Assembly: GCA_039715185.1 (NCBI GenBank) | Contig: JBDLIA010000005.1 | Location: 6,587-70,586, forward strand | Reading direction: 5' to 3' | DNA length: 64,000 nucleotides | Origin: Gemmatimonadota bacterium | GTDB lineage: Bacteria > Gemmatimonadota > Gemmatimonadetes > Longimicrobiales > RSA9 | Shown here: one piece after another, positions 1 to 64,000 of the stretch | How the letters are laid out: each line of letters begins with the position of its first letter | Numbering within the stretch: the first letter of the stretch is position 1 | Translations under genes and position numbers: made by a program | The notes under the pieces: model-generated | The model's database searches: none | The model's input: the letters and a program-made list of their open reading frames with translations, nothing else | What the model was told of the DNA's origin: nothing

Positions 1-485
1 AGCGACTTTCCGAGGCGGGTATCGCCGGCGCGCTGGACAAGGCGGAGCGCTACCGACTGCTCAACGAGCCCCGCGAGGCAGAGAGCATTTGCCGCGACGT
101 GCTGAGCGTGGACCCCGGGAATCAACGCGCCCGCGTCGATCTCGTATTATCGCTCTCCGACCAGTTTGGCGCCGAAGGTGGGCCCTCCCGCGCCGACGTG
201 CTTTCGCATATCGGCTCGCTCGAGGGAGAATACGAGCAAGCCTACTACACCGGCATTATCCACGAACGCGTGGCGAAAGCGCGCCACACGCGGGGCTTTC
301 CGGGCTCCGAGCACGTGGCCTACGACGCCTTCCGGCAAGCGATGGAGTGCTTCGAAACGGCGCAGGCGTTGAGCCCTCCGGGAGACGACGCGGCGCTGCT
401 GCGCTGGAACACCTGCGCGCGGCTCCTCAACGAGCACCGCGCCCTGGCGCCGGCCCCGGAAACCGGACCGACGCTGCTGGAATAG
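1..485 (+). CDS. hypothetical protein, helical-repeat (TPR-like) character; 5' end outside window
   Basis: Frame 3 is open from nt 3 to the stop at 483-485. The listed ORF 99..485 is only the part after an internal Met. The upstream translation RLSEAGIAGALDKAERYRLLNEPREAESICRDVL continues the same character. No family recognised. Confidence 0.6.
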   Translation, partial: RLSEAGIAGALDKAERYRLLNEPREAESICRDVLSVDPGNQRARVDLVLSLSDQFGAEGGPSRADVLSHIGSLEGEYEQAYYTGIIHERVAKARHTRGFPGSEHVAYDAFRQAMECFETAQALSPPGDDAALLRWNTCARLLNEHRALAPAPETGPTLLE

Positions 486-606
486 TCGTCGCCGTCCCGC
501 CGGGCCGCGGCGGTCGACGCCCGGACCGCGCTCGTGCTCTCCTGCGCGTGCCCGCTTGTCTCACTATTCTTCGTCATCGACGCGTATGTCGCGCGGGGAG
601 CTCCCA

Positions 607-1041
607 ATGATGACGACCGACCGCATCTCAAGGCGCCTGGCCTCGAGGATCGCCGAGCACGCCGGGCAGCCGGTGGCCCACGTCATCGTCCAGGACGTCT
701 GGCTGTCGGTGGTCGAAGGCAGCCTGCGCACGGGTCAGCGCCTGCCCACGGCGCGGGAGCTGGCGGTTACGCTGGGCGTGAGCCCGCGCATAGTGGAGGG
801 CGCGTACGGCCAGCTCGAGCGGCTGGGCGTAACCACCACGCGCAGAGGAGAGGGCACCTTCGTGGGCCTCTCCCCTCCTTCCGAAGAGGAACGCGCTCGC
901 TACCGTAGCCTGCACGAGACCTGCCGCGAGGCGGTGGAGCGCGTCGAGGCGCTGGGCTTCGACGTGGTCGACCTGCTCGAGGCGATCGGCGAGTACCGCG
1001 ACGCCGACCGCGGCTCCCTCAGCCGGGGATCCAGCGCATGA
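607..1041 (+). CDS. GntR-family (YtrA-like short) transcriptional regulator
   Basis: Winged-HTH signature LRTGQRLPTARELAVTLGVSPRIVEGAYGQLERLGV. Start placed at ATGATG 607, preceded by GGGGAG 6 nt upstream. The ORF track starts at TTG 556, and ATG 586 is also possible. The stop overlaps the next gene (ATGA at 1038-1041). Confidence 0.85.
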   Translation: MMTTDRISRRLASRIAEHAGQPVAHVIVQDVWLSVVEGSLRTGQRLPTARELAVTLGVSPRIVEGAYGQLERLGVTTTRRGEGTFVGLSPPSEEERARYRSLHETCREAVERVEALGFDVVDLLEAIGEYRDADRGSLSRGSSA

Positions 1042-2045
1042 AAGACAACAGCATATTCGGGCGCATCGAACGTTCGACCGCGCTCGCCAAGCGAACCGAC
1101 GTGAACACCTCACCCAACGACACGCGCTATCCCGTGCCGGCTCTGACCGCCGGCCTGCTGGGCGCGGGTGGACTCCTGGGCGGCCTCGCCCTCGCGGGCC
1201 TCGCGTTGCCGATCGCGGGTGCCGTCGCGGGCGTCGCCGCGCTCGTGATCGGCTCCAGCATCAAGTTCTCCGACCAGTGGGAGCGCGCAGTGGTGCTGCG
1301 CTTCGGGCGCTACCGCGGCCTACGCGGCCCCGGTTTTTTTGCGATCGTGCCCATCCTCGACCGCATCGGTTACCACATCGACCAGCGCATCCGCACCACC
1401 GCATTCGGCGCCGAGTCGTGCCTGACCAAGGACACGGTGCCGGTGGACGTGGACGCGATAGCGTTCTGGGTCGTCTACGACGCCGAGCGCGCCGCGCTCG
1501 AGGTGCAGGACTACCAGGAGGCGGTGATCCTGGCGGCGCAGACCGCGCTGCGGGACGCCATCGGCAAGCATGACCTGGCCGAGCTGATCCAGGCCCGTAA
1601 GGAGCTCGGTCGCGGGCTCCAGGAATCGCTCGACCGCAAGATGCACGACTGGGGCATCCAGGTGCAGTCGGTGGAGATCCGCGACGTGGTGATCCCCGAG
1701 GCGCTGGAGGAGGCCATGTCGCGCCAGGCGCAGGCCGAGCGGGAGCGGCAGGCGCGCATCATCCTGGGCACCGCCGAGACCGAGATCGCCTCCAAGTTCG
1801 TGGAAGCCGCCGACCGCTACACCGACAGCCCCGTGGCGCTCAAGCTGCGCGCCATGAACATGCTCTACGAGAGCATCGTCAAGCGCGGCTCGCTCATGGT
1901 CGTGCCCTCGGGCCTCGCAGACTCGCTCAACCTGCCGGGCATCATGGGCATGGCCGGTGCGGCCGGCATGGAGGCTCCGGAGGCGGCGGAGGCCGGCGCG
2001 GCGGAGCCCCGTGCTTTGCAGAGGCGGCGAGAAGGCGTGGATTAG
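1038..2045 (+). CDS. SPFH/band-7 (stomatin/slipin-like) membrane protein
   Basis: N-terminal hydrophobic segment followed by a typical SPFH core: RFGRYRGLRGPGFFAIVPILDRI...DTVPVDVDAIAFWVV...IQVQSVEIRDVVIPEALEEAMSRQAQAERERQARI. Confidence 0.92.
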   Translation: MKDNSIFGRIERSTALAKRTDVNTSPNDTRYPVPALTAGLLGAGGLLGGLALAGLALPIAGAVAGVAALVIGSSIKFSDQWERAVVLRFGRYRGLRGPGFFAIVPILDRIGYHIDQRIRTTAFGAESCLTKDTVPVDVDAIAFWVVYDAERAALEVQDYQEAVILAAQTALRDAIGKHDLAELIQARKELGRGLQESLDRKMHDWGIQVQSVEIRDVVIPEALEEAMSRQAQAERERQARIILGTAETEIASKFVEAADRYTDSPVALKLRAMNMLYESIVKRGSLMVVPSGLADSLNLPGIMGMAGAAGMEAPEAAEAGAAEPRALQRRREGVD

Positions 2046-2086
2046 ATCGCCCGTTCCCGGGGCCCGGCTCGGCGCTTCTCTTTCCG

Positions 2087-2905
2087 CTAGCCCACCGTCC
2101 CCGGCAGCGACAGGTCGCCGGAGGCGACGTCGAACACCTCGCTGACGCACAGCAGCGGGTTGTGCACGCTTTCGTTGACGCGCAGCGCCGCCGTCACCCC
2201 GTCGTAGGAAAAATCGGCCGGGAAACCCAACTCCTTCAGGGGCACGGGTACTCTGATCTCCGCACCGGAGATATCCGGCTCGTAGCCCGGGCTGTCGATG
2301 AAGAGCGGCAAGCCCGGCCACGTGGCCGGCAATCTGGGCTCGGCCCCCTCGGGGATGTCCCGCACCTTGAGCGAGCCGGCGCCGCACTCCGGGTCCGGCG
2401 TGAGCACGACCCAGTGGCTGTGCCAGAGCCGGCCATCGTTGCCGTTGTCTCCGTCGCCGTCCTCATCGTACAGCGGCGTGTCGTCGAAGTCGGGGTGCGA
2501 CGTGGCCGCAAGCGCCAGGGTACCGGTCCCTTCCTCGAACTCCACCACGGAGGGGTCCAGGCTGGTGGGCCACACGTAGCTGAACACTTCGGCTCCGGCG
2601 AGCTTGCCAGCCGGCGTGGGGACGGTGACCCCCGCCCTGCCGCTCACACGCTCGACGAACACGAGTTCGTCGCCCTCCCTGCGCACCGCCGTGAACACCA
2701 GGTCGAAGGCGGAGTCTTCCGTGCTCCCGGGGTGCGACGCGAATCCCGCTTTCGGCGTGCTCTCTGCGTGGACGGCTGAGCCCACTTCCGCCGAAGCGTT
2801 CGCCTCTTCACCTCGGGCGGCCGGCTGGCATCCGGCCACTGCGCCCACGATCAGCCCCGCTGCTCCCGCGACCGCACGGACGACCCCGCTCCTGACGTGC
2901 ATCAT
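2087..2905 (-). CDS. hypothetical lipoprotein
   Basis: Start moved to ATGATG (2905/2902) behind GGGAGAG. Signal peptide with lipobox (GLIVGAVAGC). The rest has no recognised family. Start uncertain within the 306-aa ORF. Confidence 0.6.
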   Translation of the reverse strand: MMHVRSGVVRAVAGAAGLIVGAVAGCQPAARGEEANASAEVGSAVHAESTPKAGFASHPGSTEDSAFDLVFTAVRREGDELVFVERVSGRAGVTVPTPAGKLAGAEVFSYVWPTSLDPSVVEFEEGTGTLALAATSHPDFDDTPLYDEDGDGDNGNDGRLWHSHWVVLTPDPECGAGSLKVRDIPEGAEPRLPATWPGLPLFIDSPGYEPDISGAEIRVPVPLKELGFPADFSYDGVTAALRVNESVHNPLLCVSEVFDVASGDLSLPGTVG

Positions 2906-3042
2906 CTCTCCCTTTCCCGGTCCCCTGTGTCCCGCGCGCGAACGGGGAGCACGGCGACTTGATTCTGCAGTGGGGCGAACGTACCGTGGCCGGAGTGATT
3001 CGTACAAATATCCAATCGTGATCCCGGTAATCCGTGCCGCTT

Positions 3043-3978
3043 ATGAACATCCGCCAGTTGCGTTACTTTCTAGCGGTCGCCGAGCACCGCCACTTCACGC
3101 GCGCGGCCGAGGCGAGTTACGTGTCCCAGCCGGCGCTTTCGCAGCAGATCCAGTCGCTCGAGCGGGAACTCGACGCGCCGCTGTTCGACCGCCTTTCCAC
3201 CGGCGTGCGGCTGACCACCGCCGGGCGTGCCCTGCGCGGCTACGCGGAGCGGGTCCTGAAGGACGTGGAGAACGCGCGGGTGGCGGTAGAGGAGGCGGTC
3301 GGCGCGGTCAGGGGCGAGCTGACGGTGGCGGCTGTGCACACCGCCAACCTCTCGCTCGTCGTCCGTGCCCTCGCGCGGTTTCGCGATGAGCACCCCGACG
3401 TCACGGTACGCGTGCGTGAGGAATCGTCGGCGGCCGTGGTCGACTCCGTGAGCGCCGGCAGGGTCAACTTGGGGATCTGCTACCTCCCCGGGACCGGCGA
3501 GTCGATCCAGGCCACGCCGCTCTACGTGGAGGAGTTGGTGCTGGTGGTCCCGCTGGGGCACGCGCTGTCCGGGGGACCGGTGCCGCTATCCTCACTGGCC
3601 GAACTTCCGCTCATCGTGCCACCCGATGGCCTGTGCCTGCGCCTGGGCATCGACGAGGCGCTCGGCAGCAACGGCTCCGCGGCGCGAATCGTGGCCGAGA
3701 TATCCGCGCCGGAGAGCATCTGCGCGGCCGTACGCGCGGGCCTGGGCGTGACCTTGCTGCCGTCGTGTTACGCGGGTGACAGCGCGTCGATGGCGGGGCT
3801 GAGGGCGATACCCATCGACCCCGCCCCTCAGCGCTCGATGTACGCGATCCGGCACGCGGATCGGCACCTCTGCCTGGCGTCTCGGGCGTTCATGGCCACG
3901 CTGCAAGCCTGCTTGGGTGAGGGCGCGGCGGATCCCGAGTTGCAACCGCGAGTCGCTGCGGCACGCAGCACAGCGTGA
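3043..3978 (+). CDS. LysR-family transcriptional regulator
   Basis: MNIRQLRYFLAVAEHRHFTRAAEASYVSQPALSQQIQSLERELDAPLFDR is a canonical LysR HTH. The C-terminal substrate-binding domain has the expected length. GTG 3034 is an alternative start. Confidence 0.93.
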   Translation: MNIRQLRYFLAVAEHRHFTRAAEASYVSQPALSQQIQSLERELDAPLFDRLSTGVRLTTAGRALRGYAERVLKDVENARVAVEEAVGAVRGELTVAAVHTANLSLVVRALARFRDEHPDVTVRVREESSAAVVDSVSAGRVNLGICYLPGTGESIQATPLYVEELVLVVPLGHALSGGPVPLSSLAELPLIVPPDGLCLRLGIDEALGSNGSAARIVAEISAPESICAAVRAGLGVTLLPSCYAGDSASMAGLRAIPIDPAPQRSMYAIRHADRHLCLASRAFMATLQACLGEGAADPELQPRVAAARSTA

Positions 3979-4994
3979 GCTCCCAAGCCTATGTCCTGAC
4001 CCGCCACGGCGCTCCCGACGTGCTGCGACCCACCACGCGCAGCGAGCCACGGCCCGGCCCCGGCCAGGTGCGCGTGCGCGTAGAGGCCATCGGCCTCAAC
4101 TACGCGGAGATCCTCTCCCGCAAGGGTCTCTACGGCTGGGCGCCGAAGCTACCGTACGTGCTCGGCATGGAGGCCGCGGGCAACATCGACGACGTGGGCG
4201 AGGGCGTGGGGAGGAGCCCCGGAGAGGCCGTGGTGGTCGGCACCCAGCACGGCGCATACGCCACCTCGCTAGTGGTGGAGGAGGCGGCGGCGCTTCCGGC
4301 GATCGAGGGCTTCTCCGCGGAGGAGAACGCTGCCTTCCCGGTGAATTACCTCACCGCGTGGGTAGGTCTGGTGGAATCGGGTCGTGTCCACCCGGGCGAC
4401 CGGGTCCTGATCTCCCCGGCGGGGGGAGGTGTGGGCACTGCCGCCGTGCAGATTGCGAATCGGCTAGGCTGCACTGTGATCGCCGCCGCCGGCTCCGATC
4501 GGAAGCTGCAACGGGTGCGCGAACTGGGCGCCGACGCGACAGTCAATTACCGCTCCGACCGATGGGAAGATCGCCTGCGCGAAGTAGCTGGTGACCGCGG
4601 GATAGATGTCGCGCTGGAGATGGTGGGCGGCGAGGTGTTCGATGCGGCCAAGAACTCGCTGGCGCCTTTCGGGCGCGTCGTGGTAGCGGGCTACGCGTCG
4701 CTGGACTATACGCTCTGGAGCCCCCTATCACTGTGGCGCGCGTGGCGGGGCCGTCCGCGCATGCCCCTGCGCGAGATGCTCACCCGTTCGATAGGCATGT
4801 CGTCGAGCCACGTTGGGTACCTGGTACCGCACACCGGCCTGCTGCGGAGGATCTGGGGGGACCTGGTCGGGTTCGTGCATAAGCACGGCGTCCGCCCGCA
4901 GGTGGGCCATGTGCTCGCCTTTGGGGACGCGGCCGAGGCCCACCGCCTCATTGAGTCGCGGGAAAGCTACGGCAAGGTTGTGCTGCGCGTGTGA
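3975..4994 (+). CDS. zinc-type/MDR alcohol dehydrogenase family, quinone oxidoreductase-like
   Basis: MDR-family layout with a nucleotide-binding loop (LISPAGGGVGTAAVQIA) and a C-terminal YGKVVL motif. GTGA overlap with the lysR-family stop. Confidence 0.88.
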   Translation: MSSQAYVLTRHGAPDVLRPTTRSEPRPGPGQVRVRVEAIGLNYAEILSRKGLYGWAPKLPYVLGMEAAGNIDDVGEGVGRSPGEAVVVGTQHGAYATSLVVEEAAALPAIEGFSAEENAAFPVNYLTAWVGLVESGRVHPGDRVLISPAGGGVGTAAVQIANRLGCTVIAAAGSDRKLQRVRELGADATVNYRSDRWEDRLREVAGDRGIDVALEMVGGEVFDAAKNSLAPFGRVVVAGYASLDYTLWSPLSLWRAWRGRPRMPLREMLTRSIGMSSSHVGYLVPHTGLLRRIWGDLVGFVHKHGVRPQVGHVLAFGDAAEAHRLIESRESYGKVVLRV

Positions 4995-5081
4995 ACGCGC
5001 CCCCGGGCGTGGCCGAGGGCGCGACGTTGGTGTAGCGGGATTTCCCGCGGGCGGGAAGGCGTCCTCGTCTCGCGGCGGCGC

Positions 5082-6293
5082 CTACCCCTGCACCGCGTTG
5101 ATCATGTCGAAAATCGGCAGGTACATGGCCACGATCATGCCGCCGACCACGGTACCGAGCACCACGATCATGATCGGCTCCATCGCGCTCAGCAGGGCCT
5201 CCACCGCCGCGTCCACCTCTTCGTCGTAGAAGTCGGCGATCTTGGTGAGCATCTCGTCCAGGCCGCCCGTCTGCTCGCCCACGTTGATCATCTGCACGAC
5301 CATGGGCGGGAAGACAGCGGTTTGCTTGAGCGGCTCGGCGATGGTCTCTCCGCCCGCGATGCTGGTCCGCGAACGCATCACGGCGTCGTGGATGACCCGG
5401 TTGCCCGCCGTCCGCGCCGTGATCTCCAACCCATCCAGGATGGAAACGCCCGAAGCCACCAGCGTACCCAACGTGCGCGTGAAGCGCGCCACCGCGCCCT
5501 TGCGCAGCAGGTTCCCCAGGATGGGCATCTTCAGCAGGAATTTGTCGATGGCGAGCTCGCCGCCGTCGGTCTTGTAGGTCATGCGAATGGCCACGACGGT
5601 GGCCGCCATGCCAAGCAAGACAGCCCACCAATAGGCTTGCAGGAACGCGCTCATGCCGATCACGATCTGAGTCGGCACGGGCAACGGCACTCCCGCGCTC
5701 TCGAACATCGTCTGGAACGTGGGGATCACGAAGATCAGCAGGATCGCCACCGCCGACACCGCCACTCCCAGGATCACGCCCGGGTAGATCATTGCGCCTT
5801 TGATCTTGCGCTTGAGGGCGTCCGCCTTCTCCAGGAACGTGGCGAGTCGCAGCAGGATCACGTCCAGGATGCCGCCCGCCTCACCGGCGGCGACCATGTT
5901 CACGTACAGGTCGGTGAACACCTTGGAGTGCTTGCGCATGGAGTCGGCCAGCGTGTTGCCGGACTCCACGTCGTGGAGCACGTGCCCGATCACCTCGGCC
6001 AGGTACTTGTTCTCGGTTTGCTTGGCCAGGATGTCCAGGCTCTGCACGAGCGGCAGGCCCGCGTTGATCATCGTCGCGAACTGGCGGGTGAAGATGACGA
6101 TGTCGCGGGTCTTGATGCCCGTCCCGATCTTGATCTCGAATTGGCCGAGGGACTTCTTCTTCTCCTCGACCTTTACCGGGATGAGCTTCTGCTTGCGCAG
6201 GTAGCCCACGACGTCGTCGCGAGATCGGAGATCGATCTCGCCGTTGGTGAGTTCGCCGGCCAGCGTGCGGGCGGCGTAGCTGAACATCGGCAT
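5082..6293 (-). CDS. pilC: type IV pilus assembly platform protein PilC (GspF family)
   Basis: 403 aa with a duplicated T2SS-F domain and three TM segments. Conserved FTRQFATMINAGLPLVQSL and ARFTRTLGTLVASGVSILDGL repeats. Confidence 0.93.
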   Translation of the reverse strand: MPMFSYAARTLAGELTNGEIDLRSRDDVVGYLRKQKLIPVKVEEKKKSLGQFEIKIGTGIKTRDIVIFTRQFATMINAGLPLVQSLDILAKQTENKYLAEVIGHVLHDVESGNTLADSMRKHSKVFTDLYVNMVAAGEAGGILDVILLRLATFLEKADALKRKIKGAMIYPGVILGVAVSAVAILLIFVIPTFQTMFESAGVPLPVPTQIVIGMSAFLQAYWWAVLLGMAATVVAIRMTYKTDGGELAIDKFLLKMPILGNLLRKGAVARFTRTLGTLVASGVSILDGLEITARTAGNRVIHDAVMRSRTSIAGGETIAEPLKQTAVFPPMVVQMINVGEQTGGLDEMLTKIADFYDEEVDAAVEALLSAMEPIMIVVLGTVVGGMIVAMYLPIFDMINAVQG

Positions 6294-6370
6294 ATCGCGT
6301 CCCTTCCCCTCTCTTCGTCATCCCCCACCGCGCGGCCCTCCTCGCCGCGCGGCCCGCGTATCCTTCGGTC

Positions 6371-7573
6371 CTAAACGGCTGCGCCGTCTCCTCCCACCAT
6401 GCGCTGCAACTCGTTCGGGTCGCCCGACCTCTTGAGCGCATCCTCGAGCCGCACCTCGTCCATGATCACGAGCTGGTACAGCGCGTCGTTCATTGTCTGC
6501 ATGCCGTGCTTCTTCCCGGCCTGCATGATCGAATAGATCTGGTGCACCTTGTCGTCGCGGATGCTCGCGCGCACGGCGGGCGTGCACACCAGCACCTCCG
6601 CCGCGGCCACCCGTCCGGTCCCCTGTGCCCGCTGCAGGAGCGTTTGTGTGACCACTCCCTCCAGCGAGAAGGAGAGTTGCGCTCGCACCTGCGGCTGCTG
6701 ATTGGCCGGGAACACGTCGATGATGCGGTTGACCGCCTCGGCCGCCGAGTTGGTGTGCAGCGTACCGAACGCGAGATGCCCCGTCTCCGCGATGGTCAGC
6801 GCCGCCTCGATCGTCTCGCGGTCCCGCATCTCGCCGATCAGCACCACGTCCGGGTCCTGGCGCAGCGCGTACTTGAGCGCGTCACCGAAGGACTGCGTGT
6901 CGGTGCCGATCTCGCGCTGGTTCACCATGCAGCCCTGGTGCCGGTGCACGAACTCGATCGGGTCCTCGATGGTGAGGATGTGGCCCTTCTCTTCGCGGTT
7001 GATCTTGTCGATCATGGCCGCCAGCGTGGTCGACTTGCCGGAGCCCGTCGGGCCGGTGACCAGCACCAGTCCGCGCGGCCGCTCGGCGAGCTGCTTCACC
7101 GTGGGCGGCAGCCCCAGTTCGTCGAACGTCTTGATGTCGTAAGGAATCAACCGGATGGCGAGCGCCACGCTGCCGCGCTGCTTGTACACGTTGCCGCGGA
7201 AGCGCGCCAGTTTCTGCACGCCGAAGCTGAAGTCCAGCTCGTCCTCGGTCTCGAAGCGCTTCTTCTGGTTCTCCGTGAGAATCGAGTAGGCGAGCGCCAT
7301 GGTCTCGCGCGGCATCAACCGCTCGGTCCCGGGAATCTCCGTCAGCTCGCCGTCGATGCGCAGCTTGGGTGTCTGCCCGGTGGTGATGTGCAAGTCGCTC
7401 GCGCCCTTCGTGAGCATCTGCTCCAGAAGGTCACGCATGTTGAGCGCCTTCTCGCCGGGCGTACCGTTGCCCCCCGCGCCCGCTGCGGTCGCACCCGCGC
7501 CACCCGTGGCCGCCCCCCCCTGCCCCGCCGCGCCCGGAGGCGCCTGCGGGATCCCGCTCGCGATGGTGCTCAC
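6371..7573 (-). CDS. pilT: type IV pilus retraction ATPase PilT
   Basis: Walker A GPTGSGKSTT, then HILTIEDPIEF and AFGTLHTNSAAEAVNRIIDVF. GTG 7573 lies 8 nt after GAGGAG. This gives a ~45-aa Gly/Ala-rich N-terminal extension. ATG 7438 is an alternative start. Confidence 0.92.
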   Translation of the reverse strand: MSTIASGIPQAPPGAAGQGGAATGGAGATAAGAGGNGTPGEKALNMRDLLEQMLTKGASDLHITTGQTPKLRIDGELTEIPGTERLMPRETMALAYSILTENQKKRFETEDELDFSFGVQKLARFRGNVYKQRGSVALAIRLIPYDIKTFDELGLPPTVKQLAERPRGLVLVTGPTGSGKSTTLAAMIDKINREEKGHILTIEDPIEFVHRHQGCMVNQREIGTDTQSFGDALKYALRQDPDVVLIGEMRDRETIEAALTIAETGHLAFGTLHTNSAAEAVNRIIDVFPANQQPQVRAQLSFSLEGVVTQTLLQRAQGTGRVAAAEVLVCTPAVRASIRDDKVHQIYSIMQAGKKHGMQTMNDALYQLVIMDEVRLEDALKRSGDPNELQRMVGGDGAAV

Positions 7574-7682
7574 CTGTTAGACTCCTCGAGTTAGCTCCGG
7601 GGAGAGCCACTTTGTGGGGCGCCGCCGGCGGGTGGCCCCGCCCCGGCCGACCCGTACTTCCAGCCGGCCCCGGTCTAGACGA

Positions 7683-9398
7683 CTACGCCGCCGTTTCCTT
7701 CACGACCTCCTCGAGCGTGGTGATGCCGCGCTCGACCTTCTTCATGCCGTCCATGCGCAGCGTCAGCATGCCCTCGCTGACCGCCTGCTGGCGCAACTCG
7801 TCGGTGCCCGCTTCGCCCATGATCAGCTTGCGCAGGGTCGGCGACATGGCCATGACCTCGTAGATGCCCTGCCTGCCCTTGTAGCCGGAACCGTCGCACT
7901 CCTCGCAACCCTCGCCCTTGTAGAACGTGAGCTCGCGGTGCTCGGACGTGAGCTTGGCGGCGTCGAGATAGTCGTCGGAGTACGTCGCCTGCGCCTTGCA
8001 GCTCGAGCAGATGCGCCGTAGCAGCCGCTGGGCGCTCACCAGATTGAGCGCGGCCGCGACGTTGAACGGCTCCAGCCCCATGTCGATCAGACGCGTCACG
8101 GTCGCCGGCGCGTCGTTCGTGTGCAGGGTCGACAGCACCAGGTGACCCGTAAGCGATGCCTTGATGGCTATGCTGCCGGTTTCCAGGTCCCGGATCTCAC
8201 CGACCATGATGATGTTCGGATCCTGACGCAGGAACGCCTTCAGCGCCGCGGCGAAGTTCATGCCGACATCGGGGCGCACCAATACCTGGTTGATACCGTG
8301 CAGGTTGTACTCGACCGGGTCCTCGGCCGTCATGATGTTGACGTCGTCGTTGTTGATCTTGGAAAGCGCCGAGTACAGAGTCGTCGTCTTTCCGGAGCCC
8401 GTCGGCCCGGTGACGAGCACCATCCCGTACGGGTTCATGATGGCAGCCATGAAGTCCTTCTCGGCCTTCGGCTCCAGCCCGAACTTTTCCAGGTCCAGGG
8501 TCAGGTTGCTCTTGTCCAGGATGCGAAGCACGATCTTCTCGCCGAAGATCACGGGCAGCGTCGAGACGCGGAAGTCGACCACCTTCTTCTTGACGCGCAT
8601 CTTGATGCGACCGTCCTGGGGCACGCGCCGCTCGGCGATGTTCAGATCCGACAGGATCTTCAGCCGAGAGGTGAGCGCGGCCTTCATCCTGAACGGCGGC
8701 TTCATGACCTCCTGCAGCGCGCCGTCGATGCGGTAGCGGACGCGGATCTCCTTCTCGTAGGGCTCGATGTGGATGTCGCTGACGCCCTTGAGCACCGCGT
8801 CCGTGAGGATGCCGTTGATCAGCTTGACGACGGGCGCCTCGTCCACCTGCGCTTGGAGCGCCGCGATGCTGACGTCCTCGTCTTCCTCCTCCATCACCTC
8901 GACGTCGTCGTCCCCGAATTCGTCCAGGATCTCCTTCAGCCGCTCGTCCTGAACCTCGTAGTACTTCTCGAGGTGCTTGCGCAGCGTGTACTCGCCCACG
9001 ACGACCGGCTCGATGTCGTGGCTGGTGACGAACTTCAGGTTGTCGATGGCGGTCCCGTCGGTGGGATTGGCCATCGCCACGACGAGGGTGCGCCCGTTGC
9101 GGCGCAACGGCAGGATCTGGTGTGTGAGCGCCAACTCGCCCGGCACGAGGCGCAGGATGCGCTCGTCCACCTCGACGCGCTCGAGGTCGACCGCCGGTAC
9201 CAGGTACTGCTTGGCAAGCATGCGCGTCAGCGCCTCCTCGGCGATGAAGCCCAGCTTGATCAGCGAGTAGCCGATCCGGGTGCCGTGCTGTTGGGCGTCG
9301 GCCAGCGCCGTCCGGAGCTGCTCCGCCGTGATGAATTCCTCACGGACGAGCCTGTCCCCCAGGCGCTCGCCGCTCGCGGGTGCAAGCGTCGTTGCCAT
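7683..9398 (-). CDS. pilB: type IV pilus assembly ATPase PilB (GspE family)
   Basis: N-terminal MshEN/T2SSE_N domain, Walker A GPTGSGKTTT, and a C-terminal tetracysteine motif (CSSCK...CEECDGSG). Confidence 0.94.
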   Translation of the reverse strand: MATTLAPASGERLGDRLVREEFITAEQLRTALADAQQHGTRIGYSLIKLGFIAEEALTRMLAKQYLVPAVDLERVEVDERILRLVPGELALTHQILPLRRNGRTLVVAMANPTDGTAIDNLKFVTSHDIEPVVVGEYTLRKHLEKYYEVQDERLKEILDEFGDDDVEVMEEEDEDVSIAALQAQVDEAPVVKLINGILTDAVLKGVSDIHIEPYEKEIRVRYRIDGALQEVMKPPFRMKAALTSRLKILSDLNIAERRVPQDGRIKMRVKKKVVDFRVSTLPVIFGEKIVLRILDKSNLTLDLEKFGLEPKAEKDFMAAIMNPYGMVLVTGPTGSGKTTTLYSALSKINNDDVNIMTAEDPVEYNLHGINQVLVRPDVGMNFAAALKAFLRQDPNIIMVGEIRDLETGSIAIKASLTGHLVLSTLHTNDAPATVTRLIDMGLEPFNVAAALNLVSAQRLLRRICSSCKAQATYSDDYLDAAKLTSEHRELTFYKGEGCEECDGSGYKGRQGIYEVMAMSPTLRKLIMGEAGTDELRQQAVSEGMLTLRMDGMKKVERGITTLEEVVKETAA

Positions 9399-9703
9399 CT
9401 CGTCTATGTAGTTTTCGGGAATCTAAGAGGAGAGTGACGCCAATGTTGCCCACGCGCGTGGGGGCGTCAAGGCTCTTGTCGCGCGGGTGCCGCAACGTAG
9501 GGCAGCCGGCGGATCGGCCGATAGGCTCCTCGCGCGGTCGCCGCGCTGCTTGACGTCTGCCCTAGACGGCCGCGATTTGCGAGCCTCGGGTCGGGCGAAA
9601 TGCAACGGCCGAAGCGCCGAAGGGCAGCGCGCGGATGCAACTCACCGGCGCACAGGATCCACCTCCTCGCCCTCTCTGTCGGCGCACCGGCTGAACGGGT
9701 AGC

Positions 9704-10417
9704 ATGAAGCCGCCGCCCGGTCCAGCGAATCTCCGGGTCGCGGAAACCGGAAGTTCCGAAGACGGTCCCAACAGAGGAGACTGGCCCCCTTTGAGACTGC
9801 TGTGCGTAGCCGGCGCGTCCGGCACTGGCAAAACCACACTCTTGGAGCGGCTGTTGGAAAGCCTTCCCATCGATCGCGGCCGCGTGGCGTTGATCAAGCA
9901 CACGCACCACGAGCTGAGCTGGCACCCCCCTGCGAAGGACTCAACCCGGTTCGCCCAGGCGGGCGCGGGAGCGGTCGTCGTCATCGATCCGGCTCAGATC
10001 GCCAGCTTTACGCGCGCGCGACGGAGCCCGGCGCGGGACATGCCGACCAACCCCGGCGAAAGCTCGGAGGGCCTGGACAGAACGCGCCGTCTCTTGGACG
10101 CGTGTGCGACGCTGCCCGAGTCGATCGAACTCGTCCTGGCGGAAGGTTGGATGATGTCCCTCGTGCCGAAGGTGTTGATCACCGACGACAGCAAGGAATT
10201 GCCGCCCCTGGATCGGATACCGGAGGTTCGCGCGCTCATCGCCGTCGAGAGCGAAACACTCGACGGAACGTCCCCGGGCCCGAAGGAACGTGCGCCCGGC
10301 GTTGGCTCGCTGCCGGTGTACGCGCGGGACGATGTGGCGGAACTCGCTGCCAGGATCTGGCAATGGGCCGAGCCGGTGAGCGCTCTGCGAGAGGCCGCCG
10401 GCGCCCGGCAACCCTGA
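9704..10417 (+). CDS. mobB: molybdopterin-guanine dinucleotide biosynthesis adaptor MobB, with extended C-terminus
   Basis: CVAGASGTGKTTLLERL P-loop followed by ALIKHTHH and DSTRFAQAGA, typical of MobB. Start uncertain: ATG 9704 or TTG 9791, just before the P-loop. Confidence 0.8.
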   Translation: MKPPPGPANLRVAETGSSEDGPNRGDWPPLRLLCVAGASGTGKTTLLERLLESLPIDRGRVALIKHTHHELSWHPPAKDSTRFAQAGAGAVVVIDPAQIASFTRARRSPARDMPTNPGESSEGLDRTRRLLDACATLPESIELVLAEGWMMSLVPKVLITDDSKELPPLDRIPEVRALIAVESETLDGTSPGPKERAPGVGSLPVYARDDVAELAARIWQWAEPVSALREAAGARQP

Positions 10418-10476
10418 GGCCTGAAGCATGACGCGGTAGGCGGCTGGCTCACCCAGCGCCACCGACAGGTCACCCT

Positions 10477-10818
10477 TCAGGCGTCTGGCGCTCCCGCCGT
10501 CTCCCTCGCCTCCAGCACCTCTTCGATCCACTTGAGCGCGGCCACGCTGCTCGGGAATCCGACCGTGGTGGCCGCCAGCAGCGCGACCTGTTCGATCTCC
10601 TCGCTCGTGGCTCCCGCCTGCAGCGACTGGCGGACTTGCGACTGCACCGCACCCCTGTAGCGGGCCCCGATCGCCACCCCGAGCTTGGCCAGGTGCCGTG
10701 ATTTTCGGTCCAGCGGGCCGGCAGCGTGACAGGCGCCTGCCAGCGCCTCGTGCCGGTCGAACACGTCGGGGTAGCGGCCACGCAACTTCTGGAAGAACGG
10801 GGGCAGGTACTCGGACAA
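10477..10818 (-). CDS. carboxymuconolactone decarboxylase (AhpD-like) family protein
   Basis: 113 aa with a CMD-family pattern: LDRKSRHLAKLGVAIGARYRGAVQSQVRQSLQAGATSEEIEQVALLAATTVGFPS. Confidence 0.85.
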   Translation of the reverse strand: MSEYLPPFFQKLRGRYPDVFDRHEALAGACHAAGPLDRKSRHLAKLGVAIGARYRGAVQSQVRQSLQAGATSEEIEQVALLAATTVGFPSSVAALKWIEEVLEARETAGAPDA

Positions 10819-10890
10819 GCGTCACCTCCTCGGGCTGGGTTGGGCCGATCGCAACCTAACTCCTTGACGGTCCCGCGATGGGCGCTTATT

Positions 10891-10903
10891 TCCTAATATA
10901 GGA
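10891..10903. promoter_or_regulatory. AT-rich palindrome TCCTAATATAGGA in the rrf2/nar upstream region (candidate operator), downstream of a TTGACG -35-like hexamer at 10864-10869
   Basis: The 5-bp arms TCCTA/TAGGA are separated by 3 nt, inside the only AT-rich patch of the 124-bp divergent spacer. TTGACG-N17-TATTTC lies immediately upstream. Confidence 0.35.
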
Positions 10904-10942
10904 CTAAACGGGTCCGCTTACTCCTTTGATTGGCGAATCCCT

Positions 10943-11365
10943 GTGCAGTTGACGCGCGAAAGCGAACACGCCATTCGGGGCCTCGGTTTTCTGGCCACCC
11001 TACCGCGTGACCGGCACATCCCCTTGTCGGAGATCGCCCTCGCACGGGACCTGCCCCCCTCCTTCCTGGCCAAGACCTTCCAGAAGCTGGCGAGGCACGG
11101 ACTCGTCGAATCGGCGCGCGGGCGCGGGAAGGGCTACGCGCTCGCCAAGCCGGCAGGCGAAATCAACGTCCTGGACATCGTCGTCGCGGTGGAGGGGTCG
11201 ATCCTGCTGACCCGTTGCCTCCTGTGGGCGGCGCGTTGCCACGACCACGACCCCTGTCCTCTGCACCACCTGCTCAAGGATCGGGTTCGCCTACTCGAGG
11301 CAAGCCTTAGGGAGATCACGCTGTCCGATGTTGCCGAATCTGGACTCGACTCCGGAGGCGAGTGA
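10943..11365 (+). CDS. Rrf2-family transcriptional regulator, NsrR/IscR-like with three clustered Cys
   Basis: GTG start. N-terminal Rrf2 HTH (QLTRESEHAIRGLGFLA...LPPSFLAKTFQKLARHGLVESARGRGKGY). Cys triad CLLWAARCHDHDPC followed by HH. Ends 1 nt before narC. Confidence 0.88.
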   Translation: MQLTRESEHAIRGLGFLATLPRDRHIPLSEIALARDLPPSFLAKTFQKLARHGLVESARGRGKGYALAKPAGEINVLDIVVAVEGSILLTRCLLWAARCHDHDPCPLHHLLKDRVRLLEASLREITLSDVAESGLDSGGE

Positions 11366-11366
11366 G

Positions 11367-12248
11367 ATGATGAGGTACGCGACCGGTCGCCGCCGGTGCT
11401 GGCCCCGTTTCGCGGGCAAGGCTCTGGCGCTGGTGCTCGCCGGGACCCTGTCGTTGGCGGTTTCGCCGGCCGCTGCGATGCAGGCCCCGTCCGCGGCCGT
11501 CACCGCCCAGGCGGACGCGAGCCAGGGACAGATGCTTTACGAGACGAAGTGCGCAGCGTGCCACAGCCTCGGCGCCGACCGGCTCGTGGGCCCGGGCCTG
11601 GCCGACGTCACGACGCGCCGGGAAACCGCCTGGCTGGACGCCTTCATCACCGATCCGGCGCCGATGCTCGCCGGCGGCGATTCGATAGCCGTCGCGCTGC
11701 TGGCCGAGTACCAGCTGCCCATGCCCGCGCTGGGTCTCACGGACGACGAAGTCGACGCCATACTCGCCTTCCTCGAAGCGCCCACGCCGGTGTCTGGTGG
11801 GGCGACGTCCGAAGCGGCCGACGGCGACGCTACCACCGGGAGGGCGCTCTTCACCGGGGAGAAGCGCCTGGCCAACGGCGGCCCGGCTTGCCTCTCCTGC
11901 CACTCGGCCGTTGAAGTCGGGCTGGCCGGCGGCGGCAACCTCGCGGTGGACCTGTCGCCGGCTTCGGCCAAGTACGGAGCTGCGCTCCCAGGCGTGCTCG
12001 GGACCGCGCCGTTTCCGGTCATGCAGGATGTCTTTGCGGACCATCCGCTGACGGGCGAGGAGATAGCCGATCTCGCCGCGTTCCTTGGAGCTCGATCGGA
12101 CGAAGTCCGCGCCACCGCAGCGTCGTCGGCGCTCGCCTTCCCCATGACCGGACTGGGAGGCGCGGTCGCGCTGCTGCTGCTGGCCGGGGTGCTGTGGAGA
12201 GGACGTCTGAGGGGCGTCCGCAAGCCGTTGATCGGAGGCCACCGATGA
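11367..12248 (+). CDS. narC: membrane-anchored periplasmic dihaem cytochrome c, NarC-like
   Basis: Signal peptide, two CxxCH motifs (CAACH, CLSCH) and a C-terminal TM helix ([14 protein letters not shown]). ATGA overlap with narG. Same position as narC in the Thermus narCGHJI operon. Confidence 0.85.
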
Positions 12249-15200
12249 GTTGGATCAAGGACGTCACGGACCCGAAGTTTCGGGTCTGGGAGGAGTTCTA
12301 CCGCAATCGGTGGCAGTACGACCGGAAGGTGCGTAGCACGCACGGCGTCAACTGCACGGGCGGCTGCAGTTGGGAAATCTTCGTCAAGGACGGGATCGTC
12401 ACCTGGGAAATGCAGGCCACCGATTACCCCAAGCTGGAAAACGGCCTCCCGCCCTACGAGCCACGCGGCTGTCAACGCGGAATCTCGTTCTCATGGTACC
12501 TGTACAGCCCGATCCGCGTGAAGCACCCCTACATCCGTGGAGTACTCGCCGACCTGTGGGCCGAGGCCAAGGATCGGCACGCGGATCCGGTCGAGGCCTG
12601 GACTTCGATCGTGGAGAACCCCGACGCGCGCGCGAGCTTCCACCGGGCGCGGGGCAAGGGCGGCTTCCGTCGGGCCTCGTGGGACGACGTCCTGGAGATC
12701 CAGGCCGCGGCCAACATCTACACCATCAAGAAGTACGGCCCGGACAGGGTGATCGGCTTCTCGCCGATTCCCGCCATGTCGATGCTCAGCTACGCGGGCG
12801 GATCCCGCCTCCTGCAGCTCATGGGAGGGGTCAACCTCAGCTTCTACGACTGGTACAGCGATCTCCCGCCCGCCTCGCCCGAAGTGTGGGGCGAGCAGAC
12901 CGACGTTTGCGAGAGCGCGAGCTGGTACAACGCCAAGTACATCGTGGTGATGGGGTCGAACCTGAACATGACCCGCACCCCGGACGTGCACTTCGTGGCG
13001 GAAGCCAGGCACAACGGCTCCAAGCTGGTGGTGTTCTCGCCGGACCTCAGCCAGGTGTCGCGCTACGCCGACTGGTGGGTGCCGGTGCACGCCGGCCAGG
13101 ACGGGGCGTTCTGGATGGCGGCCAACCACGTGATCCTCAAGGAGTTCCACGCCGACCGGCAGGTACCCTACTTCACGGACTATCTGAAGCGGTACAGCGA
13201 CGGGCCCTTCCTGGTCACCCTCGAGCCCACGGAAGAGGGGTGGCAGCCCTCGCGTCTGCTCCGGGCGAGCGACCTGGAGCGGTACGCCGACGTCGACAAC
13301 CCGGACTTCAAGTTCACGGTATTCGACGAACGAGCCGGCGCGCCCCGGCTGCCGACAGGCAGCCTCGGATTCCGCTGGGAGAAGCCCGGCGGCAAGTGGA
13401 ACCTGCAGATGAAGGACGGCGTCGACGGCTCGGAAATCGCGCCGGCGCTTTCGTTCCTGGAGGCTCACGACGAGGTGGCGCTGGTGAAGTTCTCGGACTT
13501 CGCCGAAGACGTGGTGCGTGGGCGCGGCGTGCCGATCCGCTACGTCGACACAAAGCGCGGCCGCGTCGCGGTTGCCACCAGCTTCGACCTGCTCATGGCG
13601 CAGTTCGGCGTTTCGCGCGGGCTGGACGGCGACTACCCCGCCGGGTACGACGACCCCACCAGCCCTTACACGCCGGCCTGGCAGGAGCGCTACACCGGGA
13701 TTTCCGCCGACACGGTCACCAAGTTCGCGCGCGAGTTCGCCAAGAACGCGGAGGCGACCCGCGGCAAGAACACCGTGATCATCGGCGCCGGCATCAACCA
13801 CTGGTACCACAACAACCTCATATACCGGGGCCCGATCACGGGCCTCATGCTGACCGGTTCGGTCGGCGTGGACGGAGGCGGGCTGGCGCACTACGTGGGG
13901 CAGGAGAAGCTCGCGCCCGCGGCGCCGTGGGGGACCATCGCCTTCGCCAAGGACTGGCTCAAGCCGCCCAGGCTACAGAACGCGCCCTCGTTCCACTACG
14001 TGCACACCGACCAGTGGCGCTACGAGACCGGCTTCAGGGAATACGACGCGCTGCACGGCGACGACCTGACCAGGGGCCACACGATAGACCAGCAGGTGCG
14101 AGCGGTGCGGCTCGGCTGGCTTCCGTTCTACCCGCAGTTCCCCCGCAACAGCCTGGACCTGGTGCGAGACGCCCGGGACGCCGGTGCGGGGAGCGACCAG
14201 GAGGTCGTGGACTGGGTGGCCGAGCGCATCCGGACGCGCGAGCTGAAGTTCTCCGTCGAAGACCCCGACGCCCCCGAGAACTGGCCCCGGGTCTGGTACA
14301 TCTGGCGCGGCAACGCGCTGATGTCGAGCGCGAAGGGACACGAGTACTTCCTGCGCCATTACCTGGGTACGCACGACAACGCAATCGCCGACGAGAAGGC
14401 CGCCGGCACCACCAGCGAGGTGGAGTACGTGGACGAGCTTCCGCGCGGGAAGTTCGACCTGATCGTGGACCTCAACTTCCGCATGGACACGTCCGCGCTG
14501 TATTCGGACATTGTCCTGCCGGCGGCCACCTGGTACGAAAAGGACGACCTCAACACGACCGACCTGCACTCGTTCATCCACCCCCTGACGCAGGCGGTAC
14601 CACCGTGCTGGGAGTCGCGCAGCGACTGGGACATCTTCAAGTCCATCGCGAAGGCCACGGCCGAACTGGCGCGCGTCCACCTGCCCGATCCGGTCAAGGA
14701 CATCGTGGCGGTGCCTCTCCAGCACGACTCCCCGGACGAGATGGCTCAGAGCTCGGTGCGAGACTGGCTCACGGGCGAGTGCGAGTACGTGCCGGGCAAG
14801 ACCGGCCCCAAGCTGATGGTCGTCGAGCGGGATTACGCGCGCCTGCACGAACGCTTCATCAGCTTCGGACCGGCGGCTCGCGACGGCATCGGCGCGCACG
14901 GCACCAGTTGGGGCATCGAGGATCAGTACGATGAACTGGTCCGAAGCGGGCCCACGGTGTCGGTGAACGGGGATCGGCACCCGTCGCTCGAAGACGCGGT
15001 GGAAGCCGCCAACGTGATCCTGGCGCTCGCCCCCGAAACCAACGGGGAATCCGCGTACCGCGCGTTCAAGGCACACGAGGAGAAGGTGGGGCTTCCGCTG
15101 GCGGACCTGGCGGAGCCGTACCGCGGCGTGCGCATGACCTTCGAGGACATCATAGCGCAGCCGCGCCGTCTCCTCACGAGCCCCATCTGGTCCGGACTCA

Positions 15201-15856
15201 GCAACGACGGCAGGCCGTACTCCCCGTTCACGTACAACGTGGAGCGGCTCGTGCCATGGCGTACGCTTACCGGCCGGCAGCATTTCTACCTGGACCACCC
15301 GGGCTACATCGACTTCGGCGAGCACCTGCCCACCTACAAGCCCAAGTGCGACGCGGTGGCGTACGGGGATCTTCGCAAGAGCGAGGGGGACGAGAACAGC
15401 CTGCTGCTCAACTACCTGACGCCGCACGGCAAGTGGCACATCCACTCGACCTATTACGACAACCACCGCATGCTCACGCTGTCGCGCGGGATTGAGCCGT
15501 TCTGGCTCAACGACCAGGAGGCGGAGTCGGTCGGCATCGCCGACAACGACTGGGTGGAGGTCCACAACGACCACGGCGTGGTGGTCACGCGGGCCGTGGT
15601 CAGCTCACGCATACCTCCGGGTGTTTGCATCTTCTACCACTCGCCCGAAAGGACGATTTCCGTCCCCAAGTCGCCCATTCGCGGCAACCGCCGGGCCGGG
15701 GGGCACAACAGCCTCACCCGCACTCGCCTCAAGCCCGTCCTCATGATGGGCGGCTACGGCCAGTTCACTTACCACTTCAACTACTGGGGACCGACGGGCG
15801 TGAACCGGGACACACACGTCTTGGTGCGAAAGCTCGCAGGCAAGCCGCGCTGGTAG
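12245..15856 (+). CDS. narG: respiratory nitrate reductase alpha subunit NarG
   Basis: About 1200 aa. N-terminal FS0 motif [11 protein letters not shown] and no twin-arginine signal. Mo-bisPGD enzyme family sequence throughout. Start at ATG 12245, not the ORF-track 12194. Confidence 0.97.
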
Positions 15857-15887
15857 GTCGAACGAACGCGACCCGAGAGGACTCCGA

Positions 15888-17378
15888 ATGGACGTGCGTG
15901 CACAGGTATCGATGGTCTTCCACCTGGACAAGTGCATCGGCTGCCACACCTGCAGCGTCGCCTGCAAGAACGTGTGGACGGACCGCGAAGGCACCGAGTA
16001 CATGTGGTGGAACAACGTGGAGACCAAGCCGGGCACGGGCTATCCCACGCTGTGGGAGGACCAGGACAAGTACCGGGGCGGCTGGGAGTTGAAGAACGGC
16101 AAGCCCAAGCTGCGCATCCAGGGCAAGGCGGCCAGCCTGGGCAACATCTTCCACAACCGGAAGCTGCCGGTCCTGGACGACTACTACGAGCCTTTCACGT
16201 ACCGGTACCAGGATCTCTTCGACGCGCCGGCTTCGGACGACCAGCCCACGGCCCGCCCCATTTCCATGGTCACGGGCAAGGATATGGACATCGAGGCCGG
16301 TCCCAACTGGGACGACGACCTGGGTGGATCCCCGGTCTACGCCGAGAACGACTTCAATCTGCGCGAGCTGAGCGAGCACGAGCGCAAGGCGCTGTTCGAG
16401 ACCGAGCGCATGATCCACTTCTATCTGCCGCGCATCTGCAACCACTGCTTGAACGCGGGCTGCGTGGCGGCCTGTCCGGCGGGAGCGATCTACAAGAGGG
16501 GCGAGGACGGCGTGGTGCTGGTCAACCAGAACAAATGCCGCGCCTGGCGCATGTGCATCTCCGGTTGTCCGTACAAGAAGGTCTACTACAACTGGGGCTC
16601 GGGGAAGTCGGAGAAGTGCATCCTCTGCTTCCCGCGCCTCGAGACGGGGCAGGCGCCAGCCTGCTTCCATTCGTGCGTGGGACGGATCCGCTACCTCGGG
16701 CTGCTCCTGTACGACGCAGACCGCATCCCCGAGGCGGTCGGCGCCCCGGATGAGGACCTGGTGGAGGCGCAGCGCGACATCATTCTGGACCCGTTCGATC
16801 CGGAGGTGATCGCCGAGGCACGACGCAGTGGAATCGACCCTTTGTGGATCGAGTCCGCCCAGAAGTCGCCGGTCTACAAGTACGTGAAGGAGTGGAAGCT
16901 CGCGCTGCCCCTGCACCCGGAGGCGCGCACGCTGCCCATGCTCTTCTACGTGCCGCCCCTCCTTCCCGTAATGGCCTCCATGAACGGGGGCAACTACGAA
17001 ATCGACGGGGCGGACTACTTCGGCTCGCTGGAGCAGGCGCGAGTCCCGCTGCGCTACCTGGCGCGCCTGTTCGCCGCCGGCAACGAGGGCATCCTGCGCA
17101 CGGTCATCGAAAAGTTGATCGCGGTGCGGCTCATGCGCAGACAGGAAACCGTGGGCGATGATGTCGGGTCGGACGTTGACGCCGTTCTGGCGGCGACTGG
17201 CCTCACGCGGGAGGTGGCCGATGCGATCTACCGGCTGACGTCGCTACCCACGTTCGAGGAGCGGTTCGTGGTGCCGCCGTACCACCGCGAGATGGCGATA
17301 GAGATGATGGAGGACCCGCTCGGCCATAAGGGTGCGGCGGGGGTCGGCGCACGCGTGCCGGCGAAGCGGGGGCCATGA
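15888..17378 (+). CDS. narH: respiratory nitrate reductase beta subunit NarH
   Basis: Four Fe-S Cys groups (CIGCHTCSVACK; CNHCLNAGCVAACP; CRAWRMCISGCP; CILCFPR...CFHSC). Length and order are typical. Confidence 0.97.
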   Translation: MDVRAQVSMVFHLDKCIGCHTCSVACKNVWTDREGTEYMWWNNVETKPGTGYPTLWEDQDKYRGGWELKNGKPKLRIQGKAASLGNIFHNRKLPVLDDYYEPFTYRYQDLFDAPASDDQPTARPISMVTGKDMDIEAGPNWDDDLGGSPVYAENDFNLRELSEHERKALFETERMIHFYLPRICNHCLNAGCVAACPAGAIYKRGEDGVVLVNQNKCRAWRMCISGCPYKKVYYNWGSGKSEKCILCFPRLETGQAPACFHSCVGRIRYLGLLLYDADRIPEAVGAPDEDLVEAQRDIILDPFDPEVIAEARRSGIDPLWIESAQKSPVYKYVKEWKLALPLHPEARTLPMLFYVPPLLPVMASMNGGNYEIDGADYFGSLEQARVPLRYLARLFAAGNEGILRTVIEKLIAVRLMRRQETVGDDVGSDVDAVLAATGLTREVADAIYRLTSLPTFEERFVVPPYHREMAIEMMEDPLGHKGAAGVGARVPAKRGP

Positions 17379-18127
17379 GCACGGCGGAAGCGCTGGGCAC
17401 GGCGGCGGCCGCGGGCGGCGCGAAGGTGGAGGTGGAGGGCGCGAGCACCCCCCCGAGCGGGCCGACGTTACTGCTTCTGGCGCGAACCCTGGACTACCCG
17501 GGGGCGACCACCGCGGCGGCCCGCGCCGAGTTGCAGCGGCTACTGGCCGCCGCCCGGCCCGCCGCTGCGCGGTCACTCGAGGCGCATCGGGAAGCGGTGG
17601 ACGTGCTGTCCCTACACGCGCAACAGGAACTCTACGCCGCGACGTTCGACACAAACCCCTCGGTGTGCCTGTACGTCGGTTACCACCTGTTCGGCGACAG
17701 CTACCAGCGGGGCGCGTTCATGGCGCACCTCAACGGCACCTACGGCGAGTCCGGCTTCGAGACCGGGCAGGAGTTGCCGGACCACCTCAGCGTGGTGCTC
17801 CGCTTCCTGGCCCACAGCGAAGTCCTCGAGGAGCCCGCCCCGGGCCTGGAGGGGGGACGGGACGCGTGGGTGGCGGAGCTGATCGACGAAGCGATCGTGC
17901 CGGCCACTCGAGCGATCGTGCGCTCCTTCGAGGGCACCGAGAATCCGTACGCGGCGCTGCTGGCGGCCGTTCTGGAAACGGTCAGGCGGCCCGGCGACGA
18001 AGGCGGCGGGCGAAACGATCGGACCAGGGCGCGTTCGCTGCCGGTCATGCAGACACACGGGCCACCCGAGACACGCCCGCCCGGAGCGGCGGGCGGCTGG
18101 ATCGCGCGGCGGCCCGAACACATGTAA
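17375..18127 (+). CDS. narJ: nitrate reductase molybdenum cofactor assembly chaperone NarJ, with Arg/Gly/Pro-rich C-terminal tail
   Basis: ATGA overlap with narH. NarJ/TorD-like core (ELYAATFDTNPSVCLYVGYHLFGDSYQRGAFMAHL...LPDHLSVVLRFLA). The last ~60 aa are low complexity. Confidence 0.88.
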   Translation: MSTAEALGTAAAAGGAKVEVEGASTPPSGPTLLLLARTLDYPGATTAAARAELQRLLAAARPAAARSLEAHREAVDVLSLHAQQELYAATFDTNPSVCLYVGYHLFGDSYQRGAFMAHLNGTYGESGFETGQELPDHLSVVLRFLAHSEVLEEPAPGLEGGRDAWVAELIDEAIVPATRAIVRSFEGTENPYAALLAAVLETVRRPGDEGGGRNDRTRARSLPVMQTHGPPETRPPGAAGGWIARRPEHM

Positions 18128-18141
18128 TCCGGGGACGAACC

Positions 18142-18837
18142 ATGTCGCTCAACGCGGACCTGATCCTGTTCGTCGTGCTCCCCTACGTGGCCGTGGCGCT
18201 CGCGGTGATCGTGAGCGTCAGGCGCTACTTTTCGGACGGCTTCTCGTTCTCCTCGCTTTCCTCCCAGTTCCTGGAGAGCGGGCGCCTGTTCTGGGGATCG
18301 GTGGCTTTCCACTACGGTCTGCTCGTGGTCCTCGCGGGCCACCTCATCGCCCTCCTGGTACCGAGCGGAGTGATCGCCTTCAGCCGAGTGCCGGTGCGCC
18401 TGTTCCTGCTCGAGGCCACGGGGCTGGCTTTCGGGCTGCTGGCGCTCGTGGGCGTGGTCCTCCTCTCCTACCGCCGCGCTTCCGTGTCCAGGGTGCGGGC
18501 GGTGACCTCGCGCTGGGACGTCATCCTGCTGCTGCTCTTGCTGTCCCAGATCGCGACCGGCGTGTTCACGGCGATATTCCATAGGTGGGGTGCGGCGTGG
18601 TCCGTTCACACGGCGATCCCCTACCTGTGGTCGCTGGCCGCGTTGTCGCCCAGGCCGGAGTTGGTTGCGGCCCTACCCCTCATGGCGAGGCTGCACATCA
18701 TCAACGCCTTCGCCCTGATCGCGATCATCCCGTTTACCCGGCTCGTGCACTTCCTGGTCGTTCCCGTCTGGTACCTGTGGAGGCCGTACCAGGTGGTCGT
18801 CTGGAATCGAAAGAGGACGGCGAGTCCCGGCGGATGA
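18142..18837 (+). CDS. narI: respiratory nitrate reductase gamma subunit NarI
   Basis: 231 aa from ATG 18142, inside the longer track ORF 17332..18837. Five hydrophobic helices. Conserved WGSVAFHYG and HIINAF...IPFTRLVH motifs. Confidence 0.93.
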   Translation: MSLNADLILFVVLPYVAVALAVIVSVRRYFSDGFSFSSLSSQFLESGRLFWGSVAFHYGLLVVLAGHLIALLVPSGVIAFSRVPVRLFLLEATGLAFGLLALVGVVLLSYRRASVSRVRAVTSRWDVILLLLLLSQIATGVFTAIFHRWGAAWSVHTAIPYLWSLAALSPRPELVAALPLMARLHIINAFALIAIIPFTRLVHFLVVPVWYLWRPYQVVVWNRKRTASPGG

Positions 18838-18864
18838 CCAAACGGCCGCAGGCCAAGGCCAGCC

Positions 18865-18897
18865 CTACTGGACTGTAACGCTGTTACAGTCCACTAG
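18865..18897. repeat. near-perfect inverted repeat CTACTGGACTGTAAC-GCT-GTTACAGTCCACTAG (copy of the window-wide CTAG-bounded palindromic family)
   Basis: The arms are reverse complements at 14/15 positions. It lies between the narI stop (18837) and the narK start (18907). The core CTGTTACAGTCCACTAG recurs at 34453-34493 (reverse complement) and 45706-45723. Confidence 0.9.
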
Positions 18898-18906
18898 CAC
18901 GGAGGC

Positions 18907-20364
18907 ATGATGCCGGAATCGGGTCGCGCCAAGCTGACGCTCACGCTGAACACGATCGCGTTCACCGTCTGTTTTGCGGCGTGGATGCTGAACGGCGTGC
19001 TCGTGACGTTCCTCATCGACAACCAGGTCTTCGATTGGAACGCCCGGCAGATGGGGTGGCTGATCGGCATACCCGTGCTGACCGGCGCGCTCACTCGCCT
19101 GCCGGTCGGCTTGCTGACGGACAAGTTCGGCGGACGACCGGTGTACGCCCTGCTGATGCTCGCGTCGGCCATCCCCATGTACCTGCTGAGCCGCGCGGAC
19201 AGCTACGGCGAGTTCCTCCTCGCGAGCCTGGGCTTCGGCCTCACGGGAGCTTCCTTCGCCGTCGGGATCGCCTTCACATCCGTGTGGTTCACGCCGAAGC
19301 ACCAGGGCACGGCGCTGGGCATCTTCGGCGCCGGGAACGCGGGCGCCGCGCTGACGACGCTGGGAGCGCCCTCCCTGCTCCAGTCGCTCACGGCGGGGGG
19401 CACGTCGCTCGAAGGCTGGCGGACGTTGCCGCAGCTTTACGCGGCCGGGCTGGTAGCCATGGCCGTGATCTTCTTCCTGGGCACCCGCAACCGGAAGGCC
19501 CACGGCGCCGCGGACAAGACGCTGCGCGGCATGCTCGAGCCGCTCAGGCACATGCGCGTGTGGCGCTTCGGGCTCTACTACTTCCTCGTGTTCGGCGGCT
19601 TCGTGGCGCTCGCGCAGTGGCTGGTCCCGTACTACGTCAACGTCTACTCGATGACGATCGTCACGGCGGGATTGATGACGTCGATCTTCTCGCTTCCATC
19701 CGGTGTCATCCGCGCTCTCGGGGGCTGGATGTCCGATGTCTTCGGGCCGCGACGCGTGTTGTATTGGGTGCTCGGCGTCACCGCGATCTGCTGCTTCCTG
19801 CTGGTCTTCCCGAGGATGGACCTGGAGTCGCCGGGCAAGGGCGTCATGGCGCAGCGCGCGGGAACCGTGACCGCCGTTTCGCCCGCGGAGATCAGCGTCG
19901 ATGAACGCTCGTATGCGCTGGTGGAAGCGCCGAGCGCGGCGATCTTCACCGACGAGGGGACCCTCATCCTGCCGGTCGCGCGCACCTGGCAGGAGCCGGC
20001 CGTGGACGTGGGACAGGCCGTCGCCAAGAGGGAGCTGCTGGCGCGCGGGGTAACCCACATCTACTTCCAGGCCAACGTCTGGATCTTCACCGCCCTGGTG
20101 TTCCTCATCGGCATCGCCATGGGCATCGGCAAGGCCGCCGTCTACAAGTACATCCCCGATTACTTCCCCGACGACGTGGGCGTGGTCGGGGGCATGGTGG
20201 GCGTGCTCGGCGGCCTGGGCGGCTTCGTGTGCCCGATTCTCTTCGGGGCCCTGCTGGACTCCATGGGCCTGTGGACCACCACCTGGATGTTCCTGTTCGG
20301 CGTCTCCGTGGCGTGCCTCGTCTGGCTGACCGTGGTCGTCCGCCAGATGTCCAGGCAGATCTGA
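18907..20364 (+). CDS. narK: NarK-type nitrate/nitrite MFS transporter (first of two)
   Basis: MFS with nitrate/nitrite-porter-like motifs (GALTRLPVGLLTDKFGGRP; GAGNAGAALT). Carries a ~85-aa hydrophilic insertion at nt 19813-20070. Confidence 0.88.
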   Translation: MMPESGRAKLTLTLNTIAFTVCFAAWMLNGVLVTFLIDNQVFDWNARQMGWLIGIPVLTGALTRLPVGLLTDKFGGRPVYALLMLASAIPMYLLSRADSYGEFLLASLGFGLTGASFAVGIAFTSVWFTPKHQGTALGIFGAGNAGAALTTLGAPSLLQSLTAGGTSLEGWRTLPQLYAAGLVAMAVIFFLGTRNRKAHGAADKTLRGMLEPLRHMRVWRFGLYYFLVFGGFVALAQWLVPYYVNVYSMTIVTAGLMTSIFSLPSGVIRALGGWMSDVFGPRRVLYWVLGVTAICCFLLVFPRMDLESPGKGVMAQRAGTVTAVSPAEISVDERSYALVEAPSAAIFTDEGTLILPVARTWQEPAVDVGQAVAKRELLARGVTHIYFQANVWIFTALVFLIGIAMGIGKAAVYKYIPDYFPDDVGVVGGMVGVLGGLGGFVCPILFGALLDSMGLWTTTWMFLFGVSVACLVWLTVVVRQMSRQI

Positions 20365-20403
20365 TGACCGGCCTCGGCGCACGCCGAGCGAAAGGCACCT
20401 GAA

Positions 20404-21993
20404 ATGGCGGAAGGAAGTGAATTCGGCTCGGACCCGGATCTAGGCGTCCCCGGCCACGGAATCGCGGCCTGGGAGGTGGAAGACGAGGCGTTCTGGGCGA
20501 GCACGGGCCGGCGGGTGGCGATCCGGAATCTCCTGATCTCGATACCGTGCCTGCTGGTGGCGTTCGCGGTCTGGCTCGCGTGGTCGATCATCATCGTCCA
20601 GATGGAGACCCTCGGGTTCCCGTTTTCGAAGGTCGAGCTTTACACGCTGCCGGCCATCGCGGGCCTGTCCGGGGCCACGCTACGGATCCCGAACTCGTTC
20701 ATGATCGCCATCTCGGGCGGCCGCAACGTGATCGGGGTTACCACCGCGCTGCTTCTCCTGCCCACGGCCGGCCTCGGGTTCGCGCTGCAAGATCCGAGTA
20801 CCGGCTACGCCGGATTCGTCGTCCTGGCTGCGCTTTCAGGCATCGGCGGGGGCGCGTTCGCCTCCTCCATGTCAAACATCAGCTTCTTCTTCCCCAAGCG
20901 CATGCAGGGACTGTCGCTGGGACTGAACGCCGGTCTCGGAAATCTGGGGGTCAGCGTCATGCAGCTCCTGTTGCCCGCGGTCGCCACCTTGGCGCTGTTC
21001 GGAGCCGTGGGAGGAGCCGGAAGAGCCGGGCCGGACGGCGGCGAGGTGTGGATCCAGAACAGCGGGCTCGTCTGGGTGCCGATCCTTCTGCTGCTGGTCG
21101 TCCTCGCCTTCCTGTTCATGGACAACCTCCCGCTGCACCGCGTCGGATCGACCGCCGGCGCCATCTGGAGGATGTTGTCGCTCGAGTTCCTGGGGCTCGC
21201 CGGAGCGGCGCTGGGAATCGGGCTCCTTCTCGGCTTCGACCTTGGCCTACCGGACCTGGTCAGGATTCTGCTCGTCCTGGCGCTTAGCGTGTCCGCGACG
21301 CTGCTTCTGATGCGGTACGCCGCGCCGGCCGCGGTGCGCCAGAGCCTGGCGACTCAGTTCGCCATCTTCCGCGAGAAGCACAACTGGGTGATGACCTGGC
21401 TGTACACGATGACGTTCGGCTCCTTCATCGGGTACTCGGCCGCCTTCCCCAAGCTCATTCAGGACGTGTTCGGCAGTCTGCCGGACGGCTCGCCGGCGCT
21501 GAACGCGCCGAACCCGCTGCACTACGCCTGGCTCGGACCGCTGGTCGGGTCGCTCATCCGTCCCGTCGGCGGCTGGCTGGCCGACAAGCTGGGCGGCGCG
21601 CGGGTCACCCATTGGGACACGCTACTCATGATCGGATCGGCGATCGGCGTTGCGATCACGGTCCGGCTGGCGGGGGCGGCTGACAGCCCCGACGCCTACT
21701 GGTGGCCCTTCTTCGCCCTCTTCATGGTTCTGTTCGTGGCGACCGGGATCGGCAACGGCTCCACCTTCCGCATGGTGCCGATCATCTTCAGACCCGAACT
21801 CGCCGGGCCCGTGCTGGGCTGGACTTCGGCCATCGCGGCCTACGGCGCGTTCATCATTCCGCGCATCTTCGGAGGGCAGATCGAGGCCGGTACGCCCGAG
21901 TACGCGTTGTACGGTTTCGCCGGCTACTATGTGAGCTGCCTGGCGGTAAACTGGTGGTTCTACGCGCGCAAGGGCGCCGAGATTCCGTGCTGA
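20404..21993 (+). CDS. narK: NarK-type nitrate/nitrite MFS transporter (second; NarK2/NarT-like)
   Basis: 529 aa and 12 or more TM segments. NNP signature regions (GLNAGLGNLGVSVMQ; TGIGNGSTFRMVP). Confidence 0.9.
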   Translation: MAEGSEFGSDPDLGVPGHGIAAWEVEDEAFWASTGRRVAIRNLLISIPCLLVAFAVWLAWSIIIVQMETLGFPFSKVELYTLPAIAGLSGATLRIPNSFMIAISGGRNVIGVTTALLLLPTAGLGFALQDPSTGYAGFVVLAALSGIGGGAFASSMSNISFFFPKRMQGLSLGLNAGLGNLGVSVMQLLLPAVATLALFGAVGGAGRAGPDGGEVWIQNSGLVWVPILLLLVVLAFLFMDNLPLHRVGSTAGAIWRMLSLEFLGLAGAALGIGLLLGFDLGLPDLVRILLVLALSVSATLLLMRYAAPAAVRQSLATQFAIFREKHNWVMTWLYTMTFGSFIGYSAAFPKLIQDVFGSLPDGSPALNAPNPLHYAWLGPLVGSLIRPVGGWLADKLGGARVTHWDTLLMIGSAIGVAITVRLAGAADSPDAYWWPFFALFMVLFVATGIGNGSTFRMVPIIFRPELAGPVLGWTSAIAAYGAFIIPRIFGGQIEAGTPEYALYGFAGYYVSCLAVNWWFYARKGAEIPC

Positions 21994-22034
21994 CCTGGGG
22001 AGGAGGACACGGGTCGACCCGGCTGCGGTCGCGC

Positions 22035-23297
22035 GTGTGGCGCCTTGGTCGATCGGCCTCGCGCCTGGTGGCTGTGGCTCTCGTGGGGTTCGGTTTGGCC
22101 ACCCAGGCCGCCGCTCAGGCCGATAGCACCGAATTCAAGTTGTCGGCGGACGTCCGCGTGCGTAGCGAGATGGACGCGCGTACGTCCGGGGCGGCCTCCG
22201 ATCACGCGACGCTGCTGCGCTCACGCCTGGCCGTGACGGCGCGGCGCGGCAGCCTGAGCGCGCTCGTCCAGATCTCCGACTCGCGCGCGTTCGGAGAGGA
22301 GACGAACACGCTGGCCGACGCGACCGCCGACCGCATGGACGTGCCGCAGGCGTACCTGGCCTGGACGCCGCGCGACGAGCTCCGTTTCGTGATCGGCCGC
22401 CAGGAGCTGGCTTTCGCCGACCAGCGGCTCGTCGGGTCCGTGCAGTGGACGAACGTGAACCGCTCTTTCGACGGCGCCCGCCTCACGTTGCTCCACGCGG
22501 ATTGGGTGATCGACGGCTTCGCGGCCGTGCTCGACGAACGCGCCGCGCTCATGGCCACGGGGCTCGATCCCAGGATCAACGGCGACTCGTCGGGCGACCG
22601 CTCCCTGTTCGGGCTCTGGGCTGCCAACGCCAGCGTGGACCTGTTCGCGCTGGCGGATCGAAACGCCACCAACGGGGCGACCCGGACGGACATCGATCGG
22701 GTCACGCTCGGCGCGCGAGGGCGTGAGCAGTTGGGCCCCGTGGCGGTCGAGGCGACCGCGGCGGCCCAATTCGGACATCAGACGCAGGGTGTCGCATCCC
22801 GCCAGGATATCGGCGCATACATGGTCACGGCCGCGGGCACCTACGGCTTCCGCGGACCGCTCGGTGGACGACTCGGCCTGCAGGTCGACTACCTGTCTGG
22901 AGACGACACTCCGCTGGACGGAACCTTCCGGGGCTTCAACACGCTCTACGCGACGAATCACAAATTCTACGGCTTCATGGACATGTTCCTGAACATGCGC
23001 GCTCATGTTGCCGACCTCGGCCTCGTGGACGGCGTCGTCCGCGGCGTGATCCGGCCGGCCGGCTGGACGGTCAAGGCGGACCTGCACCGATTCTGGCTCG
23101 CGCGCGCCTCGCCGGTCGGGGAGAGAGGGCTGGGCTACGAGCTCGACCTGACGGCGTCGGGGACCCTCGATCACGGACTGGGAGTCCAGGCCGGATACAG
23201 CCTGTTCGTGGCGTCCTCCGCCGGCGAGTCGGCACCTATCGGGCTTGGAGACGAAGTCTTGCACTGGGCGTACGTTCAACTGCTGGCACGCTTCTGA
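22035..23297 (+). CDS. alginate-export (AlgE-like) family outer-membrane beta-barrel porin
   Basis: GTG 22035 gives a signal peptide (VWRLGRSASRLVAVALVGFGLATQAAAQA). Then alternating beta-strand sequence with Alginate_exp-like motifs (QELAFADQRLVGSVQWTNVNRSFDGARL). GTG 21987 is an alternative start. Confidence 0.75.
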   Translation: MWRLGRSASRLVAVALVGFGLATQAAAQADSTEFKLSADVRVRSEMDARTSGAASDHATLLRSRLAVTARRGSLSALVQISDSRAFGEETNTLADATADRMDVPQAYLAWTPRDELRFVIGRQELAFADQRLVGSVQWTNVNRSFDGARLTLLHADWVIDGFAAVLDERAALMATGLDPRINGDSSGDRSLFGLWAANASVDLFALADRNATNGATRTDIDRVTLGARGREQLGPVAVEATAAAQFGHQTQGVASRQDIGAYMVTAAGTYGFRGPLGGRLGLQVDYLSGDDTPLDGTFRGFNTLYATNHKFYGFMDMFLNMRAHVADLGLVDGVVRGVIRPAGWTVKADLHRFWLARASPVGERGLGYELDLTASGTLDHGLGVQAGYSLFVASSAGESAPIGLGDEVLHWAYVQLLARF

Positions 23298-23314
23298 GCG
23301 CGCCGGTCTCCCCC

Positions 23315-23926
23315 TTACCGCACCAGCACCCGCCCGCGCATTCGCTCGAGAGTAGCGGGGCCGATCCCGCGTACCGCCAGCAGTTCCTCCAGGGAGCGAA
23401 ACGGCCCGGCGCTGTCCCGGTGGGCGATGATGCGGCCGGCCAGGGCGGGCCCGATCCCGGGCAAGGTCTCCAGCTCCGCCGGTGCTGCCCGGTTCACGTC
23501 TACCGCGCGCGCTAATCCTCGGTCTGTGGCCGGCGGCCTGACGAATCCCAGGTCGATGAAGGGGCGGATTTTCTCCAGCGTGGCCGGACCCACGCCGCGC
23601 ACCCGCAGCAGGTCGCCCGGGGTCGCGAACGGCGCGGTGTCCCGGGTGGCCACGATGCGGTCGGCCGTCTGCGGACCGATGCCCGGCAGACGATCCAGCT
23701 GGGCCGCCGTGGCGCGGTTGGGATCCAGCGTCTCCCCGTCGGCGAGCGGGCGCGAGCGGGCGCGGCCGTCCTCCAGCGCCTCCCCGCTTTCCGTCTCGAG
23801 CGCCTGGAGGTCCACGTCTTCGGCCAGGAGCGCCGCGTCGCCGGGTCCGGTCACCAGCCGAATGCCACCCGACAGGGTCAGCAGAAAAGCGATGAACGCC
23901 AGCGCCCGGGCCTCGTCGCGTGTCAC
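23315..23926 (-). CDS. ComEA-like tandem helix-hairpin-helix DNA-binding protein
   Basis: N-terminal TM anchor. Two HhH units: LDPNRATAAQLDRLPGIGPQTADRIV and VDVNRAAPAELETLPGIGPALAGRII. Confidence 0.85.
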   Translation of the reverse strand: MTRDEARALAFIAFLLTLSGGIRLVTGPGDAALLAEDVDLQALETESGEALEDGRARSRPLADGETLDPNRATAAQLDRLPGIGPQTADRIVATRDTAPFATPGDLLRVRGVGPATLEKIRPFIDLGFVRPPATDRGLARAVDVNRAAPAELETLPGIGPALAGRIIAHRDSAGPFRSLEELLAVRGIGPATLERMRGRVLVR

Positions 23927-23992
23927 CTCCCCTCCCTTCCACCGCGGTCGGCCTCCGCCGGGGCTCGGCGGCGACCACGGGAGGGGTCCCGC

Positions 23993-24940
23993 CTACCCGC
24001 CCGAGAGAATCAACTGGGTGAGCACCTCGCCCACCGCCTCCAGCCCCTCCGGAGACGTGTTCTCGAGCACGTCGCCCGTGGTATGCCAGTACGGGTAGTT
24101 GAAGTCGATGATGTCGATCGTCCGAAAACCCGCCTGGTTCAGCGGAATGTGATCGTCTTCTATGGACAGCCCGACGACCCGCGGGAAGTACCGCGCCATG
24201 CCGATCTCTTCGGCGGTCCGGTAAACCAGGTCAACGACCTCCGGCGCCAGGCTCTGAGACTGCCCCTCGATCGGGAAGGAGGGCGATTTGTCACCCACCA
24301 TGTCGATCAGGATCCCGTACAGCGGCCGGTAGCCGGGCGGCGGGTTCGCCGCGAAGTGCTTTGCCCCCAGGTACATCTCGCCGACGCCGAAGTCCTCGCC
24401 GTCGGTGAACAGTAGGTCCACTCCCAGGGGCGGAGAATGGCTGGATAGGACGCGCGCCAGCTCCATCAGCACCGCCACCCCGCTGCCGCCGTCGTTGGCG
24501 CCGAGGATCGGCTCGCCTCGGCGCGCGGAATCCGGATCCTGATCCGCCATGGGGCGCGTGTCCCAATGCGCTACCAGCAACACACGGTGGACCTCCGCCG
24601 GCCGGAAGCGCGCGAACACGTTGGTCATCGAGACGGAATCGCCCGAGAGGGCGCCGTGCACGAAGGGCCGCACCTCCACGGTGTCCGCCAGGGCTCGCAG
24701 GTGCTCCAGCATCCACTCCAGCTGAGCGGCGTGTCCGGGGCCGCCGGGGAAGCGCGGTCCGAATGAGACCTGATGGGCTATGAGCGCGTGCGCCGAGTCC
24801 GCGTCGAAGTCGACCGGAACGAGCACGCGCGCGCGCGAAGACCGGTCCTGTCCTGGCGCCGCATCGCAGCCCGCTGCCAGAACGAGGCCGAGCGCGATCG
24901 GCAGCGCGGCCAGGCGTCGCCTCCGGCTCGTGTGCGCCAT
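23993..24940 (-). CDS. M28-family metallopeptidase lipoprotein
   Basis: The start ATG (24940-24938) overlaps the sprA-like stop (TGATG). Lipobox LVLAAGC. Zn-ligand regions VAHWDTRP, NDGGSGVAVLMELA and LFTDGEDFG. Confidence 0.85.
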   Translation of the reverse strand: MAHTSRRRRLAALPIALGLVLAAGCDAAPGQDRSSRARVLVPVDFDADSAHALIAHQVSFGPRFPGGPGHAAQLEWMLEHLRALADTVEVRPFVHGALSGDSVSMTNVFARFRPAEVHRVLLVAHWDTRPMADQDPDSARRGEPILGANDGGSGVAVLMELARVLSSHSPPLGVDLLFTDGEDFGVGEMYLGAKHFAANPPPGYRPLYGILIDMVGDKSPSFPIEGQSQSLAPEVVDLVYRTAEEIGMARYFPRVVGLSIEDDHIPLNQAGFRTIDIIDFNYPYWHTTGDVLENTSPEGLEAVGEVLTQLILSGG

Positions 24941-27900
24941 CACCTGCGCAACCCCACCGCGCTCGGGAAGCGGCCGAACTGGAAGTCGAACTGGCCGAAC
25001 AGGGTGAACAGGACCTGACGATTGCCTTCGCGGATCCCGGTGGAACTCTGGCGATCCGTGTAGGACAGGTTCGCGCCCAGGTTGATGCGGTTCAGCACGG
25101 TGTCCAACTGGACGGACAGGGTCTGGGTCACGAAATCCGATGTCGCGGTGCACGTGTCTGCCTCTTCCGTCTGGCCCGCGAAGCGGGTCCGGCAGGAAAA
25201 CTGCGAGTCTCGCCGGTAGCCGAGCGTCGCGTGGATTGGCTGGGAGAAGGACTCCCAAGCCTCGGGGGCGTCCAGCGATCCGCGCATCTCCACGTTGTGG
25301 CGGTCGTTGCGACGTTGGGTCTCGCCGGTCGGGTCCTTGCTCACCCCCTCGGACAGGCTGCCGTTGTAGTTGACCGACATTCCGTTCAGCAGCGACATGC
25401 TGAAGCGCAGCGGCACCGACGTATCCTCGCTCGTGCGCGACTGCGTGGTGCTACCGAAACGATTCTGCCGCTCGGTCACCCGGAAGCCCGCGCTCAAGTT
25501 CATGCTGCCCACCTTGCCGCGCAGGAAGCCCGGTACCGGCACGCGGCTCCAGCGCCAGTTTACATCGGGCCAGGTTCGCGACTCGGTATCTTGGTCGCCG
25601 CCCCGATCCGCGAGCGCGCGCGAGTCACCGGTCTGGTAGCCGACGGAAAGCGCGCTGCCGAGCGGCAGGTCGAAGCCCCCGTCGACGCTGAAGCTGCCCG
25701 TCTCGCGAACCGTGCGCGCCACCGACCCTCCCACGGTCCGGAAGTCCTCGAGGTCACCGAAGCCGAACTGATAGCCCACCTCGGGTGACGCGAGGTTGCG
25801 ATCGAACTGTGAAGAAAGCCCGTCCTGCCACCGCAGGTCGATATCATCCAGGCGACTTATGAGCCCGACCAGGCCGCGGCGCAGCAATCCCGCGTCTTCG
25901 CCCGCCGTGCCGAGCAGAACCGCGCCGAGCACGCTCGGACTGAAGCTGAACTGGCGTCCGAGCGCCCGCTGCCCACGGAATTGTCTCTGCAGACGCGCGA
26001 CGCTGTCTTCGTCCTGCACCTCGAAGGCCACGAAACTCGGGTTCCTGTCGGCCGAGTACTGGGTATTCCAGCTCAGGCCCGGGCGGAGCCACTCGAACAA
26101 CTCCGGGTTGAAGTTGAAACCGGTGCTCATGCTCCGGTTCCGCTCCCAGCCCACGCCCAGCCCCAGGAACTCGCCTCGCTCCTGCTCGAGCGCGGCCTGA
26201 ACCGCGCCCGACTGCGTCGCGAGGAAGGGTTCCAACAGATCGCGATTGCTGGTGATGGCGAAGGTCGCGTCCATGCTGCGGAACGGCTGGAGGCCGATGC
26301 GGGCCTGCGAGCGAAGGGACCTGGCCGGCGAGCTGGTCGGCGCGAACAGGGTATCGTCCGGCAGCTCCAGAATCTTGTCGAACCGGAAAGTGCGCGCTTC
26401 GGTGTCCTGGAAGGTGGTCTGCAGCGTGAGCGCGGATGGACTCCAGCGGAATCGCGCCTCCGTGAAATTACGGAAAATCGTGCTCCGCTCGACGAACCCC
26501 GGCAGAACCCAGCGCAGCGCGTCTTCGAGAAACGTGGGCGTGGGGTCGAATTCGCGAGCCCCTGGGCGCCGGTTGTAACCGGCCCCGGCGGTGAAGCCGC
26601 TCGCCTCCGAACGGGTGGTGGAGGCCGACGACTCCGACGATCGCCAGTTGGCGTTCAGCGACAAGCCGTCCACCACCGCGCTGACCCACGGGTTGGCGGT
26701 GGGCGTCGCCTTGCGCAAGCTCACGCCCACGTTTGTGGTGCGGGAGCCGATCTCACGCAGCCCCTCCAGTCCGCGCGCCGTAATGTCGCTTCGGTTCAGG
26801 AAGAACGGATCCGTGTCCGTGCGCGCGTGCGCGACCTGGACGGGCAGGTCCAGCCCCCAGGACGACGGCGCGAAGTTGCCGAGCTGCATCCTCGAGTTCA
26901 CCGACAGCGTGCGGTCCGCCTCGAAATCCGGGCGGCTGTCCAGGCCACGCTGGAAGCGCTCGCTCTCGCTGCTGAAGCTCACGTTGGCGCTCATGAAGTC
27001 GGCGGCGTTGATGGCCAGATTCACGTCGGTGGCCACGCCCGAGCGGGTGTCGGGCTGGTCCAGGCGCAGCTCGTTGAACCACACCTCCCCCGAGGACGGA
27101 AAATCGCCGCCGTTGAATACGGCCAGGGACAGCTCCCGGATGGACGCGAGGTTCGGCGCACGCGCCCGGTCTTGAAGCACCACCGCGTAGGTGCTGTCCG
27201 CGTTCCAGATCTCGATACGCCCGTCGCCCGCCGCGGTGCCCGGGTCGGGCACGATGTCGCCGGACCCCACCACGATCGGCCCGTTCGGATCGGGCGGAGC
27301 CACCCGACGAATCAACGAGTCCTCCGCCATCACGCGCAGGTCTTTCCACTCCTGGAAGTCCATCGGCACGTCCACCCAGTCGCCCCGGCCGAGGGCGTCG
27401 CTGGTCACTGGCTCGCTCAGGCGCGTACGCCGCAGGTAGTAGTTGCTCCCGTCGGTGCCGAACTTGATCAGCAGCGACTGGTCACCGCCGTCGCCGAAGT
27501 TGCCGGCCCGCGGCAACGCCCACATGCGCACGCGCTGGTACTCGAGCAGGTCGCGCGGACGATTCAGGTAGCGGAAGAAGACCTCACCGCGCTCGCCGGG
27601 CCCCACGTCCTGATAGGTCAGTCTCAAGCCCTTCTCGTTGATCTCCTGGCGACTCGTGCCCACGCCGGCCGTTACGTCCTGGGCCCGGTCGCTGGTATTG
27701 GGCGGAGAAACGTACGCCGGCTCGTTGACGCGACTGACGGGGGCGACGCTCACGGCCGCGCTGCCGGAGGACGCTCCCTCGCCAGCGCCGGTGAGGCCGT
27801 CGATCAGGCCGTGTCCCTCTCGCTTCGGCCAGCGGCCGCCCAGCAGCTTCGGCCTCGCCAGGGTGATCACCGGCGCCGACTGATTGGGGTCGTCGACCGA

Positions 27901-30900
27901 GACCGTGAGCCGTACGTGCCGGATGAAACGCCACGTGGACTCGTTGGCGCCGCCCACGGCCTCGGCGAGGCCCGCGCGCAGCGGCACCCGGTACAGCTCG
28001 AAGTTGGTCCCCGTCTGGCTGCGATCGCGCACCAGGAAGGGCGACTCTTCGCCCAGCGGCACCGTGAAGCGGAAGTGCGCACCGTCCGAGGACAGCAGCG
28101 CCCCGTTTCCGTCCAGGTCCTCGGAATCGTTCAGGCCGTTGCCGCGCGTGCAGTTGGCCCCGAGCGAGCCGATGGCGAACACCGACTGCCGATCGCCCTC
28201 GCATTCCTGGTTCCACAGCCCACGGGCGTCCAGCGAGTCGCCCCACACGGCGAAGCCCAGCTCGGCCTCCTGATCCAGGATGCCCTGTCCCCACGGCTCC
28301 CCGTCGGGGTACGCGCCGCTCAGGTTGCCGAGCCCATCGAACACGAAGGCGTCCTCGCTGACCGTGCCGATGTCCCAGATGAAGGCGAAGTCGACGCCGT
28401 CGTCGCGGCGCACGTAGAACTCCAGGAACTCGCTCTGCGTCAGATCCCGGCCGCTGGTGGACAGCACGGTCGTGATCGACCTCCAGGAGCGCTGGCCGAA
28501 GGGGAGCGTGTCCGTGATCACCATGAACATCGCGGGCTCGCCCGTGTCGGTGCCTATCACGTTGAGACTGCGGTCTATGTCCACGGACCGGATGCGGCCT
28601 CCCACCTGGCCGGTCGCGGGGTCGAGGATCTGGCTCTGCCAGGTCAGCGAGCCGGCGTTGTCGGTCCCCAGGCTCGTCGGCAGGAACGTCCCGGCGCCAG
28701 GCGTCCAGGACGGCGCCGATCCCCACCGCCAGGAGTTGCTGATGGTCGACAACAAAGCCTCGTTGGTGGCCTCGAAGTCATCCAGGAACGTGTCGCCCTG
28801 GCTGTTCGGGTTGGGCGTGGACATGGCCACTTCCCCGGTCAGCCGGATCGCCGACCTGCCCGCGGTCCGCAGCCCGGGAATCGCCCCCATCGCCCGATCC
28901 AGAAACGAGCTCGGCAAATCCAGGTCGCCGGTCACGCCACCCACGAACAGCGCCCCCGCCTCCAGCCCGAGCTGCGGGCGGTTCACCAGCGAGCGCTCCG
29001 ACTGGAAGATGCCCAGCACGTTGATCTGGCCGAGCTGCCCCGCCTGGTAGCGCGCGTTCATGCCGAAGACGCTCTTGGGCGCGATCTGGAACAGCGGCTG
29101 CTGCTCCCAGGTGGCGCGGAGCTGGGCGTTGGGACTGCCGCCGAAGATGGCGTCCGGGTTGACCAGATTGAGGGTGCCCACCTCGTAGTCGATGGTGTAA
29201 TCCTCGCCGGCGATCAGGCGCTGGCTGCCCACGAAGATGCGCTCGCTACCCTCGCGGATCCCGATCGCGCCCAGATTGAACGACGACTTGGTGCCGCCCG
29301 CGGAGCGAACCCGGTAGGTGAAGTTCAGCCGGAAGCGGGAACCGTTGGCGCGGTCGATGGGGTCCGGGTCGTCGTAGATGACGAGGTTGGCGTTCTGGCC
29401 CAGCAGCGACGCGGCGTCGTCCGCTCCAAGTCCCAGGCTGACCACCGGCCCGGGGCGCGCGAAGGGCTCCAGGGTGGGGAACATCACGAAGACGCCGCTG
29501 ACCTTGGCGTCCTGCCCGAACAGCTCCTGCGGCCGGAACAGCTGCGCCTCGTCCACCTCGTCCACGGGGTTGTCTTCGTCCAGGCCGAAGAAGCGAAGGT
29601 AGGTGGCGCGGGTGCCGTCGTTGGTGGTGATGAACGTAGCCCCCGCCGACTCCTCGCCGAGGGAAATGGTCAGCGCGACGCTACCCCTCTCGACCTCGTT
29701 GGAGGAATCGACGCGGTAGACGTTGTGCATCTCCTGCCGCCAGGTCGGGCGACCCGGCTGGTGGATGTCCTCCGGCCCGCGCAGCAGGAGCAGCTCCGGA
29801 GTGGTGCCTTGAGCGGACACGGTCTCGGCGTTGAGCGTGCCGATGGTGTCGCCCGTCTCGGTCACGTAGGCGATCGCCAGCGCTTCGGCCGCCGTGAGGC
29901 GCGAGCGAAGCACGATCCACAGGCCGCTGGAGTGTATTTCGAAGTCCTCGGTCGGCTCGAGTTGGCGAAACAGGCCCGCGTGCTCCACCCTGTCGGCGCC
30001 TTCGCCGGCCACCGCCAGGGCCCTGAAAAGGTTCTGATCCGCCTGCTGGGCCGCCGTGAGGTTGCCCGCGCCCTCCGCGCGATACACCTGGATCCCGAAC
30101 GCTCCGCTGGGGCGGACGACGGCGGGCACGTCCAGGGGCTGGAGGGCCAGCGCGTCGACGTGGGGGGCTCCCGCGAGGCTGTCGGGCGGCACGAGGTAGA
30201 AGAAGAGTCCCGACAGGAAGGTCTCGTCGTCCCAGACCACGGTCTGGTCCAGCACGACATCGTCGCCCGTGCCCCCGCCGCCGAAGACGAACTCGCGCTC
30301 GGTGATGTCGCCCTTCTGCTGCGCCCACACCGCCTGGAAATCGATGGGGCCCAGTTGGCCCTCCGCCTTGAAGCCGAAGTTGCCGGCGGGAACGCCCTGG
30401 GTCATGTAGCGCGACCGCGGCAGACGCAGGTTCACGTCGCCCACCTCCACGCGCCGCAGAACTTCGTCCTCGAACCCCTGATAAAAGACGTTGATGTTGT
30501 TGGTCGCGTCGAATTCCCGCGCCTGGTCGAAATCGACGTCGACGTGGACGCGCTCGGAGATGGTGCCGCCGACCTGTAGCTGGAACTGGACGTCCGGACT
30601 CAGGCGAGGCACGAGCCCGGACTCACACTTGAGAGCGACGAAGATGTTGCAGGGCTCGATCTTGTTCCACTCCCCCTTCATGTCGGTTCGGCCACGCAGC
30701 CGAATACCCAGGTTGCGCAGCTCCCCCAGCGCTCCCGGTAGCTGCGGCCCGACGGAAGTCGTGTCGGCCTCGATGACTGGCTCGCGAACGAGGTACACGA
30801 CGCTGTCACCGGGAAGAGTGTCGCCGGGCGCCACGGTGGGCCCGGGCGTCTGCGGCGCCGGGCGGGCCCCGATCGGAGGGGGCGCCGGCGGCTGGTCCAC

Positions 30901-31413
30901 TTCCACGTCCCCGTCGCGGCGCCCCGCCCTGCGGGAGTCCTCGTTGGCGCGGTCGTCCACGTCCGCCTCGCGCTGAGCGCGCCGGGCGGCAGCAGCCGCC
31001 CGGGCGGCAGCGGTGTCGGCGGCCGCGTCCGCGGCGGAGTCGGGCGCGACCGCGGCTCCCCGCGCTCCCGCGTCGGGCACGGACACGGGCGCCGCTCCAC
31101 CGGCCCGAGCCATCCGCTCGCCCGCGCGCGGTCCGTCTCCCAGCCGCGGCACCCGCGGCTGCGGCAGGCGCGCTTCGGCCAACCGCCTCCATGCGGTCGC
31201 CCAGTCCGCGAAGCGGGGCCAGAGATCGGGCCTGGTCCAGCCGGGCACGGCGGGCACCGTCACGACGAACGGCGTCTCGAGTGTCGCCAGTCCCAGCCTG
31301 GGGCCCTGCGGAGCCTCACCGAGCGCCGGGTGTAGGAGTCGCGGCAGCCGGACCGTATCGCCCGCTACACGCACGTCCTGGGCGGAGGAGGAGGAGGGCA
31401 CCCCGATGGACAC
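24940..31413 (-). CDS. sprA: SprA-like giant cell-surface/outer-membrane protein (T9SS translocon Sov/SprA family)
   Basis: 2157 aa. After an Ala/Arg/Pro-rich region comes the SprA-type N-terminal block (NINVFYQGFEDEVLRRVEVGDVNLRLPRSRYMTQGVPAGNFGFKAEGQLGPIDFQAVWAQQKGD), then a long beta-rich sequence. The true start is probably upstream of GTG 31413 (see finding). Confidence 0.8.
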   Translation of the reverse strand: MSIGVPSSSSAQDVRVAGDTVRLPRLLHPALGEAPQGPRLGLATLETPFVVTVPAVPGWTRPDLWPRFADWATAWRRLAEARLPQPRVPRLGDGPRAGERMARAGGAAPVSVPDAGARGAAVAPDSAADAAADTAAARAAAAARRAQREADVDDRANEDSRRAGRRDGDVEVDQPPAPPPIGARPAPQTPGPTVAPGDTLPGDSVVYLVREPVIEADTTSVGPQLPGALGELRNLGIRLRGRTDMKGEWNKIEPCNIFVALKCESGLVPRLSPDVQFQLQVGGTISERVHVDVDFDQAREFDATNNINVFYQGFEDEVLRRVEVGDVNLRLPRSRYMTQGVPAGNFGFKAEGQLGPIDFQAVWAQQKGDITEREFVFGGGGTGDDVVLDQTVVWDDETFLSGLFFYLVPPDSLAGAPHVDALALQPLDVPAVVRPSGAFGIQVYRAEGAGNLTAAQQADQNLFRALAVAGEGADRVEHAGLFRQLEPTEDFEIHSSGLWIVLRSRLTAAEALAIAYVTETGDTIGTLNAETVSAQGTTPELLLLRGPEDIHQPGRPTWRQEMHNVYRVDSSNEVERGSVALTISLGEESAGATFITTNDGTRATYLRFFGLDEDNPVDEVDEAQLFRPQELFGQDAKVSGVFVMFPTLEPFARPGPVVSLGLGADDAASLLGQNANLVIYDDPDPIDRANGSRFRLNFTYRVRSAGGTKSSFNLGAIGIREGSERIFVGSQRLIAGEDYTIDYEVGTLNLVNPDAIFGGSPNAQLRATWEQQPLFQIAPKSVFGMNARYQAGQLGQINVLGIFQSERSLVNRPQLGLEAGALFVGGVTGDLDLPSSFLDRAMGAIPGLRTAGRSAIRLTGEVAMSTPNPNSQGDTFLDDFEATNEALLSTISNSWRWGSAPSWTPGAGTFLPTSLGTDNAGSLTWQSQILDPATGQVGGRIRSVDIDRSLNVIGTDTGEPAMFMVITDTLPFGQRSWRSITTVLSTSGRDLTQSEFLEFYVRRDDGVDFAFIWDIGTVSEDAFVFDGLGNLSGAYPDGEPWGQGILDQEAELGFAVWGDSLDARGLWNQECEGDRQSVFAIGSLGANCTRGNGLNDSEDLDGNGALLSSDGAHFRFTVPLGEESPFLVRDRSQTGTNFELYRVPLRAGLAEAVGGANESTWRFIRHVRLTVSVDDPNQSAPVITLARPKLLGGRWPKREGHGLIDGLTGAGEGASSGSAAVSVAPVSRVNEPAYVSPPNTSDRAQDVTAGVGTSRQEINEKGLRLTYQDVGPGERGEVFFRYLNRPRDLLEYQRVRMWALPRAGNFGDGGDQSLLIKFGTDGSNYYLRRTRLSEPVTSDALGRGDWVDVPMDFQEWKDLRVMAEDSLIRRVAPPDPNGPIVVGSGDIVPDPGTAAGDGRIEIWNADSTYAVVLQDRARAPNLASIRELSLAVFNGGDFPSSGEVWFNELRLDQPDTRSGVATDVNLAINAADFMSANVSFSSESERFQRGLDSRPDFEADRTLSVNSRMQLGNFAPSSWGLDLPVQVAHARTDTDPFFLNRSDITARGLEGLREIGSRTTNVGVSLRKATPTANPWVSAVVDGLSLNANWRSSESSASTTRSEASGFTAGAGYNRRPGAREFDPTPTFLEDALRWVLPGFVERSTIFRNFTEARFRWSPSALTLQTTFQDTEARTFRFDKILELPDDTLFAPTSSPARSLRSQARIGLQPFRSMDATFAITSNRDLLEPFLATQSGAVQAALEQERGEFLGLGVGWERNRSMSTGFNFNPELFEWLRPGLSWNTQYSADRNPSFVAFEVQDEDSVARLQRQFRGQRALGRQFSFSPSVLGAVLLGTAGEDAGLLRRGLVGLISRLDDIDLRWQDGLSSQFDRNLASPEVGYQFGFGDLEDFRTVGGSVARTVRETGSFSVDGGFDLPLGSALSVGYQTGDSRALADRGGDQDTESRTWPDVNWRWSRVPVPGFLRGKVGSMNLSAGFRVTERQNRFGSTTQSRTSEDTSVPLRFSMSLLNGMSVNYNGSLSEGVSKDPTGETQRRNDRHNVEMRGSLDAPEAWESFSQPIHATLGYRRDSQFSCRTRFAGQTEEADTCTATSDFVTQTLSVQLDTVLNRINLGANLSYTDRQSSTGIREGNRQVLFTLFGQFDFQFGRFPSAVGLRR

Positions 31414-31637
31414 GAGCGCCAGCAGGACACACGTCCACGGGACGCGCGTGCGCGCGCGCTCATGCGCCTGGGTGGCGGCCGGGGAGCGTCTCGGTGAAAT
31501 CTTCAGACCTGCGGCGGCTCTGGGAGTCGCTTGTCGCTCGGAGAAGCCCGGAATATGCTAAGGTTCATCGCTCCCTTCAACGCCCCTCCCGTGTGGCGCG
31601 GAAGCGCTCCGGAATACGACCATCAAACGCGTCTGCC

Positions 31638-33368
31638 ATGTCGATTCTGACGCGCTACATATTGAGGGCGCACGTCGCTCCGTTCTTCTTCGCGCTCTCC
31701 GTGCTGACGACCATCATCTTCGTCAACACGGTGGCCAAGCGCATCGAGAATGAACTGGCCGGCAAAGGCTTGGACCCGGATGTGATCCTCGAGGTCCTCG
31801 CCCTGTCGCTTCCGCACGTCGTGGCGCTCACCCTGCCGATGGCGGTGCTGGTCGCGGTACTCTACGCATTCAGCGCGCTCGCCGCCGACAACGAGATGGC
31901 CGCGCTCAAGGCGAGCGGCGTCGACCTGCGCCGTCTGCTCGGGCCGCCGCTCGCGGCAGCGACGCTGGTGTGCGCCGGCATGATCGTGTTCAATGACAGC
32001 ATTCTGCCCGCCACGAATCACCGACTCGCGGGGCTCATTCAGGACATCAACCGCAAGAGCCCCACGCTCATGCTGCGCGAGCAGGTTCTGAACGAAATAA
32101 AGGCCGGCGATTTTGGCGCGAGTACGTACTACTTGAAGGCGGGCCGCATCGAGCAGGGCACCAACCGCCTGTGGGACGTAGTCATCTACGATCTCGCCGA
32201 GCCGAACCGCCGCCGCACGATCTACGCCGACAGCGGCAAGATGGCTTTTAACCGGGAGCTGACGGATCTGTTCCTGACGCTGGAGGATGGCGTGATGTAC
32301 GAATCGGAGCGCCTATCGCCGCAGCGCCTCCAGCGGGCGGACTTCACCAGACAACTCGTGCGCATTGAGGGGGTCGGTACGCAGTTCGAGCGCCAGGACG
32401 ACCGCAGCTTCAAGTCCGACCGCGAGATGAACCTGGATGAGTTGGCCGAGGTAGTCGCGGAGAGCCGCGTCGAATACGAGAAGGCCCGCGGTCAAGCCCT
32501 GGCCAAGGCGCGCGCGTCGCTGGAGGCGGCGCTCACCGGCGCGGCCTCGCTGGACGCCGGCGCGGGGCCAGGAGCGAGCGACGCCCCGCGCATAACGGAG
32601 CCCGGCGCCGGGGCCCGGCGAACGGGGGCACCGCTCGACTCACGGCTGCGCGAGCCCGGCTCCGAGCCGGTGCGAGGGGATCCGGGGCAGATCGCGCTGC
32701 GGGATCCGAGCGCCGGCGCCGCGATACCGGGCGACGCCTTCGAAACCGGACCGCTCTCGAGGTTGCGCGCGCGCGCGGCCGCCGGTGATGTCGCCGACCC
32801 CGCCACCTCCGGCCAACCAGCGGCCTCCCAGGCCACGCGGGAGCGACCTGCACAGGACGCTCGCCGCGACCTGGAGCGAGTGCGCACCGTACGGCCCACC
32901 CCCGAAACCGACGCGGTCGTGCGGGAGGCGACGTCGCGGCTGATGCAGTGGTCGGCGACCGCCGATACGCACCTGGCGCGGGTGCGCCAGTACGAAGTGG
33001 AGTTCTGGAAGAAGTTCGCGATCCCCGCGGCTTGCATCGTGTTCGTGCTCATCGGCGCCCCCATCGGCGTCCGCTTTCCGCGCGGAGGGGTGGGTATGGT
33101 CGTGCTGGTCTCGCTCGCGGTGTTCGCGGTCTACTACGCCGGCCTGATAGGCGGCGAATCGCTCGCCGACGAGGGCATCCTGTCGCCCGCGTGGGCGATG
33201 TGGAGCGCCAACCTGATCTTCTTCGTGATCGGGCTCTGGGCGGTCTCGCGCATCGGCAGGGAGTCGGCCACCTCGCGGGGCGGCGGCTGGGACGACCTGG
33301 CGAACGCGCTCAAGCAGGTCGTCGCTTGGCCCCTCGGCGTAGCCCGCACGCGGGGAGGTCGCGCGTGA
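31638..33368 (+). CDS. lptF: LptF/LptG-family (YjgP/YjgQ) LPS export permease, with long low-complexity insertion
   Basis: Start at ATG 31638: MSILTRYILRAHVAPFFFALSVLTTIIFV. The ORF-track extension back to 31191 is Arg/Pro-rich, overlaps the divergent spacer, and is rejected. The C-terminal TM bundle is typical. Confidence 0.85.
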   Translation: MSILTRYILRAHVAPFFFALSVLTTIIFVNTVAKRIENELAGKGLDPDVILEVLALSLPHVVALTLPMAVLVAVLYAFSALAADNEMAALKASGVDLRRLLGPPLAAATLVCAGMIVFNDSILPATNHRLAGLIQDINRKSPTLMLREQVLNEIKAGDFGASTYYLKAGRIEQGTNRLWDVVIYDLAEPNRRRTIYADSGKMAFNRELTDLFLTLEDGVMYESERLSPQRLQRADFTRQLVRIEGVGTQFERQDDRSFKSDREMNLDELAEVVAESRVEYEKARGQALAKARASLEAALTGAASLDAGAGPGASDAPRITEPGAGARRTGAPLDSRLREPGSEPVRGDPGQIALRDPSAGAAIPGDAFETGPLSRLRARAAAGDVADPATSGQPAASQATRERPAQDARRDLERVRTVRPTPETDAVVREATSRLMQWSATADTHLARVRQYEVEFWKKFAIPAACIVFVLIGAPIGVRFPRGGVGMVVLVSLAVFAVYYAGLIGGESLADEGILSPAWAMWSANLIFFVIGLWAVSRIGRESATSRGGGWDDLANALKQVVAWPLGVARTRGGRA

Positions 33369-34456
33369 TCGGGCCGTTCCGCGTGCTCGTCCTGGACCGC
33401 TACGTCGTGCGGCAGTTCCTGCGGCTCTTTCTGACCTTCGCCCTTGCCGCTCCGCTGCTGTTCATCGTCTTCGACCTGACCGACAACCTGGACCGCATGC
33501 TGGACCGCGGCCTGGGCGCGGGCGAGGTCGCGCTGTCTTACGTCTACCAGTACCCGCAGTTCGTGCTGTGGGCGTTCCCCATCGCCGCGCTGATGGCGAC
33601 CGTCTTCACGGTCAACGGCATGGCGCGGCATTTCGAGGTAACCGCCGCCAAGGCGGGTGGCATGAGCTTCCGGCGGCTATTCGTCACGCTGCCGCTGCTG
33701 GGCATCCTGCTGACCGGAGCCGGGCTCGCGCTGGGCGAACTCGTGCCGCGCACCACCCGCCTACGAGCCGAGGTGCTGGGACAACGCCCGCGCCTGGTGG
33801 GCGGACGCACCAACTTCGTCTGGGAAGGCGACTGGACCGGTACGCTCGTCGTGCCGCGACTGGACGCCGAGAACGGACGGCTCCACAACCCCAGCATAGA
33901 GCGCGAGGGCGACGGTGAGCGCTCTCCCACGATACAAGTGGTGGCAGAGGCCGCCACGTATCGCGTCTCGCGCGCCGATTGGGACGTGGAGAACGGCCGC
34001 ATGCGCGTGCTGTGGAAGGACGGCGCGGAGCGCGCCTTCCGTTTCGACCGCTTGCGCTGGCGGGGGTTCACGCAGACCCCGGAGGAGTTGCTCGCGCGCG
34101 CCAAGGATCCCGAAGAGATGAGCTACCGTGAGCTGCAACGCTTCATCCAGGCCAGCGAGCGCGCGGGTGGCCAGCCGCGCAAACTGAAGGTCGAGTTGGG
34201 TGAGAAGCTGGCGATCCCGGTGACCACGCTGGTGATCATCCTGTTCGGAACCCCTCTGGCGACGGCCGCGCCACGCGCGGGGGCGGCGTTCGGGGTGGGC
34301 ATCTCGCTGATCATCACGATCAGCTATCTCATGCTGTTCCGGCTCACCGGAGCCATGGGCGCGGCGGGCCAGATCCAGCCCGAGCTCGCGCCCTGGATCC
34401 CCAACGTCCTGTTCTTCGTGGCCGCGCTCGGCCTCACCGCCCGGGTGCGCACCTAG
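33365..34456 (+). CDS. lptG: LptF/LptG-family LPS export permease
   Basis: GTGA overlap with the previous gene. VLVLDRYVVRQFLRLFLTFALAAPLLFIVFDLTDNLD, a periplasmic beta-jellyroll-sized middle part, and a C-terminal TM bundle. Confidence 0.88.
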   Translation: MIGPFRVLVLDRYVVRQFLRLFLTFALAAPLLFIVFDLTDNLDRMLDRGLGAGEVALSYVYQYPQFVLWAFPIAALMATVFTVNGMARHFEVTAAKAGGMSFRRLFVTLPLLGILLTGAGLALGELVPRTTRLRAEVLGQRPRLVGGRTNFVWEGDWTGTLVVPRLDAENGRLHNPSIEREGDGERSPTIQVVAEAATYRVSRADWDVENGRMRVLWKDGAERAFRFDRLRWRGFTQTPEELLARAKDPEEMSYRELQRFIQASERAGGQPRKLKVELGEKLAIPVTTLVIILFGTPLATAAPRAGAAFGVGISLIITISYLMLFRLTGAMGAAGQIQPELAPWIPNVLFFVAALGLTARVRT

Positions 34457-34493
34457 TGTACCGTTGCACACTAGTGGACTGTAACAGTCCACT
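34453..34493. repeat. composite CTAG-delimited palindromic unit: 22-mer CTAGTGTACCGTTGCACACTAG + hairpin GTGGACTGT-A-ACAGTCCAC
   Basis: It fills the lptG/dapF convergent gap exactly. The lptG TAG stop (34454-34456) lies inside the first CTAG. The 22-mer is identical to 45720-45741. Confidence 0.9.
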
Positions 34494-35462
34494 CTAAGCG
34501 CCGCCCGAGGCGGGGTCGCGCCGTACCAGCCACCCGGCCAGAACCGCCCCCGGCACTTCCGCGTCGTAGACCAGCTGGGCGGGTCCGCGCAGCCGCAGGC
34601 GGAAGCTCCCATCCACGTCGACACGTACTTCTCCACCGGGCATGCGTACGCGCACCGAGCCCGGGTCCAGCATCCCCTTGCGCACCAGCGTGGCCGCCAC
34701 CGCACACGCGCTCGACCCGGACGCCAGCGTCTCGCCGGCGCCGCGCTCCCAGATCCACGCTTCGGCCGTGTGCCGATCGACGGGGCGCGCGAACTGGACG
34801 TTCGTGCCCTCGCGGAAGGCACGGTGAACGGCCAGGGCGGGACCGCGCGCCTCGAAGTCGACGCGTTCAAAGGCGTCGATCAGGACCACGCAGTGAGGAT
34901 TGCCCAGCGACACCGTGTTGATCAAGGCGGAGCCGGCGTCTCCCAGGTCCAGCGGCTCGTCGTCCACCGCGCCGACGCGCGTCTCGAAGCCGACCGAGCC
35001 GCCGCGAAAATCGGCCGCGCCCATGTCGACCTCGATATCCAGAGCGCCGGCGCCGGCCTTGCCGAGCACGCGCACTGTGACCGAGTCTTTCGGCAGGGCC
35101 ACGTCGAACGGGTCCGAGCCCACCAGGCCCCGGCCGTGAAGCCAGGCGCAGAATATGCGCAGCCCGTTGCCGCTCTTTTCGGCGCCCGTGCCGTCGGGGT
35201 TCCAGATGCGCAGACCGAACGGGCGCCTGTCCGTCCAGGCGACGAGAACGCCGTCGCTGCCGAGGCCCGTGTGACGATCGCACAGGGCGCGCGCGAGGTC
35301 GACGCTCATGCCGCCATGGTCGCCCGCGCCGGAGCGTGGGTTCGCGTCGCCCACGCGACCCGACTCGGCGGCGCCCCCCAGCGCCGCGCGCAGCTCACCG
35401 GCGTCGATCACCAGGTAGTCGTTGCCCAGCGCCTGGCCCTTGGCGACTCGCAGCGGGCTCAC
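34494..35462 (-). CDS. dapF: diaminopimelate epimerase
   Basis: GNDYLVID N-terminal motif. Both catalytic Cys contexts are present (SLGNPHCVV; ASGSSACAVA). GTG 35462 overlaps the upstream stop (GTGA). ATG 35510 is an alternative start. Confidence 0.9.
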   Translation of the reverse strand: MSPLRVAKGQALGNDYLVIDAGELRAALGGAAESGRVGDANPRSGAGDHGGMSVDLARALCDRHTGLGSDGVLVAWTDRRPFGLRIWNPDGTGAEKSGNGLRIFCAWLHGRGLVGSDPFDVALPKDSVTVRVLGKAGAGALDIEVDMGAADFRGGSVGFETRVGAVDDEPLDLGDAGSALINTVSLGNPHCVVLIDAFERVDFEARGPALAVHRAFREGTNVQFARPVDRHTAEAWIWERGAGETLASGSSACAVAATLVRKGMLDPGSVRVRMPGGEVRVDVDGSFRLRLRGPAQLVYDAEVPGAVLAGWLVRRDPASGGA

Positions 35463-36592
35463 TCGCCGCTTACGAGACGGCCGTACCAGGGGAACCCCCC
35501 GGAGCGCCAACCGGTCACGAACGCCTCCAGGGGCTGAGCGAGCTGGGTGCTGGCGTAGCCCGCCACCGACTCGGGGTGCGGTCTACCCCGATGGAAGTAG
35601 CTTCGTACGAGCACGCCGTCCGGCGCCGCCGGCAGCCCCGCCACGGACGCGGCGTAGCGGTCGAAGGTGCCCTGCTCGTACAGGTAGAACTCCACGTTGG
35701 AGGTATAGAAGGCTCCAACTTCAAGGCCCCGGCGGCGCAGCTCGCGGCCTATCTCCGGGAGCGCGTGCGGGCCCGAGAAATCGCCCACCGCGGGCACGAT
35801 GCCGTCCCGCTCCTGGAGCGCCCTGACGAAGTGAAAGTCGGCGTCCGTCGCCAGGTAACTCGCGGGCTCGTCGCGTTCGTCGCGCTCCAGCAGGAGCTCA
35901 CCGTACGTCGGGTAGTACCAGCGGGGAGCTCGTCCGTGGGACCGGAAGCGAAGCTCCGGGCCGGCCTCGATGAAGGCGCGGTGGAAGCCCCGGATCGTGG
36001 CGATGTCCTCCTGAGAGAGCTCCACCCCGAAGTCCACGATCCGCCTCTCCAGAGGCTCGGGCAGCGCCGCGCCCTCGACGGCCGGCGCGGCCCGAGCCCA
36101 TTCCAGCATCGCCCCGAGGTCCGCGCCGGCCGCGCGCAACGGCGCGGGCGGCGGGGGGCGCCCGAACAGCGCCGCGAGGTAACTCGCCCGGTCGGGCGAC
36201 GACTCCAGCAGCGCCTTGAGCAACAGATGGTGCAGCAGATTGTCCCGGCGGATGTCCAGGATGACGGCGAACTCCGGCCGGAGCGCCGCGATATAGGAGA
36301 AGTTCTGATCCGGGCCGACGCCGATGTAGGCAAGCCCGGGTCGGCGCAACGCTCGGAGGCGCGCCGCTACGTGCAGGTATGACGCCTCGTTGGAAATGAG
36401 GTTGTCGGTGTCGAAGTAGGCGCCTGCCCCGCTCAGGCGCCGAACGAGGGCCGCGAAAGTCGTATCGGCCGGGACTTCGCGGAGGGCCGGGCTCGACCCC
36501 GCCGGAGCCCCGGCGCTCGGCCCGAACGCGGCGACGGCCGCGACCCCGAAGGTCACCGCCGTCAAGCCGATCAGCGCGAGTCGGCGGCCCAC
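35459..36592 (-). CDS. conserved hypothetical secreted protein
   Basis: GTG start and a signal peptide (GRRLALIGLTAVTFGVAAVAAFG). Globular sequence (YIGVGPDQNFSYIAALRPEFAVILDIRRDNLLHHLLLKAL). No family name I can assign. Confidence 0.65.
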   Translation of the reverse strand: MGRRLALIGLTAVTFGVAAVAAFGPSAGAPAGSSPALREVPADTTFAALVRRLSGAGAYFDTDNLISNEASYLHVAARLRALRRPGLAYIGVGPDQNFSYIAALRPEFAVILDIRRDNLLHHLLLKALLESSPDRASYLAALFGRPPPPAPLRAAGADLGAMLEWARAAPAVEGAALPEPLERRIVDFGVELSQEDIATIRGFHRAFIEAGPELRFRSHGRAPRWYYPTYGELLLERDERDEPASYLATDADFHFVRALQERDGIVPAVGDFSGPHALPEIGRELRRRGLEVGAFYTSNVEFYLYEQGTFDRYAASVAGLPAAPDGVLVRSYFHRGRPHPESVAGYASTQLAQPLEAFVTGWRSGGFPWYGRLVSGE

Positions 36593-36599
36593 GGGCTTA

Positions 36600-38195
36600 C
36601 TAGAGGGAAGCCCCTGAGGGGCTCGGGCGGGAAGGCGTGGCCGCTCCGAAAAGGGCGCGCACGGCGGTGCGGTCCACCTTGCCGCTGGCGTTACGCGGGA
36701 GCTCGGCCACCAGGCGTACGAGGCGGGGCTTCATGGGACTCGACAGAGTCTCGTTCCAGCGCTCAATCAGTTCTTCCGGCTCGGGCGAGGGCGCGGGTCC
36801 CCGCGGCACCACGGCTGCGGCGACGAGCTGCCCCCACTCCTCATCGGGCACGCCCACCACGACGACCTCTTCCACCGCGGGATCCAGGGCGAGCCGCGCG
36901 GCCACCTCCGCTGGATCGACGTTGACCCCGCCCGTGACGATGCGGTCCGACAGCCGCCCCATCACCCACAGGTGACCGTCGCCGTCCACGTGACCCACGT
37001 CGCCGGTGGCCAGCCAGCCGCGACCATCGGCCATGGGGGCGTCGCCGGCGGCGTAACCGGCGGACACCGAGGGGCCACGCACGAGGATCTCGCCTGACGC
37101 CTCGTCGATGCGGACGTCGACCCCCTTCAGCGGCCAGCCCACCGTGCCCGGCTTCTCGCGCACGAGCGCCGGGGGGGCCGTGCACACCTGGGAAGCCGCC
37201 TCCGTCAAGCCGTACGTGAGCGCGATGGGATAGCGCAGGTCCAACGCCCTCTCCAGCAGCGCCCGCGGCACGGCGTCGCCGCCGACCAGCAGGCATCGGC
37301 AGTGCGGCGGCGCCAGCTGGTCGCCCCGCTCCCGCAACAAGCGGTGCAACATCGTGGGTACGAGGGAGGCGCTGGTCACCTCTCCGGCGTCCAGCAGCGC
37401 GGCGGCCTCGGTCGCGTCGAAGCGCTCCCGACTGACCAGCCTGAAACCGACCACCGCGGCGCGCACGAGCAACGCGAGCCCCCCCACGTGCGCCGGGTCC
37501 AGCGCAGCGAGCCAACGGTCGTCCGGAGCCAGGTCGAGGCGCAGCGCGCTACCTCCGGCGACCGCCATGAGGTTCGCGTGGGAGAGGCGAACGGCGCGCG
37601 GCCCGGCTCGGGTCCCGGACGTCCACAGCAGGAAGGCGTCGGCTTCGGGGCCCAGCGGAAGCCGGCCGGAGGCATCGGCGGGCGGGTAGACGCCGGCGTA
37701 GTGCGCCGCCTCGCGGGCGGTGTCGAGGGCGCGTCGTATCTCGGGGTCGCTCGGTCCCACGTCGGCCGGCTCGCAACGCGCGGGCACCGGCGGCATGGGC
37801 CCGCCGGCGACCAGCCGCTCGAGGTCCAGCACCGGGGCGCCCTGTGCGATGGCCCGGGCCATGTCTGCGGTCGTCGAGTCGTGTAGGATCGCGCACGGCT
37901 CCAGCGCGCCGACCGCGTCCACGAGCTCGGCCGGAGACCTGCGCCTGTGCAGGGGCGCGAGCCGGAGCCCGGCTCGGCCGGCGGCGAACACCAGCGCCGC
38001 CATCGCGGGGCCCATGGGCAGGACCGTCGCGACGGGCCCCGTGAGTCCCGCGGACCGGAGCAGGGCCGCGAGCCGATCGGCCACGGTGTCGGTGGCGCCG
38101 AACGTAGCCGGCCCCTTCTCGCTCTGGAGAAAGACTGCGTCAGGGGTTGCGCGCGCGCGCACTCGGAGCGCGTCGTCGAAGCGGCGCGCGCTCAC
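36600..38195 (-). CDS. menE: AMP-dependent synthetase/ligase, o-succinylbenzoate-CoA ligase-like
   Basis: ANL-superfamily motifs (LLWTSGTRAGPRAV; GYGLTE-like LTYGLTEA; WLATGDVG; the C-terminal Lys region NASGKVDR). GTGA overlap with menA. The assignment to MenE rests on context. Confidence 0.8.
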   Translation of the reverse strand: MSARRFDDALRVRARATPDAVFLQSEKGPATFGATDTVADRLAALLRSAGLTGPVATVLPMGPAMAALVFAAGRAGLRLAPLHRRRSPAELVDAVGALEPCAILHDSTTADMARAIAQGAPVLDLERLVAGGPMPPVPARCEPADVGPSDPEIRRALDTAREAAHYAGVYPPADASGRLPLGPEADAFLLWTSGTRAGPRAVRLSHANLMAVAGGSALRLDLAPDDRWLAALDPAHVGGLALLVRAAVVGFRLVSRERFDATEAAALLDAGEVTSASLVPTMLHRLLRERGDQLAPPHCRCLLVGGDAVPRALLERALDLRYPIALTYGLTEAASQVCTAPPALVREKPGTVGWPLKGVDVRIDEASGEILVRGPSVSAGYAAGDAPMADGRGWLATGDVGHVDGDGHLWVMGRLSDRIVTGGVNVDPAEVAARLALDPAVEEVVVVGVPDEEWGQLVAAAVVPRGPAPSPEPEELIERWNETLSSPMKPRLVRLVAELPRNASGKVDRTAVRALFGAATPSRPSPSGASL

Positions 38196-39091
38196 GCGAC
38201 CAGGCCCAGCGTGAACAGGATTCCAAACAACGCGACGAGCCTGGCGGTGGATCCGAGCGCGCGATTGAGGCGCGCCGGGTCGCGCCGGGCCATTACGGCG
38301 CGCACAGGCCCCAGCGCCAGCGGCGCCGTCGCCAGCGCGAAGAGCGTCGTAGAGGGCCAGCCGTACTCGACGACGCCCACGAGCGGGATCGCGAAGGCGA
38401 CAGCGACCAGCAGAGCGAACTCGGCCCTCGTGCCGACCTCGCCCAGCAGCACGGCGAGCGTACGCTTGCCGGCCGCGGCGTCGGTGTCCATGTCGCGCAG
38501 GTTGTTCACTACCAGAATCGCCGTGATCAGCGCACCCATTGCGGCACCGGCGAGCAGCGCGTCCGGAGCCAGCGTGAGGGCTTGAACGTAGTACGTCCCC
38601 CCGACCGCGACGAGCCCGAAGAATACGAACACGAAAGGGTCCCCCAGCCCCACGTAGCCGATAGGTACCGGACCGCCTGTATACAGCACGCCCGCCGCGA
38701 TCGACGCGAGCCCGATCACCACGACCGGCCAGCCTGCCACCGCGGTCAGATAGACGCCGCAGGCGGTCGCGCCGAGGAAGGCGCCCGCGCTGCCCGCGGC
38801 CACCGCGCGGGAGCCCAGCAGACCCGCGTGAACGGCGCGGACGGGGCCCACGCGCGCGTCGGTGTCCGCCCCTTTGTGGAAATCGAAATAGTCGTTGGCG
38901 AAGTTGGTGCCGACCTGGATCAGCAGCGCCCCCGCCATCGCGGCGAGGGCCGGGCCGCGCGCGAGCGCGCCGTGCGAGGCCGCGAGTCCGGTGCCGACCA
39001 GCACCGGTGCGACCGCGGCCGGCAGCGTCCTGGGGCGGGCCGCGAGGATCCAGGCGCCGGCCGAGTCAGCCGCCGGCGGAGAACGGCTCAC
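38192..39091 (-). CDS. menA: 1,4-dihydroxy-2-naphthoate polyprenyltransferase (UbiA family)
   Basis: Polytopic membrane protein with [15 protein letters not shown] and the [11 protein letters not shown] Asp-rich motif. GTGA overlap with menB. Confidence 0.9.
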
Positions 39092-39921
39092 GGCAGCCAG
39101 GGATACTGCTGGAAGTCGGGCGGGCGGCGGTCATTGTAAGCGTTGCGACCTTCCTGGCCCTGCTCGGTCATGTAGAACAGGAGGGTCGCGTTGCCCGCCA
39201 ATTCCTGGAGTCCGGCCTGGCCGTCCACGTCGGCGTTGAAGGCCGACTTCAGGCAGCGGATGGCCAGCGGGCTCTTGGTGAGGATCTCACGCGCCCAATT
39301 CACGCCTTCCTGCTCCAACTCCGCCAGCGGCACTACCGCGTTCACGAGCCCCATGTCCAGCGCCTCCTGCGCGGAGTACTGACGACACAGGTACCAGATC
39401 TCGCGGGCCTTCTTCTGGCCGACCATGCGCGCGAGGTACGACGCGCCGAAACCGCCGTCGAAGCTGCCGACGATGGGCCCGGTCTGCCCGAAGACCGCTC
39501 CCTCGGCGGCGAGCGTCATGTCACACACGACGTGCAGCACGTGGCCGCCACCGATAGCGAATCCGGGAACGAGCGCGATTACCGGCTTGGGCATGGTGCG
39601 GATGACGCGCTGCAGCTCAAGCACGTTCAGCCGGGGCACGCCGTCGGAGCCTACGTAGCCGGCGTCCCCGCGTACGCGCTGATCACCCCCGCTACAGAAA
39701 GCCCACTTGCCGTCCTTGGGCGACGGTCCCTCCCCGGACAGCAGCACGACGCCGATGTCCGTGTCGTCCCACGCGTCGCGGAAGGCGTCGATCATCTCGT
39801 GAATCGTCTCCGGCCGAAAGGCGTTGCGCACCTCTGGTCGGTTGAAGGCGACGCGCGCGATTCCCTGGCCCTTGCGATAGGTGATGTCCTGGTATTCCTT
39901 GGCTGTCTTCAGAGAATCCAT
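39088..39921 (-). CDS. menB: 1,4-dihydroxy-2-naphthoyl-CoA synthase
   Basis: 277 aa crotonase fold with MenB-specific sequence: [28 protein letters not shown]...[11 protein letters not shown]...[11 protein letters not shown]...[10 protein letters not shown]. Confidence 0.96.
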
Positions 39922-40024
39922 CGTTCTTCAGCGCGGTGTTCTGCGGGCCCGCGGCCGGGCTGTCGGAGCGCGGCGGCGGGCGATGACCCTGACGCCCGAT
40001 CCTACGCCCACGAGCTTCCCGCCG

Positions 40025-41809
40025 CTACGTCGTGGGCATGGCGGACGTAACGGCGTCCACGATGCGCCTGGTAACCGCCTCGCGCGCGGTCCGGTTGGAC
40101 TCCCGCTCGGTCCGTATCTCCAAGAGCGCGCTCCGCTCCGCGGCCACCGCCGCCGCCAGCCGTTCGGGGAGCGCGCCGAGGTTCGGCGCTTCCGAGTGGT
40201 CGAGTCCGTGAAAAGACGCCAGCAGCGACAGGTCGCGCCCGTGCGGGGTCGCGAAGTGCTCGGTGAATTCAGGCTCGAACTCGCGTATCGAGAGGAACTG
40301 GAAGATGCCGCCGCCGTCGTTGTTGACGACGACGAACACGCAGCGCGGTGCCGCGCCGGCCAGCGCGAGGCCGTTGGCATCGTGGAGCAGCGCCAGGTCG
40401 CCGATGAGCGCTATCACCGGACCCGCGGCGGGCGCTCCCGCCGACACCCCCAGCGCGGAGCTGACGACGCCATCGATGCCGCTCGCGCCGCGGTTGCCGA
40501 GGACCCGGAGCGCGGCGTCCCTGGGTGCCGCGAAAGCGTCGAGGTCGCGCACCGGCATGCTGCTGGACACGAACAGGGTGGCTCCGGCCGGCGCCGCCGC
40601 CGCCACCTCTCGCGCCACCGCGCCCTCGAACAGCGTGGCGGTGTCGGCGCTGGCGACGGCTGTGGTGGCGTCCCGCAGGGCTTCCTGCGCGGCCCCCTCC
40701 GCGCGCCGCCACAGGTCGGTCCAGGCCGCGCGCTCCGGGGACCGGCTCCTCTCCCCGGCCTCGCGCAGGGCCCGCAGGGTGCCCGCCTCGTCGGCGCGAA
40801 CGTAGCTGGCGGCCAGCGCCTGATGGTCCTTCCACCGTCCGCCGCCGTCGACCACGATCTGTGGCGCCTCGCCCGCCTCCTCCAGGAGCGCCTGGACCGA
40901 GACCGACGTGGGCGTGGAGCCCACCCGCAGCACGACATCGGGAGCGAGTGCGCGGCGCACCGCGGGGTCGCTCAGAAAGCGGTCCGCGGCGCCGGCCGTG
41001 ACCTCCGTCGCGCCGGGTCCGAAGCGCGCGCCCGACAAGGGATCGGCGAGCACCGGTGTGCCCGTCTCTCGCGCCAGCGCCAGGGCTTGCGCCCCGACCG
41101 AGGCGGAATCCGGCACGGCACCGCACACCAGCAGCGGTCGCTGGGCGGCCGCCAGCGTCCGCGCGACGTCCTCCACGGCGGCGGCAGGTGGCCCCGCGAC
41201 CCCGACGTGGTGGCGCGGGACGCGCGCTGCCTCGAAAGGGGCGGCCACAGCCGTCACGGCGGCCTGGCGCTCCGGCTCGAGGGGCTTGGCGAACGGCACG
41301 TTCAGGTGCGCGGGGCCAGCCGGCCGGCCTCGCGCGGCCGCCACCGCGCGCGCGACCTTGGCCGCGAGCACGCGCAGGGCCGCGGGGTCTTCGCTGGGCT
41401 CGCCGACGTCGATGGCGAACCTCGCGTACGCCCCGAAGATGCCCGCCTGGCCGATGGTCTGATTGGCGTCCGCGTCGCGCAGCCGGGCCGGGCGATCCGC
41501 CGTCAGAAGCAGGAGCGGGGCCTCGGATTGCGCGGCCTCGACCACGGCCGGAAACAAATTCGCCACCGCCGTGCCGGAGGTAGTGACCACCACCGCCGGC
41601 CCGCCACCCACGCGGCCCGCGCCGAGCGCGAAGTAGGCAGCCGAGCGCTCGTCCAGGCAGCTCACGAGGCGCAGATCGGGGACGCCGGCGAGCGCGAGCA
41701 CGAGTGGCGTGGAGCGGGACCCCGGGGACACGCACGCCAGACGCACGCCGCTGCGGGCGAGAGCCAGGGCTACGGTGCGGCCCCAGAGCTCGTTGGCGAG
41801 GCGACTCAC
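40025..41809 (-). CDS. menD: 2-succinyl-5-enolpyruvyl-6-hydroxy-3-cyclohexene-1-carboxylate (SEPHCHC) synthase
   Basis: ThDP enzyme. N-terminal NELWGRTVALALARSGVRLACVSPGSRSTPL and the ThDP-binding motif IGDLALLHDANGL...VVVNNDGGGIF. Confidence 0.93.
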   Translation of the reverse strand: MSRLANELWGRTVALALARSGVRLACVSPGSRSTPLVLALAGVPDLRLVSCLDERSAAYFALGAGRVGGGPAVVVTTSGTAVANLFPAVVEAAQSEAPLLLLTADRPARLRDADANQTIGQAGIFGAYARFAIDVGEPSEDPAALRVLAAKVARAVAAARGRPAGPAHLNVPFAKPLEPERQAAVTAVAAPFEAARVPRHHVGVAGPPAAAVEDVARTLAAAQRPLLVCGAVPDSASVGAQALALARETGTPVLADPLSGARFGPGATEVTAGAADRFLSDPAVRRALAPDVVLRVGSTPTSVSVQALLEEAGEAPQIVVDGGGRWKDHQALAASYVRADEAGTLRALREAGERSRSPERAAWTDLWRRAEGAAQEALRDATTAVASADTATLFEGAVAREVAAAAPAGATLFVSSSMPVRDLDAFAAPRDAALRVLGNRGASGIDGVVSSALGVSAGAPAAGPVIALIGDLALLHDANGLALAGAAPRCVFVVVNNDGGGIFQFLSIREFEPEFTEHFATPHGRDLSLLASFHGLDHSEAPNLGALPERLAAAVAAERSALLEIRTERESNRTAREAVTRRIVDAVTSAMPTT

Positions 41810-41822
41810 GCGCGCACGCGGC

Positions 41823-43106
41823 TCAACCGCACGCGCGCCGCAGCGCCGCCAGAACCGGCTCCAGCTTCACCGCGGTCTCGGCCCACTCCTTCTCCGGCTC
41901 CGACCCGTGCACTATCCCGGCTCCCGCGAACAACCGCCACCCCACCTCGCGGCTGTAGAGCGCGGACCGCAACGCCGGCGCGAAGCTGGCGTCGCCGCCG
42001 GGCTCGAACCACCCCACCGGCCCGGCGTACCAGCCGCGCCGGAAGCCCTCGGTGCGGCGGATGAAGTCCAGCGCCTCGCCGCGCGGCGCTCCTCCGACCG
42101 CGGGAGTGGGATGCAGGGCCTCCAGGATCCCCAGCGCGTCCACGTCCGCTTCGAGCCGCCCTCGCAGGACGGTTTCAAGGTGCTGGATGCGCGCGAAACG
42201 AATCAGATGGCGGCCCCGCTCTACGTCCAGGTCGCGCACGAGCGGCGCCAGACGCGCCGCGATGTCGCGCACGACGAGCGCCTGCTCGGCGCGGTCCTTG
42301 GCGCTGCCCAGCAAGGCCTCCGCGAGCGCGCGGTCCTCTGCCGGAGTAAACCCGCGGCGCGCCGACCCGGCTACGGCGGTGGTACGCAGCGCGCCGTCCC
42401 GGACGTCCGCCAACGACTCCGGCGCAGCGCCCAGAAAAGCCCTGCCCGGAATGGGTTCGAACAGGAAGACACGGGCGTCGGGCTCGTCCGAACGGAGCCC
42501 GACGGTCACGCCGACGGGATCGGCCATGACCGGCACGTCCATGGCGCGCGCCAGCACCACCTTCTCCAGCCGCCCCGAGCCGATCTCTTCCAGCGCCGCG
42601 CGCACGGTCGCGTTCCAGCCGCCGTGCGGCTCCCGCAGGCCATCCTCGGGAAGGTCAGCGCCGGACCCGGACGACGGCGGGGCGGTCTGCGCCCGTACCG
42701 ACGCCGCCACCTCCTCGAGCAAGGCCCGGGCATCGCCGTTCCCCTGCGCCCGCACTCGCAGCCGCACGCCGTCCGCGTCCCCGCGCGCCTCGACCGCGGG
42801 CAGGACGAAGCGAGCCGCCGGAAAGCCCACCCACCGCGTCACCTCATCGCCAGCGTCGTGGAAGGCGAAACCACCGAAAAACCGTCCGCCGCCGCGCCCC
42901 GCGGCGTGTTCGGCGGCGGCGCGAATCTGGCCGAAGCGCCCCTCGCCGGAGGCGGTCAGGACCGTCGCTTCCCCGAACCAGGCGCACCAGCCGCGGGCGT
43001 CGCTCCAGAGGCCCCGGGGGCGTCCGTCGCCGGCGCGCAGAACCGCGGCGGGGTCGACCCCGTCCAGACGCGCCTCTGCCTCCGCGCGCGACTCCGCGGC
43101 TCCCAC
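41823..43106 (-). CDS. menF: isochorismate synthase
   Basis: Chorismate-binding C-terminal core (LHPTPAVGGAPRGEALDFIRRTEGFRRGWYAGPVGW...LRSAL...AGAGIV). Start set at GTG 43106. The longer track ORF (to 43559) overlaps the upstream amidohydrolase gene. Start is approximate. Confidence 0.85.
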   Translation of the reverse strand: MGAAESRAEAEARLDGVDPAAVLRAGDGRPRGLWSDARGWCAWFGEATVLTASGEGRFGQIRAAAEHAAGRGGGRFFGGFAFHDAGDEVTRWVGFPAARFVLPAVEARGDADGVRLRVRAQGNGDARALLEEVAASVRAQTAPPSSGSGADLPEDGLREPHGGWNATVRAALEEIGSGRLEKVVLARAMDVPVMADPVGVTVGLRSDEPDARVFLFEPIPGRAFLGAAPESLADVRDGALRTTAVAGSARRGFTPAEDRALAEALLGSAKDRAEQALVVRDIAARLAPLVRDLDVERGRHLIRFARIQHLETVLRGRLEADVDALGILEALHPTPAVGGAPRGEALDFIRRTEGFRRGWYAGPVGWFEPGGDASFAPALRSALYSREVGWRLFAGAGIVHGSEPEKEWAETAVKLEPVLAALRRACG

Positions 43107-43249
43107 AGTTCCAGCCGCCAGTGAACTACCTCGTCTCGAAGATGGCCAGGGTACCGGCGAGGACGCCGGCGCGAGTCGGCCCGTCCAGGGCCCGATCGCC
43201 GACCATCCTACCTGCCGGCGCGTGATGGGTCCAGCGGCGCGACGCCGCT

Positions 43250-44938
43250 CTAGCGCGCGAACACCACCTCCCCGCCCACGAGCGTCAAATCGACTCTCGC
43301 GTCGGCGAGCGCGGCCGGATCCATCGCAAAGAGGTCGGCGGACAGCACCACCAGGTCGGCGGCGAAACCCGTCTCTACCCGCCCCAACTCGTCCTCCATG
43401 AAGCTCGCGTAGGCGGCGTCGGCGGTGTACGCGGTCAGCGCCTCCGCGAGGCCGATCTTCTGGCGCGGCACCCAACCGTCCGGGTGGGCGCCGTCCAACG
43501 TCCGCCGCGTGACCGCCGCGTATATCCCCTGCAGCGGGTCTATCGGCGCGACCGTCCAATCGGAGCCGAACGCCAGCCGCGCTCCGCTATCCAGCAGGTC
43601 CCGGAACGGGTAGGTGGTAAGGCTACGGCGCGGACCTATACGCCTCTCGGCCCAACGTCCGTCGTCGATCGCGTGATATGGCTGCACGGATGCGATCACG
43701 CGCTGATCCACGATGCGCCGCAAGGCGGGGGTCGTCAGGTGCTGCGCGTGCTCGATCCTGAAACGCCGATCGCGGGGACCGTTGGCTTCCTCGGCCGCCG
43801 CGAACGTTTCCAGAAGCCAGTCGTTGGCGGCGTCTCCGATCGCGTGCACCAGCAACTGCAGTCCGGCCGAATCGGCGCCCACGATCGCCTCACCCAGGCG
43901 CGCCGTGTCTTCCACCACGAGCCCTCGGTTATCGGGCTCGTCGCTGTACGGTTCGTGGAACCACGCGGTCCCCGACCCCAGGGAGCCGTCGACGAAGCCC
44001 TTGACCGCCCCCCAACGCAGGCGCTCCGTGCCGCGCCCGTCGTGGGTGACGAAGGTGGCGAGACGACCCCAATCCTCGATCTGAACGACCGCGTAGACGC
44101 GCAGCGGGAGCTCGCCCCGGGCCGCCACTCGGCGAAACGTCTGCAGGTCGTCCCACGTGCCCATGTGCGTAACCGCCGTGACGCCGTGCGCCAGCGCGTG
44201 CGCAGCCGCGGCCTCAAGGGCACGGTCCATCGCTTCCGGACCCGGCTCCGGGACGGCCGCCCACAGGAGACTCATCGCCTCGTCCTTGAGCACGCCGGTC
44301 GGGCGCCCGGCCTCGTCCCGCACTATGGTCCCCCCCGGGGGATCCGGCGTATCGACGTCGATCCCCGCGAGCTCGAGCGCGACGGAGTTGGCGAGGCCCA
44401 TGTGCAGGTCGAGACGCTGCACGAACACGGGCGTACCCGGGGTGACGGAGTCGATCCAGGCCCTTTCGGGCAGGCGTCCACCCCACGCCTCGTGGTCCCA
44501 TTGCCCGCCCATGATCCAGTCTTCGGGCGAGCGCCGGGCGCGCGCTCCGATGCGCGCCACGAACTCGTCGGGCGTGCCGGCGTCGCGCAGTTGCACGGCG
44601 GAGAGCTCGAATCCGCCGTCTATGAAGTGCGTGTGTGCATCGATGAAACCCGGGACCACCAGGCGGCCCTCCAGATCGATCCGGCGCGTGGCGGCGCTCG
44701 CCATCTCCAGAATCTCGGCGTCGGATCCGACGGCCGCGATGCGGCCCCCCTCGACCGCGACCGCCGTCGGCCAGCGGCCGGAATTCGCGTCCACCTCCGG
44801 GCCCACCCAAACGCGGCCTCCGGTCAGAACCAGGTCGGCGATCACGGCGCCGTCCTCCTCCGTGGAAACGTCGGTTTCGCATCCGGCGACGGCGGACGCG
44901 CCGATGCCGATCAGGGCGAATACGTAGGCCAGGCGCAT
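43250..44938 (-). CDS. amidohydrolase-3 family metal-dependent hydrolase, lipoprotein
   Basis: Start ATG 44938 gives MRLAYVFALIGIGASAVAGC (lipobox). FIDAHTHF metal motif. Amidohydro_3-type length and C-terminal ADLVVLS...GGEVVF. Confidence 0.85.
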   Translation of the reverse strand: MRLAYVFALIGIGASAVAGCETDVSTEEDGAVIADLVLTGGRVWVGPEVDANSGRWPTAVAVEGGRIAAVGSDAEILEMASAATRRIDLEGRLVVPGFIDAHTHFIDGGFELSAVQLRDAGTPDEFVARIGARARRSPEDWIMGGQWDHEAWGGRLPERAWIDSVTPGTPVFVQRLDLHMGLANSVALELAGIDVDTPDPPGGTIVRDEAGRPTGVLKDEAMSLLWAAVPEPGPEAMDRALEAAAAHALAHGVTAVTHMGTWDDLQTFRRVAARGELPLRVYAVVQIEDWGRLATFVTHDGRGTERLRWGAVKGFVDGSLGSGTAWFHEPYSDEPDNRGLVVEDTARLGEAIVGADSAGLQLLVHAIGDAANDWLLETFAAAEEANGPRDRRFRIEHAQHLTTPALRRIVDQRVIASVQPYHAIDDGRWAERRIGPRRSLTTYPFRDLLDSGARLAFGSDWTVAPIDPLQGIYAAVTRRTLDGAHPDGWVPRQKIGLAEALTAYTADAAYASFMEDELGRVETGFAADLVVLSADLFAMDPAALADARVDLTLVGGEVVFAR

Positions 44939-45056
44939 GGTCGAGCGAAGATGCGCCACCGCGCACACTCCGGAAAGTCCGCCCTCTCCCGCCCGCCGGC
45001 GCAGCGCCATAACTTGCGAGTCGTTTTCCTCCTCATCCGCCGACTGGAGCACCCGC

Positions 45057-45557
45057 ATGTCTCTGTCCGAAGCGATGGCCGCCGAATGGGCCCACGAAAC
45101 TTCCACGACCCGCCGGGCGCTTGAGCGCGTTCCACCCGCGTCCCTGGATTGGCGGCCCCACGAGAAGTCCCGGACCATGGGCGAGCTGGCGAGCCACGTC
45201 GCCAATCTCCCCATGTTGGTCGGCGTGACGCTGCGCGGCGACGGCTTCGATCTGGCGGCCAGGGGCAGTCCGCTGGCGGCCTTCGACTCGGTGGAGGCAA
45301 TGCTGGCCGCGTTCGACGGCCACGTAGCCGAGGCGCTGGCGACGATCCGGGACACGCCGCAGGAGGCGTGGATGGATACGTGGACGCTCCGCTACGGTGA
45401 AAAGGAGGTGTTCTCTGCCCACCGGGTGGCGGCGATGCGCGGCTTCATCATGAACCACGCCATCCACCACCGCGGACAGTTGACGGTCTACCTGCGGCTG
45501 GCGGGTGCTGCGGTGCCGCAGATCTACGGCCCCAGCGCCGACGAGCCGGACTTCTAG
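45057..45557 (+). CDS. DinB-family (DinB_2-like) four-helix-bundle protein
   Basis: 166 aa. HETSTTRRALERVP...DWRPHEKSRTMGELASHV...NHAIHHRGQLTVYLR. The TAG stop is part of the CTAG that begins the downstream palindromic element. Confidence 0.85.
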   Translation: MSLSEAMAAEWAHETSTTRRALERVPPASLDWRPHEKSRTMGELASHVANLPMLVGVTLRGDGFDLAARGSPLAAFDSVEAMLAAFDGHVAEALATIRDTPQEAWMDTWTLRYGEKEVFSAHRVAAMRGFIMNHAIHHRGQLTVYLRLAGAAVPQIYGPSADEPDF

Positions 45558-45723
45558 TGGTGGACGGTAGCAGATGATAGTTAAGCACCGAGAGGGGCGA
45601 GGCGCCCGATCCGGGGAGGCGGGAGGACGAGTAATAGCAGCGCTATTGCGAGGAGTCCCAACGACCCCGGGCGGGATGCATCGCCCCTCGAATGCTAAGT
45701 ACTCACCTGTTACAGTCCACTAG
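45554..45723. repeat. ~170-nt extended imperfect palindrome bounded by CTAG and by inverted copies of the CTAGTGGACTGTAACAG terminus (MITE-like element or structured-RNA candidate)
   Basis: The left end CTAGTGGTGGACGGTAGCAG is a degenerate copy with a TGG insertion. The right end is CTGTTACAGTCCACTAG. Internal pairings are GAGGGGCGA (45592-45600)/TCGCCCCTC (45681-45689) and CCGGGG (45611-45616)/CCCCGG (45665-45670), with an apical AATAGCAGCGCTATT (45633-45647). Confidence 0.8.
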
Positions 45724-45741
45724 TGTACCGTTGCACACTAG
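45720..45741. repeat. second exact copy of 22-mer CTAGTGTACCGTTGCACACTAG
   Basis: Identical to 34453-34474 and in the same orientation. Its terminal CTAG contains the TAG stop (45740-45738) of the - strand TPR gene. Confidence 0.9.
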
Positions 45742-48200
45742 GGGGCGGTGGGGGCGCTCGCGTCGAGGGAGTCGAGCGCGCGGCGTGCGTCCTCGACCAG
45801 CGGCTGCAGCTCGGGATCTGCGTTCGACCACAGGTCCAGGAAGCGGACGTAGTGTTCCCGCGCCCGCTCGTCTCGACCCAGGCGCGCGTGCGCCTGCGCC
45901 TGACGCAGCTCCGCCATCGGATAGTAGAGCAGCTCGAAGGGGCCCAGCTCCACCAGGTGCTCGTACCAGGGCAGCGCCTCCTCGAGTCGGCCCAGCTCGA
46001 ACAGCAGCTCCGCCTGCACGAAGCGTTCGCGCGCCTGCGCGAAGTAAGGCGACGCCATGGTCTGGCCGTACCACACCTCGCGCCGCGCGCCGTCCAGTCT
46101 CGACAGCGCCGGCAGGGGCTCGCCTGCCAGCCATTCGCGCTCCGCCTCGACCGCCGCCGCCAGGTCGAGGTTGAGCGAGCCGGCGCCCCGCGGCACGGCC
46201 GCCTCCCGAAGCCTGGCGGCCGCGGAGTCGACGGCCGGCCCATCTCCTAGGCGCGCTCCGGCCAGCCCGTCGAGGTAGGCTACGATCACGTGGTGGAGCC
46301 CGTCGAGCGCGCTGAACACGATCGACGGACTGCCCGACGGTGGGATCGCCTCGACGTCCAGCGCCGTCAGCCGGGCGCGCGCCGCCTCGAGGGCCCCGTC
46401 CGGCGCGACCGCGAACGGAGCCAGCGCCAAGAGCAGCTCGAACTCGGCCGCGACGCCCGGGTTCTCCGACGACAGCGAATCCAACTCCGCCCTCGCGTCG
46501 CGCAGCCGCCCACGCGCCGCCAGCACGTGCGCCAGCCACGAGTGACCCAGGGTGTGCCCGCCCAGCGATCGTCCGGGGGACGTGAGCAACCGGCTGATCC
46601 GCTCGGCGCCGTCCAGGTTGCGGGCGTACGTAGCGACGTCCCAGGCCGCGAGCGCGATGCTCAACTCGGAGGTCTCCGGTTGCGCCAGCGCGGCGAGGCT
46701 GCGCTCCTGCGCGAGCGAGTCTCCGCGCGCGAACGCCCTCAACGTGGCGATCTCGAGCGCGCGATCGCCGGTGGGGTTGATGCGCAGGAAGCGATCGCCG
46801 AGCGAGTCCAGCTCCGCCAGCTTCCCCTCGGCCGCCGCGACTCGGGCGAGGTGCAGCAGCGACGTGGAGTGCTCGGGGTCCATGGAGAGCACCTGCTCGA
46901 ACGCCTCCCGCGACGCCGCGAACGATCCTCCCCGCAGGGGCGCCGCGTGGATCAGGATCTCGGCCAGGTCGATGAGCGCTTCGCGCTCCTCGGGGTAGAG
47001 CGAGAGGATGGACCTGTACAACCGGGCCGCACGCTCGTTGTCGCCGGTGCGGCGTACCTGTAGCGCCTCGAGCAACTCCCGCTCGCGGTCGGCGAGCCGG
47101 TCCAGGGACCGGACCGCGCGGTCAGCCGCCCAGTCGGCCAGGTCGCCCCGCAGGTTCCACTCCGCGAGCAGGCTGAGGCGGTAGTAGGCGAGCGCGAACG
47201 CGGTGTCGATGGAGACCGCCCGCTGGAACGCCTCGGTGGATTCGTCGAAGCGTCCTCGCCGATACAGGCGCTCCCCCTCCAGGAATGCCTTGAGCGCATC
47301 GATCGAGTCCGTGGTGACGGCGGCGATGCGCTGCACCCGCGCGGTGGGCCCGCCGCCCATCTCGGCGAGAAGGCCGGCGGCCATCCGGTCGACCAGGTCC
47401 AGGACCTCCTCGGCCGGGCCCTCCACCGTGCTCCTGCTCAAGGGCTCGTCGTCTCCACGCCGGTACACGGCCGCGCTGAGCTCCAGCCGGCCGCCGGCCG
47501 CGAAGATGTCGCCCGTGACCCACGTACCGGCGTTGAAGCGGCGTGCCGCCGCCATTCCGGGCTCGACCTCCGGCGCCTCGCGACCGTCGAGGAAATCGAG
47601 GACCGAGCGGTCGTCCACGGTGCGCAGGTCCCCGGCGCCGTCCAGCTTCCTGGTCAGCAGGTTGACCATCGCGTCGCCCAGGTAGGCGTACTCGGCGCCG
47701 CCCCGGACCGTGAACGGAACCACCGCCACCTTGTCCGGGTCGGCGTCGGCTGCGACGTCGACCAACGCGGCGCCCGCCCTGGGGCCCCCCGAGAACGCCA
47801 CCCAGGCGGCCGCGAATACGCCCCACGCGGCGAACGCCAGGATGCCCACGCCGATGGCATTCTTCCAGGTGAGCAGCTTTCCGACGGAGGCGGGGAAGAG
47901 CGGGCGGGGCGGAGATGACGCCGGCTGGGTGGCCTCCGCACCGGCCCGAGCGGGGGAAATACCCGGCTCTGCTCTGGAAGAAAGCGAGCGCGCCTGGGCG
48001 ATCGCCGTGGCGAGCACGATGGGCAGGCCGACGACCAGCATGCCCAGGCCCACCGCCGGAAACCAGTCGGGCAATCGCAGGACGGAGGTGAGCACGTCGA
48101 TGGCCTCCAGAGCCACCCAGCCAGCCGCCAGGTAGATGGCCAGCACGCGCCACACGTCGCCGTGCTTGAGTCTTTCCAGGAGTCGTTTGCCGAAGGACAC
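45738..48200 (-). CDS. membrane-anchored TolB-N-like + TPR repeat protein
   Basis: GTG start. N-terminal helix pair (VWRVLAIYLAAGWVALEAIDVLTSVLRLPDWFPAVGLGMLVVGLPIVLA). Then VAVVPFTVRGGAEYAYLGDAMVNLLTRKL and multiple TPR-like helical repeats to the C-terminus. Confidence 0.75.
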   Translation of the reverse strand: MSFGKRLLERLKHGDVWRVLAIYLAAGWVALEAIDVLTSVLRLPDWFPAVGLGMLVVGLPIVLATAIAQARSLSSRAEPGISPARAGAEATQPASSPPRPLFPASVGKLLTWKNAIGVGILAFAAWGVFAAAWVAFSGGPRAGAALVDVAADADPDKVAVVPFTVRGGAEYAYLGDAMVNLLTRKLDGAGDLRTVDDRSVLDFLDGREAPEVEPGMAAARRFNAGTWVTGDIFAAGGRLELSAAVYRRGDDEPLSRSTVEGPAEEVLDLVDRMAAGLLAEMGGGPTARVQRIAAVTTDSIDALKAFLEGERLYRRGRFDESTEAFQRAVSIDTAFALAYYRLSLLAEWNLRGDLADWAADRAVRSLDRLADRERELLEALQVRRTGDNERAARLYRSILSLYPEEREALIDLAEILIHAAPLRGGSFAASREAFEQVLSMDPEHSTSLLHLARVAAAEGKLAELDSLGDRFLRINPTGDRALEIATLRAFARGDSLAQERSLAALAQPETSELSIALAAWDVATYARNLDGAERISRLLTSPGRSLGGHTLGHSWLAHVLAARGRLRDARAELDSLSSENPGVAAEFELLLALAPFAVAPDGALEAARARLTALDVEAIPPSGSPSIVFSALDGLHHVIVAYLDGLAGARLGDGPAVDSAAARLREAAVPRGAGSLNLDLAAAVEAEREWLAGEPLPALSRLDGARREVWYGQTMASPYFAQARERFVQAELLFELGRLEEALPWYEHLVELGPFELLYYPMAELRQAQAHARLGRDERAREHYVRFLDLWSNADPELQPLVEDARRALDSLDASAPTAP

Positions 48201-48256
48201 TCAGGCCTCGATCCGCAGGGGTCGCGCGGGCAAGATCGGAGGCCGGCGCGGGTGTA

Positions 48257-50104
48257 TCAAGAAGCGACGCCGTCCAGCACGCTCAACGCCACCTCGACGC
48301 GCCCGAACGGCGCGCTCACCTGCACGCCCTGGATCACGCCGCGGACCGCCGCCAGGCATTCGCGGGCGATCGCGAGGCCCTCCTCCAGCGCGTCCTCTTT
48401 GCCGCGCGCGCTGGCCGCGCGCATGCGCTCGATGACCGGGTCCGGCACGCTGATCCCCGGCACCTCGTTGGCCAGGAACTCGGCGTTGCGTGCCGACACC
48501 AGCGGCCATATGCCGGCCACAACCGGAATGCTCATGTCCCGCTCCTGGGCGCTGCGCACGAAGTCCAGCAGTTGGGCGGGGTCGAAGACCGGCTGCGTGA
48601 CGCAGAACTCGGCACCCGCGTCGACCTTCCAGTGGAAGCGCTCGAGCTCGTGTTCGGCGTCCACTGCGCTGGGATTGGCGGCCACCCCGATCGCGAACTC
48701 CGTCGGCTCGCCGATGGCGTTGTTCCCGGGGTCCAGCCCGTGGTTGAGCCGCGACACCAGGTTGGTGAGGCCGATGGAGTCGATATCGAAGACCGCGGTG
48801 GCGTCCGGGTACGGGCCCATCTTGGGCGGGTCCCCCGTGACGATCAGCAGGTTGCGAACCCCCAGCGCGTGCGCGCCCAGCAGGTCCGACAGCATGCCCA
48901 GCAGGTTGCGGTCCCTACAGCTGTAGTGGACGATCGGCTCGATGCCGCCTTCCCGCTGGATCAATGCGGACGTGGCCAGCGCGCTCATGCGCATCTGCGC
49001 GCGAGGGCCGTCCGGTACGTTGACGCCGTCGACGCCGGCTTCGCGCAGGGTCCGCACGCCCCCGAGCATGCGCGCCGGGTCGATCCCCTTGGGGGGAACG
49101 ATCTCCACCGAGGTCACGAATTCACCACGGGCGAGCTTCGCGCCGATGGAGGAGCGGTCTGCCAGCGGTACCGGCTCGCGCGGAGCGGGGCCGCCGACGG
49201 GCATTTCTCCCACGGACACGGTGACGCGGGGGGATCGCATCCGCACCACATCGGCCATGCGCCGCACGTGCTCCGGCGTGGTGCCACAGCAGCCGCCGAC
49301 GAACCGCACGCCCGCGTCGAGCAGTCGCCGCGTGTACTTGGCGAAATACTCCGGCGAAGCCATGTACATCTGGCGGCCGTGCACCTCGCGCGGCAGTCCC
49401 GCGTTGGGCTGCGCGGACAGCGGCACGCCAACCACGGGGGCCATCCGATCAACGGCCTGGAGCACTCCGTGGGGACCGACCGAGCAGTTCAGCCCGACCA
49501 CGTCGGCGCCCCACTCCGACAACCTCGCCCCGCACACCTCCGGGGCGGTGCCGTACGCGGTACTCCCGTCCTCGCCGATGGCCATCTGCGCGAACACCGG
49601 CAGGTCGGTCAACTCGCGAACCGCCTCCAGCGCCTGCCTGATCTCCTCCAGGAACGAGAAGGTCTCGAGCACGAAGCCGTCGACCCCTCCCTCCAGCAGT
49701 CCTTCCACCTGTTCCCGGAAGAACGTCCGTGCCTCGTCGACGGAGGTGGGACCGTAGGGTTCGATCCGTATCCCCAGCGGACCTATGGAGCCGCCGACGG
49801 CCACGTCCTCGGCGACGGCCCGACGCGCGATCTCCGCGGCGCGCGCGTTGATCTCGCGCACCCTGTCTCCGAGGCCGTGCTGGGTCAGCTTGACGCGATT
49901 GGCTCCGAAGGTATTGGTCTCGACGATCTCCGCGCCCGCGCGCGCATAGGCCTTGTGAATGTCGCCCACGATCGCCGGCTCGGTGACGTTGAGCTCGTCG
50001 TAGCAGCGATTGATGAACACGCCGCCCGAGTACAACATCGTGCCCATTCCGCCATCGAATAGGTGCGGGCGGCCGTCTTCGATGAGCGCGCGGATGTCGC
50101 TCAC
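48257..50104 (-). CDS. bifunctional homocysteine S-methyltransferase / 5,10-methylenetetrahydrofolate reductase-like fusion
   Basis: N-terminal Hcy-binding domain (FDGGMGTML...GGCCGTTPEHV). C-terminal MTHFR/MetF-like domain (SVEIVPPKG...IVHYSCRDRN...LLIVTGDPP). GTGA overlap with the upstream permease stop. Confidence 0.88.
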   Translation of the reverse strand: MSDIRALIEDGRPHLFDGGMGTMLYSGGVFINRCYDELNVTEPAIVGDIHKAYARAGAEIVETNTFGANRVKLTQHGLGDRVREINARAAEIARRAVAEDVAVGGSIGPLGIRIEPYGPTSVDEARTFFREQVEGLLEGGVDGFVLETFSFLEEIRQALEAVRELTDLPVFAQMAIGEDGSTAYGTAPEVCGARLSEWGADVVGLNCSVGPHGVLQAVDRMAPVVGVPLSAQPNAGLPREVHGRQMYMASPEYFAKYTRRLLDAGVRFVGGCCGTTPEHVRRMADVVRMRSPRVTVSVGEMPVGGPAPREPVPLADRSSIGAKLARGEFVTSVEIVPPKGIDPARMLGGVRTLREAGVDGVNVPDGPRAQMRMSALATSALIQREGGIEPIVHYSCRDRNLLGMLSDLLGAHALGVRNLLIVTGDPPKMGPYPDATAVFDIDSIGLTNLVSRLNHGLDPGNNAIGEPTEFAIGVAANPSAVDAEHELERFHWKVDAGAEFCVTQPVFDPAQLLDFVRSAQERDMSIPVVAGIWPLVSARNAEFLANEVPGISVPDPVIERMRAASARGKEDALEEGLAIARECLAAVRGVIQGVQVSAPFGRVEVALSVLDGVAS

Positions 50105-51978
50105 GCGTCGCGCCGCGCCAGCGCCAGCCCCGGGTCCGACCGGCTCACGCGCCGGGCCGGGCCGATCGAGGCGCCTACGCTGATCACCATCACCGCCAGC
50201 GCGAGCGACCCCATGAGCCCCGCTCCCACGCCGCCTAGCGCGGGCAGCCGGTCGGCCAGGGTCTGGTTCACGGCCATCAACATCAGCAGACCCGCGACCA
50301 GGCCGCGAGCGCCGACCCCGGCGCCGCGCAGGACGATAGATCGGGCGAGCGAGCGCGGGCTCGCGCCCAGCGCCGCGCGGATGCCGAATTCCCAGGAGCG
50401 CGCACGCACGTCCTCGCGCATGGTGGTTACCATGCCGATGAGGGACAGGATCAGCGCCGGCAAGGCGGCAGCCGCAAGCAGCAGCGCGAGCCAGCGCGGC
50501 GCCGCCGCGGTCTCGGCCAGGAGAGCTACCAAGGGCCGCGCTTCAGATACCCGGACGCGCGCGCTCGCTGGCAACCCGGCCGCGAGCGCCTCCGCCAGGA
50601 CGGCATCAACCTCGGCCGGCTCCTCGACGCCCTGAAGCGCGACGTCGAACCGAGACGGCAGCGCCTGGGCCGCGGGCAGGTAAATCGAGGGCACCGGATC
50701 GCCGGCGGCGGCGAAGCCCCCTTCCGGCAGATCCGGCACGACCCCCACGATGGTGGACCAGGCCGGCTCCCGGGCGCTCGCCATGACGCGCTTGCCGATC
50801 GCGACGCCGTCGACGAATCGGCGCGCGTATGACTCGCTGACGAGCACCACGCCCGGAGCGTCCGGAGCGTCCTCCGTACCGAAGGAACGCCCCTCCAGCG
50901 CGGCCTGGCCGTGCGCCTCGAAGAACCCCGCGCTCACCGCGGCCCTGCGGGCGTCGACGCTGATGATGTCGACCACCATCCCTCCGGCCGGGCACGCCCC
51001 GCAGTACGTCGTCACGTAGTCGCGTGCGCCTTGTCCCGTCAGCGTTCCAGGGCTGGAGATGGACACCGCGCTCGCTCCCGTGGCCGTCGACAGCGACTCG
51101 CGGATTCCAACGTGCAGCAGCGCGAGAGCCTCCTCGCCCACGCCCCCAAGCTCCACACGCGCCACAGCCGTGTCACCGACCTCGAACCCCGTCCAAGCGT
51201 CCCGCTGAGGGGATAGGACCGCCCAGCCCAGGACGAACACGGTGCCGACGACAGTCACCAAAGCGGCGATCTGGACGCTCGCCATGGAGCGCCGGAAGAA
51301 CCCCACCGCCGGATCCTCGGTGACGCGAGCGCCAATACTCAGCAAGGCCGGCAGGCGCCGGCGGCCCAAACTCGTGGACAGCAGGCCCAGCAGCGCCGCG
51401 CCCAGCGCGAGCAGGGCGCCGGTGAGCGCCGCGGCGGGCGCCGACGGGGTCGCGCCGACGCGCGCGAGCGATTCCGGAAGCGTGGCCAGCAGCCCCACCG
51501 ATACGGCCCAGCCCGGTCCGCCGCCCAGAAGCGCGCCCGTGCCGGTAATCAACACTAGCGGGCCGACGGATCGGCGCAGGCGCACCCACCGGGGTTCTCC
51601 CAGAGACCGGCGGGTCGCGCTGGCGCTCCGCCGGGCGAGACCGTGCTGCGCCCAGCCGGCGAGTGCGTTGGTGCAGGTGGCCAGGACGGCCGCGCAGAAC
51701 ACCCCCGCGAAGAGCGTTAGGAGAGCCTCGAGCCCCTCGGCCTGAAGGGAGTCCACGGAGCGGGCGAAGGCCGTCCGACCGAACACACCGCCGTCGGCGG
51801 GCACGGACTCGGGCCGCAAGCCCCAACCCAGCCCCGCGCTCGAGCCGGCGCCGCCGGCGAGCACCGTCCGCCCGAGCTCGAACAGGGCCACCGCGGCCGC
51901 CGCGCTGACGAGCAAGCTCGCGGTTCTCAGAGGGGAGGCCAAGAACGGACGCAGCGCGGCCGGCGTGCGGGACTTCAT
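50101..51978 (-). CDS. duplicated FtsX-domain (MacB/ADOP-like) ABC-type permease without adjacent ATPase
   Basis: ATG 51978 overlaps the metH stop (ATGA). The C-terminal FtsX domain is clear (REDVRARSWEFGIRAALGASPRSLARSIVLRGAGVG...). There is a degenerate N-terminal copy (RRSLGEPRWVRLRRSVGPLVLITG) and a MacB_PCD-like periplasmic middle part. Confidence 0.75.
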   Translation of the reverse strand: MKSRTPAALRPFLASPLRTASLLVSAAAAVALFELGRTVLAGGAGSSAGLGWGLRPESVPADGGVFGRTAFARSVDSLQAEGLEALLTLFAGVFCAAVLATCTNALAGWAQHGLARRSASATRRSLGEPRWVRLRRSVGPLVLITGTGALLGGGPGWAVSVGLLATLPESLARVGATPSAPAAALTGALLALGAALLGLLSTSLGRRRLPALLSIGARVTEDPAVGFFRRSMASVQIAALVTVVGTVFVLGWAVLSPQRDAWTGFEVGDTAVARVELGGVGEEALALLHVGIRESLSTATGASAVSISSPGTLTGQGARDYVTTYCGACPAGGMVVDIISVDARRAAVSAGFFEAHGQAALEGRSFGTEDAPDAPGVVLVSESYARRFVDGVAIGKRVMASAREPAWSTIVGVVPDLPEGGFAAAGDPVPSIYLPAAQALPSRFDVALQGVEEPAEVDAVLAEALAAGLPASARVRVSEARPLVALLAETAAAPRWLALLLAAAALPALILSLIGMVTTMREDVRARSWEFGIRAALGASPRSLARSIVLRGAGVGARGLVAGLLMLMAVNQTLADRLPALGGVGAGLMGSLALAVMVISVGASIGPARRVSRSDPGLALARRDA

Positions 51979-54900
51979 CGATCGTCCTCCGCGCTGAAAT
52001 ATTTCGCGTCGGGGTGGTGCACGACCAGGGCGGCGGTGGACAGCTCCGGCACCAACGCCCCGGCTTCGGTCAGGTCGAGCCCCAGCCGCTCGCGCGCCGG
52101 CAGCAAGTCGAACAATCGGAAGTGCTGTTTGTGGTCGGGGCACGCCGGGTACCCCCACGAGTAACGCAACCCGCGTTCGGGCGCGATGCCCAACTCCCGA
52201 CGCATGCGCCGGTGTACCCACTCGGCGGCGGCCTCGGCCAGGCGCACGCCGAAACCGTGCAGGAAGAACCCCTCGGAGTATTCGCCCCCCTTCATCAGCG
52301 CTTCGGAGCGCTCGAGCAGGGCGTCGCCCACGGTCACGACCTGGAAGCCGACCACGTCCGTCGGGGCGCCATCCCGGGGGCGGAAATAGTCCGCCAGACA
52401 CAGCCGCTCACGGCCCGGCTGGCGTGGAAACTCGAAGCGCGTCGACTCCGCGAGCGGGTCTTGCGGGTCGAACACCACGAGCGCGTCACTCTCGGACGCC
52501 GCCGGGAAGAACCCGTACGCGGCGCGCGTGCGCAGCCACCCGCCGGAGATCGCGTCCTGCTCGTAGCGCCGCAGCCGAGGCTCGTACTCCTCGCCCACGA
52601 GTTGCTCCCACTCCTCGCCCTTGGCGTTCTTGGCGCCCCAGTGCAGCCGGTAGAGCGTGTTCAGGTCGATCAGTTCGAACAGCTCGGAGGGCGGGATGCG
52701 GTCGATGACCTTCACGCCGGCAAACGCGGGCGTGGGAACCTCGATGTCAGCCGCGGGCCGTGCGTCGACAACGGCGGGCGCCAACTCCGCCGCCCGCGCC
52801 TTGAGCTCCTCCCGGCGCGCGGCACCTTCGCGGATGTCGCGCAGACGCTCCGTGCGGAAAGCGTCGCGGCGCGTCGGATCGACCAGCGCGTCCACCGCCT
52901 CCAGGCCCGCAAACGCGTCCTTGCAGTACCAGATGCCCGCCTCGTACACAGCCGCAGTCCCGGGCTCCACCGCCCCGGTCTCGGGGTCCAGGAACGCCGC
53001 CCGACGCACGAACGACGGGTTGATCGCGGCGCCTCCGCAGAGCAGCGGATAGCCTAGCCCGCGCGCGGACAGCTCCTGCACGCACGCCGGCATCTGGCGC
53101 GAAGTGGATACCAGCAGAGCGGACAGTCCGATGGCGTCCGCGCCCACCTCCTCGGCCTTGGCGATGATGTCGTTCACGGGCACCTGCTTGCCCAGGTCGT
53201 GCACGGCGTAGCCGTTGTTGGCCAGGATGGTGTGGACCAGGTTCTTGCCGATGTCGTGGACGTCGCCGAAAACGGTCGCCAACACCACGATCCCTTTGGC
53301 CTGCCCGTCCAGCCGCTCCAGATAAGTCTCCAGCCTTGCCACGGCGCGCTTCATCACCTCGGCGGACTGCAGCACGAAGGGCAGGATCAGCTCGCCCGAG
53401 CCGAACTTGTCGCCCACTTCCTTCATGGCGGGCAGCAGCACGTCGTTCAGCGTGGCGACCGCGGCCGCGTCTTCCTTGGTACCCGACAAGTCCTCCGGCG
53501 AAACCCCCGCGCGACCCGCGATGGCGGCGTCCACCAGCTGCTCGATCCCGTCCTTCTTGCGGTGCAGGATCTTCCAGTGAATGGCCTCGTCGGGGGCCAT
53601 CTGGACGGTGGGGTCGGCGGCCTCTTCGGCGGTAGCCTCGACGCCCTCGAAGTGCGCGATGAAGCGCGCCAGCGCGTCCGGACGGCGGTCGAGGATCAGG
53701 TCGTCGGCGAGCTCCCGCTCCTCGTCGTCGACCTCGGCGTAGGGGGTGACGTGCGCGGGGTTCACGATCGCCATGTCCAGCCCCGCCTCCACGCAGTGGT
53801 GCAGGAAGGCGGAGTTGAGCGCGCCGCGCGCATGCGGCTGGAGGCCGAACGACACGTTGGAGACGCCCAGGCTCGTGAAAACGCCGGGAAGCTCGGCCTT
53901 GATGGCGCGGATGCCCTCGATGGTCTCGACGGCCGAGCGGCGGAATTCTTCCTCTCCGGTCGCCAGGGTAAACGTGAGCGCGTCGAAGATCAGGTCCTCG
54001 GCCGCGAGGCCGTGCTCGTCCACGGCGATTCCCGCGATCCGGCGCGCGACCTCCAGCTTGCGCTCGGCGGTCTTGGCCATGCCGACCTCGTCGATGGTCA
54101 GCGCCACCACCGCCGCGCCGTGCTCGCGCGCAACGGGCAGCACCGCGTCCGCCTTGGCGCGCCCCGCCTCCAGGTTGATCGAGTTGACGGTAGCGCGGCC
54201 GGGATACTGCTCGAGCGCCGCCCCCATCACGTCGACCTCGGTGGTGTCGACGACGAGCGGCGTTTCCACCGCCTGTGCGAGCCGCTTGACCAGCTCGCGC
54301 ATCTGGTCCGCCTCGTCGGCGCGCTCGGTGAGCGCCACGCACACGTCCAGCAGGTGGGCGCCGCCCTCCACCTGCCCGCGCGCGATCTCCAGCACGCCGT
54401 CCAGATCGTCGGCCAGCAGCAACCGCTTGACCGCCCGCGATCCCTGCGTATTCACCCGCTCCCCGATCAACGTGGGCGCCGGGATCTGCTTCATGTCGAA
54501 CGCTGTCATCGCGCTGGCCAGGCGCGGCGGCGGCGCGGGCGAGCGGGGCGCGGGCTTCGCGCCGCCCACGCGCTCCACGACCTGGCGGATGTGCTCTGGC
54601 GTGGTGCCGCAGCAGCCGCCGACTACGTTGACGCCGAACTTCACGACGAACTCCTCGTGCGCGTCGGCCAGCGCTTCCGCGGTGAGCGGATAGACCGCCT
54701 CCCCGGCCTCGTTGTGCGGGATGCCGGCGTTGGGGATGACGCTGATAGGCAGCGGCGCGTTCTCGCACAGCCAACGCACCGCCTGCCGCATGTGCTCCGG
54801 CCCGGTGGAGCAGTTCAGGCCGATCGCGTCCACGCGCAGCGCGCGGAGCACGGTGGCGGCGGCGGCGATGTCGGTCCCCAGCAGCATGCGGCCCGAGGTG

Positions 54901-55502
54901 TCCAGCGTGACCTGCGCCTGGATCGGCACCGTGCGGCCCGACTCCGCGAAGTAGCGGCGGATCCCCGCGACCTGCGCCTTGACCTCGAGCATGTCCTGGC
55001 TGGTCTCGATGAGCAGGACGTCCGCGCCGCTCTCGACCAGCCCGCGCGCTTGCTCGGCGAAGACCTCGGCGAGCTCGGCGTAGGTCACGTCGCCCAGGCC
55101 GGGCTCCGACGTGCTGGGCAGGAAGCCGCTCGGGCCGATGCTGCCGGCGACGAAGCGCGGTCGGTCCGGCGTGGAGAACCGATCCGCGACGCTGCGGGCG
55201 AGCGCAGCGGCCGCGGCGTTGATCTCCACGATCCGGTCCTCGAGCCCGTACTCCTTCATGGTCAGCCGGTTGGAGCGGAACGTGTCGGTCTCGATCACGT
55301 CGCAGCCCACCTCCAGAAAGGAGGCGTGGACCCGCTCGATGGCATCCGGGCGCGAGATCACCAGGTAGTCGTTGCAGCCGACGAGCGCGTCGCCTCCGAA
55401 GTCGGCCGCGCCGAGCCCGAGCGTCTGGATGCTCGTGCCCATCGCCCCGTCGTAGACCAGGACGCGATCGGCCAGGCTCGTGATGTAGCGCGACTCGCTC
55501 AT
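51975..55502 (-). CDS. metH: cobalamin-dependent methionine synthase
   Basis: Hcy domain (YDGAMGTSIQ...GGCCGTTPEHI), pterin-binding domain, B12-binding DxHxxG (GDVHDIGKN) and an AdoMet reactivation domain. Start set at ATG 55502 (GGGGAG upstream). The ORF-track GTG 55532 lies inside the leader hairpin. Confidence 0.96.
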   Translation of the reverse strand: MSESRYITSLADRVLVYDGAMGTSIQTLGLGAADFGGDALVGCNDYLVISRPDAIERVHASFLEVGCDVIETDTFRSNRLTMKEYGLEDRIVEINAAAAALARSVADRFSTPDRPRFVAGSIGPSGFLPSTSEPGLGDVTYAELAEVFAEQARGLVESGADVLLIETSQDMLEVKAQVAGIRRYFAESGRTVPIQAQVTLDTSGRMLLGTDIAAAATVLRALRVDAIGLNCSTGPEHMRQAVRWLCENAPLPISVIPNAGIPHNEAGEAVYPLTAEALADAHEEFVVKFGVNVVGGCCGTTPEHIRQVVERVGGAKPAPRSPAPPPRLASAMTAFDMKQIPAPTLIGERVNTQGSRAVKRLLLADDLDGVLEIARGQVEGGAHLLDVCVALTERADEADQMRELVKRLAQAVETPLVVDTTEVDVMGAALEQYPGRATVNSINLEAGRAKADAVLPVAREHGAAVVALTIDEVGMAKTAERKLEVARRIAGIAVDEHGLAAEDLIFDALTFTLATGEEEFRRSAVETIEGIRAIKAELPGVFTSLGVSNVSFGLQPHARGALNSAFLHHCVEAGLDMAIVNPAHVTPYAEVDDEERELADDLILDRRPDALARFIAHFEGVEATAEEAADPTVQMAPDEAIHWKILHRKKDGIEQLVDAAIAGRAGVSPEDLSGTKEDAAAVATLNDVLLPAMKEVGDKFGSGELILPFVLQSAEVMKRAVARLETYLERLDGQAKGIVVLATVFGDVHDIGKNLVHTILANNGYAVHDLGKQVPVNDIIAKAEEVGADAIGLSALLVSTSRQMPACVQELSARGLGYPLLCGGAAINPSFVRRAAFLDPETGAVEPGTAAVYEAGIWYCKDAFAGLEAVDALVDPTRRDAFRTERLRDIREGAARREELKARAAELAPAVVDARPAADIEVPTPAFAGVKVIDRIPPSELFELIDLNTLYRLHWGAKNAKGEEWEQLVGEEYEPRLRRYEQDAISGGWLRTRAAYGFFPAASESDALVVFDPQDPLAESTRFEFPRQPGRERLCLADYFRPRDGAPTDVVGFQVVTVGDALLERSEALMKGGEYSEGFFLHGFGVRLAEAAAEWVHRRMRRELGIAPERGLRYSWGYPACPDHKQHFRLFDLLPARERLGLDLTEAGALVPELSTAALVVHHPDAKYFSAEDDR

Positions 55503-55513
55503 CGACTCCCCAT

Positions 55514-55547
55514 AGAAAACCCCCGCGACCACTCCTGTGGTGCGGGG
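55514..55547 (-). terminator. intrinsic-terminator-like hairpin + U-tract in the metH leader (candidate attenuator / riboswitch expression platform)
   Basis: The - strand reads CCCCGCACCAC-AGGA-GTGGTCGCGGGG-G-TTTTCT (11 bp with one bulge). It ends 8 nt upstream of the GGGGAG SD-like sequence, about 11 nt before the metH ATG. There is no upstream - strand gene for it to terminate. Confidence 0.55.
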
Positions 55548-55868
55548 ATCGGTACGGGTCCTCGTCCGCTCTGTCCCGGCACTTTAGGCGTTTGGTTCGG
55601 GCGGGCAAACCGCCCCGGGGGTCTCAAGCGGCCGCAAATGTCTCCCCCGGCCCAGCGAGGCGCGGCGTCGCTGACCTGCCCGACGACGCACCGACTGTGG
55701 TTCAAAGCTAGGCAAGGGGGATCGCCGGTCAAGGGAATCCTGGGAGAACGTGGCGAGGTGGCGGCGATGGAAAACTCCGCGGGCGAGCGATGCGTTACTA
55801 TGTAGACCTGGATTGATCCTGCAGACACAGCCCGCACCGGCGCCGCCCTTCAGACCAAACGGCTCTCG

Positions 55869-56963
55869 ATGAATCGCTCCTCCGCCGCGCGCGGGCCCCG
55901 AAACCGAACCAGACGCCGTCCGGGCGGGACGATCCTGCTCCCGCTGCTCGCGGCGTCGCTCATCGGCAGCGCGTGCGGGGACGGCGGCGGCGACCCCCTG
56001 GAGCCGAAACCGCCCCCTGGGCCCGTGATCGGATTCTTCGGGGGGGATACCACGCTCGCGCTCTCGAAGGCGGCCGGTGCGGCCATCGCGCTCGCCGCGG
56101 CGTCGCGCGGCTTCGCCTTCTTCGACAACTTTCTCCCCTGCCCCCCACGTGGCCTCATCGACTACGCGGATCGGGGCAGCACGACTATCGCGGCAGCGCA
56201 TTCCTGCAACCTGGGGGACGGAGTCGTGCTCGACGGAGAGCTGGAAGTCGTGTCCGCCACCGACTCCCTTGGCGTGATCGTGGGCGTGGAAGTGACCGGC
56301 AGCGCGACGCTCAGGACCGCGGAGGGACTGATCGCGCTACCCGACATGAGGGTTGACGGCATCGATGTCGCGGCGGGCGCTGGGCGCGCCGCCGCGATCG
56401 AGCCCGACTCCGCGACGATCGACGCGCTGGGCAAGACCGTGGCCTATGACGCGCGCGGTGCGCCTGTCGCTGTCTTCAGCGCCTCGCCCTCCATCGACAT
56501 CCCGAACCCCGGTAACGAGCTCGCCGCGCTCTCCGATGACGACGTACGCCGCGTGGTGTTCGACCCGCTCCTGGCGCTGTCGGGGATCCTCTTTGGCGAG
56601 CAGCTGGAGTTCGGCCGCGGGCCGCACGAGCACACCTTCGATTGCGGTTCGTTCGCTGTTCTGCCCGACACGCTGTCGGGGCTGACGGGGATCACGGCCT
56701 CGTTCACGGACTGCCCGCTCACCTCGGGCACGCGCTTGAGCGGGGACTTCTCGGTGCGCTGGACCGCGTTCGCCGAGCCGCTCCTGACGATGGCGATGGA
56801 GGGCGCCCTGACCATCACCGGCGGCTTGCCGAGCATCCGGCTCAACGCATTCGAATGGAACGTCGAGGATGCCGGTCAGTTCGACACCGCGTCGTTCCGT
56901 GGACGCCTGGTGGTCGATACGGTCGGTCGCGATTACGCCTTCCAGGTGCCCATCAGCGATTGA
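55869..56963 (+). CDS. hypothetical lipoprotein
   Basis: ATG start and a signal peptide with lipobox (ILLPLLAASLIGSAC). No recognised domains. Confidence 0.65.
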   Translation: MNRSSAARGPRNRTRRRPGGTILLPLLAASLIGSACGDGGGDPLEPKPPPGPVIGFFGGDTTLALSKAAGAAIALAAASRGFAFFDNFLPCPPRGLIDYADRGSTTIAAAHSCNLGDGVVLDGELEVVSATDSLGVIVGVEVTGSATLRTAEGLIALPDMRVDGIDVAAGAGRAAAIEPDSATIDALGKTVAYDARGAPVAVFSASPSIDIPNPGNELAALSDDDVRRVVFDPLLALSGILFGEQLEFGRGPHEHTFDCGSFAVLPDTLSGLTGITASFTDCPLTSGTRLSGDFSVRWTAFAEPLLTMAMEGALTITGGLPSIRLNAFEWNVEDAGQFDTASFRGRLVVDTVGRDYAFQVPISD

Positions 56964-56977
56964 GGTCGAGGGCGGCA

Positions 56978-57159
56978 CTAGCAGGTCGCTGAAAAAGGGG
57001 AGTGCGGCCTGCTCCCTTCGGGTTGGGGCGGCACGGGGCCGTCTGACGTCGTTAGCGCTCCTCCCCGATACGCAGCGGTATCGCCTCGTCGCGCTGCCTT
57101 GCATCCGACCCCGTGGCGCTCCCAACGCGGCTCGCTACCCTTCTTCAGCGACCTGCTAG
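56978..57159. repeat. 182-nt extended imperfect palindrome with 22-nt CTAG-initiated terminal inverted repeats (MITE-like element or structured-RNA candidate)
   Basis: CTAGCAGGTCGCTGAAAAAGGG (56978-56999) matches the reverse complement of 57138-57159 at 21/22 positions. An inner stem pairs 57022-57041 with 57106-57126. The apical hairpin is CGATAC-GCAGCG-GTATCG (57066-57083). Confidence 0.85.
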
Positions 57160-57261
57160 GCGGTGGGGTCGATGCGGCGCCGCCCGGAGCCTCGAAGGTG
57201 AACGTACGGCCCACCACGCCCTCGTTGCGGGCCGGACCGGCCAGGTCTAGGCTGTCGGACC

Positions 57262-58224
57262 ATGTCCTCTCGCCTACCCGATTCGAGCCCACCCGGACGC
57301 CCCAATGCGCGTGCGACCGCGGTGGCAGTAACCGTCCTGGCGGTGTTCATCGCCGCGCTGACAGGAGGGTACCTGTACTCGGCGAGTAGGGACGCGCCAC
57401 GCACCACACCCACGTCTACCGCGTCCGCCAAATCGCGAGCGGAGGAGCCTCTCGAGAGGGCGCGGGACGTGCCCGGCGCGGTGCACGCGCGCTTGGCCGC
57501 GCGCGGCGCCTGGGGCCTCGCGCTGGACGCGATCGAGTCCCCGCCTCTCGAACGGTACCGGTGGGCGGTCATCGGCTATTGGATGGGGGCGCTCGACCGG
57601 GAGGTGATGGATCGCGCCCGCGCCGGAATGGAAGACGGCGCAGCGGGGAATGAAGACGAGGGCGCCGAGCTGGAGTGGCTGGACGGCATCGCCGCCGCCG
57701 TAGCGGGCGACAGCGATGCGATGGACCGCGCCCGCCTGAGCCTGACCGAATCGCCGGCGCCGGCATCGACCGACCTGGAGAGATCGCTGCGCGCGTTTCA
57801 ACTGGCCCTGGACGACGAAGAGCTGCGCGCGGCGAGGCTCCTTCGCAGGCTGGAGGAGGACCGGCAAGGCAGACCTATCCCGGTGCCAGCAGAGGACTCC
57901 GCCCACCCCTTCCTGACCCCTGTCGACAGGCTCGCCGCCGCCCACTGGTTCATCCGGCACGGCAAGGCGAACGACGCGCTGCCGCTGCTGGGATGGTGGG
58001 AGCGCCCGGGCGCCTCGCGCCCGGAAGCGGCGGCGGCCGACCTCGCGCTGTCGTCCTTGGACTACCTGCAGCGCGCCCGCGCGCTGCGTGAGATGGGAGA
58101 CGAGGCCGCCGCCGCGCGCTACTTCGACGCCTTCGTCCGCAGCTACGACCTGCCGGTCGACGCCCACCGGCGGTGGGTCGAAGACGCACGAGAGGCGGCC
58201 GCTGCCGCAGGCCGAGATCCCTAG
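57262..58224 (+). CDS. hypothetical membrane-anchored protein, Ala/Arg-rich helical
   Basis: ATG start and one N-terminal TM (AVAVTVLAVFIAALTGGYLY). The rest is helical-repeat-like. No family recognised. Confidence 0.55.
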   Translation: MSSRLPDSSPPGRPNARATAVAVTVLAVFIAALTGGYLYSASRDAPRTTPTSTASAKSRAEEPLERARDVPGAVHARLAARGAWGLALDAIESPPLERYRWAVIGYWMGALDREVMDRARAGMEDGAAGNEDEGAELEWLDGIAAAVAGDSDAMDRARLSLTESPAPASTDLERSLRAFQLALDDEELRAARLLRRLEEDRQGRPIPVPAEDSAHPFLTPVDRLAAAHWFIRHGKANDALPLLGWWERPGASRPEAAAADLALSSLDYLQRARALREMGDEAAAARYFDAFVRSYDLPVDAHRRWVEDAREAAAAAGRDP

Positions 58225-58481
58225 CCGGCCCCCCCGGGCACGACCCACCCCAGCGCCTGCGCAGTCTCCAACAGGACCAGGATCGCCGCCATGGTAGCGA
58301 TCAGCGCCGCCGACGACCACGCCACCTCCCGCCACTGTGCGCGCGTGTTTTCGCTCGGCCGGAGGTTGAACGACGGCCTCGGCCCGCGGCGCGCGGCGAG
58401 CGCTCGGGCGATCGGCCAGGTCACCCAGTAGAGGATCGCCCCCGCCACCAGGAGAGCGACCGGAAACCACAGGTCCGACAT
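58221..58481 (-). CDS. small hypothetical membrane protein (2 TM)
   Basis: ATG 58481 is preceded by AAAGGGGAA. MSDLWFPVALLVAGAILYWVTW... and a second hydrophobic helix (SSAALIATMAAILVLL). Its stop overlaps the convergent gene's stop at CTAG 58221-58224. Confidence 0.5.
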   Translation of the reverse strand: MSDLWFPVALLVAGAILYWVTWPIARALAARRGPRPSFNLRPSENTRAQWREVAWSSAALIATMAAILVLLETAQALGWVVPGGAG

Positions 58482-58567
58482 CGCTGATTCCCCTTTCAGT
58501 TCCCTTGTCGTCGCCGGCGGTGCCCGGCATCTTGACGGCCCTCTACCCCCGGAACCAGGAGGATCCC

Positions 58568-59455
58568 GTGGCACGCGCTACGCTCAGAACCGGCCTGCTC
58601 AACGTCTCGATGGCGGCGCTCCTGACGATCCCGGCGCTCGTCCCGGAGTCGGCGTCCGCGCAGGATGCCCCGAGCTTCGAGACGACCCGCATCGACGACG
58701 GCATCTACGCCTTCCGCTGGAACTTCCACAACGCCTTCTTCGTGGTGGCGCCGGAGGGCGTGGTTGTGGTCGATCCGATTTCGGAGGACGCCGCCCGGCA
58801 ACTAGCCGAGGAGATCCGCGCCGTGGCTCCCGACGCCGCCCTGCGCGCAATCGTCTACAGCCACGATCACGCCGACCACGCCACCGGCGCGAACGCCCTG
58901 CGGGCGGCGCTGGACAGCGACGCGCCGATCATAGCGCACGAGGCCGCGGCCCCCAAGCTGGCCGCTCGCAACGACCCGGCGCTTCCGGTGCCCGACATCA
59001 CCTACCGCGAGATCCTGACTCTTGGCTCGGCCGAACGATCCGTCGAGCTCCACTTCCTGGGCAGGAGCCACAGCGACAACATGACCATCGTGCTCGTCCC
59101 CGAGCAGCGCGTCGCGTTCGCCGTCGACTTCGTGTCGCACGACCGCGTCGGCTTCCGCGAGCTTCCGGACTATCACTTCCCGGAGTTTTTCGAGACGCTG
59201 GGGCGACTCCCCGACCTGGAGTTCGATACCGTCGTGTTTGGCCACGGTCCCGCCGGAGACCGCTCCAGCATCGAGCGGCAGATAGCCTATTACGGAGACT
59301 TGCGGGAAGCCGTCGAAGCGGCTGTCGAAGAGGGCCTGAGCGAGGACGAAACGGCGGCGCGAGTCCGGCTCGAGGCGTACGCGGACTGGGGCCAGTTCGA
59401 GGACTGGGGACCGCTCAACGTGCGCGCGCTTCATCGGTGGGCGAGCAGCCGCTAG
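58568..59455 (+). CDS. MBL-fold metallo-hydrolase, secreted
   Basis: GTG 58568 lies 7 nt after AGGAGG. Signal peptide (LLNVSMAALLTIPALVPESASAQ). HxHxDH motif (YSHDHADH). Confidence 0.85.
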   Translation: MARATLRTGLLNVSMAALLTIPALVPESASAQDAPSFETTRIDDGIYAFRWNFHNAFFVVAPEGVVVVDPISEDAARQLAEEIRAVAPDAALRAIVYSHDHADHATGANALRAALDSDAPIIAHEAAAPKLAARNDPALPVPDITYREILTLGSAERSVELHFLGRSHSDNMTIVLVPEQRVAFAVDFVSHDRVGFRELPDYHFPEFFETLGRLPDLEFDTVVFGHGPAGDRSSIERQIAYYGDLREAVEAAVEEGLSEDETAARVRLEAYADWGQFEDWGPLNVRALHRWASSR

Positions 59456-59946
59456 TGCGCCTGCGCGACGCCTCCCTGGAGGACCTGCGCGTGCTCACGG
59501 CGATCAACAACGCCAACGCGCAGGAGTTGAGCTACGAGACGGTGGCCGGCGTGCGTTGGTACCTGTCCGCCGCGCCCTACTTTCGCGTGGCGGTCGATGA
59601 CGACGGGGCGCTCGGCGGAATGCTGATCGGCTTTCGCCGCGGAGACGACTACCACAGCGAGAACCTGGCCTGGTTCGAGGCGCGGGACGAGGAGGACTTC
59701 GCGTACGTCGACCGAGTCGTAGTCTCGCCGGACCACAGGGGACGCGGGCTGGGCCGGCGCTTCTACGAGGACTTCGAGGGTTGGGCGCGGCAGAGGGGTA
59801 TCCCGCGCCTGACCTGCGAGGTCAACACGGAGCCGCTCAACGAGGGCTCGCTGGCGTTTCACGAGAGAATGGGTTGGCGGGGGCTGGAGGAACGCCTGAC
59901 CGGCTACGGCCCGCGGGTCCTCATGATGGAGAAGCGTCTGACGTGA
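59455..59946 (+). CDS. GNAT-family N-acetyltransferase
   Basis: Acetyl-CoA motif VVSPDHRGRGLGRRFY. The start is either GTG 59455 (TAGTG overlap with the MBL stop) or GTG 59437. Confidence 0.82.
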   Translation: MRLRDASLEDLRVLTAINNANAQELSYETVAGVRWYLSAAPYFRVAVDDDGALGGMLIGFRRGDDYHSENLAWFEARDEEDFAYVDRVVVSPDHRGRGLGRRFYEDFEGWARQRGIPRLTCEVNTEPLNEGSLAFHERMGWRGLEERLTGYGPRVLMMEKRLT

Positions 59947-60704
59947 GCCGGCTGAGTGTCGCCACCTGGAACGTCAACGGCGTGCGTGCGCGCGAGGTCC
60001 AGTTCCACGCGTGGCTGGACGTCGCCTCTCCGGACGTCGTTTGCCTCCAGGAGATCAAGGCGGCGCCCTCGGTGCTCTCCGAGCGGCTTCGTGATCTGGA
60101 CGGCTACTGGAACGTGTGGCACGGTACGGGCGGCTACTCGGGCGTGTCTCTGCACCTGCGCAAGGAGCGCTTTCCGGACCGCCCCGAGTTCTCCCACCCC
60201 GCGTTCGACATCGAGACGCGCATCGCCACCGCCAGCGCGGGCGGGATCGAGTTCGCGTCGATCTACGTGCCCAACGGCGGCAAGGACTTCGAGGCCAAGC
60301 TGTGGTTCCTGGGCGCGCTGAGGGAGTACGCGGCCGCGCTGCGAGACGAGGGCCGTTCAGCGCTCCTGTGCGGCGACCTCAACGTGGCGCTCACGGACGC
60401 CGACCTGCACCCCAAGGAGCAGCGCAAGAAGGACCAGATCGGCACCCGCCCGGAGGAAAGGGACCTGCTCGGCTCGGTGATCGAGCAGGGGTTGGTGGAC
60501 GTGGGCCGCTCGCTGGACCCCGACAACGACCGGCTCTACACCTGGTGGGCTCCGTGGCGGAGCCTGCGTGAGCGCAACATCGGCTGGCGCATCGACTACG
60601 TGCTCGCCAGCGAGGCGCTGTACGAGCGCGTCGTGGGCTGCGAGGTCCAGGCGGACGTGGGCACCAGCGACCACGCTCCCGTGCTCGCTACGTTCGAGGT
60701 GTAG
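59943..60704 (+). CDS. xth: exodeoxyribonuclease III
   Basis: GTGA overlap with the GNAT stop. VATWNVNGVRAR...VVCLQEIKA...WRIDYVLAS...GTSDHAPV are canonical EEP/Xth motifs. Confidence 0.92.
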   Translation: MSRLSVATWNVNGVRAREVQFHAWLDVASPDVVCLQEIKAAPSVLSERLRDLDGYWNVWHGTGGYSGVSLHLRKERFPDRPEFSHPAFDIETRIATASAGGIEFASIYVPNGGKDFEAKLWFLGALREYAAALRDEGRSALLCGDLNVALTDADLHPKEQRKKDQIGTRPEERDLLGSVIEQGLVDVGRSLDPDNDRLYTWWAPWRSLRERNIGWRIDYVLASEALYERVVGCEVQADVGTSDHAPVLATFEV

Positions 60705-60710
60705 GCCGGT

Positions 60711-62096
60711 CTAGAAATCCGGACGCAGCGCCCGCAAGCCGTTGTTCAGGTCCATCACCCATATGTTATCGCCCACGATCTGAGGCGCGAACGTGCAGGT
60801 GGAAGCCCCGTCGAAGCAGTTGGCGGCACCGCCATCGTAGCGGAGCGACGTTATGATGCGGCCTCCGAGCCGCAGATCCCCGGCGAGCTGGCCGCTCACG
60901 TCCACGGCCACCAGCCCTTCACCGTACCAGCCGATGTAGAGGATCTCCCGCGCCTCGTCGAGCCAGAAGTTGTGGGGTGTCTGCCCGGGGAACGTGATGG
61001 TGGCGGCCAGCTCGGGCGCCGTCGGGTCGCTCGCGTCCACGATGCGCACGATGCCGGGCCTCTGGAAATCCTCCTCGCCGACGAAGACATAGCCCGTCGC
61101 GGGCCAGTACCAAGCGTTGTGCGTATTGCCGTCGAGGTCGATGCGGCTCAGCTCCACGGGCGCGGTCGGCGCCCCGCCGGCGCCGCCTCCGCCTACGTCC
61201 AGGATGACGAGTCCTTCATCCCAGTAGGACAGAAAGGCCAGCCCGTCGCGCACGTAGATGTCGTGCAGCGGGCCATCGGCGCTCGGGATTTCGAACCCGC
61301 CGACCACGGCGGGCACCCCCAGGCTCGCGTCCACGATGCGCATGCCGCTCGGTGATCCGGTCGCGTCGGTGGCGACGTATACGATGTCGCCCTCGATCCA
61401 GACGTTGTGGACTCCGGCGGCCATGGCCTGATCCGTCAGGAAGAACTGGTGCGTCGGATGCGCGGGATCGGCGAGGCCGATGAAGTCGATGCCACCCTCG
61501 TCGACCACCTCGCGCGTGCCGACCGCGAAGGCGCCGTCGGCGCGGATCTTTACGTCGTTCAGCCGCAGCGCCGGGATGATCACGGAGTCCGTCACGAACG
61601 GCGCCGCCGGGGTCGACACATCCCACGCCAGGATGACGGCGTCGGTCCTGGATCCGTCGATGAAGCGCGTACCGGAGAGCGCGTGGCTGCCGACGATCCA
61701 GAAATCCAGGTTGTCGCCGTCGGTGCGGTCGGCGCCGCCCACGATGGTGAAGGACCCTGACAGGCCCCGCGCGGTGACCGAAATGGCCGCGGTATCGGCC
61801 AGGCCGTCGGCGGTCGCGATCACGGACACCGTGCCGGCCTGGTAGGCCACGAGCCGCCCGATATCCGAAAGGAGCCCCGCGCCCGCCGGGGACAAGCTCC
61901 AGGTAATCGCCCTCGCTACGGCGTCCCCGTTGCCGTCCAGGACCGAGGCCTGGAGAGCCACGACGTCGCCCTGCACCAGGGCGGCGGATGCTCCGGTGAT
62001 CGAGACCTCGACGGGAACCCCCGGCTCGGGGCCGGGGTCCACCGGGTCGTCGCCGCAGGCAGCTAGAAGCACTGCGGAGAAGAGGGCGAATCGCAT
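60711..62096 (-). CDS. lipoprotein with Big_2 Ig-like domain and LVIVD-repeat beta-propeller
   Basis: Start at ATG 62096 (MRFALFSAVLLAAC lipobox). Big_2-like ALVQGDVVALQASVLDGNGDAV...TVSVIATADG. LVIVD-type repeats (GMRIVDAS, GLVILDVGG, GIVRIVDASDP, GLVAVDVSG). Confidence 0.75.
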   Translation of the reverse strand: MRFALFSAVLLAACGDDPVDPGPEPGVPVEVSITGASAALVQGDVVALQASVLDGNGDAVARAITWSLSPAGAGLLSDIGRLVAYQAGTVSVIATADGLADTAAISVTARGLSGSFTIVGGADRTDGDNLDFWIVGSHALSGTRFIDGSRTDAVILAWDVSTPAAPFVTDSVIIPALRLNDVKIRADGAFAVGTREVVDEGGIDFIGLADPAHPTHQFFLTDQAMAAGVHNVWIEGDIVYVATDATGSPSGMRIVDASLGVPAVVGGFEIPSADGPLHDIYVRDGLAFLSYWDEGLVILDVGGGGAGGAPTAPVELSRIDLDGNTHNAWYWPATGYVFVGEEDFQRPGIVRIVDASDPTAPELAATITFPGQTPHNFWLDEAREILYIGWYGEGLVAVDVSGQLAGDLRLGGRIITSLRYDGGAANCFDGASTCTFAPQIVGDNIWVMDLNNGLRALRPDF

Positions 62097-62192
62097 GGCA
62101 GCGGTCACTTTGGCAGCTCCGGAATGGGTCGTGTTTCCCCCGGAGAACGCCCGACCAATGGGCGATGTGACCGACGCTGTCACAGTAGGCGA

Positions 62193-63137
62193 TCAGGCCG
62201 GATCGCGTCCGATGCTGTCCCGCGCGTCCGCCAGGCTGCCGCCGCTCGCTTCCCGCTTGGCTGCGACCGCGGAGATGGTACGCCCGGAGCGGGCGAGCTC
62301 GCGCGCGTGCGTCGACTTCTGGCCCGCGCTCATGCGCTCGAAGTCGTGCGCGTCGACGACGACTTCTTCGCGGACCTCGACGATATCCTCGAGCAACGCC
62401 GCCACCGCCGCCGGCCGCGCCGTCTCCAGCAGGAGGGTACCCGCGGGAGAGACGCTAAGCGGTTGATGGTTGGTGCGGGCGCCGCGCGAGTCCCGCCTCT
62501 TGCTCTCGGCGACGATCGCCTCGCTCAGCTCCCGGGGCGCCGGACCCGCAGCCAGGCCGATCTCCACGTGCTTCACCCGCAGCGTACTCGTCCAACCACC
62601 CTCCGCGCCCGGCTCCTGCAGCGTCCGCACGAGCGGCCGAGCCCACGCCAATTCCTGCGCCGCGAACGCCGCGACGGTTGGCGTGCCGGGGTCAAAGCGG
62701 CGGTTGTGGAAGGACCGGAAGCGCAGGTAGGTCCGGTCTCCCGCCCTGCGCACGAGCCAGGCGCGGGAATCTCGGCTCGCGGCGAAGGAGCCGATGCCGA
62801 CGCGGCCGACCAGCAGGAGCGAGGCGGCGATGACGACGAGCGGCGCCAGGGCGAAGAAGGAGCGCGCCTCCTGGACGAATACCGGGAGGGCCGCCGCGCC
62901 GAGTCCGAGCGCCGTCAGCAGGACACCGAAGAACAGGTGCGAGCGCGCACTTTCGCGGCGCTCCACCCGCGCGTTCGGAACCTGATCGTCTCTGAGCAGC
63001 TCCATGGCATGTACCGAAGAGGGACCGGCTGCAACCTTGGGATCCGCTGGTACTACGACTGACGGTCGCGTGTGCTTCGCGCCACTCATCGACGCCGCTT
63101 GGTCGGTGATCCCGGGAAACCGACCAGCGGACGACAT
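62193..63137 (-). CDS. hypothetical membrane protein
   Basis: Two adjacent TM helices (HLFFGVLLTALGLGAAALPVF; FFALAPLVVIAASLLLVG) followed by a soluble part. The C-terminal ELARSGRTISAVAAKREASGGSLADARDSI weakly resembles an L7/L12-CTD-like helix motif. Start uncertain: 63137, 63089 or 63005. Confidence 0.5.
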   Translation of the reverse strand: MSSAGRFPGITDQAASMSGAKHTRPSVVVPADPKVAAGPSSVHAMELLRDDQVPNARVERRESARSHLFFGVLLTALGLGAAALPVFVQEARSFFALAPLVVIAASLLLVGRVGIGSFAASRDSRAWLVRRAGDRTYLRFRSFHNRRFDPGTPTVAAFAAQELAWARPLVRTLQEPGAEGGWTSTLRVKHVEIGLAAGPAPRELSEAIVAESKRRDSRGARTNHQPLSVSPAGTLLLETARPAAVAALLEDIVEVREEVVVDAHDFERMSAGQKSTHARELARSGRTISAVAAKREASGGSLADARDSIGRDPA

Positions 63138-63168
63138 CGATAGATCGGCGTCGCCCGCCGGCGCCAGT

Positions 63169-64000
63169 CTACGCCTCTCCTGGTCGCAGCTGCGTCCTCG
63201 CCAGCACCGGAACCTGCTCGGCCTCGGGCTCGCGCTCGCCCGCAGGCCGACGATCGTACTCCTCGTCGGCCTGGCCGCCGCTTCCGCCCGTCCCGGTGGC
63301 GTCCACTTCGTCGGCGTAGGTGTAGTGGCCCCGGAACCAGTCGGCGAGGTCGTCGGTGATGGAGTACATCACGGGTACCAAGACCAGCGTCAGGAACGTG
63401 GCGAACAGGATCCCCACGATCACCGCGACCGCCATCGGACCCCACCACTTGGCCTGGATGCCGCCCCAGTACATCTCGGGACTGAGCGAACCGTACAGGC
63501 CGAAGAAGTCGAAGTTCAGCCCTATCGCCAGCGGCACCAGTCCGAGCGCCGTGGTGATCGCCGTCAGCACCACCGGCCGGAAGCGGGTCTTGCCGCCCAC
63601 CACCAGCGCCTCGCGCCGGTCCATGCCCTCGCGCTCGCGCAGGATGTCGATGTAGTCGATCAGGATGATCGCGTTGTTGACGACGATGCCCGCGAGCGAG
63701 ATCACTCCGACGCCGGTCATTATGATCCCGAACGGCATGCGGAAGATCATGAGGCCCACCAGCACTCCGACCGTCGACATGATGACCGAGGTCAGGATGA
63801 TGAAAGGCTTGATCACCGAGTTGAACTGCGAGATCAGGATCAGCGCGATCAACGCCAGCGCGAAGAAGAACGCGGTCGTCAGGAACGCGGACGCCTCCGC
63901 CTGGTCCTCGGACTGGCCGCCGAAACGCAGCGAGTACCCCGCCGGCAGGTCCGCCGAGAAGTCGCTCACCACGCCGCGCACCTCCGCCAGCACGGCGTTG
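63169..64000 (-). CDS. RND (AcrB/HAE1-type) efflux permease, C-terminal part; 5' end outside window
   Basis: The frame stays open to the window edge. Typical C-terminal TM bundle: FNSVIKPFIILTSVIMSTVGVLVGL...GVISLAGIVVNNAIILIDYI...RFRPVVLTAITTALGLVPLA. Confidence 0.9.
   Translation of the reverse strand, partial: NAVLAEVRGVVSDFSADLPAGYSLRFGGQSEDQAEASAFLTTAFFFALALIALILISQFNSVIKPFIILTSVIMSTVGVLVGLMIFRMPFGIIMTGVGVISLAGIVVNNAIILIDYIDILREREGMDRREALVVGGKTRFRPVVLTAITTALGLVPLAIGLNFDFFGLYGSLSPEMYWGGIQAKWWGPMAVAVIVGILFATFLTLVLVPVMYSITDDLADWFRGHYTYADEVDATGTGGSGGQADEEYDRRPAGEREPEAEQVPVLARTQLRPGEA

Follow-up and report, generated by a model that had tools for sequence, protein, structure and literature searches.

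A probable IS630-type MITE at the stop codon of a DinB-family gene in a Gemmatimonadota bacterium, with a structured core found behind several kinds of ends

In the present study, an extended hairpin between two convergent genes was analysed in a stretch of 64,000 nucleotides from a Gemmatimonadota bacterium, and this whole stretch is referred to as the window. The locus consists of a DinB-family gene, the hairpin element, a short palindrome that adjoins the element, and a TPR-repeat gene on the opposite strand, with the following features.

45057 to 45557, + strand: DinB-family gene, 166 aa (Pfam DinB/DinB_2)
45554 to 45723: imperfect palindrome, 170 bp, with CTAG at both ends
45554 to 45573: left CTAG and degenerate left terminal inverted repeat, CTAGTGGTGGACGGTAGCAG (that is, CTAG TGG TGGACgGTAgCAG)
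45574 to 45608: left stem arm, lineage-variable, with its pairing to the right arm retained
45609 to 45675, + strand: central conserved core, about 65 nt, strand-specific
45676 to 45706: right stem arm
45707 to 45723: intact right terminal inverted repeat and CTAG, CTGTTACAGTCCACTAG
45720 to 45741: mini-palindrome of 22 nt (the 22-mer), CTAG TGTACCGTTGCACA CTAG, with the right CTAG of the element in common
45738 to 48200, − strand: TPR-repeat gene, 820 aa, convergent with the DinB-family gene

The 166-aa DinB protein of the window is 100% identical to P0001, "DinB family protein [Gemmatimonadota bacterium]". Its stop codon, TAG at 45555-45557, is part of the left CTAG of the element, and the TPR gene ends inside the outermost CTAG, with a stop codon that is read as the reverse complement of 45738-45740 and is thus supplied by the right CTAG of the 22-mer. 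This tetranucleotide is depleted in the window (69% G+C), with 28 sites against about 93 expected. The first-pass annotation of this DNA had quoted both ends of the element, a purine-rich centre and a trailing exact 22-mer, CTAGTGTACCGTTGCACACTAG, and all of these were found in place, the 22-mer directly behind the element at 45720-45741. The left end had been described as a degenerate copy of the right one, consistent with the 3-nt insertion (GTG/TGG) and two substitutions observed in comparison with the family consensus CTAGTGGACTGTAACAG. The nested arms given in the same description were recovered in part: GAGGGGCGA/TCGCCCCTC are fully complementary, pairing is likewise found for CCCG/CGGG and CCGGGG/CCCCGG, and TTAAGCA/TGCTAAG are complementary at only 5 of 7 positions. 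With a length of 170 bp and TAG stops inside, the element is non-coding and has the small size of a MITE (a non-autonomous transposon). The interior (45574-45706) occurs only once inside the 64-kb window, and a tblastn search with IS630-family transposases detected no transposase in these 64 kb. A Logan contig from the same locus ends 48 nt inside the element; such a break is expected of a repeat and suggests repetition.

On each strand, the 188 nt that comprise the element and the 22-mer form a single long hairpin, with energies of -100.7 kcal/mol (z -8.5) on the + strand and -92.2 kcal/mol (z -7.2) on the − strand, and in neither case was the energy equalled by any of 200 shuffles. The hairpin is followed by no T-run on either strand and so differs from an intrinsic (Rho-independent) terminator. 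A consensus scan of 45200-46100, covering both strands for terminators, revealed neither promoter-like nor terminator-like sites.

The ends of the element are widespread. An exact-match scan with the 17-mer CTGTTACAGTCCACTAG, using one genome per species, returned at least 120 stretches, and the taxa among the matches listed include Acidobacteriota, Burkholderiales, Gemmatimonadota, Nitrospirota, Lysobacterales and others. Pairing of inverted copies of the terminus among these listed matches revealed distinct size classes. First, at least 11 full-length elements have 1102-1117 bp between inverted termini and contain one ORF of 348-357 aa that reaches the last base; the C-terminus of this ORF (...VTVH*) is encoded by the terminal repeat and its TAG stop comes from the flanking CTAG. 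The ORF carries Pfam DDE_3 and HTH domains, and it scores 241.8 bits against NCBIfam NF033545, "IS630 family transposase", for which the cut-off is 100. Second, at least 54 short elements of 122-298 bp, with a mode of 163-185 bp, have the same termini, and nearly all of them are bounded by CTAG on both sides. Third, a few relics of 25-67 bp are present among the matches listed. The right end of the window element is identical at 17 of 17 positions to the ends of the 1.1-kb elements (at least 11 elements), and the terminal inverted repeats, approximately 30 bp long, are the same as the ends of these DDE IS630-family elements. A copy on a plasmid of a cultured Caballeronia shares these ends; its CDS, annotated as "IS630 family transposase", ends in the terminal CTAG. 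According to PMC2170065, which cites Tenzen, IS630 inserts by preference into the TA of CTAG, and duplication of TA by an enzyme of the IS630 family has been shown in vitro for ISY100 (PMC2170065). Moreover, the stop codon of IS870 is made from its CTAG target, as stated in PMC13630536, citing Fournier 1993. Since the window element has the same ends as an insertion sequence, no coding capacity and CTAG on both sides, we conclude that it is very probably a MITE of the IS630/Tc1-mariner family, belonging to the IS630-type group.

An autonomous partner was found neither in the window nor in any Gemmatimonadota locus among the matches listed. Elsewhere the family is multi-copy, as in Undibacterium spp. 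and the acidobacterial MAG CAMYKY01. Apart from Undibacterium spp., cultured carriers include Cupriavidus basilensis DSM 11853 (on pRK1-1, near 136.6 kb), Ralstonia sp. RRA.1 (near 279.0 kb), Collimonas rhizosphaerae H4R21, Paraherbaspirillum soli KACC 12633 and Duganella rhizosphaerae R64, and L039 and L082 are examples of intact members. The window copy can be aligned with the short relatives over its whole length, and the closest relatives found, at approximately 74% identity, are L039 from Longimicrobiales, which is among the matches listed (about 74% in the core), and L128 from a metagenome, the latter being the single extra copy returned by a metagenome pattern scan for the core of the window sub-lineage. 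A BLAST search of the window element against plasmids gave no match, and when a copy from a betaproteobacterium was compared by BLAST with 5,426 E. coli genomes, no match was obtained either.

The history of the locus can be followed in relatives. The gene order DinB (forward), then TPR, MTHFR and FtsX (all reverse), is conserved in the nearest available relatives, which have 63% DinB identity. At the syntenic loci L122 and L124-L126, the DinB stop TTCTAG is kept, the element is absent, and the gap between DinB and TPR consists of only 26-40 nt of unrelated sequence. Orthologous sites are thus polymorphic for the presence of the element, as judged on these distant relatives (63% DinB identity). 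Because the relatives keep TTCTAG without the element, this CTAG is the ancestral part of the locus and the element is an addition to it. In the empty sites, CTAG is present only once at the end of the DinB-family gene, which fits duplication of TA and duplication of the 4-bp CTAG alike. The TPR protein of the window is 5 residues longer than its L122 orthologue, for which the stop codon is TGA.

On this basis, we propose a course of events for the insertion. A transposase from elsewhere, encoded by a 1.1-kb IS870-type IS of the IS630 family, would have recognised the terminal repeats of approximately 30 bp in trans. Cut-and-paste transposition into the TA of a CTAG would then have duplicated TA and rebuilt CTAG on each side. 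The landing site would have been the CTAG holding the TAG stop of the DinB-family gene, and an insertion at this position would preserve the stop codon. The 22-mer, as a second tiny CTAG-bounded insert, might later have used the rebuilt right-hand CTAG, with the result that the convergent TPR gene would now end in the outermost CTAG. Since each insertion rebuilds CTAG on both sides, clusters are expected, and clusters are observed: tandem IS copies with one common CTAG are present in L092, and an IS directly adjoins a MITE in L010. The window copy appears to be old, and with a damaged left repeat, in a window devoid of transposase, it is probably immobile.

The window contains three copies of the 17-mer right end, at 18881 (+), at 34471-34487 (−) and at 45707 (+). 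In addition to the element between the DinB and TPR genes, the following related features were found.

18865 to 18897: relic, 33 bp, CTAcTGGACTGTAAC-G-CTGTTACAGTCCACTAG, terminal repeats only, between co-directional ORFs
34453 to 34500: relic cluster, the 22-mer followed by a 26-bp remnant of the main element (CTAGTGGACTGTAACAGTCCACT CTAAG)
56978 to 57159, − strand: second full-length element, 182 bp, with ends CTAGCAGGTCGCTGAA...TTCAGCGACCTGCTAG (CAGGTCGCTGAA type)

Together, these make a single full copy of the element in the window, two relics of it, and one relative for which the ends are of another type. The relic cluster at 34453-34500 stands between ORFs that converge on it, with stop codons at 34454-34456 and 34494-34496, and its hairpin (34471-34500) is shorter than that at 18865-18897. 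The first reading of this DNA had regarded the element as the complete version of which the hairpins at 18865 and 34471 are short forms, and the present results agree with it. Both hairpins are relics that consist of the termini of the element after deletion of its palindromic interior, and a graded series of 25-67 bp exists in other genomes, where equivalent remnants among the matches listed measure 25, 25, 38, 49 and 67 bp. The terminal repeat holds a small palindrome of its own, CTGT-A-ACAG, and this microhomology makes end-to-end deletion a plausible route to such relics. The 22-mer occurs exactly twice in the window (34453-34474 and 45720-45741, against 0.00 expected) and was not found at the at least 120 loci of other genomes that carry the 17-mer. 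The idea that the terminal repeat is extended in a fixed manner by the 22-mer was rejected, as the two copies of the 22-mer lie on opposite sides of the repeat while their absolute orientation is unchanged. With low confidence, the 22-mer may be regarded as the relic of another CTAG-targeting insertion. A CTAG pair at 4269/4464, considered as a further element, proved to be ordinary coding sequence without inverted repeats.

Several findings concern the interior of the family. First, the regions of the element differ in conservation. In an alignment of 35 elements oriented by internal motifs (A2), the mean pairwise identity among 13 lineage representatives was 0.90-0.92 for the terminal repeats, 0.38 for the stems and 0.57-0.59 for the central core. 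The stems stay paired although they have diverged, with compensatory double changes at 22 of 39 consensus pairs. Second, the core has a recognisable architecture. Its layout is AGGCGGG-AGGACGAG-(apical hairpin AATAGC/GCTATT)-CGAGGAG-TCCCAACGAC, its motif form is GGCAAGGCG ... apical hairpin ... GCAACGC-GCC, and two tandem G·A motifs are predicted within it. A separate alignment of the core in 23 sequences (A3) was provided with a structure specified by hand in three parts, namely a helix that closes the core, a pair of A-rich bulges, AA and AAC, that are offset from each other, and a further helix with an apical hairpin cap. The capped helix is Watson-Crick in Burkholderiales and consists of C-G pairs and tandem G·A elsewhere. 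With this structure, 79% of the core cells are paired, compared with 27-39% when the partners are slid, and double changes are found at 17 of the 22 core pairs; the observed values were reached by 0 of 500 shuffles. A plain recent MITE, expected to occur as near-identical copies without compensatory change, had been named as the outcome that would speak against a structured family; the copies are instead diverged and show many compensatory changes. Third, the departures from pairing are strand-biased. On the motif-bearing strand of the lineage representatives, which are phylogenetically dependent and for which the orientation was chosen by sequence motifs, the stems contain 41 G·U against 14 A·C and 29 purine·purine against 11 pyrimidine·pyrimidine mismatches, and the core contains 18 G·U against 8 A·C and 50 purine·purine against 6 pyrimidine·pyrimidine mismatches. 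The unpaired positions of the core are occupied by A in 90 cases, G in 66, C in 48 and T in 7, and the predicted folding energy favours the motif-bearing strand by up to 35 kcal/mol. Covariation alone is compatible with an RNA and with a DNA palindrome, but the departures from pairing are biased to one strand.

These observations might be explained by a structured non-coding RNA gene, or a 3'-UTR element of the DinB-family gene, that is selected at this locus and has transposon-like ends only incidentally. The very stable fold, more so on the DinB sense strand (-100.7 against -92.2 kcal/mol), the family-wide covariation (17 of 22 core pairs; 79% paired against 27-39% when slid) and the strand asymmetry (stem G·U 41 against A·C 14, core purine·purine 50 against 6, unpaired A 90 against T 7) are consistent with such an RNA. 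However, a DNA palindrome covaries without any RNA too, the ends are exactly those of an insertion sequence, the element is absent at orthologous DinB/TPR loci, and neither a promoter-like nor a terminator-like site was found on 45200-46100. Moreover, the homologues stand beside unrelated genes and in both orientations, contrary to the earlier proposal that a structured RNA is attached to the 3' end of the DinB-family gene. In relation to the flanking ORFs, 17 family members are in the same and 18 in the opposite orientation, approximately 50:50, according to crude, heuristic ORF-based gene calls that mis-called the DinB side of the window; within the limits of these calls, the orientation bias expected of a gene-linked RNA is not seen. 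The first-pass annotation could match the element to no known RNA family, and this was reproduced with Rfam, which gave 0 hits in the window at gathering thresholds and, for 18 family-bearing loci, only a tRNA. When two elements were searched at E <= 10, only sub-threshold matches were obtained (three miRNA families, one SAH riboswitch and one snoRNA), with scores far below the family thresholds. Thus, an RNA selected at this locus has only a slim chance of being the correct explanation.

The probability is very slight that the element is of the REP/BIME-like or IS200/IS605 type, with a Y1 (RAYT/TnpA) transposase that mobilises it in single-stranded form. Elements of the Y1 type have asymmetric ends and produce no target duplication, and the present element has perfect inverted termini, of which approximately 30 nt are identical to the ends of DDE IS630-family elements, and the known IS630-family target CTAG at both ends. 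The greater stability of the hairpin on one strand throughout the family and the clustering of modules, with the 22-mer adjoining the main element, would suit such an origin, but a Y1 transposase is unnecessary for explaining the data. That the palindrome arose in place, as a bidirectional terminator or a protector of mRNA 3' ends between convergent genes, deserves next to no credence, for although a GC-rich hairpin on both strands lies exactly between two convergent stops, no T-run follows it on either strand, the terminator scan was empty, the relatives manage with a gap of 26-40 nt and no such hairpin, and homologues with the same ends in other phyla and other gene contexts refute it as the origin.

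Thus, an IS630-type MITE is the preferred reading, and the earlier suggestion that the element might be a MITE is strongly supported by IS630-family termini identical to the ends of an insertion sequence, CTAG at both ends, empty orthologous loci, and a family of dozens of homologues of approximately 165 bp with covariation. A plain MITE nevertheless leaves several observations unexplained: conservation is higher in the core (0.57-0.59) than in the stems (0.38), the core occurs behind at least five different terminal repeats, and it shows a G·U and purine·purine bias on one strand. The occurrence behind different ends was revealed by a covariance model of the core alone (R1), for which the E-values are rough. 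This model gave 67.5 bits on the window core (45609-45675), a sequence that was in its training set, 62.8 bits in L062, which has the ends CAGCCCGTAGCG, 46.8 bits in L010, which has the ends TCCCCTGGAACAG, and 45.1 bits in L052, which has a decayed end type. In the second full-length element of the window, a weak match (26 bits, E about 0.003) was observed at 57038-57109 on the − strand, exactly central and on the stabler strand, the fold of 56978-57159 being -112.7 kcal/mol (z -9.1) on the − strand against -103.7 kcal/mol on the + strand. When a Collimonas copy was compared with plasmids by BLAST, only the core was matched, in replicons of Ralstonia and Cupriavidus, with the ends CTAGTCCACTGAATCA..., and an IS630-family element of Ralstonia solanacearum has matching ends, CTAGTCCACCGAACCATTGAAAT...GGTTCAGTGGACTAG, and a stop from CTAG. 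Examples of transposases that go with matching ends are WP_241202422.1 of Caballeronia and BCM10070.1 of R. solanacearum. The core-bearing elements with other ends show the same strand asymmetry and a length of 164-167 bp. In the converse case, some elements with the main termini have unrelated interiors. Overall, one core is found with at least five end types, at least two of which could be matched to their own transposase-bearing IS, and the relatives of approximately 165 bp occur in Gemmatimonadota, Acidobacteriota and Beta/Gammaproteobacteria. Derivation of the core from a parent IS was considered and rejected, as R1 matches no full-length IS.

We tentatively hypothesize, at somewhat less than even chances, that the core is a functional, strand-specific module of structured RNA or single-stranded DNA, belonging to a superfamily of CTAG-targeting MITEs of approximately 165 bp that swap their terminal repeats according to the IS630-family transposase and span at least three phyla. 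If this hypothesis is true, the interior, and not the ends, would be the payload, with a role in the spread of the element or in host RNA metabolism. Several functions may be envisaged from the sequences. The core might act as a structured RNA made from transcribed copies, and the strand bias and the A-rich loops favour this option. Alternatively, it might be a cis-acting DNA or single-strand feature that aids transposition or persistence. It is also possible that the core is a historical accident kept by arm-to-arm correction, which would leave the strand bias unexplained. The approximately 50:50 orientation, derived from crude gene calls, speaks against any role that depends on the direction of the neighbouring gene. 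Locally, the strand of the core is the sense strand of the DinB gene, so that the stabler of the two folds would be the one present at the 3' end of the DinB-family mRNA; as a predicted consequence, this mRNA most likely has a very stable hairpin as its 3' terminus or continues through it.

The kind of element described here, an IS630-type MITE, is well known, and the cross-phylum superfamily in which the interior rather than the ends is conserved appears to be new. The literature was searched with the terminal sequence and, by keyword, for MITEs of the IS630 type in these phyla, and neither search gave a relevant match. Among known systems, RUP, which accompanies IS630-Spn1, resembles the present family in being short and non-coding, with IS630-family terminal repeats, a TA target, intergenic positions and presumed mobilisation in trans (PMC2229807). 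By comparison of descriptions, RUP differs in its length of 107 bp, its restriction to streptococci and the absence of a reported conserved internal motif (PMC2229807), whereas the present family measures approximately 165 bp, lies between CTAG sites, is found in several phyla and contains a strand-specific core that is conserved. The 1.1-kb elements can be likened, by described behaviour, to IS870 of Agrobacterium vitis, in which, according to PMC13630536, citing Fournier 1993, the ORF reaches the last base and takes its TAG from CTAG. Unlike IS870 and IS630, the window element encodes nothing. Similar to the present element, YPAL/RU-2 of Yersinia has a length of 167-169 bp and forms one long hairpin (PMC2759123). 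The termini of YPAL differ, and a search for homology with nhmmer --max, using the A2 and A3 profiles against a 168-bp consensus, gave no match at E <= 10. YPAL is not known to have an IS630 partner. As described by De Gregorio in 2006, YPAL reportedly often lies just after stop codons, is co-transcribed and affects the mRNA level. ERIC/IRU and Correia/NEMIS are also MITEs that form RNA hairpins when co-transcribed, contain conserved internal motifs, such as an IHF site in Correia and a conserved centre in ERIC, and influence mRNA processing or stability (PMC2229807). Compared by description, these elements of enterobacteria and Vibrio (ERIC/IRU) and of Neisseria (Correia/NEMIS) have other termini and are not CTAG-specific.

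In the present study, three or four odd palindromes of the window are explained as one mobile-element family, and CTAG-specific insertion accounts for the landing of such elements on the stop codons of convergent genes without damage. MITEs are normally defined by their ends, and their interior drifts freely. In the proposed superfamily, the ends would change with the partner transposase, and a structured, strand-biased interior would be kept across phyla. If this interior is functional, it would represent a widespread, uncatalogued RNA or DNA motif, and the present family would be a rare case of a MITE with a conserved non-coding payload.

Besides the main 170-bp element, an IS630-family MITE, further CTAG-bounded palindromes were observed in the window:

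Window 34453-34474: CTAG-bounded mini-palindrome, 22 bp
Window 45720-45741: second, exact copy of the 22-bp mini-palindrome
Window 56978-57159, core on the minus strand: second palindromic element, 182 bp, CTAG-bounded

The terminal repeats of the 182-bp element (CTAGCAGGTCGCTGAA...TTCAGCGACCTGCTAG) are unlike those of the main element, and the two elements share the architecture of the central core, which lies on the minus strand in the 182-bp element. The stop of a minus-strand ORF at 57156-57572 would come from the right-hand CTAG of this element. Both copies of the mini-palindrome adjoin a terminus of the main element, on opposite sides of it, and this sequence was not found among the 120 loci listed from other genomes. 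The mini-palindrome may be a relic of another CTAG-targeting element.

Several variants of the core and interior were observed among the relatives. In an Undibacterium/Burkholderiales sub-family (loci L029, L069, L072, L087, L035, L009, L046, L102, and L089), the 5' side of the core carries an insertion of 10-14 nt (columns 74-85 of the 35-element alignment A2), often GGTTTTGACAAATAA, which includes a -35-like TTGACA hexamer. In other elements with the terminal repeats of the main element, the interiors did not match the conserved core, as observed in the following loci:

L002, L018, L076: 178 bp
L023, L058, L063, L115: 182-185 bp
L075, L100, L065: 134 bp
L020, L090, L049: 212-298 bp

Therefore, the same ends can also bear unrelated or enlarged interiors. 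Moreover, a partial duplication may be present in the elements of L052, L005, and L097 (221-223 bp). In the left ends of full-length IS copies, a small hairpin unrelated to the MITE core spans or directly precedes the transposase start codon (L067, 2954-2990; L131, 196-216), with examples including GATGGTGTTCATGG(G/A)AACACCATC and GCACCG...CGGTGCATG; a possible function of this hairpin is translational occlusion.

For the same locus, an independent assembly of short reads (L001, a Logan contig of SRR27843388) stops 48 nt into the main element, which fits repeated occurrence of the termini in that metagenome. CTAG is approximately three-fold under-represented in the whole window (28 sites observed versus 92.7 expected from shuffles), and nine of the 28 sites fall in the CTAG-bounded elements or their relics (18894, 34453, 34471, 45554, 45720, 45738, 56978, 57156, and the degenerate 34494 region). 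In locus L092 (857-3081), tandem full-length IS630-type copies have one CTAG in common, and in locus L010 (5182-6456), a full-length IS630-type copy directly adjoins a MITE with different ends. Therefore, rebuilt CTAGs serve as preferred new insertion targets.

Follow-up and report, generated by a model that had tools for sequence, protein, structure and literature searches.

Several riboswitches for SAM and SAH, among them SAM-II, SAM-V and likewise the SAM/SAH riboswitch, are H-type pseudoknots, and in Proteobacteria metH is often under SAH-riboswitch control. SAM-II is reported to favour SAM over SAH by at least 100-fold. The SAM-II structure is reportedly that of Gilbert et al. from 2008, and SAM-V is said to have been described by Poiata et al. 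in 2009. Many SAM-II representatives have terminators and act as OFF switches (Corbino et al. 2005, PMC1273637), and a 'SAM-II long loop' form (RF01726) has been reported from Bacteroidetes and marine samples (Weinberg et al. 2010, PMC2864571). SAM-V is an H-type pseudoknot in which a P3 stem-loop stands directly after the P1 3' strand (Huang & Lilley 2018, PMC6061858); conserved adenines after P3 dock in the P1 minor groove and are followed by the P2 3' strand (PMC6061858). Within the UAAA motif of SAM-V the bulged U reads the adenine of SAM, and the next two A residues pair with the loop UU, itself triplexed by a U-rich third strand (PMC6061858). A literature search for SAM-II together with Gemmatimonad* gave no paper.

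We report that the metH leader in a 64,000-nucleotide stretch of DNA from a Gemmatimonadota bacterium (the whole of the stretch analysed, referred to as the window) carries a genuine riboswitch that is very probably SAM-responsive. The encoded MetH is complete, with five domains above the Pfam cut-offs (S-methyl_trans, Pterin_bind, B12-binding_2, B12-binding and Met_synt_B12). The gene is separated from a divergent + strand open reading frame, which has a lipoprotein-like signal at its start and gave no match in a Pfam search, by 366 nt (55503-55868) and not by the approximately 330 nt given in an earlier note on this DNA. The leader itself likely accounts for only about 195 nt of this spacer, the remainder being promoter region. 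The terminator-like hairpin, the GTTTTCT that follows it, the GGGGAG and the metH ATG listed in the earlier note were all found on the - strand, and the two stems that it described, CCGGGGG/CCCCCGG and GGGCGG-TTTGC-CCGCCC, are present and correspond to helices P1 and P3 of the element (Table 1). Its proposal that this is a cis-regulatory RNA, i.e. a riboswitch with an intrinsic-terminator platform upstream of metH, is supported by 45 relatives, by covariation and by a covariance model, R2.

Table 1. Features of the metH leader element and its surroundings (positions in the window)
Feature	Position	Strand	Basis
Predicted -35 box, TTGACC	55727..55732	-	Shared unchanged by the window and L096, L130 and L133, its closest relatives
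Predicted -10 box, TAGCTT	55705..55710	-	Invariant in the window and the three closest relatives
GC-rich 5' hairpin, GGUGCGUCGUCG...CGACGCCGCGCC, between predicted start and aptamer	55659..55692	-	MFE fold
Predicted aptamer, H-type pseudoknot of the SAM-II/SAM-V family with P3 hairpin	55574..55650	-	Leave-out covariance model R2, alignments, pair counts
P1 5' strand, CCGGGGG (partner of 55615-55621)	55644..55650	-	Covariation
L1 third strand, AUUUG	55635..55639	-	AUUU invariant in 61 sequences, AUUUG in the 45-sequence set
P2 5' strand within the P1 loop: CGGC (P2a), CG, C, UU, GAG (P2b)	55623..55634	-	Invariance, covariation
P1 3' strand, CCCCCGG	55615..55621	-	Alignment, pair counts
P3 hairpin, GGGCGG-UUUGC-CCGCCC, inserted directly after P1	55599..55615	-	Covariation, insert folding
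A-rich L3, GAACCAAA	55591..55598	-	Family consensus GAAaCAAA
P2 3' strand, CGCC-U-AAA-GU-GCCG	55577..55590	-	CUAAAG invariant in 61 sequences; covariation
Switching sequence, GUGCCGGGA, part of P2a or antiterminator 5' arm	55574..55582	-	Complementarity, MFE fold
Antiterminator 3' arm (terminator 5' strand), UCCCCGCAC	55540..55548	-	Conservation, complementarity
Intrinsic terminator: stem of 11 bp interrupted by one bulge (55547-55537 with 55532-55521), AGGA loop and GUUUUCU	55514..55547	-	Fold
Shine-Dalgarno-like GGGGAG (55511-55506) and metH start codon AUG (55502-55500)	55500..55511	-	Sequence
metH, cobalamin-dependent methionine synthase (regulated gene)	51975..55502	-	Pfam

The Rfam search that the earlier note had suggested gave no match for the whole 64-kb window at the gathering threshold. 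On 55400-55950 at E ≤ 10 there was no match to RF00521, RF01726, RF01826 or the SAH and SAM/SAH models, and the sole matches obtained at this level, two to microRNA models, were rejected as chance matches on GC hairpins. On the window, neither RF00521 nor RF01726 reached its gathering score (36 and 44 bits, respectively), and RF01826 matched neither the window nor any of 16 related loci at E ≤ 10. That the SAM-I, SAM-II, SAM-IV, SAH and cobalamin consensus cores could not be fitted by eye, as the earlier note stated, is thus mirrored in the Rfam result at E ≤ 10, but the SAM-II core motifs AUUU, CUUG and CUAAAG are present. Nor can the word 'unclassified' be kept, since the SAM-II core fits and orthologous leaders in other Gemmatimonadota exceed the RF00521 and RF01726 gathering thresholds.

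Specifically, three Gemmatimonadaceae metH leaders (L008, L011 and L013) scored 42.5-48.9 bits with the SAM-II model RF00521, where the gathering score is 36. The leader L136, which has the L1, loop and tail of the window family without P3, scored 45.8 bits with RF01726 (gathering score 44) and 31.3 bits with RF00521. Below the thresholds and at the corresponding site, L104 scored 31.1 bits with RF01726 and 22.2 bits with RF00521, and L119, which has a short P3, scored 22.1 bits with RF01726. An nhmmer profile built narrowly from 16 canonical SAM-II sites of Gemmatimonadaceae scored the window leader at 2.5 bits in its native form and at 5.8 bits with P3 deleted; neither score is significant, and so narrow a profile speaks neither for nor against homology. 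As the window reaches no significant Rfam or nhmmer score, the link between the window and SAM-II runs via these intermediates and the shared architecture. Two traits of RF01726, the GNUUGCNACC closure and the additional nucleotides that separate GAUUUG from the 5' strand of P1, are present in the window element, which, judged on such comparisons, is the SAM-II 'long loop' architecture with a hairpin inserted directly after P1; the P3 insertion and the different P1 sequence account for the failure of any Rfam model to reach it.

A covariance model of the family (R2), built without the window and without its three closest relatives, found 55573-55655 on the - strand with 72.9 bits and an E-value of 5.5e-17. 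This was the sole match with E < 1 in the 64 kb, and there is one copy of the aptamer in the window. The locus L010, also outside the training set, scored 72.6 bits, and another model, R1, also detects canonical SAM-II sites, weakly but specifically.

The relatives came from several searches. In a MetH scan of GTDB genomes, which places the window in Gemmatimonadota, the best identities to the window protein were 67-70%. Using blastn with the leader against these loci and then reading the upstream regions, we found a shared leader element in L001, L003, L004, L079 and L007, with the common layout of a stem, GAUUUG, CGCUUGC, the stem-closing strand, a hairpin that varies, A-rich sequence, CUAAAGUGCCGGGA and, last, a terminator; in Gemmatimonadaceae, many metH leaders show a shorter form that lacks the hairpin. 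A metagenome scan that took no account of genes and used the pattern CGCTTG-N18-48-CTAAAGTGYCGGGA returned 67 loci, approximately 45 of which are real. About 20 of the 67 were chance matches without AUUUG or P1 and were removed by eye and with model R1; L087 (24.5 bits) was a false positive. The alignment of metH upstream regions that the earlier note had proposed thereby disclosed a conserved aptamer in 45 distinct relatives of the P3-bearing family, whose MetH proteins are 55-89% identical, and a 61-sequence alignment adds canonical and Rfam-validated SAM-II sites.

Across the 61 aligned sequences, canonical as well as P3-bearing, AUUU, CUUG and CUAAAG are invariant, and in the 45-sequence P3-bearing set this holds for CGCUUG, AUUUG and CUAAAG, the invariance of the tail among the metagenome loci being partly a product of the search because the scan pattern fixed it. 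Elements with P3 are found in one Gaiellales MAG (L076) as well as in several MAGs of Gemmatimonadota, and the size of P3 varies between 5 bp and an insert of about 70 nt. Nearly all of the 45 relatives lie upstream of metH. Among the true scan matches with enough downstream sequence, all precede metH except L095 and L129, which precede a metY-like gene at a distance of approximately 430 nt; L010, a locus from the genome scan with the MetH protein, precedes metK-metH.

Base-pair counts were taken from a MAFFT alignment of the 45 distinct sequences that had not been fitted to any structure. For P1, 98.9% of the cells are paired and four of the six pairs show compensatory changes (with the variants CGGCGG, CCGCGG, CGGUGG, UUGGCGG and CGCGCGC), while in P3 82% of the cells are paired and all six outer pairs are compensatory. 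The pseudoknot has 98% of its cells paired, with compensatory changes in one of six pairs (two of six with the canonical sites added). Taking all helices together, 93% of the cells are paired compared to 36-47% when the partners were slid (42-47% for a slide by one column), and none of 500 shuffles reached the observed values. Moreover, each of the 43 distinct P3 inserts (43/43) forms one single hairpin of 5-10 bp, with a median z of -2.7.

Covariation is also seen in the pseudoknot helix. With the canonical sites included, 53 sequences have GC and six have AU at the P2a pair 30-97, and pair 31-96 is GC, AU or GU. Lower P2b reads UU-G-C-N with N'-G-(x)-C-[U]-AA, and the third pair after UU covaries as G:C, U:A (18 sequences), C:G (18 sequences) and A:U. 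A register pairing CUU with AAG, which was used first, was replaced by one derived from the SAM-V structure, P2a being common to both. In the adopted register UU pairs with the first two A residues of UAAA, the U is bulged, and G:C, C:G and N:N' follow; it was chosen because it alone explains the covariation in lower P2b.

These data bear on whether there is a riboswitch at all. A GC-rich leader with chance hairpins and an ordinary terminator or attenuator, e.g. under the control of a protein or leader peptide, would agree with the lack of an Rfam match, with the many stems that high-GC genomes make and with the folding of the whole leader (336 nt), which is no better than that of shuffled sequence (z = -0.61), so that fold stability alone is no evidence for the element. 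Such a reading is contradicted by compensatory changes in three helices across 45 relatives, by the independent covariance-model match and by the intermediates that score above the Rfam SAM-II thresholds. As to a leader peptide, the sole upstream AUG in the leader of the window opens a 3-codon out-of-frame reading frame, and no conserved small open reading frame was apparent on reading the metH leaders of the relatives. We therefore regard this explanation as extremely unlikely, in effect refuted by the comparative data, and continue with a riboswitch.

In the window the P1 strands enclose GCGGCCGC, and the element reads CCGGGGG-AGAC-AUUUG...CGCUUGAGA-CCCCCGG, the family consensus being GGCGG-AnG-GAUUUG...CGCUUGCnA-CCGCC. 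The residue G55615 could pair in either P1 or P3. The P3 of the window is a 6-bp hairpin between P1 and the P2 3' strand, and after it follow GAACCAAA and then CGCCUAAAG. An A.G mismatch (loop GAGA vs ACGCC) stands at the middle pair of lower P2b in the window, as it does in its three closest relatives. Comparison with the SAM-V structure (PMC6061858) suggests how these parts could bind a ligand. The L1 AUUUG would be homologous to the U-rich strand of the U:A.U triples around SAM in SAM-II and SAM-V, and L3 presumably makes A-minor contacts in the P1 minor groove. By homology to U47 of SAM-V, U55586 would stay unpaired and read the SAM adenine, and A55585 and A55584 would pair with the loop UU.

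Upstream of the aptamer, the two predicted promoter boxes are separated by 16 nt; in the window and its three close relatives this spacer and the flanks vary, and conservation does not extend upstream of the -35 box. The boxes point to a transcription start near 55698, approximately 48 nt upstream of P1. A consensus-based promoter/terminator scan called no promoter, and its single call was rejected as it sits within the 5' end of the divergent gene; the predicted promoter escaped the scan because its -10 box matches at only three of six positions. The hairpin between the predicted start and the aptamer is weakly conserved, in the closest relatives only, is absent from more distant ones and lies outside the conserved core of the family. 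According to the earlier note, a transcription start mapped downstream of the terminator hairpin, or a leader without conservation in relatives, would have spoken against a cis-regulatory RNA; since the leader is conserved and a conserved predicted promoter lies upstream of it, both objections fail.

Downstream of the aptamer, the terminator hairpin CCCCGCACCAC-AGGA-GUGGUCGCGGGG (55547-55521) is followed by GUUUUCU (55520-55514) and ends 11 nt before the metH start. Its predicted energy is -24 kcal/mol, its U-tract has four consecutive U only, and the scan missed it because the stem has a bulge. All but two of the 45 distinct relatives (43/45) have an equivalent terminator, which follows the tail at a distance of about 20-25 nt; the exceptions are L122, whose sequence is truncated, and the Gaiellales locus L076, which has no terminator and in which the tail overlaps the ribosome-binding site.

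The tail of the aptamer (55582-55574) is complementary to 55548-55540 at eight of nine positions, with one C.C mismatch, and the resulting antiterminator helix forms in the MFE fold of a transcript truncated before the terminator 3' arm. This helix has 8 bp and about -13 kcal/mol compared to -24 for the terminator. In truncated transcripts of the family the MFE fold pairs the tail with the terminator strand in 42 of 45 cases vs 31 of 45 in a reversed-strand control, which makes the support from folding modest; the switch model hence rests mainly on conservation and on the OFF-switch precedent of SAM-II. The conservation is as follows. The terminator 5' strand is CCCCGCAC in 33 of the 45 relatives, and its column entropy is 0-0.9 bit compared to 1.25-1.66 bits in the inner P3 stem columns of the same sequences (the two P3 5'-strand columns nearest P1 have 0.7-0.9 bit). 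Its 'AC' remains conserved also where the terminator leaves it unpaired, and conservation that includes unpaired bases is hard to explain without an alternative pairing.

It could still be argued that an aptamer of the SAM-II family is present without competition between tail and terminator, the hairpin acting as a constitutive attenuator or pause site, the control being translational or Rho-dependent, or a terminated small RNA being the main product. The weakness of the antiterminator, a reversed-strand control that is only modestly worse and the arrangement in L076 agree with this, and in Sinorhizobium, termination at SAM-II yields an sRNA and regulation at a distance is possible (PMC9373788). 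Set against it are a terminator that recurs in nearly all relatives at a near-constant distance and with a sequence-conserved 5' strand, and a metH Shine-Dalgarno sequence and AUG that lie outside all conserved helices. We find such an arrangement without competition quite improbable, and prefer transcriptional control by switching between the two pairings of the tail.

The preferred model can be summarized as follows. Transcription would probably begin near the predicted start from the TTGACC-N16-TAGCTT promoter, and the aptamer (55650-55574) would fold as an H-type pseudoknot in which the P1 loop provides both the AUUUG third strand and the P2 5' strand, CGGCCGCUUGAG. Past P3 and the A-rich linker, CGCC-U-AAA-GU-GCCG would pair back into the loop as P2b and P2a. 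With SAM bound in the P2b triplex the tail GUGCCGGGA would be kept in the pseudoknot, and with the tail held, the hairpin 55547-55521 with its U-tract would be free to form and to terminate transcription 11 nt before the start of metH. At low SAM, the tail would instead pair with UCCCCGCAC, the 5' strand of the terminator, as an antiterminator, and RNA polymerase would read into metH. The conservation of the terminator strand together with its complementarity to the aptamer tail fits such a SAM-dependent OFF switch. Hence, on the sequence data, we consider it highly likely that metH is controlled through transcription termination by an OFF riboswitch that belongs to the SAM-II/SAM-V family and senses SAM. 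The data show how the element is built, that it is conserved and covaries, that it is tied to relatives recognised by Rfam as SAM-II and that it is associated with metH; which ligand binds, how the triplex is contacted, where transcription starts and how the RNA switches we infer.

With respect to the ligand, the same SAM-II-like pseudoknot might recognize SAH, both SAM and SAH, or another metabolite of the methionine cycle. It is generally known that metH is a classic target of the SAH riboswitch in Proteobacteria. The aptamer escapes every Rfam SAM-II and SAM-V model, the A.G in P2b of the window subgroup might be seen as a sign of another ligand, and H-type pseudoknot aptamers with relaxed specificity exist, e.g. 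SAM/SAH (PMC7367207). However, the residues homologous to the SAM and sulfonium contacts of SAM-V (the unpaired U, AAA, the loop UU and the third-strand UUU) are invariant, and no Rfam SAH or SAM/SAH model matches at E ≤ 10. The OFF wiring, in which bound ligand leads to the terminator, suits feedback by SAM, whereas one would expect SAH sensing to turn metH ON. A ligand other than SAM alone is thus very unlikely, in our judgement, and SAM remains the preferred one.

Pipelines based on Rfam leave the riboswitch of the window and at least 45 relatives unannotated, and methionine/SAM regulation in Gemmatimonadota therefore falsely looks free of riboswitches. The new sequences could widen the family models. 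The element also connects SAM-II with 'SAM-II long loop' and SAM-V: leaders of the orthologous gene within a single phylum lack P3, have a short one or contain a very long insert, and this variation supports one structural family with an optional peripheral helix. The chances seem to us evenly balanced that the P3-bearing, terminator-coupled form is a distinct, as yet uncatalogued subclass of the SAM-II family, one that unites a P3 as in SAM-V with a terminator and a long P2a as in SAM-II, usually regulates metH in those Gemmatimonadota MAGs that do not bear the label Gemmatimonadaceae, occurs also in Gaiellales and is systematically missed by Rfam models. If so, P3 would be a modular insertion that was gained or lost within one phylum at orthologous metH leaders, and it could tune folding or the response to the ligand. 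The known working of SAM riboswitches is unchanged by the window element.

Finally, we compare the element with the described classes. The SAH (RF01057) and SAM/SAH (RF01727) riboswitches differ from it in core sequence, neither model matching at E ≤ 10, and SAH riboswitches switch ON, unlike the OFF logic on ligand binding predicted here. With SAM-V (RF01826) it shares the pseudoknot core and the order of P3 directly 3' of P1, adenines and P2 3' strand, and the window family conserves all of the UAAA, UU and UUU residues through which SAM-V contacts its ligand SAM. SAM-V is, however, translational, with a 2-bp P2a that covers the Shine-Dalgarno sequence, whereas the P2a of the window has about four GC pairs and the Shine-Dalgarno sequence lies approximately 65 nt downstream; its P3 has 3 bp compared to 5-10 bp in the window family, and its hosts are marine alpha-proteobacteria and Bacteroidetes, while the window belongs to Gemmatimonadota and has a terminator platform.

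The SAM-II long loop form (RF01726) has the same spacing of P1, 3-4 nt and GAUUUG, the closure of P1 by GNUUGCAACC, and an A-rich L3 with GCUAAAG; it differs in that the model has no P3 and an AU-rich consensus from other phyla, and leaves the window undetected. The likeness to SAM-II (RF00521, 'SAM_alpha') extends to the H-type pseudoknot with P1, P2a/P2b and a GC-rich P2a of several bp, to the GAUUUG third strand, the GCUUG loop and the CUAAAG 3' strand of the family, and to a mostly terminator-based OFF platform upstream of methionine/SAM genes, here metH with the terminator at 55547-55514. SAM-II is also the form found at the orthologous metH leader in Gemmatimonadaceae. In contrast to SAM-II, the window has three extra nt between P1 and AUUUG and a P3 between P1 and L3, where SAM-II has a single-stranded L3 and no P3 (PMC6061858). 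Judged by its sequence, the window element is therefore not a new class; it is a divergent, P3-bearing variant of SAM-II/SAM-V that current models overlook.

A copy of the P3-bearing aptamer (P3 being the hairpin inserted directly after the first stem, P1) is also found in an actinobacterium, the Gaiellales MAG locus L076 (1389-1475). This copy has no terminator and its 3' end, the tail ...CUAAAGAGCUCCGGGAGG, overlaps a ribosome-binding site (GGGAGG) immediately upstream of the start of metH, suggesting translational control by the same aptamer type.

Other copies differ in layout and in the genes that follow. In L010 (99-229), a locus outside the training set of the covariance model for the P3-bearing aptamer family, an insert of approximately 70 nt takes the place of P3, and the element still scores 72.6 bits despite this insert; it is followed by metK, with metH directly after metK. 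The same riboswitch and terminator are present in L129 (4053-5582; L095 is the same sequence), where a stretch of approximately 430 nt separates them from the gene that follows, which is metY-like and encodes an O-acetylhomoserine sulfhydrylase. This stretch contains a small ORF rich in Met, Ala and His, as well as another terminator-like hairpin.

As to the leaders of relatives, in L083, L093 and L128 the spacer between terminator and metH is filled with short repeats, rich in G, that follow the pattern GGGGATGG / GCGATGG. Upstream of the canonical SAM-II site in the metH leader of L011 there is a long, near-perfect palindromic hairpin (1154-1258); a microRNA model matched this hairpin on both strands, and we attribute the match to chance.

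Features of the window in the metH leader and downstream of metH
Feature	Position	Strand	Remark
GC-rich hairpin GGUGCGUCGUCG...CGACGCCGCGCC	55659-55692	-	Between predicted transcription start and P1
Out-of-frame AUG (AUG GGG AGU CGA UGA)	55511-55513	-	Within U-tract/SD region
ORF with MacB_PCD and FtsX permease domains	50104 to ~52000	-	Between metH and fusion gene
Homocysteine S-methyltransferase (PF02574)/MTHFR (PF02219) fusion, 615 aa	48260-50104	-	Domain matches

A stem comparable to the GC-rich hairpin of the window seems possible in the related locus L130, and the hairpin is absent from more distant relatives. The out-of-frame AUG opens an ORF of four codons, the stop codon of which overlaps the metH start codon. 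Downstream, the fusion gene lies two genes after metH on the same strand, and its start is overlapped by the stop of the MacB_PCD/FtsX ORF. Together with metH these genes possibly form an operon, such that methyl-THF supply may also be under the control of the riboswitch. With respect to known proteins, the fusion resembles YitJ.

Follow-up and report, generated by a model that had tools for sequence, protein, structure and literature searches.

Whether the hairpin element at positions 56978-57159 of the analysed DNA stems from a structured RNA or from a mobile element is the question raised by this locus. The window, that is, the whole stretch of 64,000 nucleotides under analysis, contains a second element with the same conserved centre, and the original prediction had posed a structured RNA family and an old MITE family as alternatives. 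We found parts of both supported at once: the two elements have the anatomy, target sites and dispersed relatives of MITEs, and their interior appears to be a strongly conserved, strand-specific folded module with a putative function.

The termini 56978-56999 and 57138-57159 were complementary at 21 of 22 positions, as first read, and refinement of the boundaries placed the element itself (E2) at 56982-57155 (174 nt), between CTAG flanks at 56978-56981 and 57156-57159 that were read directly from the sequence and probably represent a 4-bp target duplication. Its terminal inverted repeats (TIRs) consist of a left arm, CAGGTCGCTGAAAAAGGGGAG, at 56982-57002 (+ strand) and its partner, the right arm, at 57135-57155 (+ strand); when extended, the arms span 25 nt and are 92% complementary. 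The previously noted inner stem (57022-57041 with 57106-57126) and apical hairpin (57066-57083, CGATAC-GCAGCG-GTATCG) were present, and according to the fold and the covariance model the inner stem closing the core comprises, in the sense of the - strand, a 5' strand at 57100-57126 pairing with a 3' strand at 57023-57047. The conserved core, identified by exact pattern match, covariance model and family covariation, occupies 57048-57099 on the - strand and reads AGGC-AGCGC-GACGAG-[apical hairpin CGATAC/GTATCG]-GAGGAG-CGCT-AACGAC. In the MFE fold of the - strand, a side mini-hairpin (CCC-GAA-GGG in sense, 57014-57022) lies 3' of the core hairpin and, together with the closing stem, makes up a three-way junction. 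Mini-hairpins of the C-GNA-G type were also seen between the two cores of dimeric relatives (e.g., loci L002, L110, L141, and L219), and as their loop and orientation are variable, the C-GAA-G mini-hairpin is not decisive as a sign of DNA.

The second element (E1) was refined to 45558-45719 (162 nt), with CTAG flanks at 45554-45557, which include the TAG stop of a DinB-family gene (45057-45557, + strand), and at 45720-45723, again by direct reading. On the + strand, its 5' arm (45558-45616) carries a TIR of the GTGTGGTG subfamily and a second conserved GA loop (CACCGAGAG, 45586-45594), followed by the core (45617-45665; AGGC-GGGAG-GACGAG-[TAATAGC AGC GCTATTG]C-GAGGAG-TCCC-AACGAC), which was found by exact pattern match and covariance model, and by a 3' arm (45666-45719), where the second GA loop has its partner (CTCGAATG, 45687-45694) and a GATGCA bulge occurs. 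The TIRs of E1 are decayed and still recognisable, and the nearest relatives collected (L070, L190, and L209) share about 76% identity with it. E1 and E2, the two copies within the 64-kb window, are separated by 11 kb and oriented oppositely. Both are non-coding, with a GC3 of about 0.73-0.78 in the ORFs across them compared to 0.83-0.87 in the measured adjoining genes. The ORF 57156-57572 (- strand), whose stop overlaps the CTAG of E2, was rejected as spurious (GC3 0.78, GC2 0.70, no Pfam match).

The pattern GACGAG-N14-26-GAGGAG-N4-AACGAC occurred exactly twice in 64 kb, at 45626-45665 (+) and 57048-57090 (-), and never in 100 dinucleotide-preserving shuffles, so the core noticed originally on the - strand of E2 and the + strand of E1 is shared far beyond chance; the stems around it differ between the two copies and still pair, as had been read. 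A covariance model of the core scored 68.2 bits for E1 and 56.5 bits for E2 (rough E ~1e-13), with the next-best match in the window at 15 bits. Folding of E2 gave -112.7 kcal/mol (z = -9.1) for the - strand and -103.7 kcal/mol (z = -7.0) for the + strand, and the + strand of E1 gave -98.1 kcal/mol (z = -8.9), and in each case none of 200 shuffles folded equally well. The largest internal loops of the two elements measure 5 x 6 nt, and their bases can be arranged in non-canonical pairs. Neither a sigma-70-like promoter nor an intrinsic terminator was found in either window copy, which would leave an RNA dependent on read-in transcription, a source that yields the sense strand for only about one insertion in two.

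A homology search of the kind proposed originally, seeded here with the core, recovered more than 140 copies: of the 120 genome loci retrieved by the core pattern, about 23 were true relatives, and a stricter pattern gave more than 120 metagenome loci, essentially all of them true, adding up to 144 instances. The hosts belong to at least four phyla (Gemmatimonadota, Pseudomonadota, Myxococcota, and Planctomycetota) and include, besides Gemmatimonadota, Pseudomonas, Woeseiaceae, Tahibacter, a betaproteobacterium, Polyangiaceae, Sandaracinaceae, Tepidisphaeraceae, and Phycisphaerales; among the cultured carriers are several Pseudomonas species and Tahibacter aquaticus DSM 21667. Elements of the family are about 165 nt long, and around a quarter of the loci hold dimers of 280-330 nt with two convergent cores, which are symmetric and therefore carry a sense core on each strand. 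The core is the best conserved part of the elements, and the TIRs differ completely among subfamilies; the apical stem is variable in sequence (GTAGC...GCTAC in some copies, also TACT, ATGC, GACTC, and TACC). Since the core pattern had 0 matches in viral contigs, the family is not a phage element, and no match was obtained by blastn against PLSDB plasmids using one copy and a 2.9-kb concatenate of 14 diverse copies as queries. Searching the literature by keywords and core sequence strings, we found no description of this element. The comparison with Rfam likewise produced no match for the window at gathering threshold, and when E2, E1, one Pseudomonas-type copy and one dimer were scanned at E <= 10, only chance noise at the level of miRNAs and snoRNAs was returned. 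Hence, the core matches no described Rfam family.

The core has a layout of about 60 nt: (U/A)AGGC, a 4-bp helix, C-GACGAG, a hairpin of 5-8 bp, C-GAGGAG, the other strand of the 4-bp helix, and AACGAC-G. With CGACGAG opposite CGAGGAG, the order of pairs is C-G, G.A, A.G, C-G, G.A, A.G, G-C, and the conserved loops can thus be read as two stacked tandem sheared G.A pairs, or three where the 4-bp helix is GCGA/GAGC. A second GA loop (CCGAG / CGAA) keeps a constant offset in many TIR subfamilies, among them that of E1. Among the well-known motifs with which we compared the conserved positions by inspection (K-turn, loop E, sarcin-ricin, SRP domain IV, hammerhead, and attC), none fits.

Covariation statistics supported the stems. 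In 76 distinct cores, 83.1% of the cells were paired compared to 60.3% in shuffles, and the covariation score was 0.534 against 0.168 in shuffles, a value reached by 0 of 500 shuffles (slid controls <=0.11), although such shuffle statistics overstate the significance as the sequences are related. Changes on both sides were observed at 18 of the 21 core pairs. That the three hexamers are invariant among the collected copies is in part a consequence of the search patterns; however, 33 further cores, found by the covariance model only and outside the search pattern, retain AGG..CGACGA..AGGAG..ACG with compensating helices of their own. Compensatory changes therefore back the core helices also in copies that were not chosen by the search pattern. 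Covariation within a DNA palindrome is partly attainable by intrastrand gene conversion, without selection on the fold.

The elements also differ between their strands. A tandem G.A purine platform is possible on one strand only, and for the majority of copies folding of the sense strand was 10-40 kcal/mol more favourable than that of the antisense strand. In the arms flanking the core, mismatches of the G.T type on the sense strand outnumbered those of the A.C type by 278 to 142 (55 versus 17 when counted by element), and at core pair 29-53 there were 24 sequences with UG and 15 with GU. The weak orientation hint taken at first from two A.C mismatches on the + strand of E2, which become G.U on the - strand, thus held, with 2 sense-strand wobble mismatches in the E2 arms and 0 antisense, and the suggestion that conserved loops with differing but pairing stems mark a structured family was borne out by the covarying cores and this strand-specific G-U excess. 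G.T wobbles, tandem G.A pairs and mini-hairpins of the C-GNA-G type form stably in DNA as well and are compatible with RNA or ssDNA.

Regarding mobility, TIR pairs were present in all subfamilies, and in the GTGTGGTG subfamily TIR positions 10-13 change jointly (TTCA/TGAA, GGCC/GGCC, CGCA/TGCG). CTAG was found at both ends with a spacing of 165-167 nt in 33 of 117 distinct copies, and direct repeats of 3 bp flank members of the GAGCC subfamily (TTA..TTA around L166, L197, and L200; TAA..TAA around L134). As CTAG is palindromic, duplication of just 2 bp (TA) also fits the window copies. Near-identical copies with unrelated flanks were found in metagenomes and in Pseudomonas sp. EpS/L25, and many copies are located at contig ends. 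IS5-derived MITEs have been reported to duplicate CTAG or YTAA on insertion (PMC3189936). A candidate partner was identified in L126, where positions 2086-3471 comprise an IS1182/IS5-type insertion sequence whose TIR, CAGGACGCTGAAAAA, matches the first 15 nt of the E2 arm (CAGGTCGCTGAAAAA) at 14 of 15 positions; its transposase has DUF772 and DDE_Tnp_1 domains, matches NF033551 (IS1182) and NF033581 (IS5), and no core lies inside the insertion sequence. A search of 1.46 Mb of loci for a core-bearing autonomous parent (convergent cores or TIR pairs 0.8-2.2 kb apart) returned only this insertion sequence without core, and no autonomous insertion sequence with matching TIRs was found for the E1 subfamily or in the window's own genome. 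An apparent pair in L142 was a chance match within a kinase gene.

The comparison of orthologous loci revealed an empty site: in the syntenic locus L241, with DinB, the convergent TPR gene and MTHFR, the CTAG stop is unoccupied in the same ...TTCTAG context, and the spacer measures 40 nt compared to 180 nt in the window, L241 being a distant relative (DinB 63% identical) such that the spacers are not alignable base for base. The same order of DinB, TPR and MTHFR, kept in this element-free relative, and the different TIR subfamilies of E1 and E2 led us to reject a composite transposon in which the inverted copies would enclose 45734-56977. CTAG flanks are compatible with IS630/Tc1-mariner elements, which duplicate TA; however, one subfamily has 3-bp TTA/TAA repeats and the sole matching insertion sequence is of the IS1182/IS5 type. 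Judged by their sequence features, E1 and E2 are MITEs of the IS5/IS1182 superfamily, and the MITE family with CTAG or TA duplication envisaged originally is supported by TIRs, target duplications, dispersed copies, the empty site, and the match of the E2 TIR with an insertion sequence. Near-identical copies flanked by target duplications had been expected to indicate a pure mobile element with a merely inherited core. Such copies exist, yet they do not imply that the core is merely inherited sequence, since it is conserved and covarying across TIR subfamilies and phyla.

With slightly better than even confidence, we favour the view that E1 and E2 are diverged members of a widespread MITE family, trans-mobilised by DDE transposases of the IS5/IS1182 type, whose core is a folded strand serving the element. 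The transposase would read the ~15-20-bp TIRs and insert the element into the rare CTAG, or into TTA/TAA in one subfamily, with duplication of the target. In the window, CTAG was observed 28 times versus 93 expected, and several of the sites form ends of called ORFs (e.g., 43250, 45738, 58221, 59452, and 60711); both copies would lie at gene ends because CTAG occurs mostly at TAG stop codons in a genome of 69% G+C. The interior would be cargo not derived from the transposase-bearing insertion sequence, with a rod-like conserved fold and the core at its apex. We infer that the active form is the folded sense single strand, most likely RNA from read-in transcription, and that the GA platform may be a protein-recognition module acting for the amplification or persistence of the element, not for neighbouring genes. 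The core is most likely a single-stranded module that serves the element itself, probably as RNA.

A bolder version, which we regard as doubtful, takes the ~165-nt rod as a mobile structured RNA or ssDNA 'gene' on IS5-type ends, with the TIRs as closing stem and the GA platform as recognition module. Along such a rod, GA-platform loops would recur two or three times at a fixed spacing and the apex would be conserved, and the platform might bind a transposase or host factor, as cofactor or regulator of its own mobilisation; alternatively, the rod could act in trans and belong to a bacterial ncRNA class that is both new and widespread. On this view, dimers with two convergent cores would offer a sense core on transcription of either strand.

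The same MITE could also use its rod and core as folded ssDNA, in the form of a hairpin or cruciform arising in replication or transposition and recognised by the transposition machinery or a host structure-specific protein. Selection seemingly acts on propagation, the orientation relative to transcription is random, the element has no promoter, and the symmetric dimers place a sense core on each strand, all of which suits a DNA form, as does the fact that tandem sheared G.A pairs in a 5'-CGAG-3' context and C-GAA-G, C-GCA-G and C-GGA-G mini-hairpins are stable in DNA. However, we know of no need of IS5/IS1182 DDE transposases for folded single strands, and E1 and E2, being opposite and 11 kb apart, have no consistent relation to the replication strand. 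Moreover, the mini-hairpin varies in orientation and loop (TTC, TCC, GCC, and AAA were also seen), and the frequent G-U pairs in core helices, as at pair 29-53, are more typical of RNA, making this explanation rather unlikely compared to the RNA form favoured above.

A further explanation is that of an ordinary MITE with a functionless interior, in which the core is simply inherited and pairing is a by-product of palindromic origin and inter-arm gene conversion. Every MITE hallmark is indeed present, the joint change of TIR positions 10-13 in the GTGTGGTG subfamily is also expected from concerted evolution of the ends, and part of the hexamer invariance is an ascertainment effect of the search patterns. 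In contrast, the core is conserved best and the transposase-read TIRs are divergent, which is the reverse of the usual MITE pattern, and this conservation holds in four phyla, with either kind of target duplication, and in cores that were not pattern-selected. Gene conversion or neutral decay would predict equal numbers of G.T and A.C mismatches on the sense strand, whereas a ratio of 2:1 was observed; likewise, the purine-purine loops have been retained instead of being repaired to Watson-Crick pairs, and the second GA loop keeps a fixed offset. We therefore find an inert interior improbable.

The gene context of the copies bears on a host-domesticated cis RNA acting in 3' or 5' untranslated regions as 3'-end protection, processing site or transcription insulation, much as REP, ERIC and Correia elements influence the mRNAs beside them. 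E1 lies directly 3' of the DinB stop in sense orientation to this gene, many copies abut stop codons, in L142 the element even provides the end of rpsT, and long G+C-rich hairpins block 3' exonucleases. However, 48 of the upstream genes ran in the direction of the sense strand and 37 against it (p = 0.28), the corresponding numbers for downstream genes were 29 and 42 (p = 0.15), and convergent, divergent and tandem intergenic sites are all occupied. E2 is antisense to both neighbours, the position at stop codons is accounted for by the CTAG target, and a host benefit at each locus would not hold one core across subfamilies and phyla. All-against-all BLASTP of the ORFs within 3 kb of 143 loci revealed no recurrent neighbour protein. 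As insertion orientation is random relative to genes, a cis role of the element for neighbouring genes is unlikely, and host domestication of this kind seems very improbable to us.

A host chromosomal small-RNA gene present as two paralogues, 6S-like or another trans regulator, can hardly be upheld and is already contradicted, for although the elements are ~180 nt long with closing stem, internal loops, terminal hairpin and a highly significant fold, the 6S-like outline proposed originally found no Rfam match (6S included) at E <= 10 in E1, E2 or relatives, the internal loops of <=6 nt form no large, open-promoter-like central bubble, promoter and terminator are absent, the copies are mobile and dispersed in unrelated contexts with target duplications, and the orthologous site of a relative is without the element.

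MITEs are usually seen as inert debris of insertion sequences in which only the transposase-binding ends are expected to be constrained. Here the pattern is reversed, as ends and type of target duplication vary and an interior of ~60 nt is kept, covarying and on one strand, in at least four phyla. If the module is functional, it would represent either a new structured RNA motif, abundant and widespread in the environment, that Rfam lacks, or evidence of a DDE-type MITE needing a folded single strand, and since the family occurs in cultured strains the question of function is directly testable. In practical terms, the elements break metagenome assemblies, and at stop codons they can alter C-termini, as for rpsT in L142.

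The closest described element is MITEPsy1 of Pseudomonas syringae, an IS5-derived, short and non-coding MITE of 100 nt with IS5-type TIRs (GGAAGGTCTGAAAAAGCC in MITEPsy1 compared to GCAGGTCGCTGAAAAAGG in E2), which inserts into CTAG or YTAA with target duplication, is presumed to be mobilised in trans, occurs in a few pathovars only, and has no reported conserved structured interior (PMC3189936). In contrast, the family described here is ~165 nt long, spans four phyla with several TIR types, and has a covarying GA-rich core, which the one matching insertion sequence found, that of L126, lacks.

The Correia/NEMIS elements of Neisseria, ERIC/IRU of enterobacteria and RUP of pneumococcus resemble our elements in size (100-170 nt), TIRs, a TA-containing target, intergenic location and the long hairpins formed when transcribed; each of them, however, is confined to one genus or family with a conservation that reflects recent amplification, and to our knowledge no such family is characterised by a core that is shared across phyla and shows compensatory changes and tandem G.A pairs. 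REP and REPIN sequences mobilised with RAYT (TnpA_REP) are likewise dispersed extragenic palindromes that form hairpins, and some apices here read GTAGC...GCTAC, but REPs (~35 nt) and REPINs (~100 nt) have a conserved GTAG and a co-occurring RAYT gene and are without TIRs or target duplication, whereas in the present family GTAG is not conserved, target duplications occur and no protein family recurs near the examined copies. Membership in REP/REPIN-RAYT was rejected on account of the non-conserved apical stem and the lack of a recurrent protein family near the copies. Integron attC sites (RYYYAAC / GTTRRRY boxes) were rejected by inspection of the alignment, as the ends consist of CTAG and subfamily TIRs and GTTRRRY is sporadic (L074) and lies inside the core. 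With 6S RNA (RF00013 and relatives) the elements share a length of ~180 nt and a rod with closing stem, but differ by having no covariance-model match or large central bubble and by being mobile and multicopy with no conserved synteny.

Finally, HEARO/omega-RNA (IscB), the reRNA of IS605-orfB/TnpB and the bridge RNA of IS110 work with a nuclease or recombinase gene of the same element, in contrast to the element described here, which has no accompanying protein gene and no evident guide-like variable segment, and for which the sole linked enzyme is a DDE transposase in trans. By analogy only, our family resembles them in that a conserved non-coding fold with covarying pairs moves along with a transposable element and came to light only through comparative analysis; these structured RNAs of mobile elements have proved key to new mechanisms.

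The elements E2 (56978-57159, core-sense strand -) and E1 (45558-45719 between CTAG flanks, sense strand +) share the hexamer core that the original prediction had described: the pattern GACGAG-N14-26-GAGGAG-N4-AACGAC has exactly two matches in the window and none in 100 shuffles, at 57048-57090 (-) in E2 and 45626-45665 (+) in E1, both exact. The predicted pairing of the E2 termini was recovered at 21 of 22 positions (extended arms of 25 nt, 92%), as were its inner stem and the apical hairpin CGATAC/GTATCG, and the orientation hint held. The core-sense strand of E2 folds 9 kcal/mol better than the opposite strand. Folding z-scores against shuffled controls were -9.1 for E2 (- strand) and -8.9 for E1 (+ strand). 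A covariance model, whose E-values are rough owing to a short calibration, scored E1 at 68.2 bits, E2 at 56.5 bits and the next match at 15 bits, and found no third core copy in the window. The two elements differ in the type of their terminal inverted repeats (TIRs). E1 is of a simple rod type and shares about 76% identity with the GTGTGGTG-type copies of Gemmatimonadota; E2 is built from a TIR stem, the core hairpin, a CCCGAAGGG side hairpin (57014-22, -) and a second TIR stem, is locally about 80% identical to one half of the two-core elements (dimers) L141 and L240, and is a one-core derivative of a dimer (L numbers denote collected genome and metagenome loci).

Scanning a 596-Gb genome collection by 18 fixed bases of the core gave at least 120 loci; about 23 among the matches listed had the anatomy of true relatives, a long rod in which an apical hairpin separates the first hexamer from the second, and most of the matches were due to chance, as a collection of this size would lead one to expect. 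The hosts of the listed relatives were Gemmatimonadota, five Pseudomonas genomes, Woeseiaceae, Tahibacter, a betaproteobacterium, Polyangiaceae, Sandaracinaceae, Tepidisphaeraceae and Phycisphaerales. Aligning the relatives extended the consensus to (U/A)AGGC-N4-C-GACGAG-hairpin-C-GAGGAG-N4-AACGAC-G, and a metagenome scan with the core pattern plus AGGC gave at least 120 loci, practically all true. Overall, the homology search proposed with the prediction yielded at least 144 core instances across genomes and metagenomes, with no core-pattern match in viral contigs and no match among PLSDB plasmids. No description of the family was found in Rfam 15 or by full-text searching of 8 million papers, core sequences included; ISfinder may hold it as a MITE entry.

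The structure was tested on 76 distinct cores as three helices: Pa (rod top), Pb (N4 with N4) and Pc (apical hairpin). Paired cells made up 83.1% versus 60.3% in shuffles, and 353 cells versus 130 were changed on both sides. The helices covary as predicted, with a score of 0.534 versus 0.168 in shuffles, reached by none of 500 shuffles (the cores are related, which makes these statistics generous), and of 0.11 or less when partners were slid by 1-3 columns. That the stems differ and still pair is evident from Pb (GCGG/CCGC, GGAG/CTCC, AGTC/GACT, GTGC/GCAC, GGGA/TCCC in E1, AGCG/CGCT in E2) and Pc (TAGC/GCTA, TACT/AGTA, ATGC/GCAT, GACTC/GAGTC, TACC/GGTA and others). Hexamer invariance in the collected set is partly imposed by the search patterns; 33 extra cores found by the covariance model only, the second cores of dimers, retain AGG..CGACGA..AGGAG..ACG with their own compensating helices. 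Set antiparallel, CGACGAG and CGAGGAG give C-G, G.A, A.G, C-G, G.A, A.G, G-C, and the conserved "loops" are thus predicted to be closed by two tandem sheared G.A pairs, a geometry that we infer from sequence; the commonest Pb, GCGA/GAGC, would add a third. The core fold is strand-specific, because the complementary strand would hold C.T mismatches instead.

The same core occurs in every one of at least 10 TIR types (GTGTGGTG, GTGTCCTG, GAGCCAGTCC, GTGCACCG, GAGCACCG, GGAATC, CAGGTCGC and others). Many subfamilies have another purine loop, 5' CCGAG opposite 3' CGAA(U), whose strands lie 28-31 nt upstream and 23-27 nt downstream of the core (in E1, CACCGAGAG facing CTCGAATG, 45586-45594 and 45687-45694), and the loop's nearly fixed offset of about 30 nt recurs across many TIR subfamilies; hence the whole rod, not the apex alone, is the conserved fold. 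A GATGCA bulge in the 3' arm is also conserved in the Gemmatimonadota subfamily. Outside the core, arm mismatches were of the sense-strand G.U type in 278 cases versus 142 of the antisense-strand type (55 versus 17 counted by element), where neutral decay or gene conversion would predict 1:1. Dimers make up about a quarter of the loci (L141 4807-5135, L240, L002 4962-5238, L110, L188, L208 and about 30 more), measure 280-330 nt and carry two cores 110-160 nt apart, often with a small C-GNA-G-type hairpin between them. The second core of a dimer differs from the first as a diverged paralogue, for example AGGAAGAGCGACGAAG-CGGGTC...GACCCG-TTGAGGAGCGATGACGAC. In all of about 35 cases the two cores converge, + then -, so that the 5' half of either strand contains a sense core.

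A strand-specific fold argues for a single-stranded working form, which may be RNA made by read-in transcription. We favor RNA because convergent dimers guarantee a sense core from either direction, because G-U pairs are frequent in the core helices and because stacked tandem G.A pairs are a classic protein-recognition surface. Folded single-stranded DNA is the main rival, which we regard as unlikely.

The original prediction had also offered a MITE (small non-coding mobile element) as an explanation, and the family indeed matches IS5/IS1182-type MITEs in its anatomy, its target duplications, its ends shared with a partner IS and its polymorphic sites. Near-identical copies sit in unrelated flanks, and in metagenomes many copies are found where a contig breaks off, as is typical of repeats. 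The GAGCC subfamily is flanked by non-palindromic direct repeats, TTA..TTA (L166, L197, L200) or TAA..TAA (L134), its target duplication being 3-bp TNA; most other subfamilies, both window copies included, are flanked by CTAG, which stands on both sides, 165-167 nt apart, in 33 of 117 distinct copies. IS5-derived MITEs are reported to duplicate CTAG or YTAA (PMC3189936). An IS in L126 (2086-3471, 1386 bp, flanks CTAA/CTAG), with a frameshifted DUF772 and DDE_Tnp_1 transposase best matching the IS1182 and IS5 models of NCBIfam, shares 14 of the first 15 TIR bases with E2 and lacks the core; this marks the core as cargo rather than an IS remnant. Two MITE copies adjoin this IS directly, one on each side, at their CTAA/CTAG ends; the ends of such elements regenerate the target and seem to attract further insertions, a route by which cores could gain new TIRs. 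An empty site was found in a distant relative, ENA contig L241, which preserves the gene order, DinB (63% identical) followed by TPR and MTHFR genes in convergent orientation. There DinB terminates in ...GATTTCTAG, and only 40 nt, with no element, separate it from the TPR stop codon; the window instead has ...GACTTCTAG, E1, CTAG and a gap of 180 nt. Near-identical copies with target duplications, named beforehand as grounds for a pure mobile element, thus exist; that the shared core is simply inherited does not follow from them, since the core covaries and is common to all TIR types. An inert MITE appears improbable.

The window has 3.3-fold fewer CTAG sites than dinucleotide shuffles predict (28 versus 93 +/- 9). 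E1 and E2 account for four of them at their ends, and several others fall at ORF ends or stop codons (43250, 45738, 58221, 59452, 60711), which suffices to explain why the elements lie at gene ends. One flanking CTAG is often CCAG or CTGG (L020, L099, L201, L212, L044; Pseudomonas-type and Longimicrobiales copies), as very-short-patch-type T:G repair or general CTAG avoidance would produce, which suggests directed decay of the target duplications. In L142 (105-520), the rpsT gene for ribosomal protein S20 has a GAGCC-type copy inserted at its 3' end and takes its last codons and stop from the TIR.

Such positions could suggest a host cis element. Relative to the sense strand, upstream genes were co-directional in 48 and opposite in 37 cases (p = 0.28) and downstream genes in 29 and 42 (p = 0.15), with genes called by codon-position G+C only; no orientation bias to adjoining genes emerged, a cruder analysis gave the same picture, and no protein family was found to recur beside the elements. 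E1 is sense to DinB, and the sense strand of E2 is antisense to both its + strand neighbors (55869-56963 and 57262-58224). A host cis element is thus an improbable reading. The 11-kb stretch between E1 and E2 consists of ordinary chromosomal DNA that encodes TPR, MTHFR-homocysteine methyltransferase, FtsX/MacB and MetH proteins; its DinB-TPR-MTHFR end keeps its order in L241 without the element. The homocysteine S-methyltransferase-MTHFR fusion (48257-50104, -), syntenic in L241, and a full-length B12-dependent methionine synthase (51975-55532, -) enclose an FtsX/MacB-type permease ORF. Within the TPR gene, 47797-47933 forms the longest inverted repeat reported for the whole window (arms of 33 nt, complementary at 73% and separated by 71 nt), which probably arose by chance or through coding; elsewhere, an ORF of 2206 codons (24940-31557, -) shows strong codon-position G+C bias (GC3 0.89). 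A host sRNA or 6S-like RNA, suggested by the outline of E2, is very improbable: neither E1 nor E2 has a sigma-70-like promoter or intrinsic terminator, and no Rfam family, 6S included, matched E1, E2, a Pseudomonas copy or a dimer at the gathering threshold or even at E <= 10, which rules out known Rfam families.

The same core in many TIR lineages, together with host-neutral insertion orientation, places selection most plausibly on the element lineage, in which only copies with an intact core would go on amplifying or persisting. The family is unremarkable as a mobile element; what is unusual, and amenable to experiment, is its conserved structure, the interior being a strand-specific covarying fold kept across phyla. 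The usual MITE pattern of conserved ends and a free interior is here inverted.
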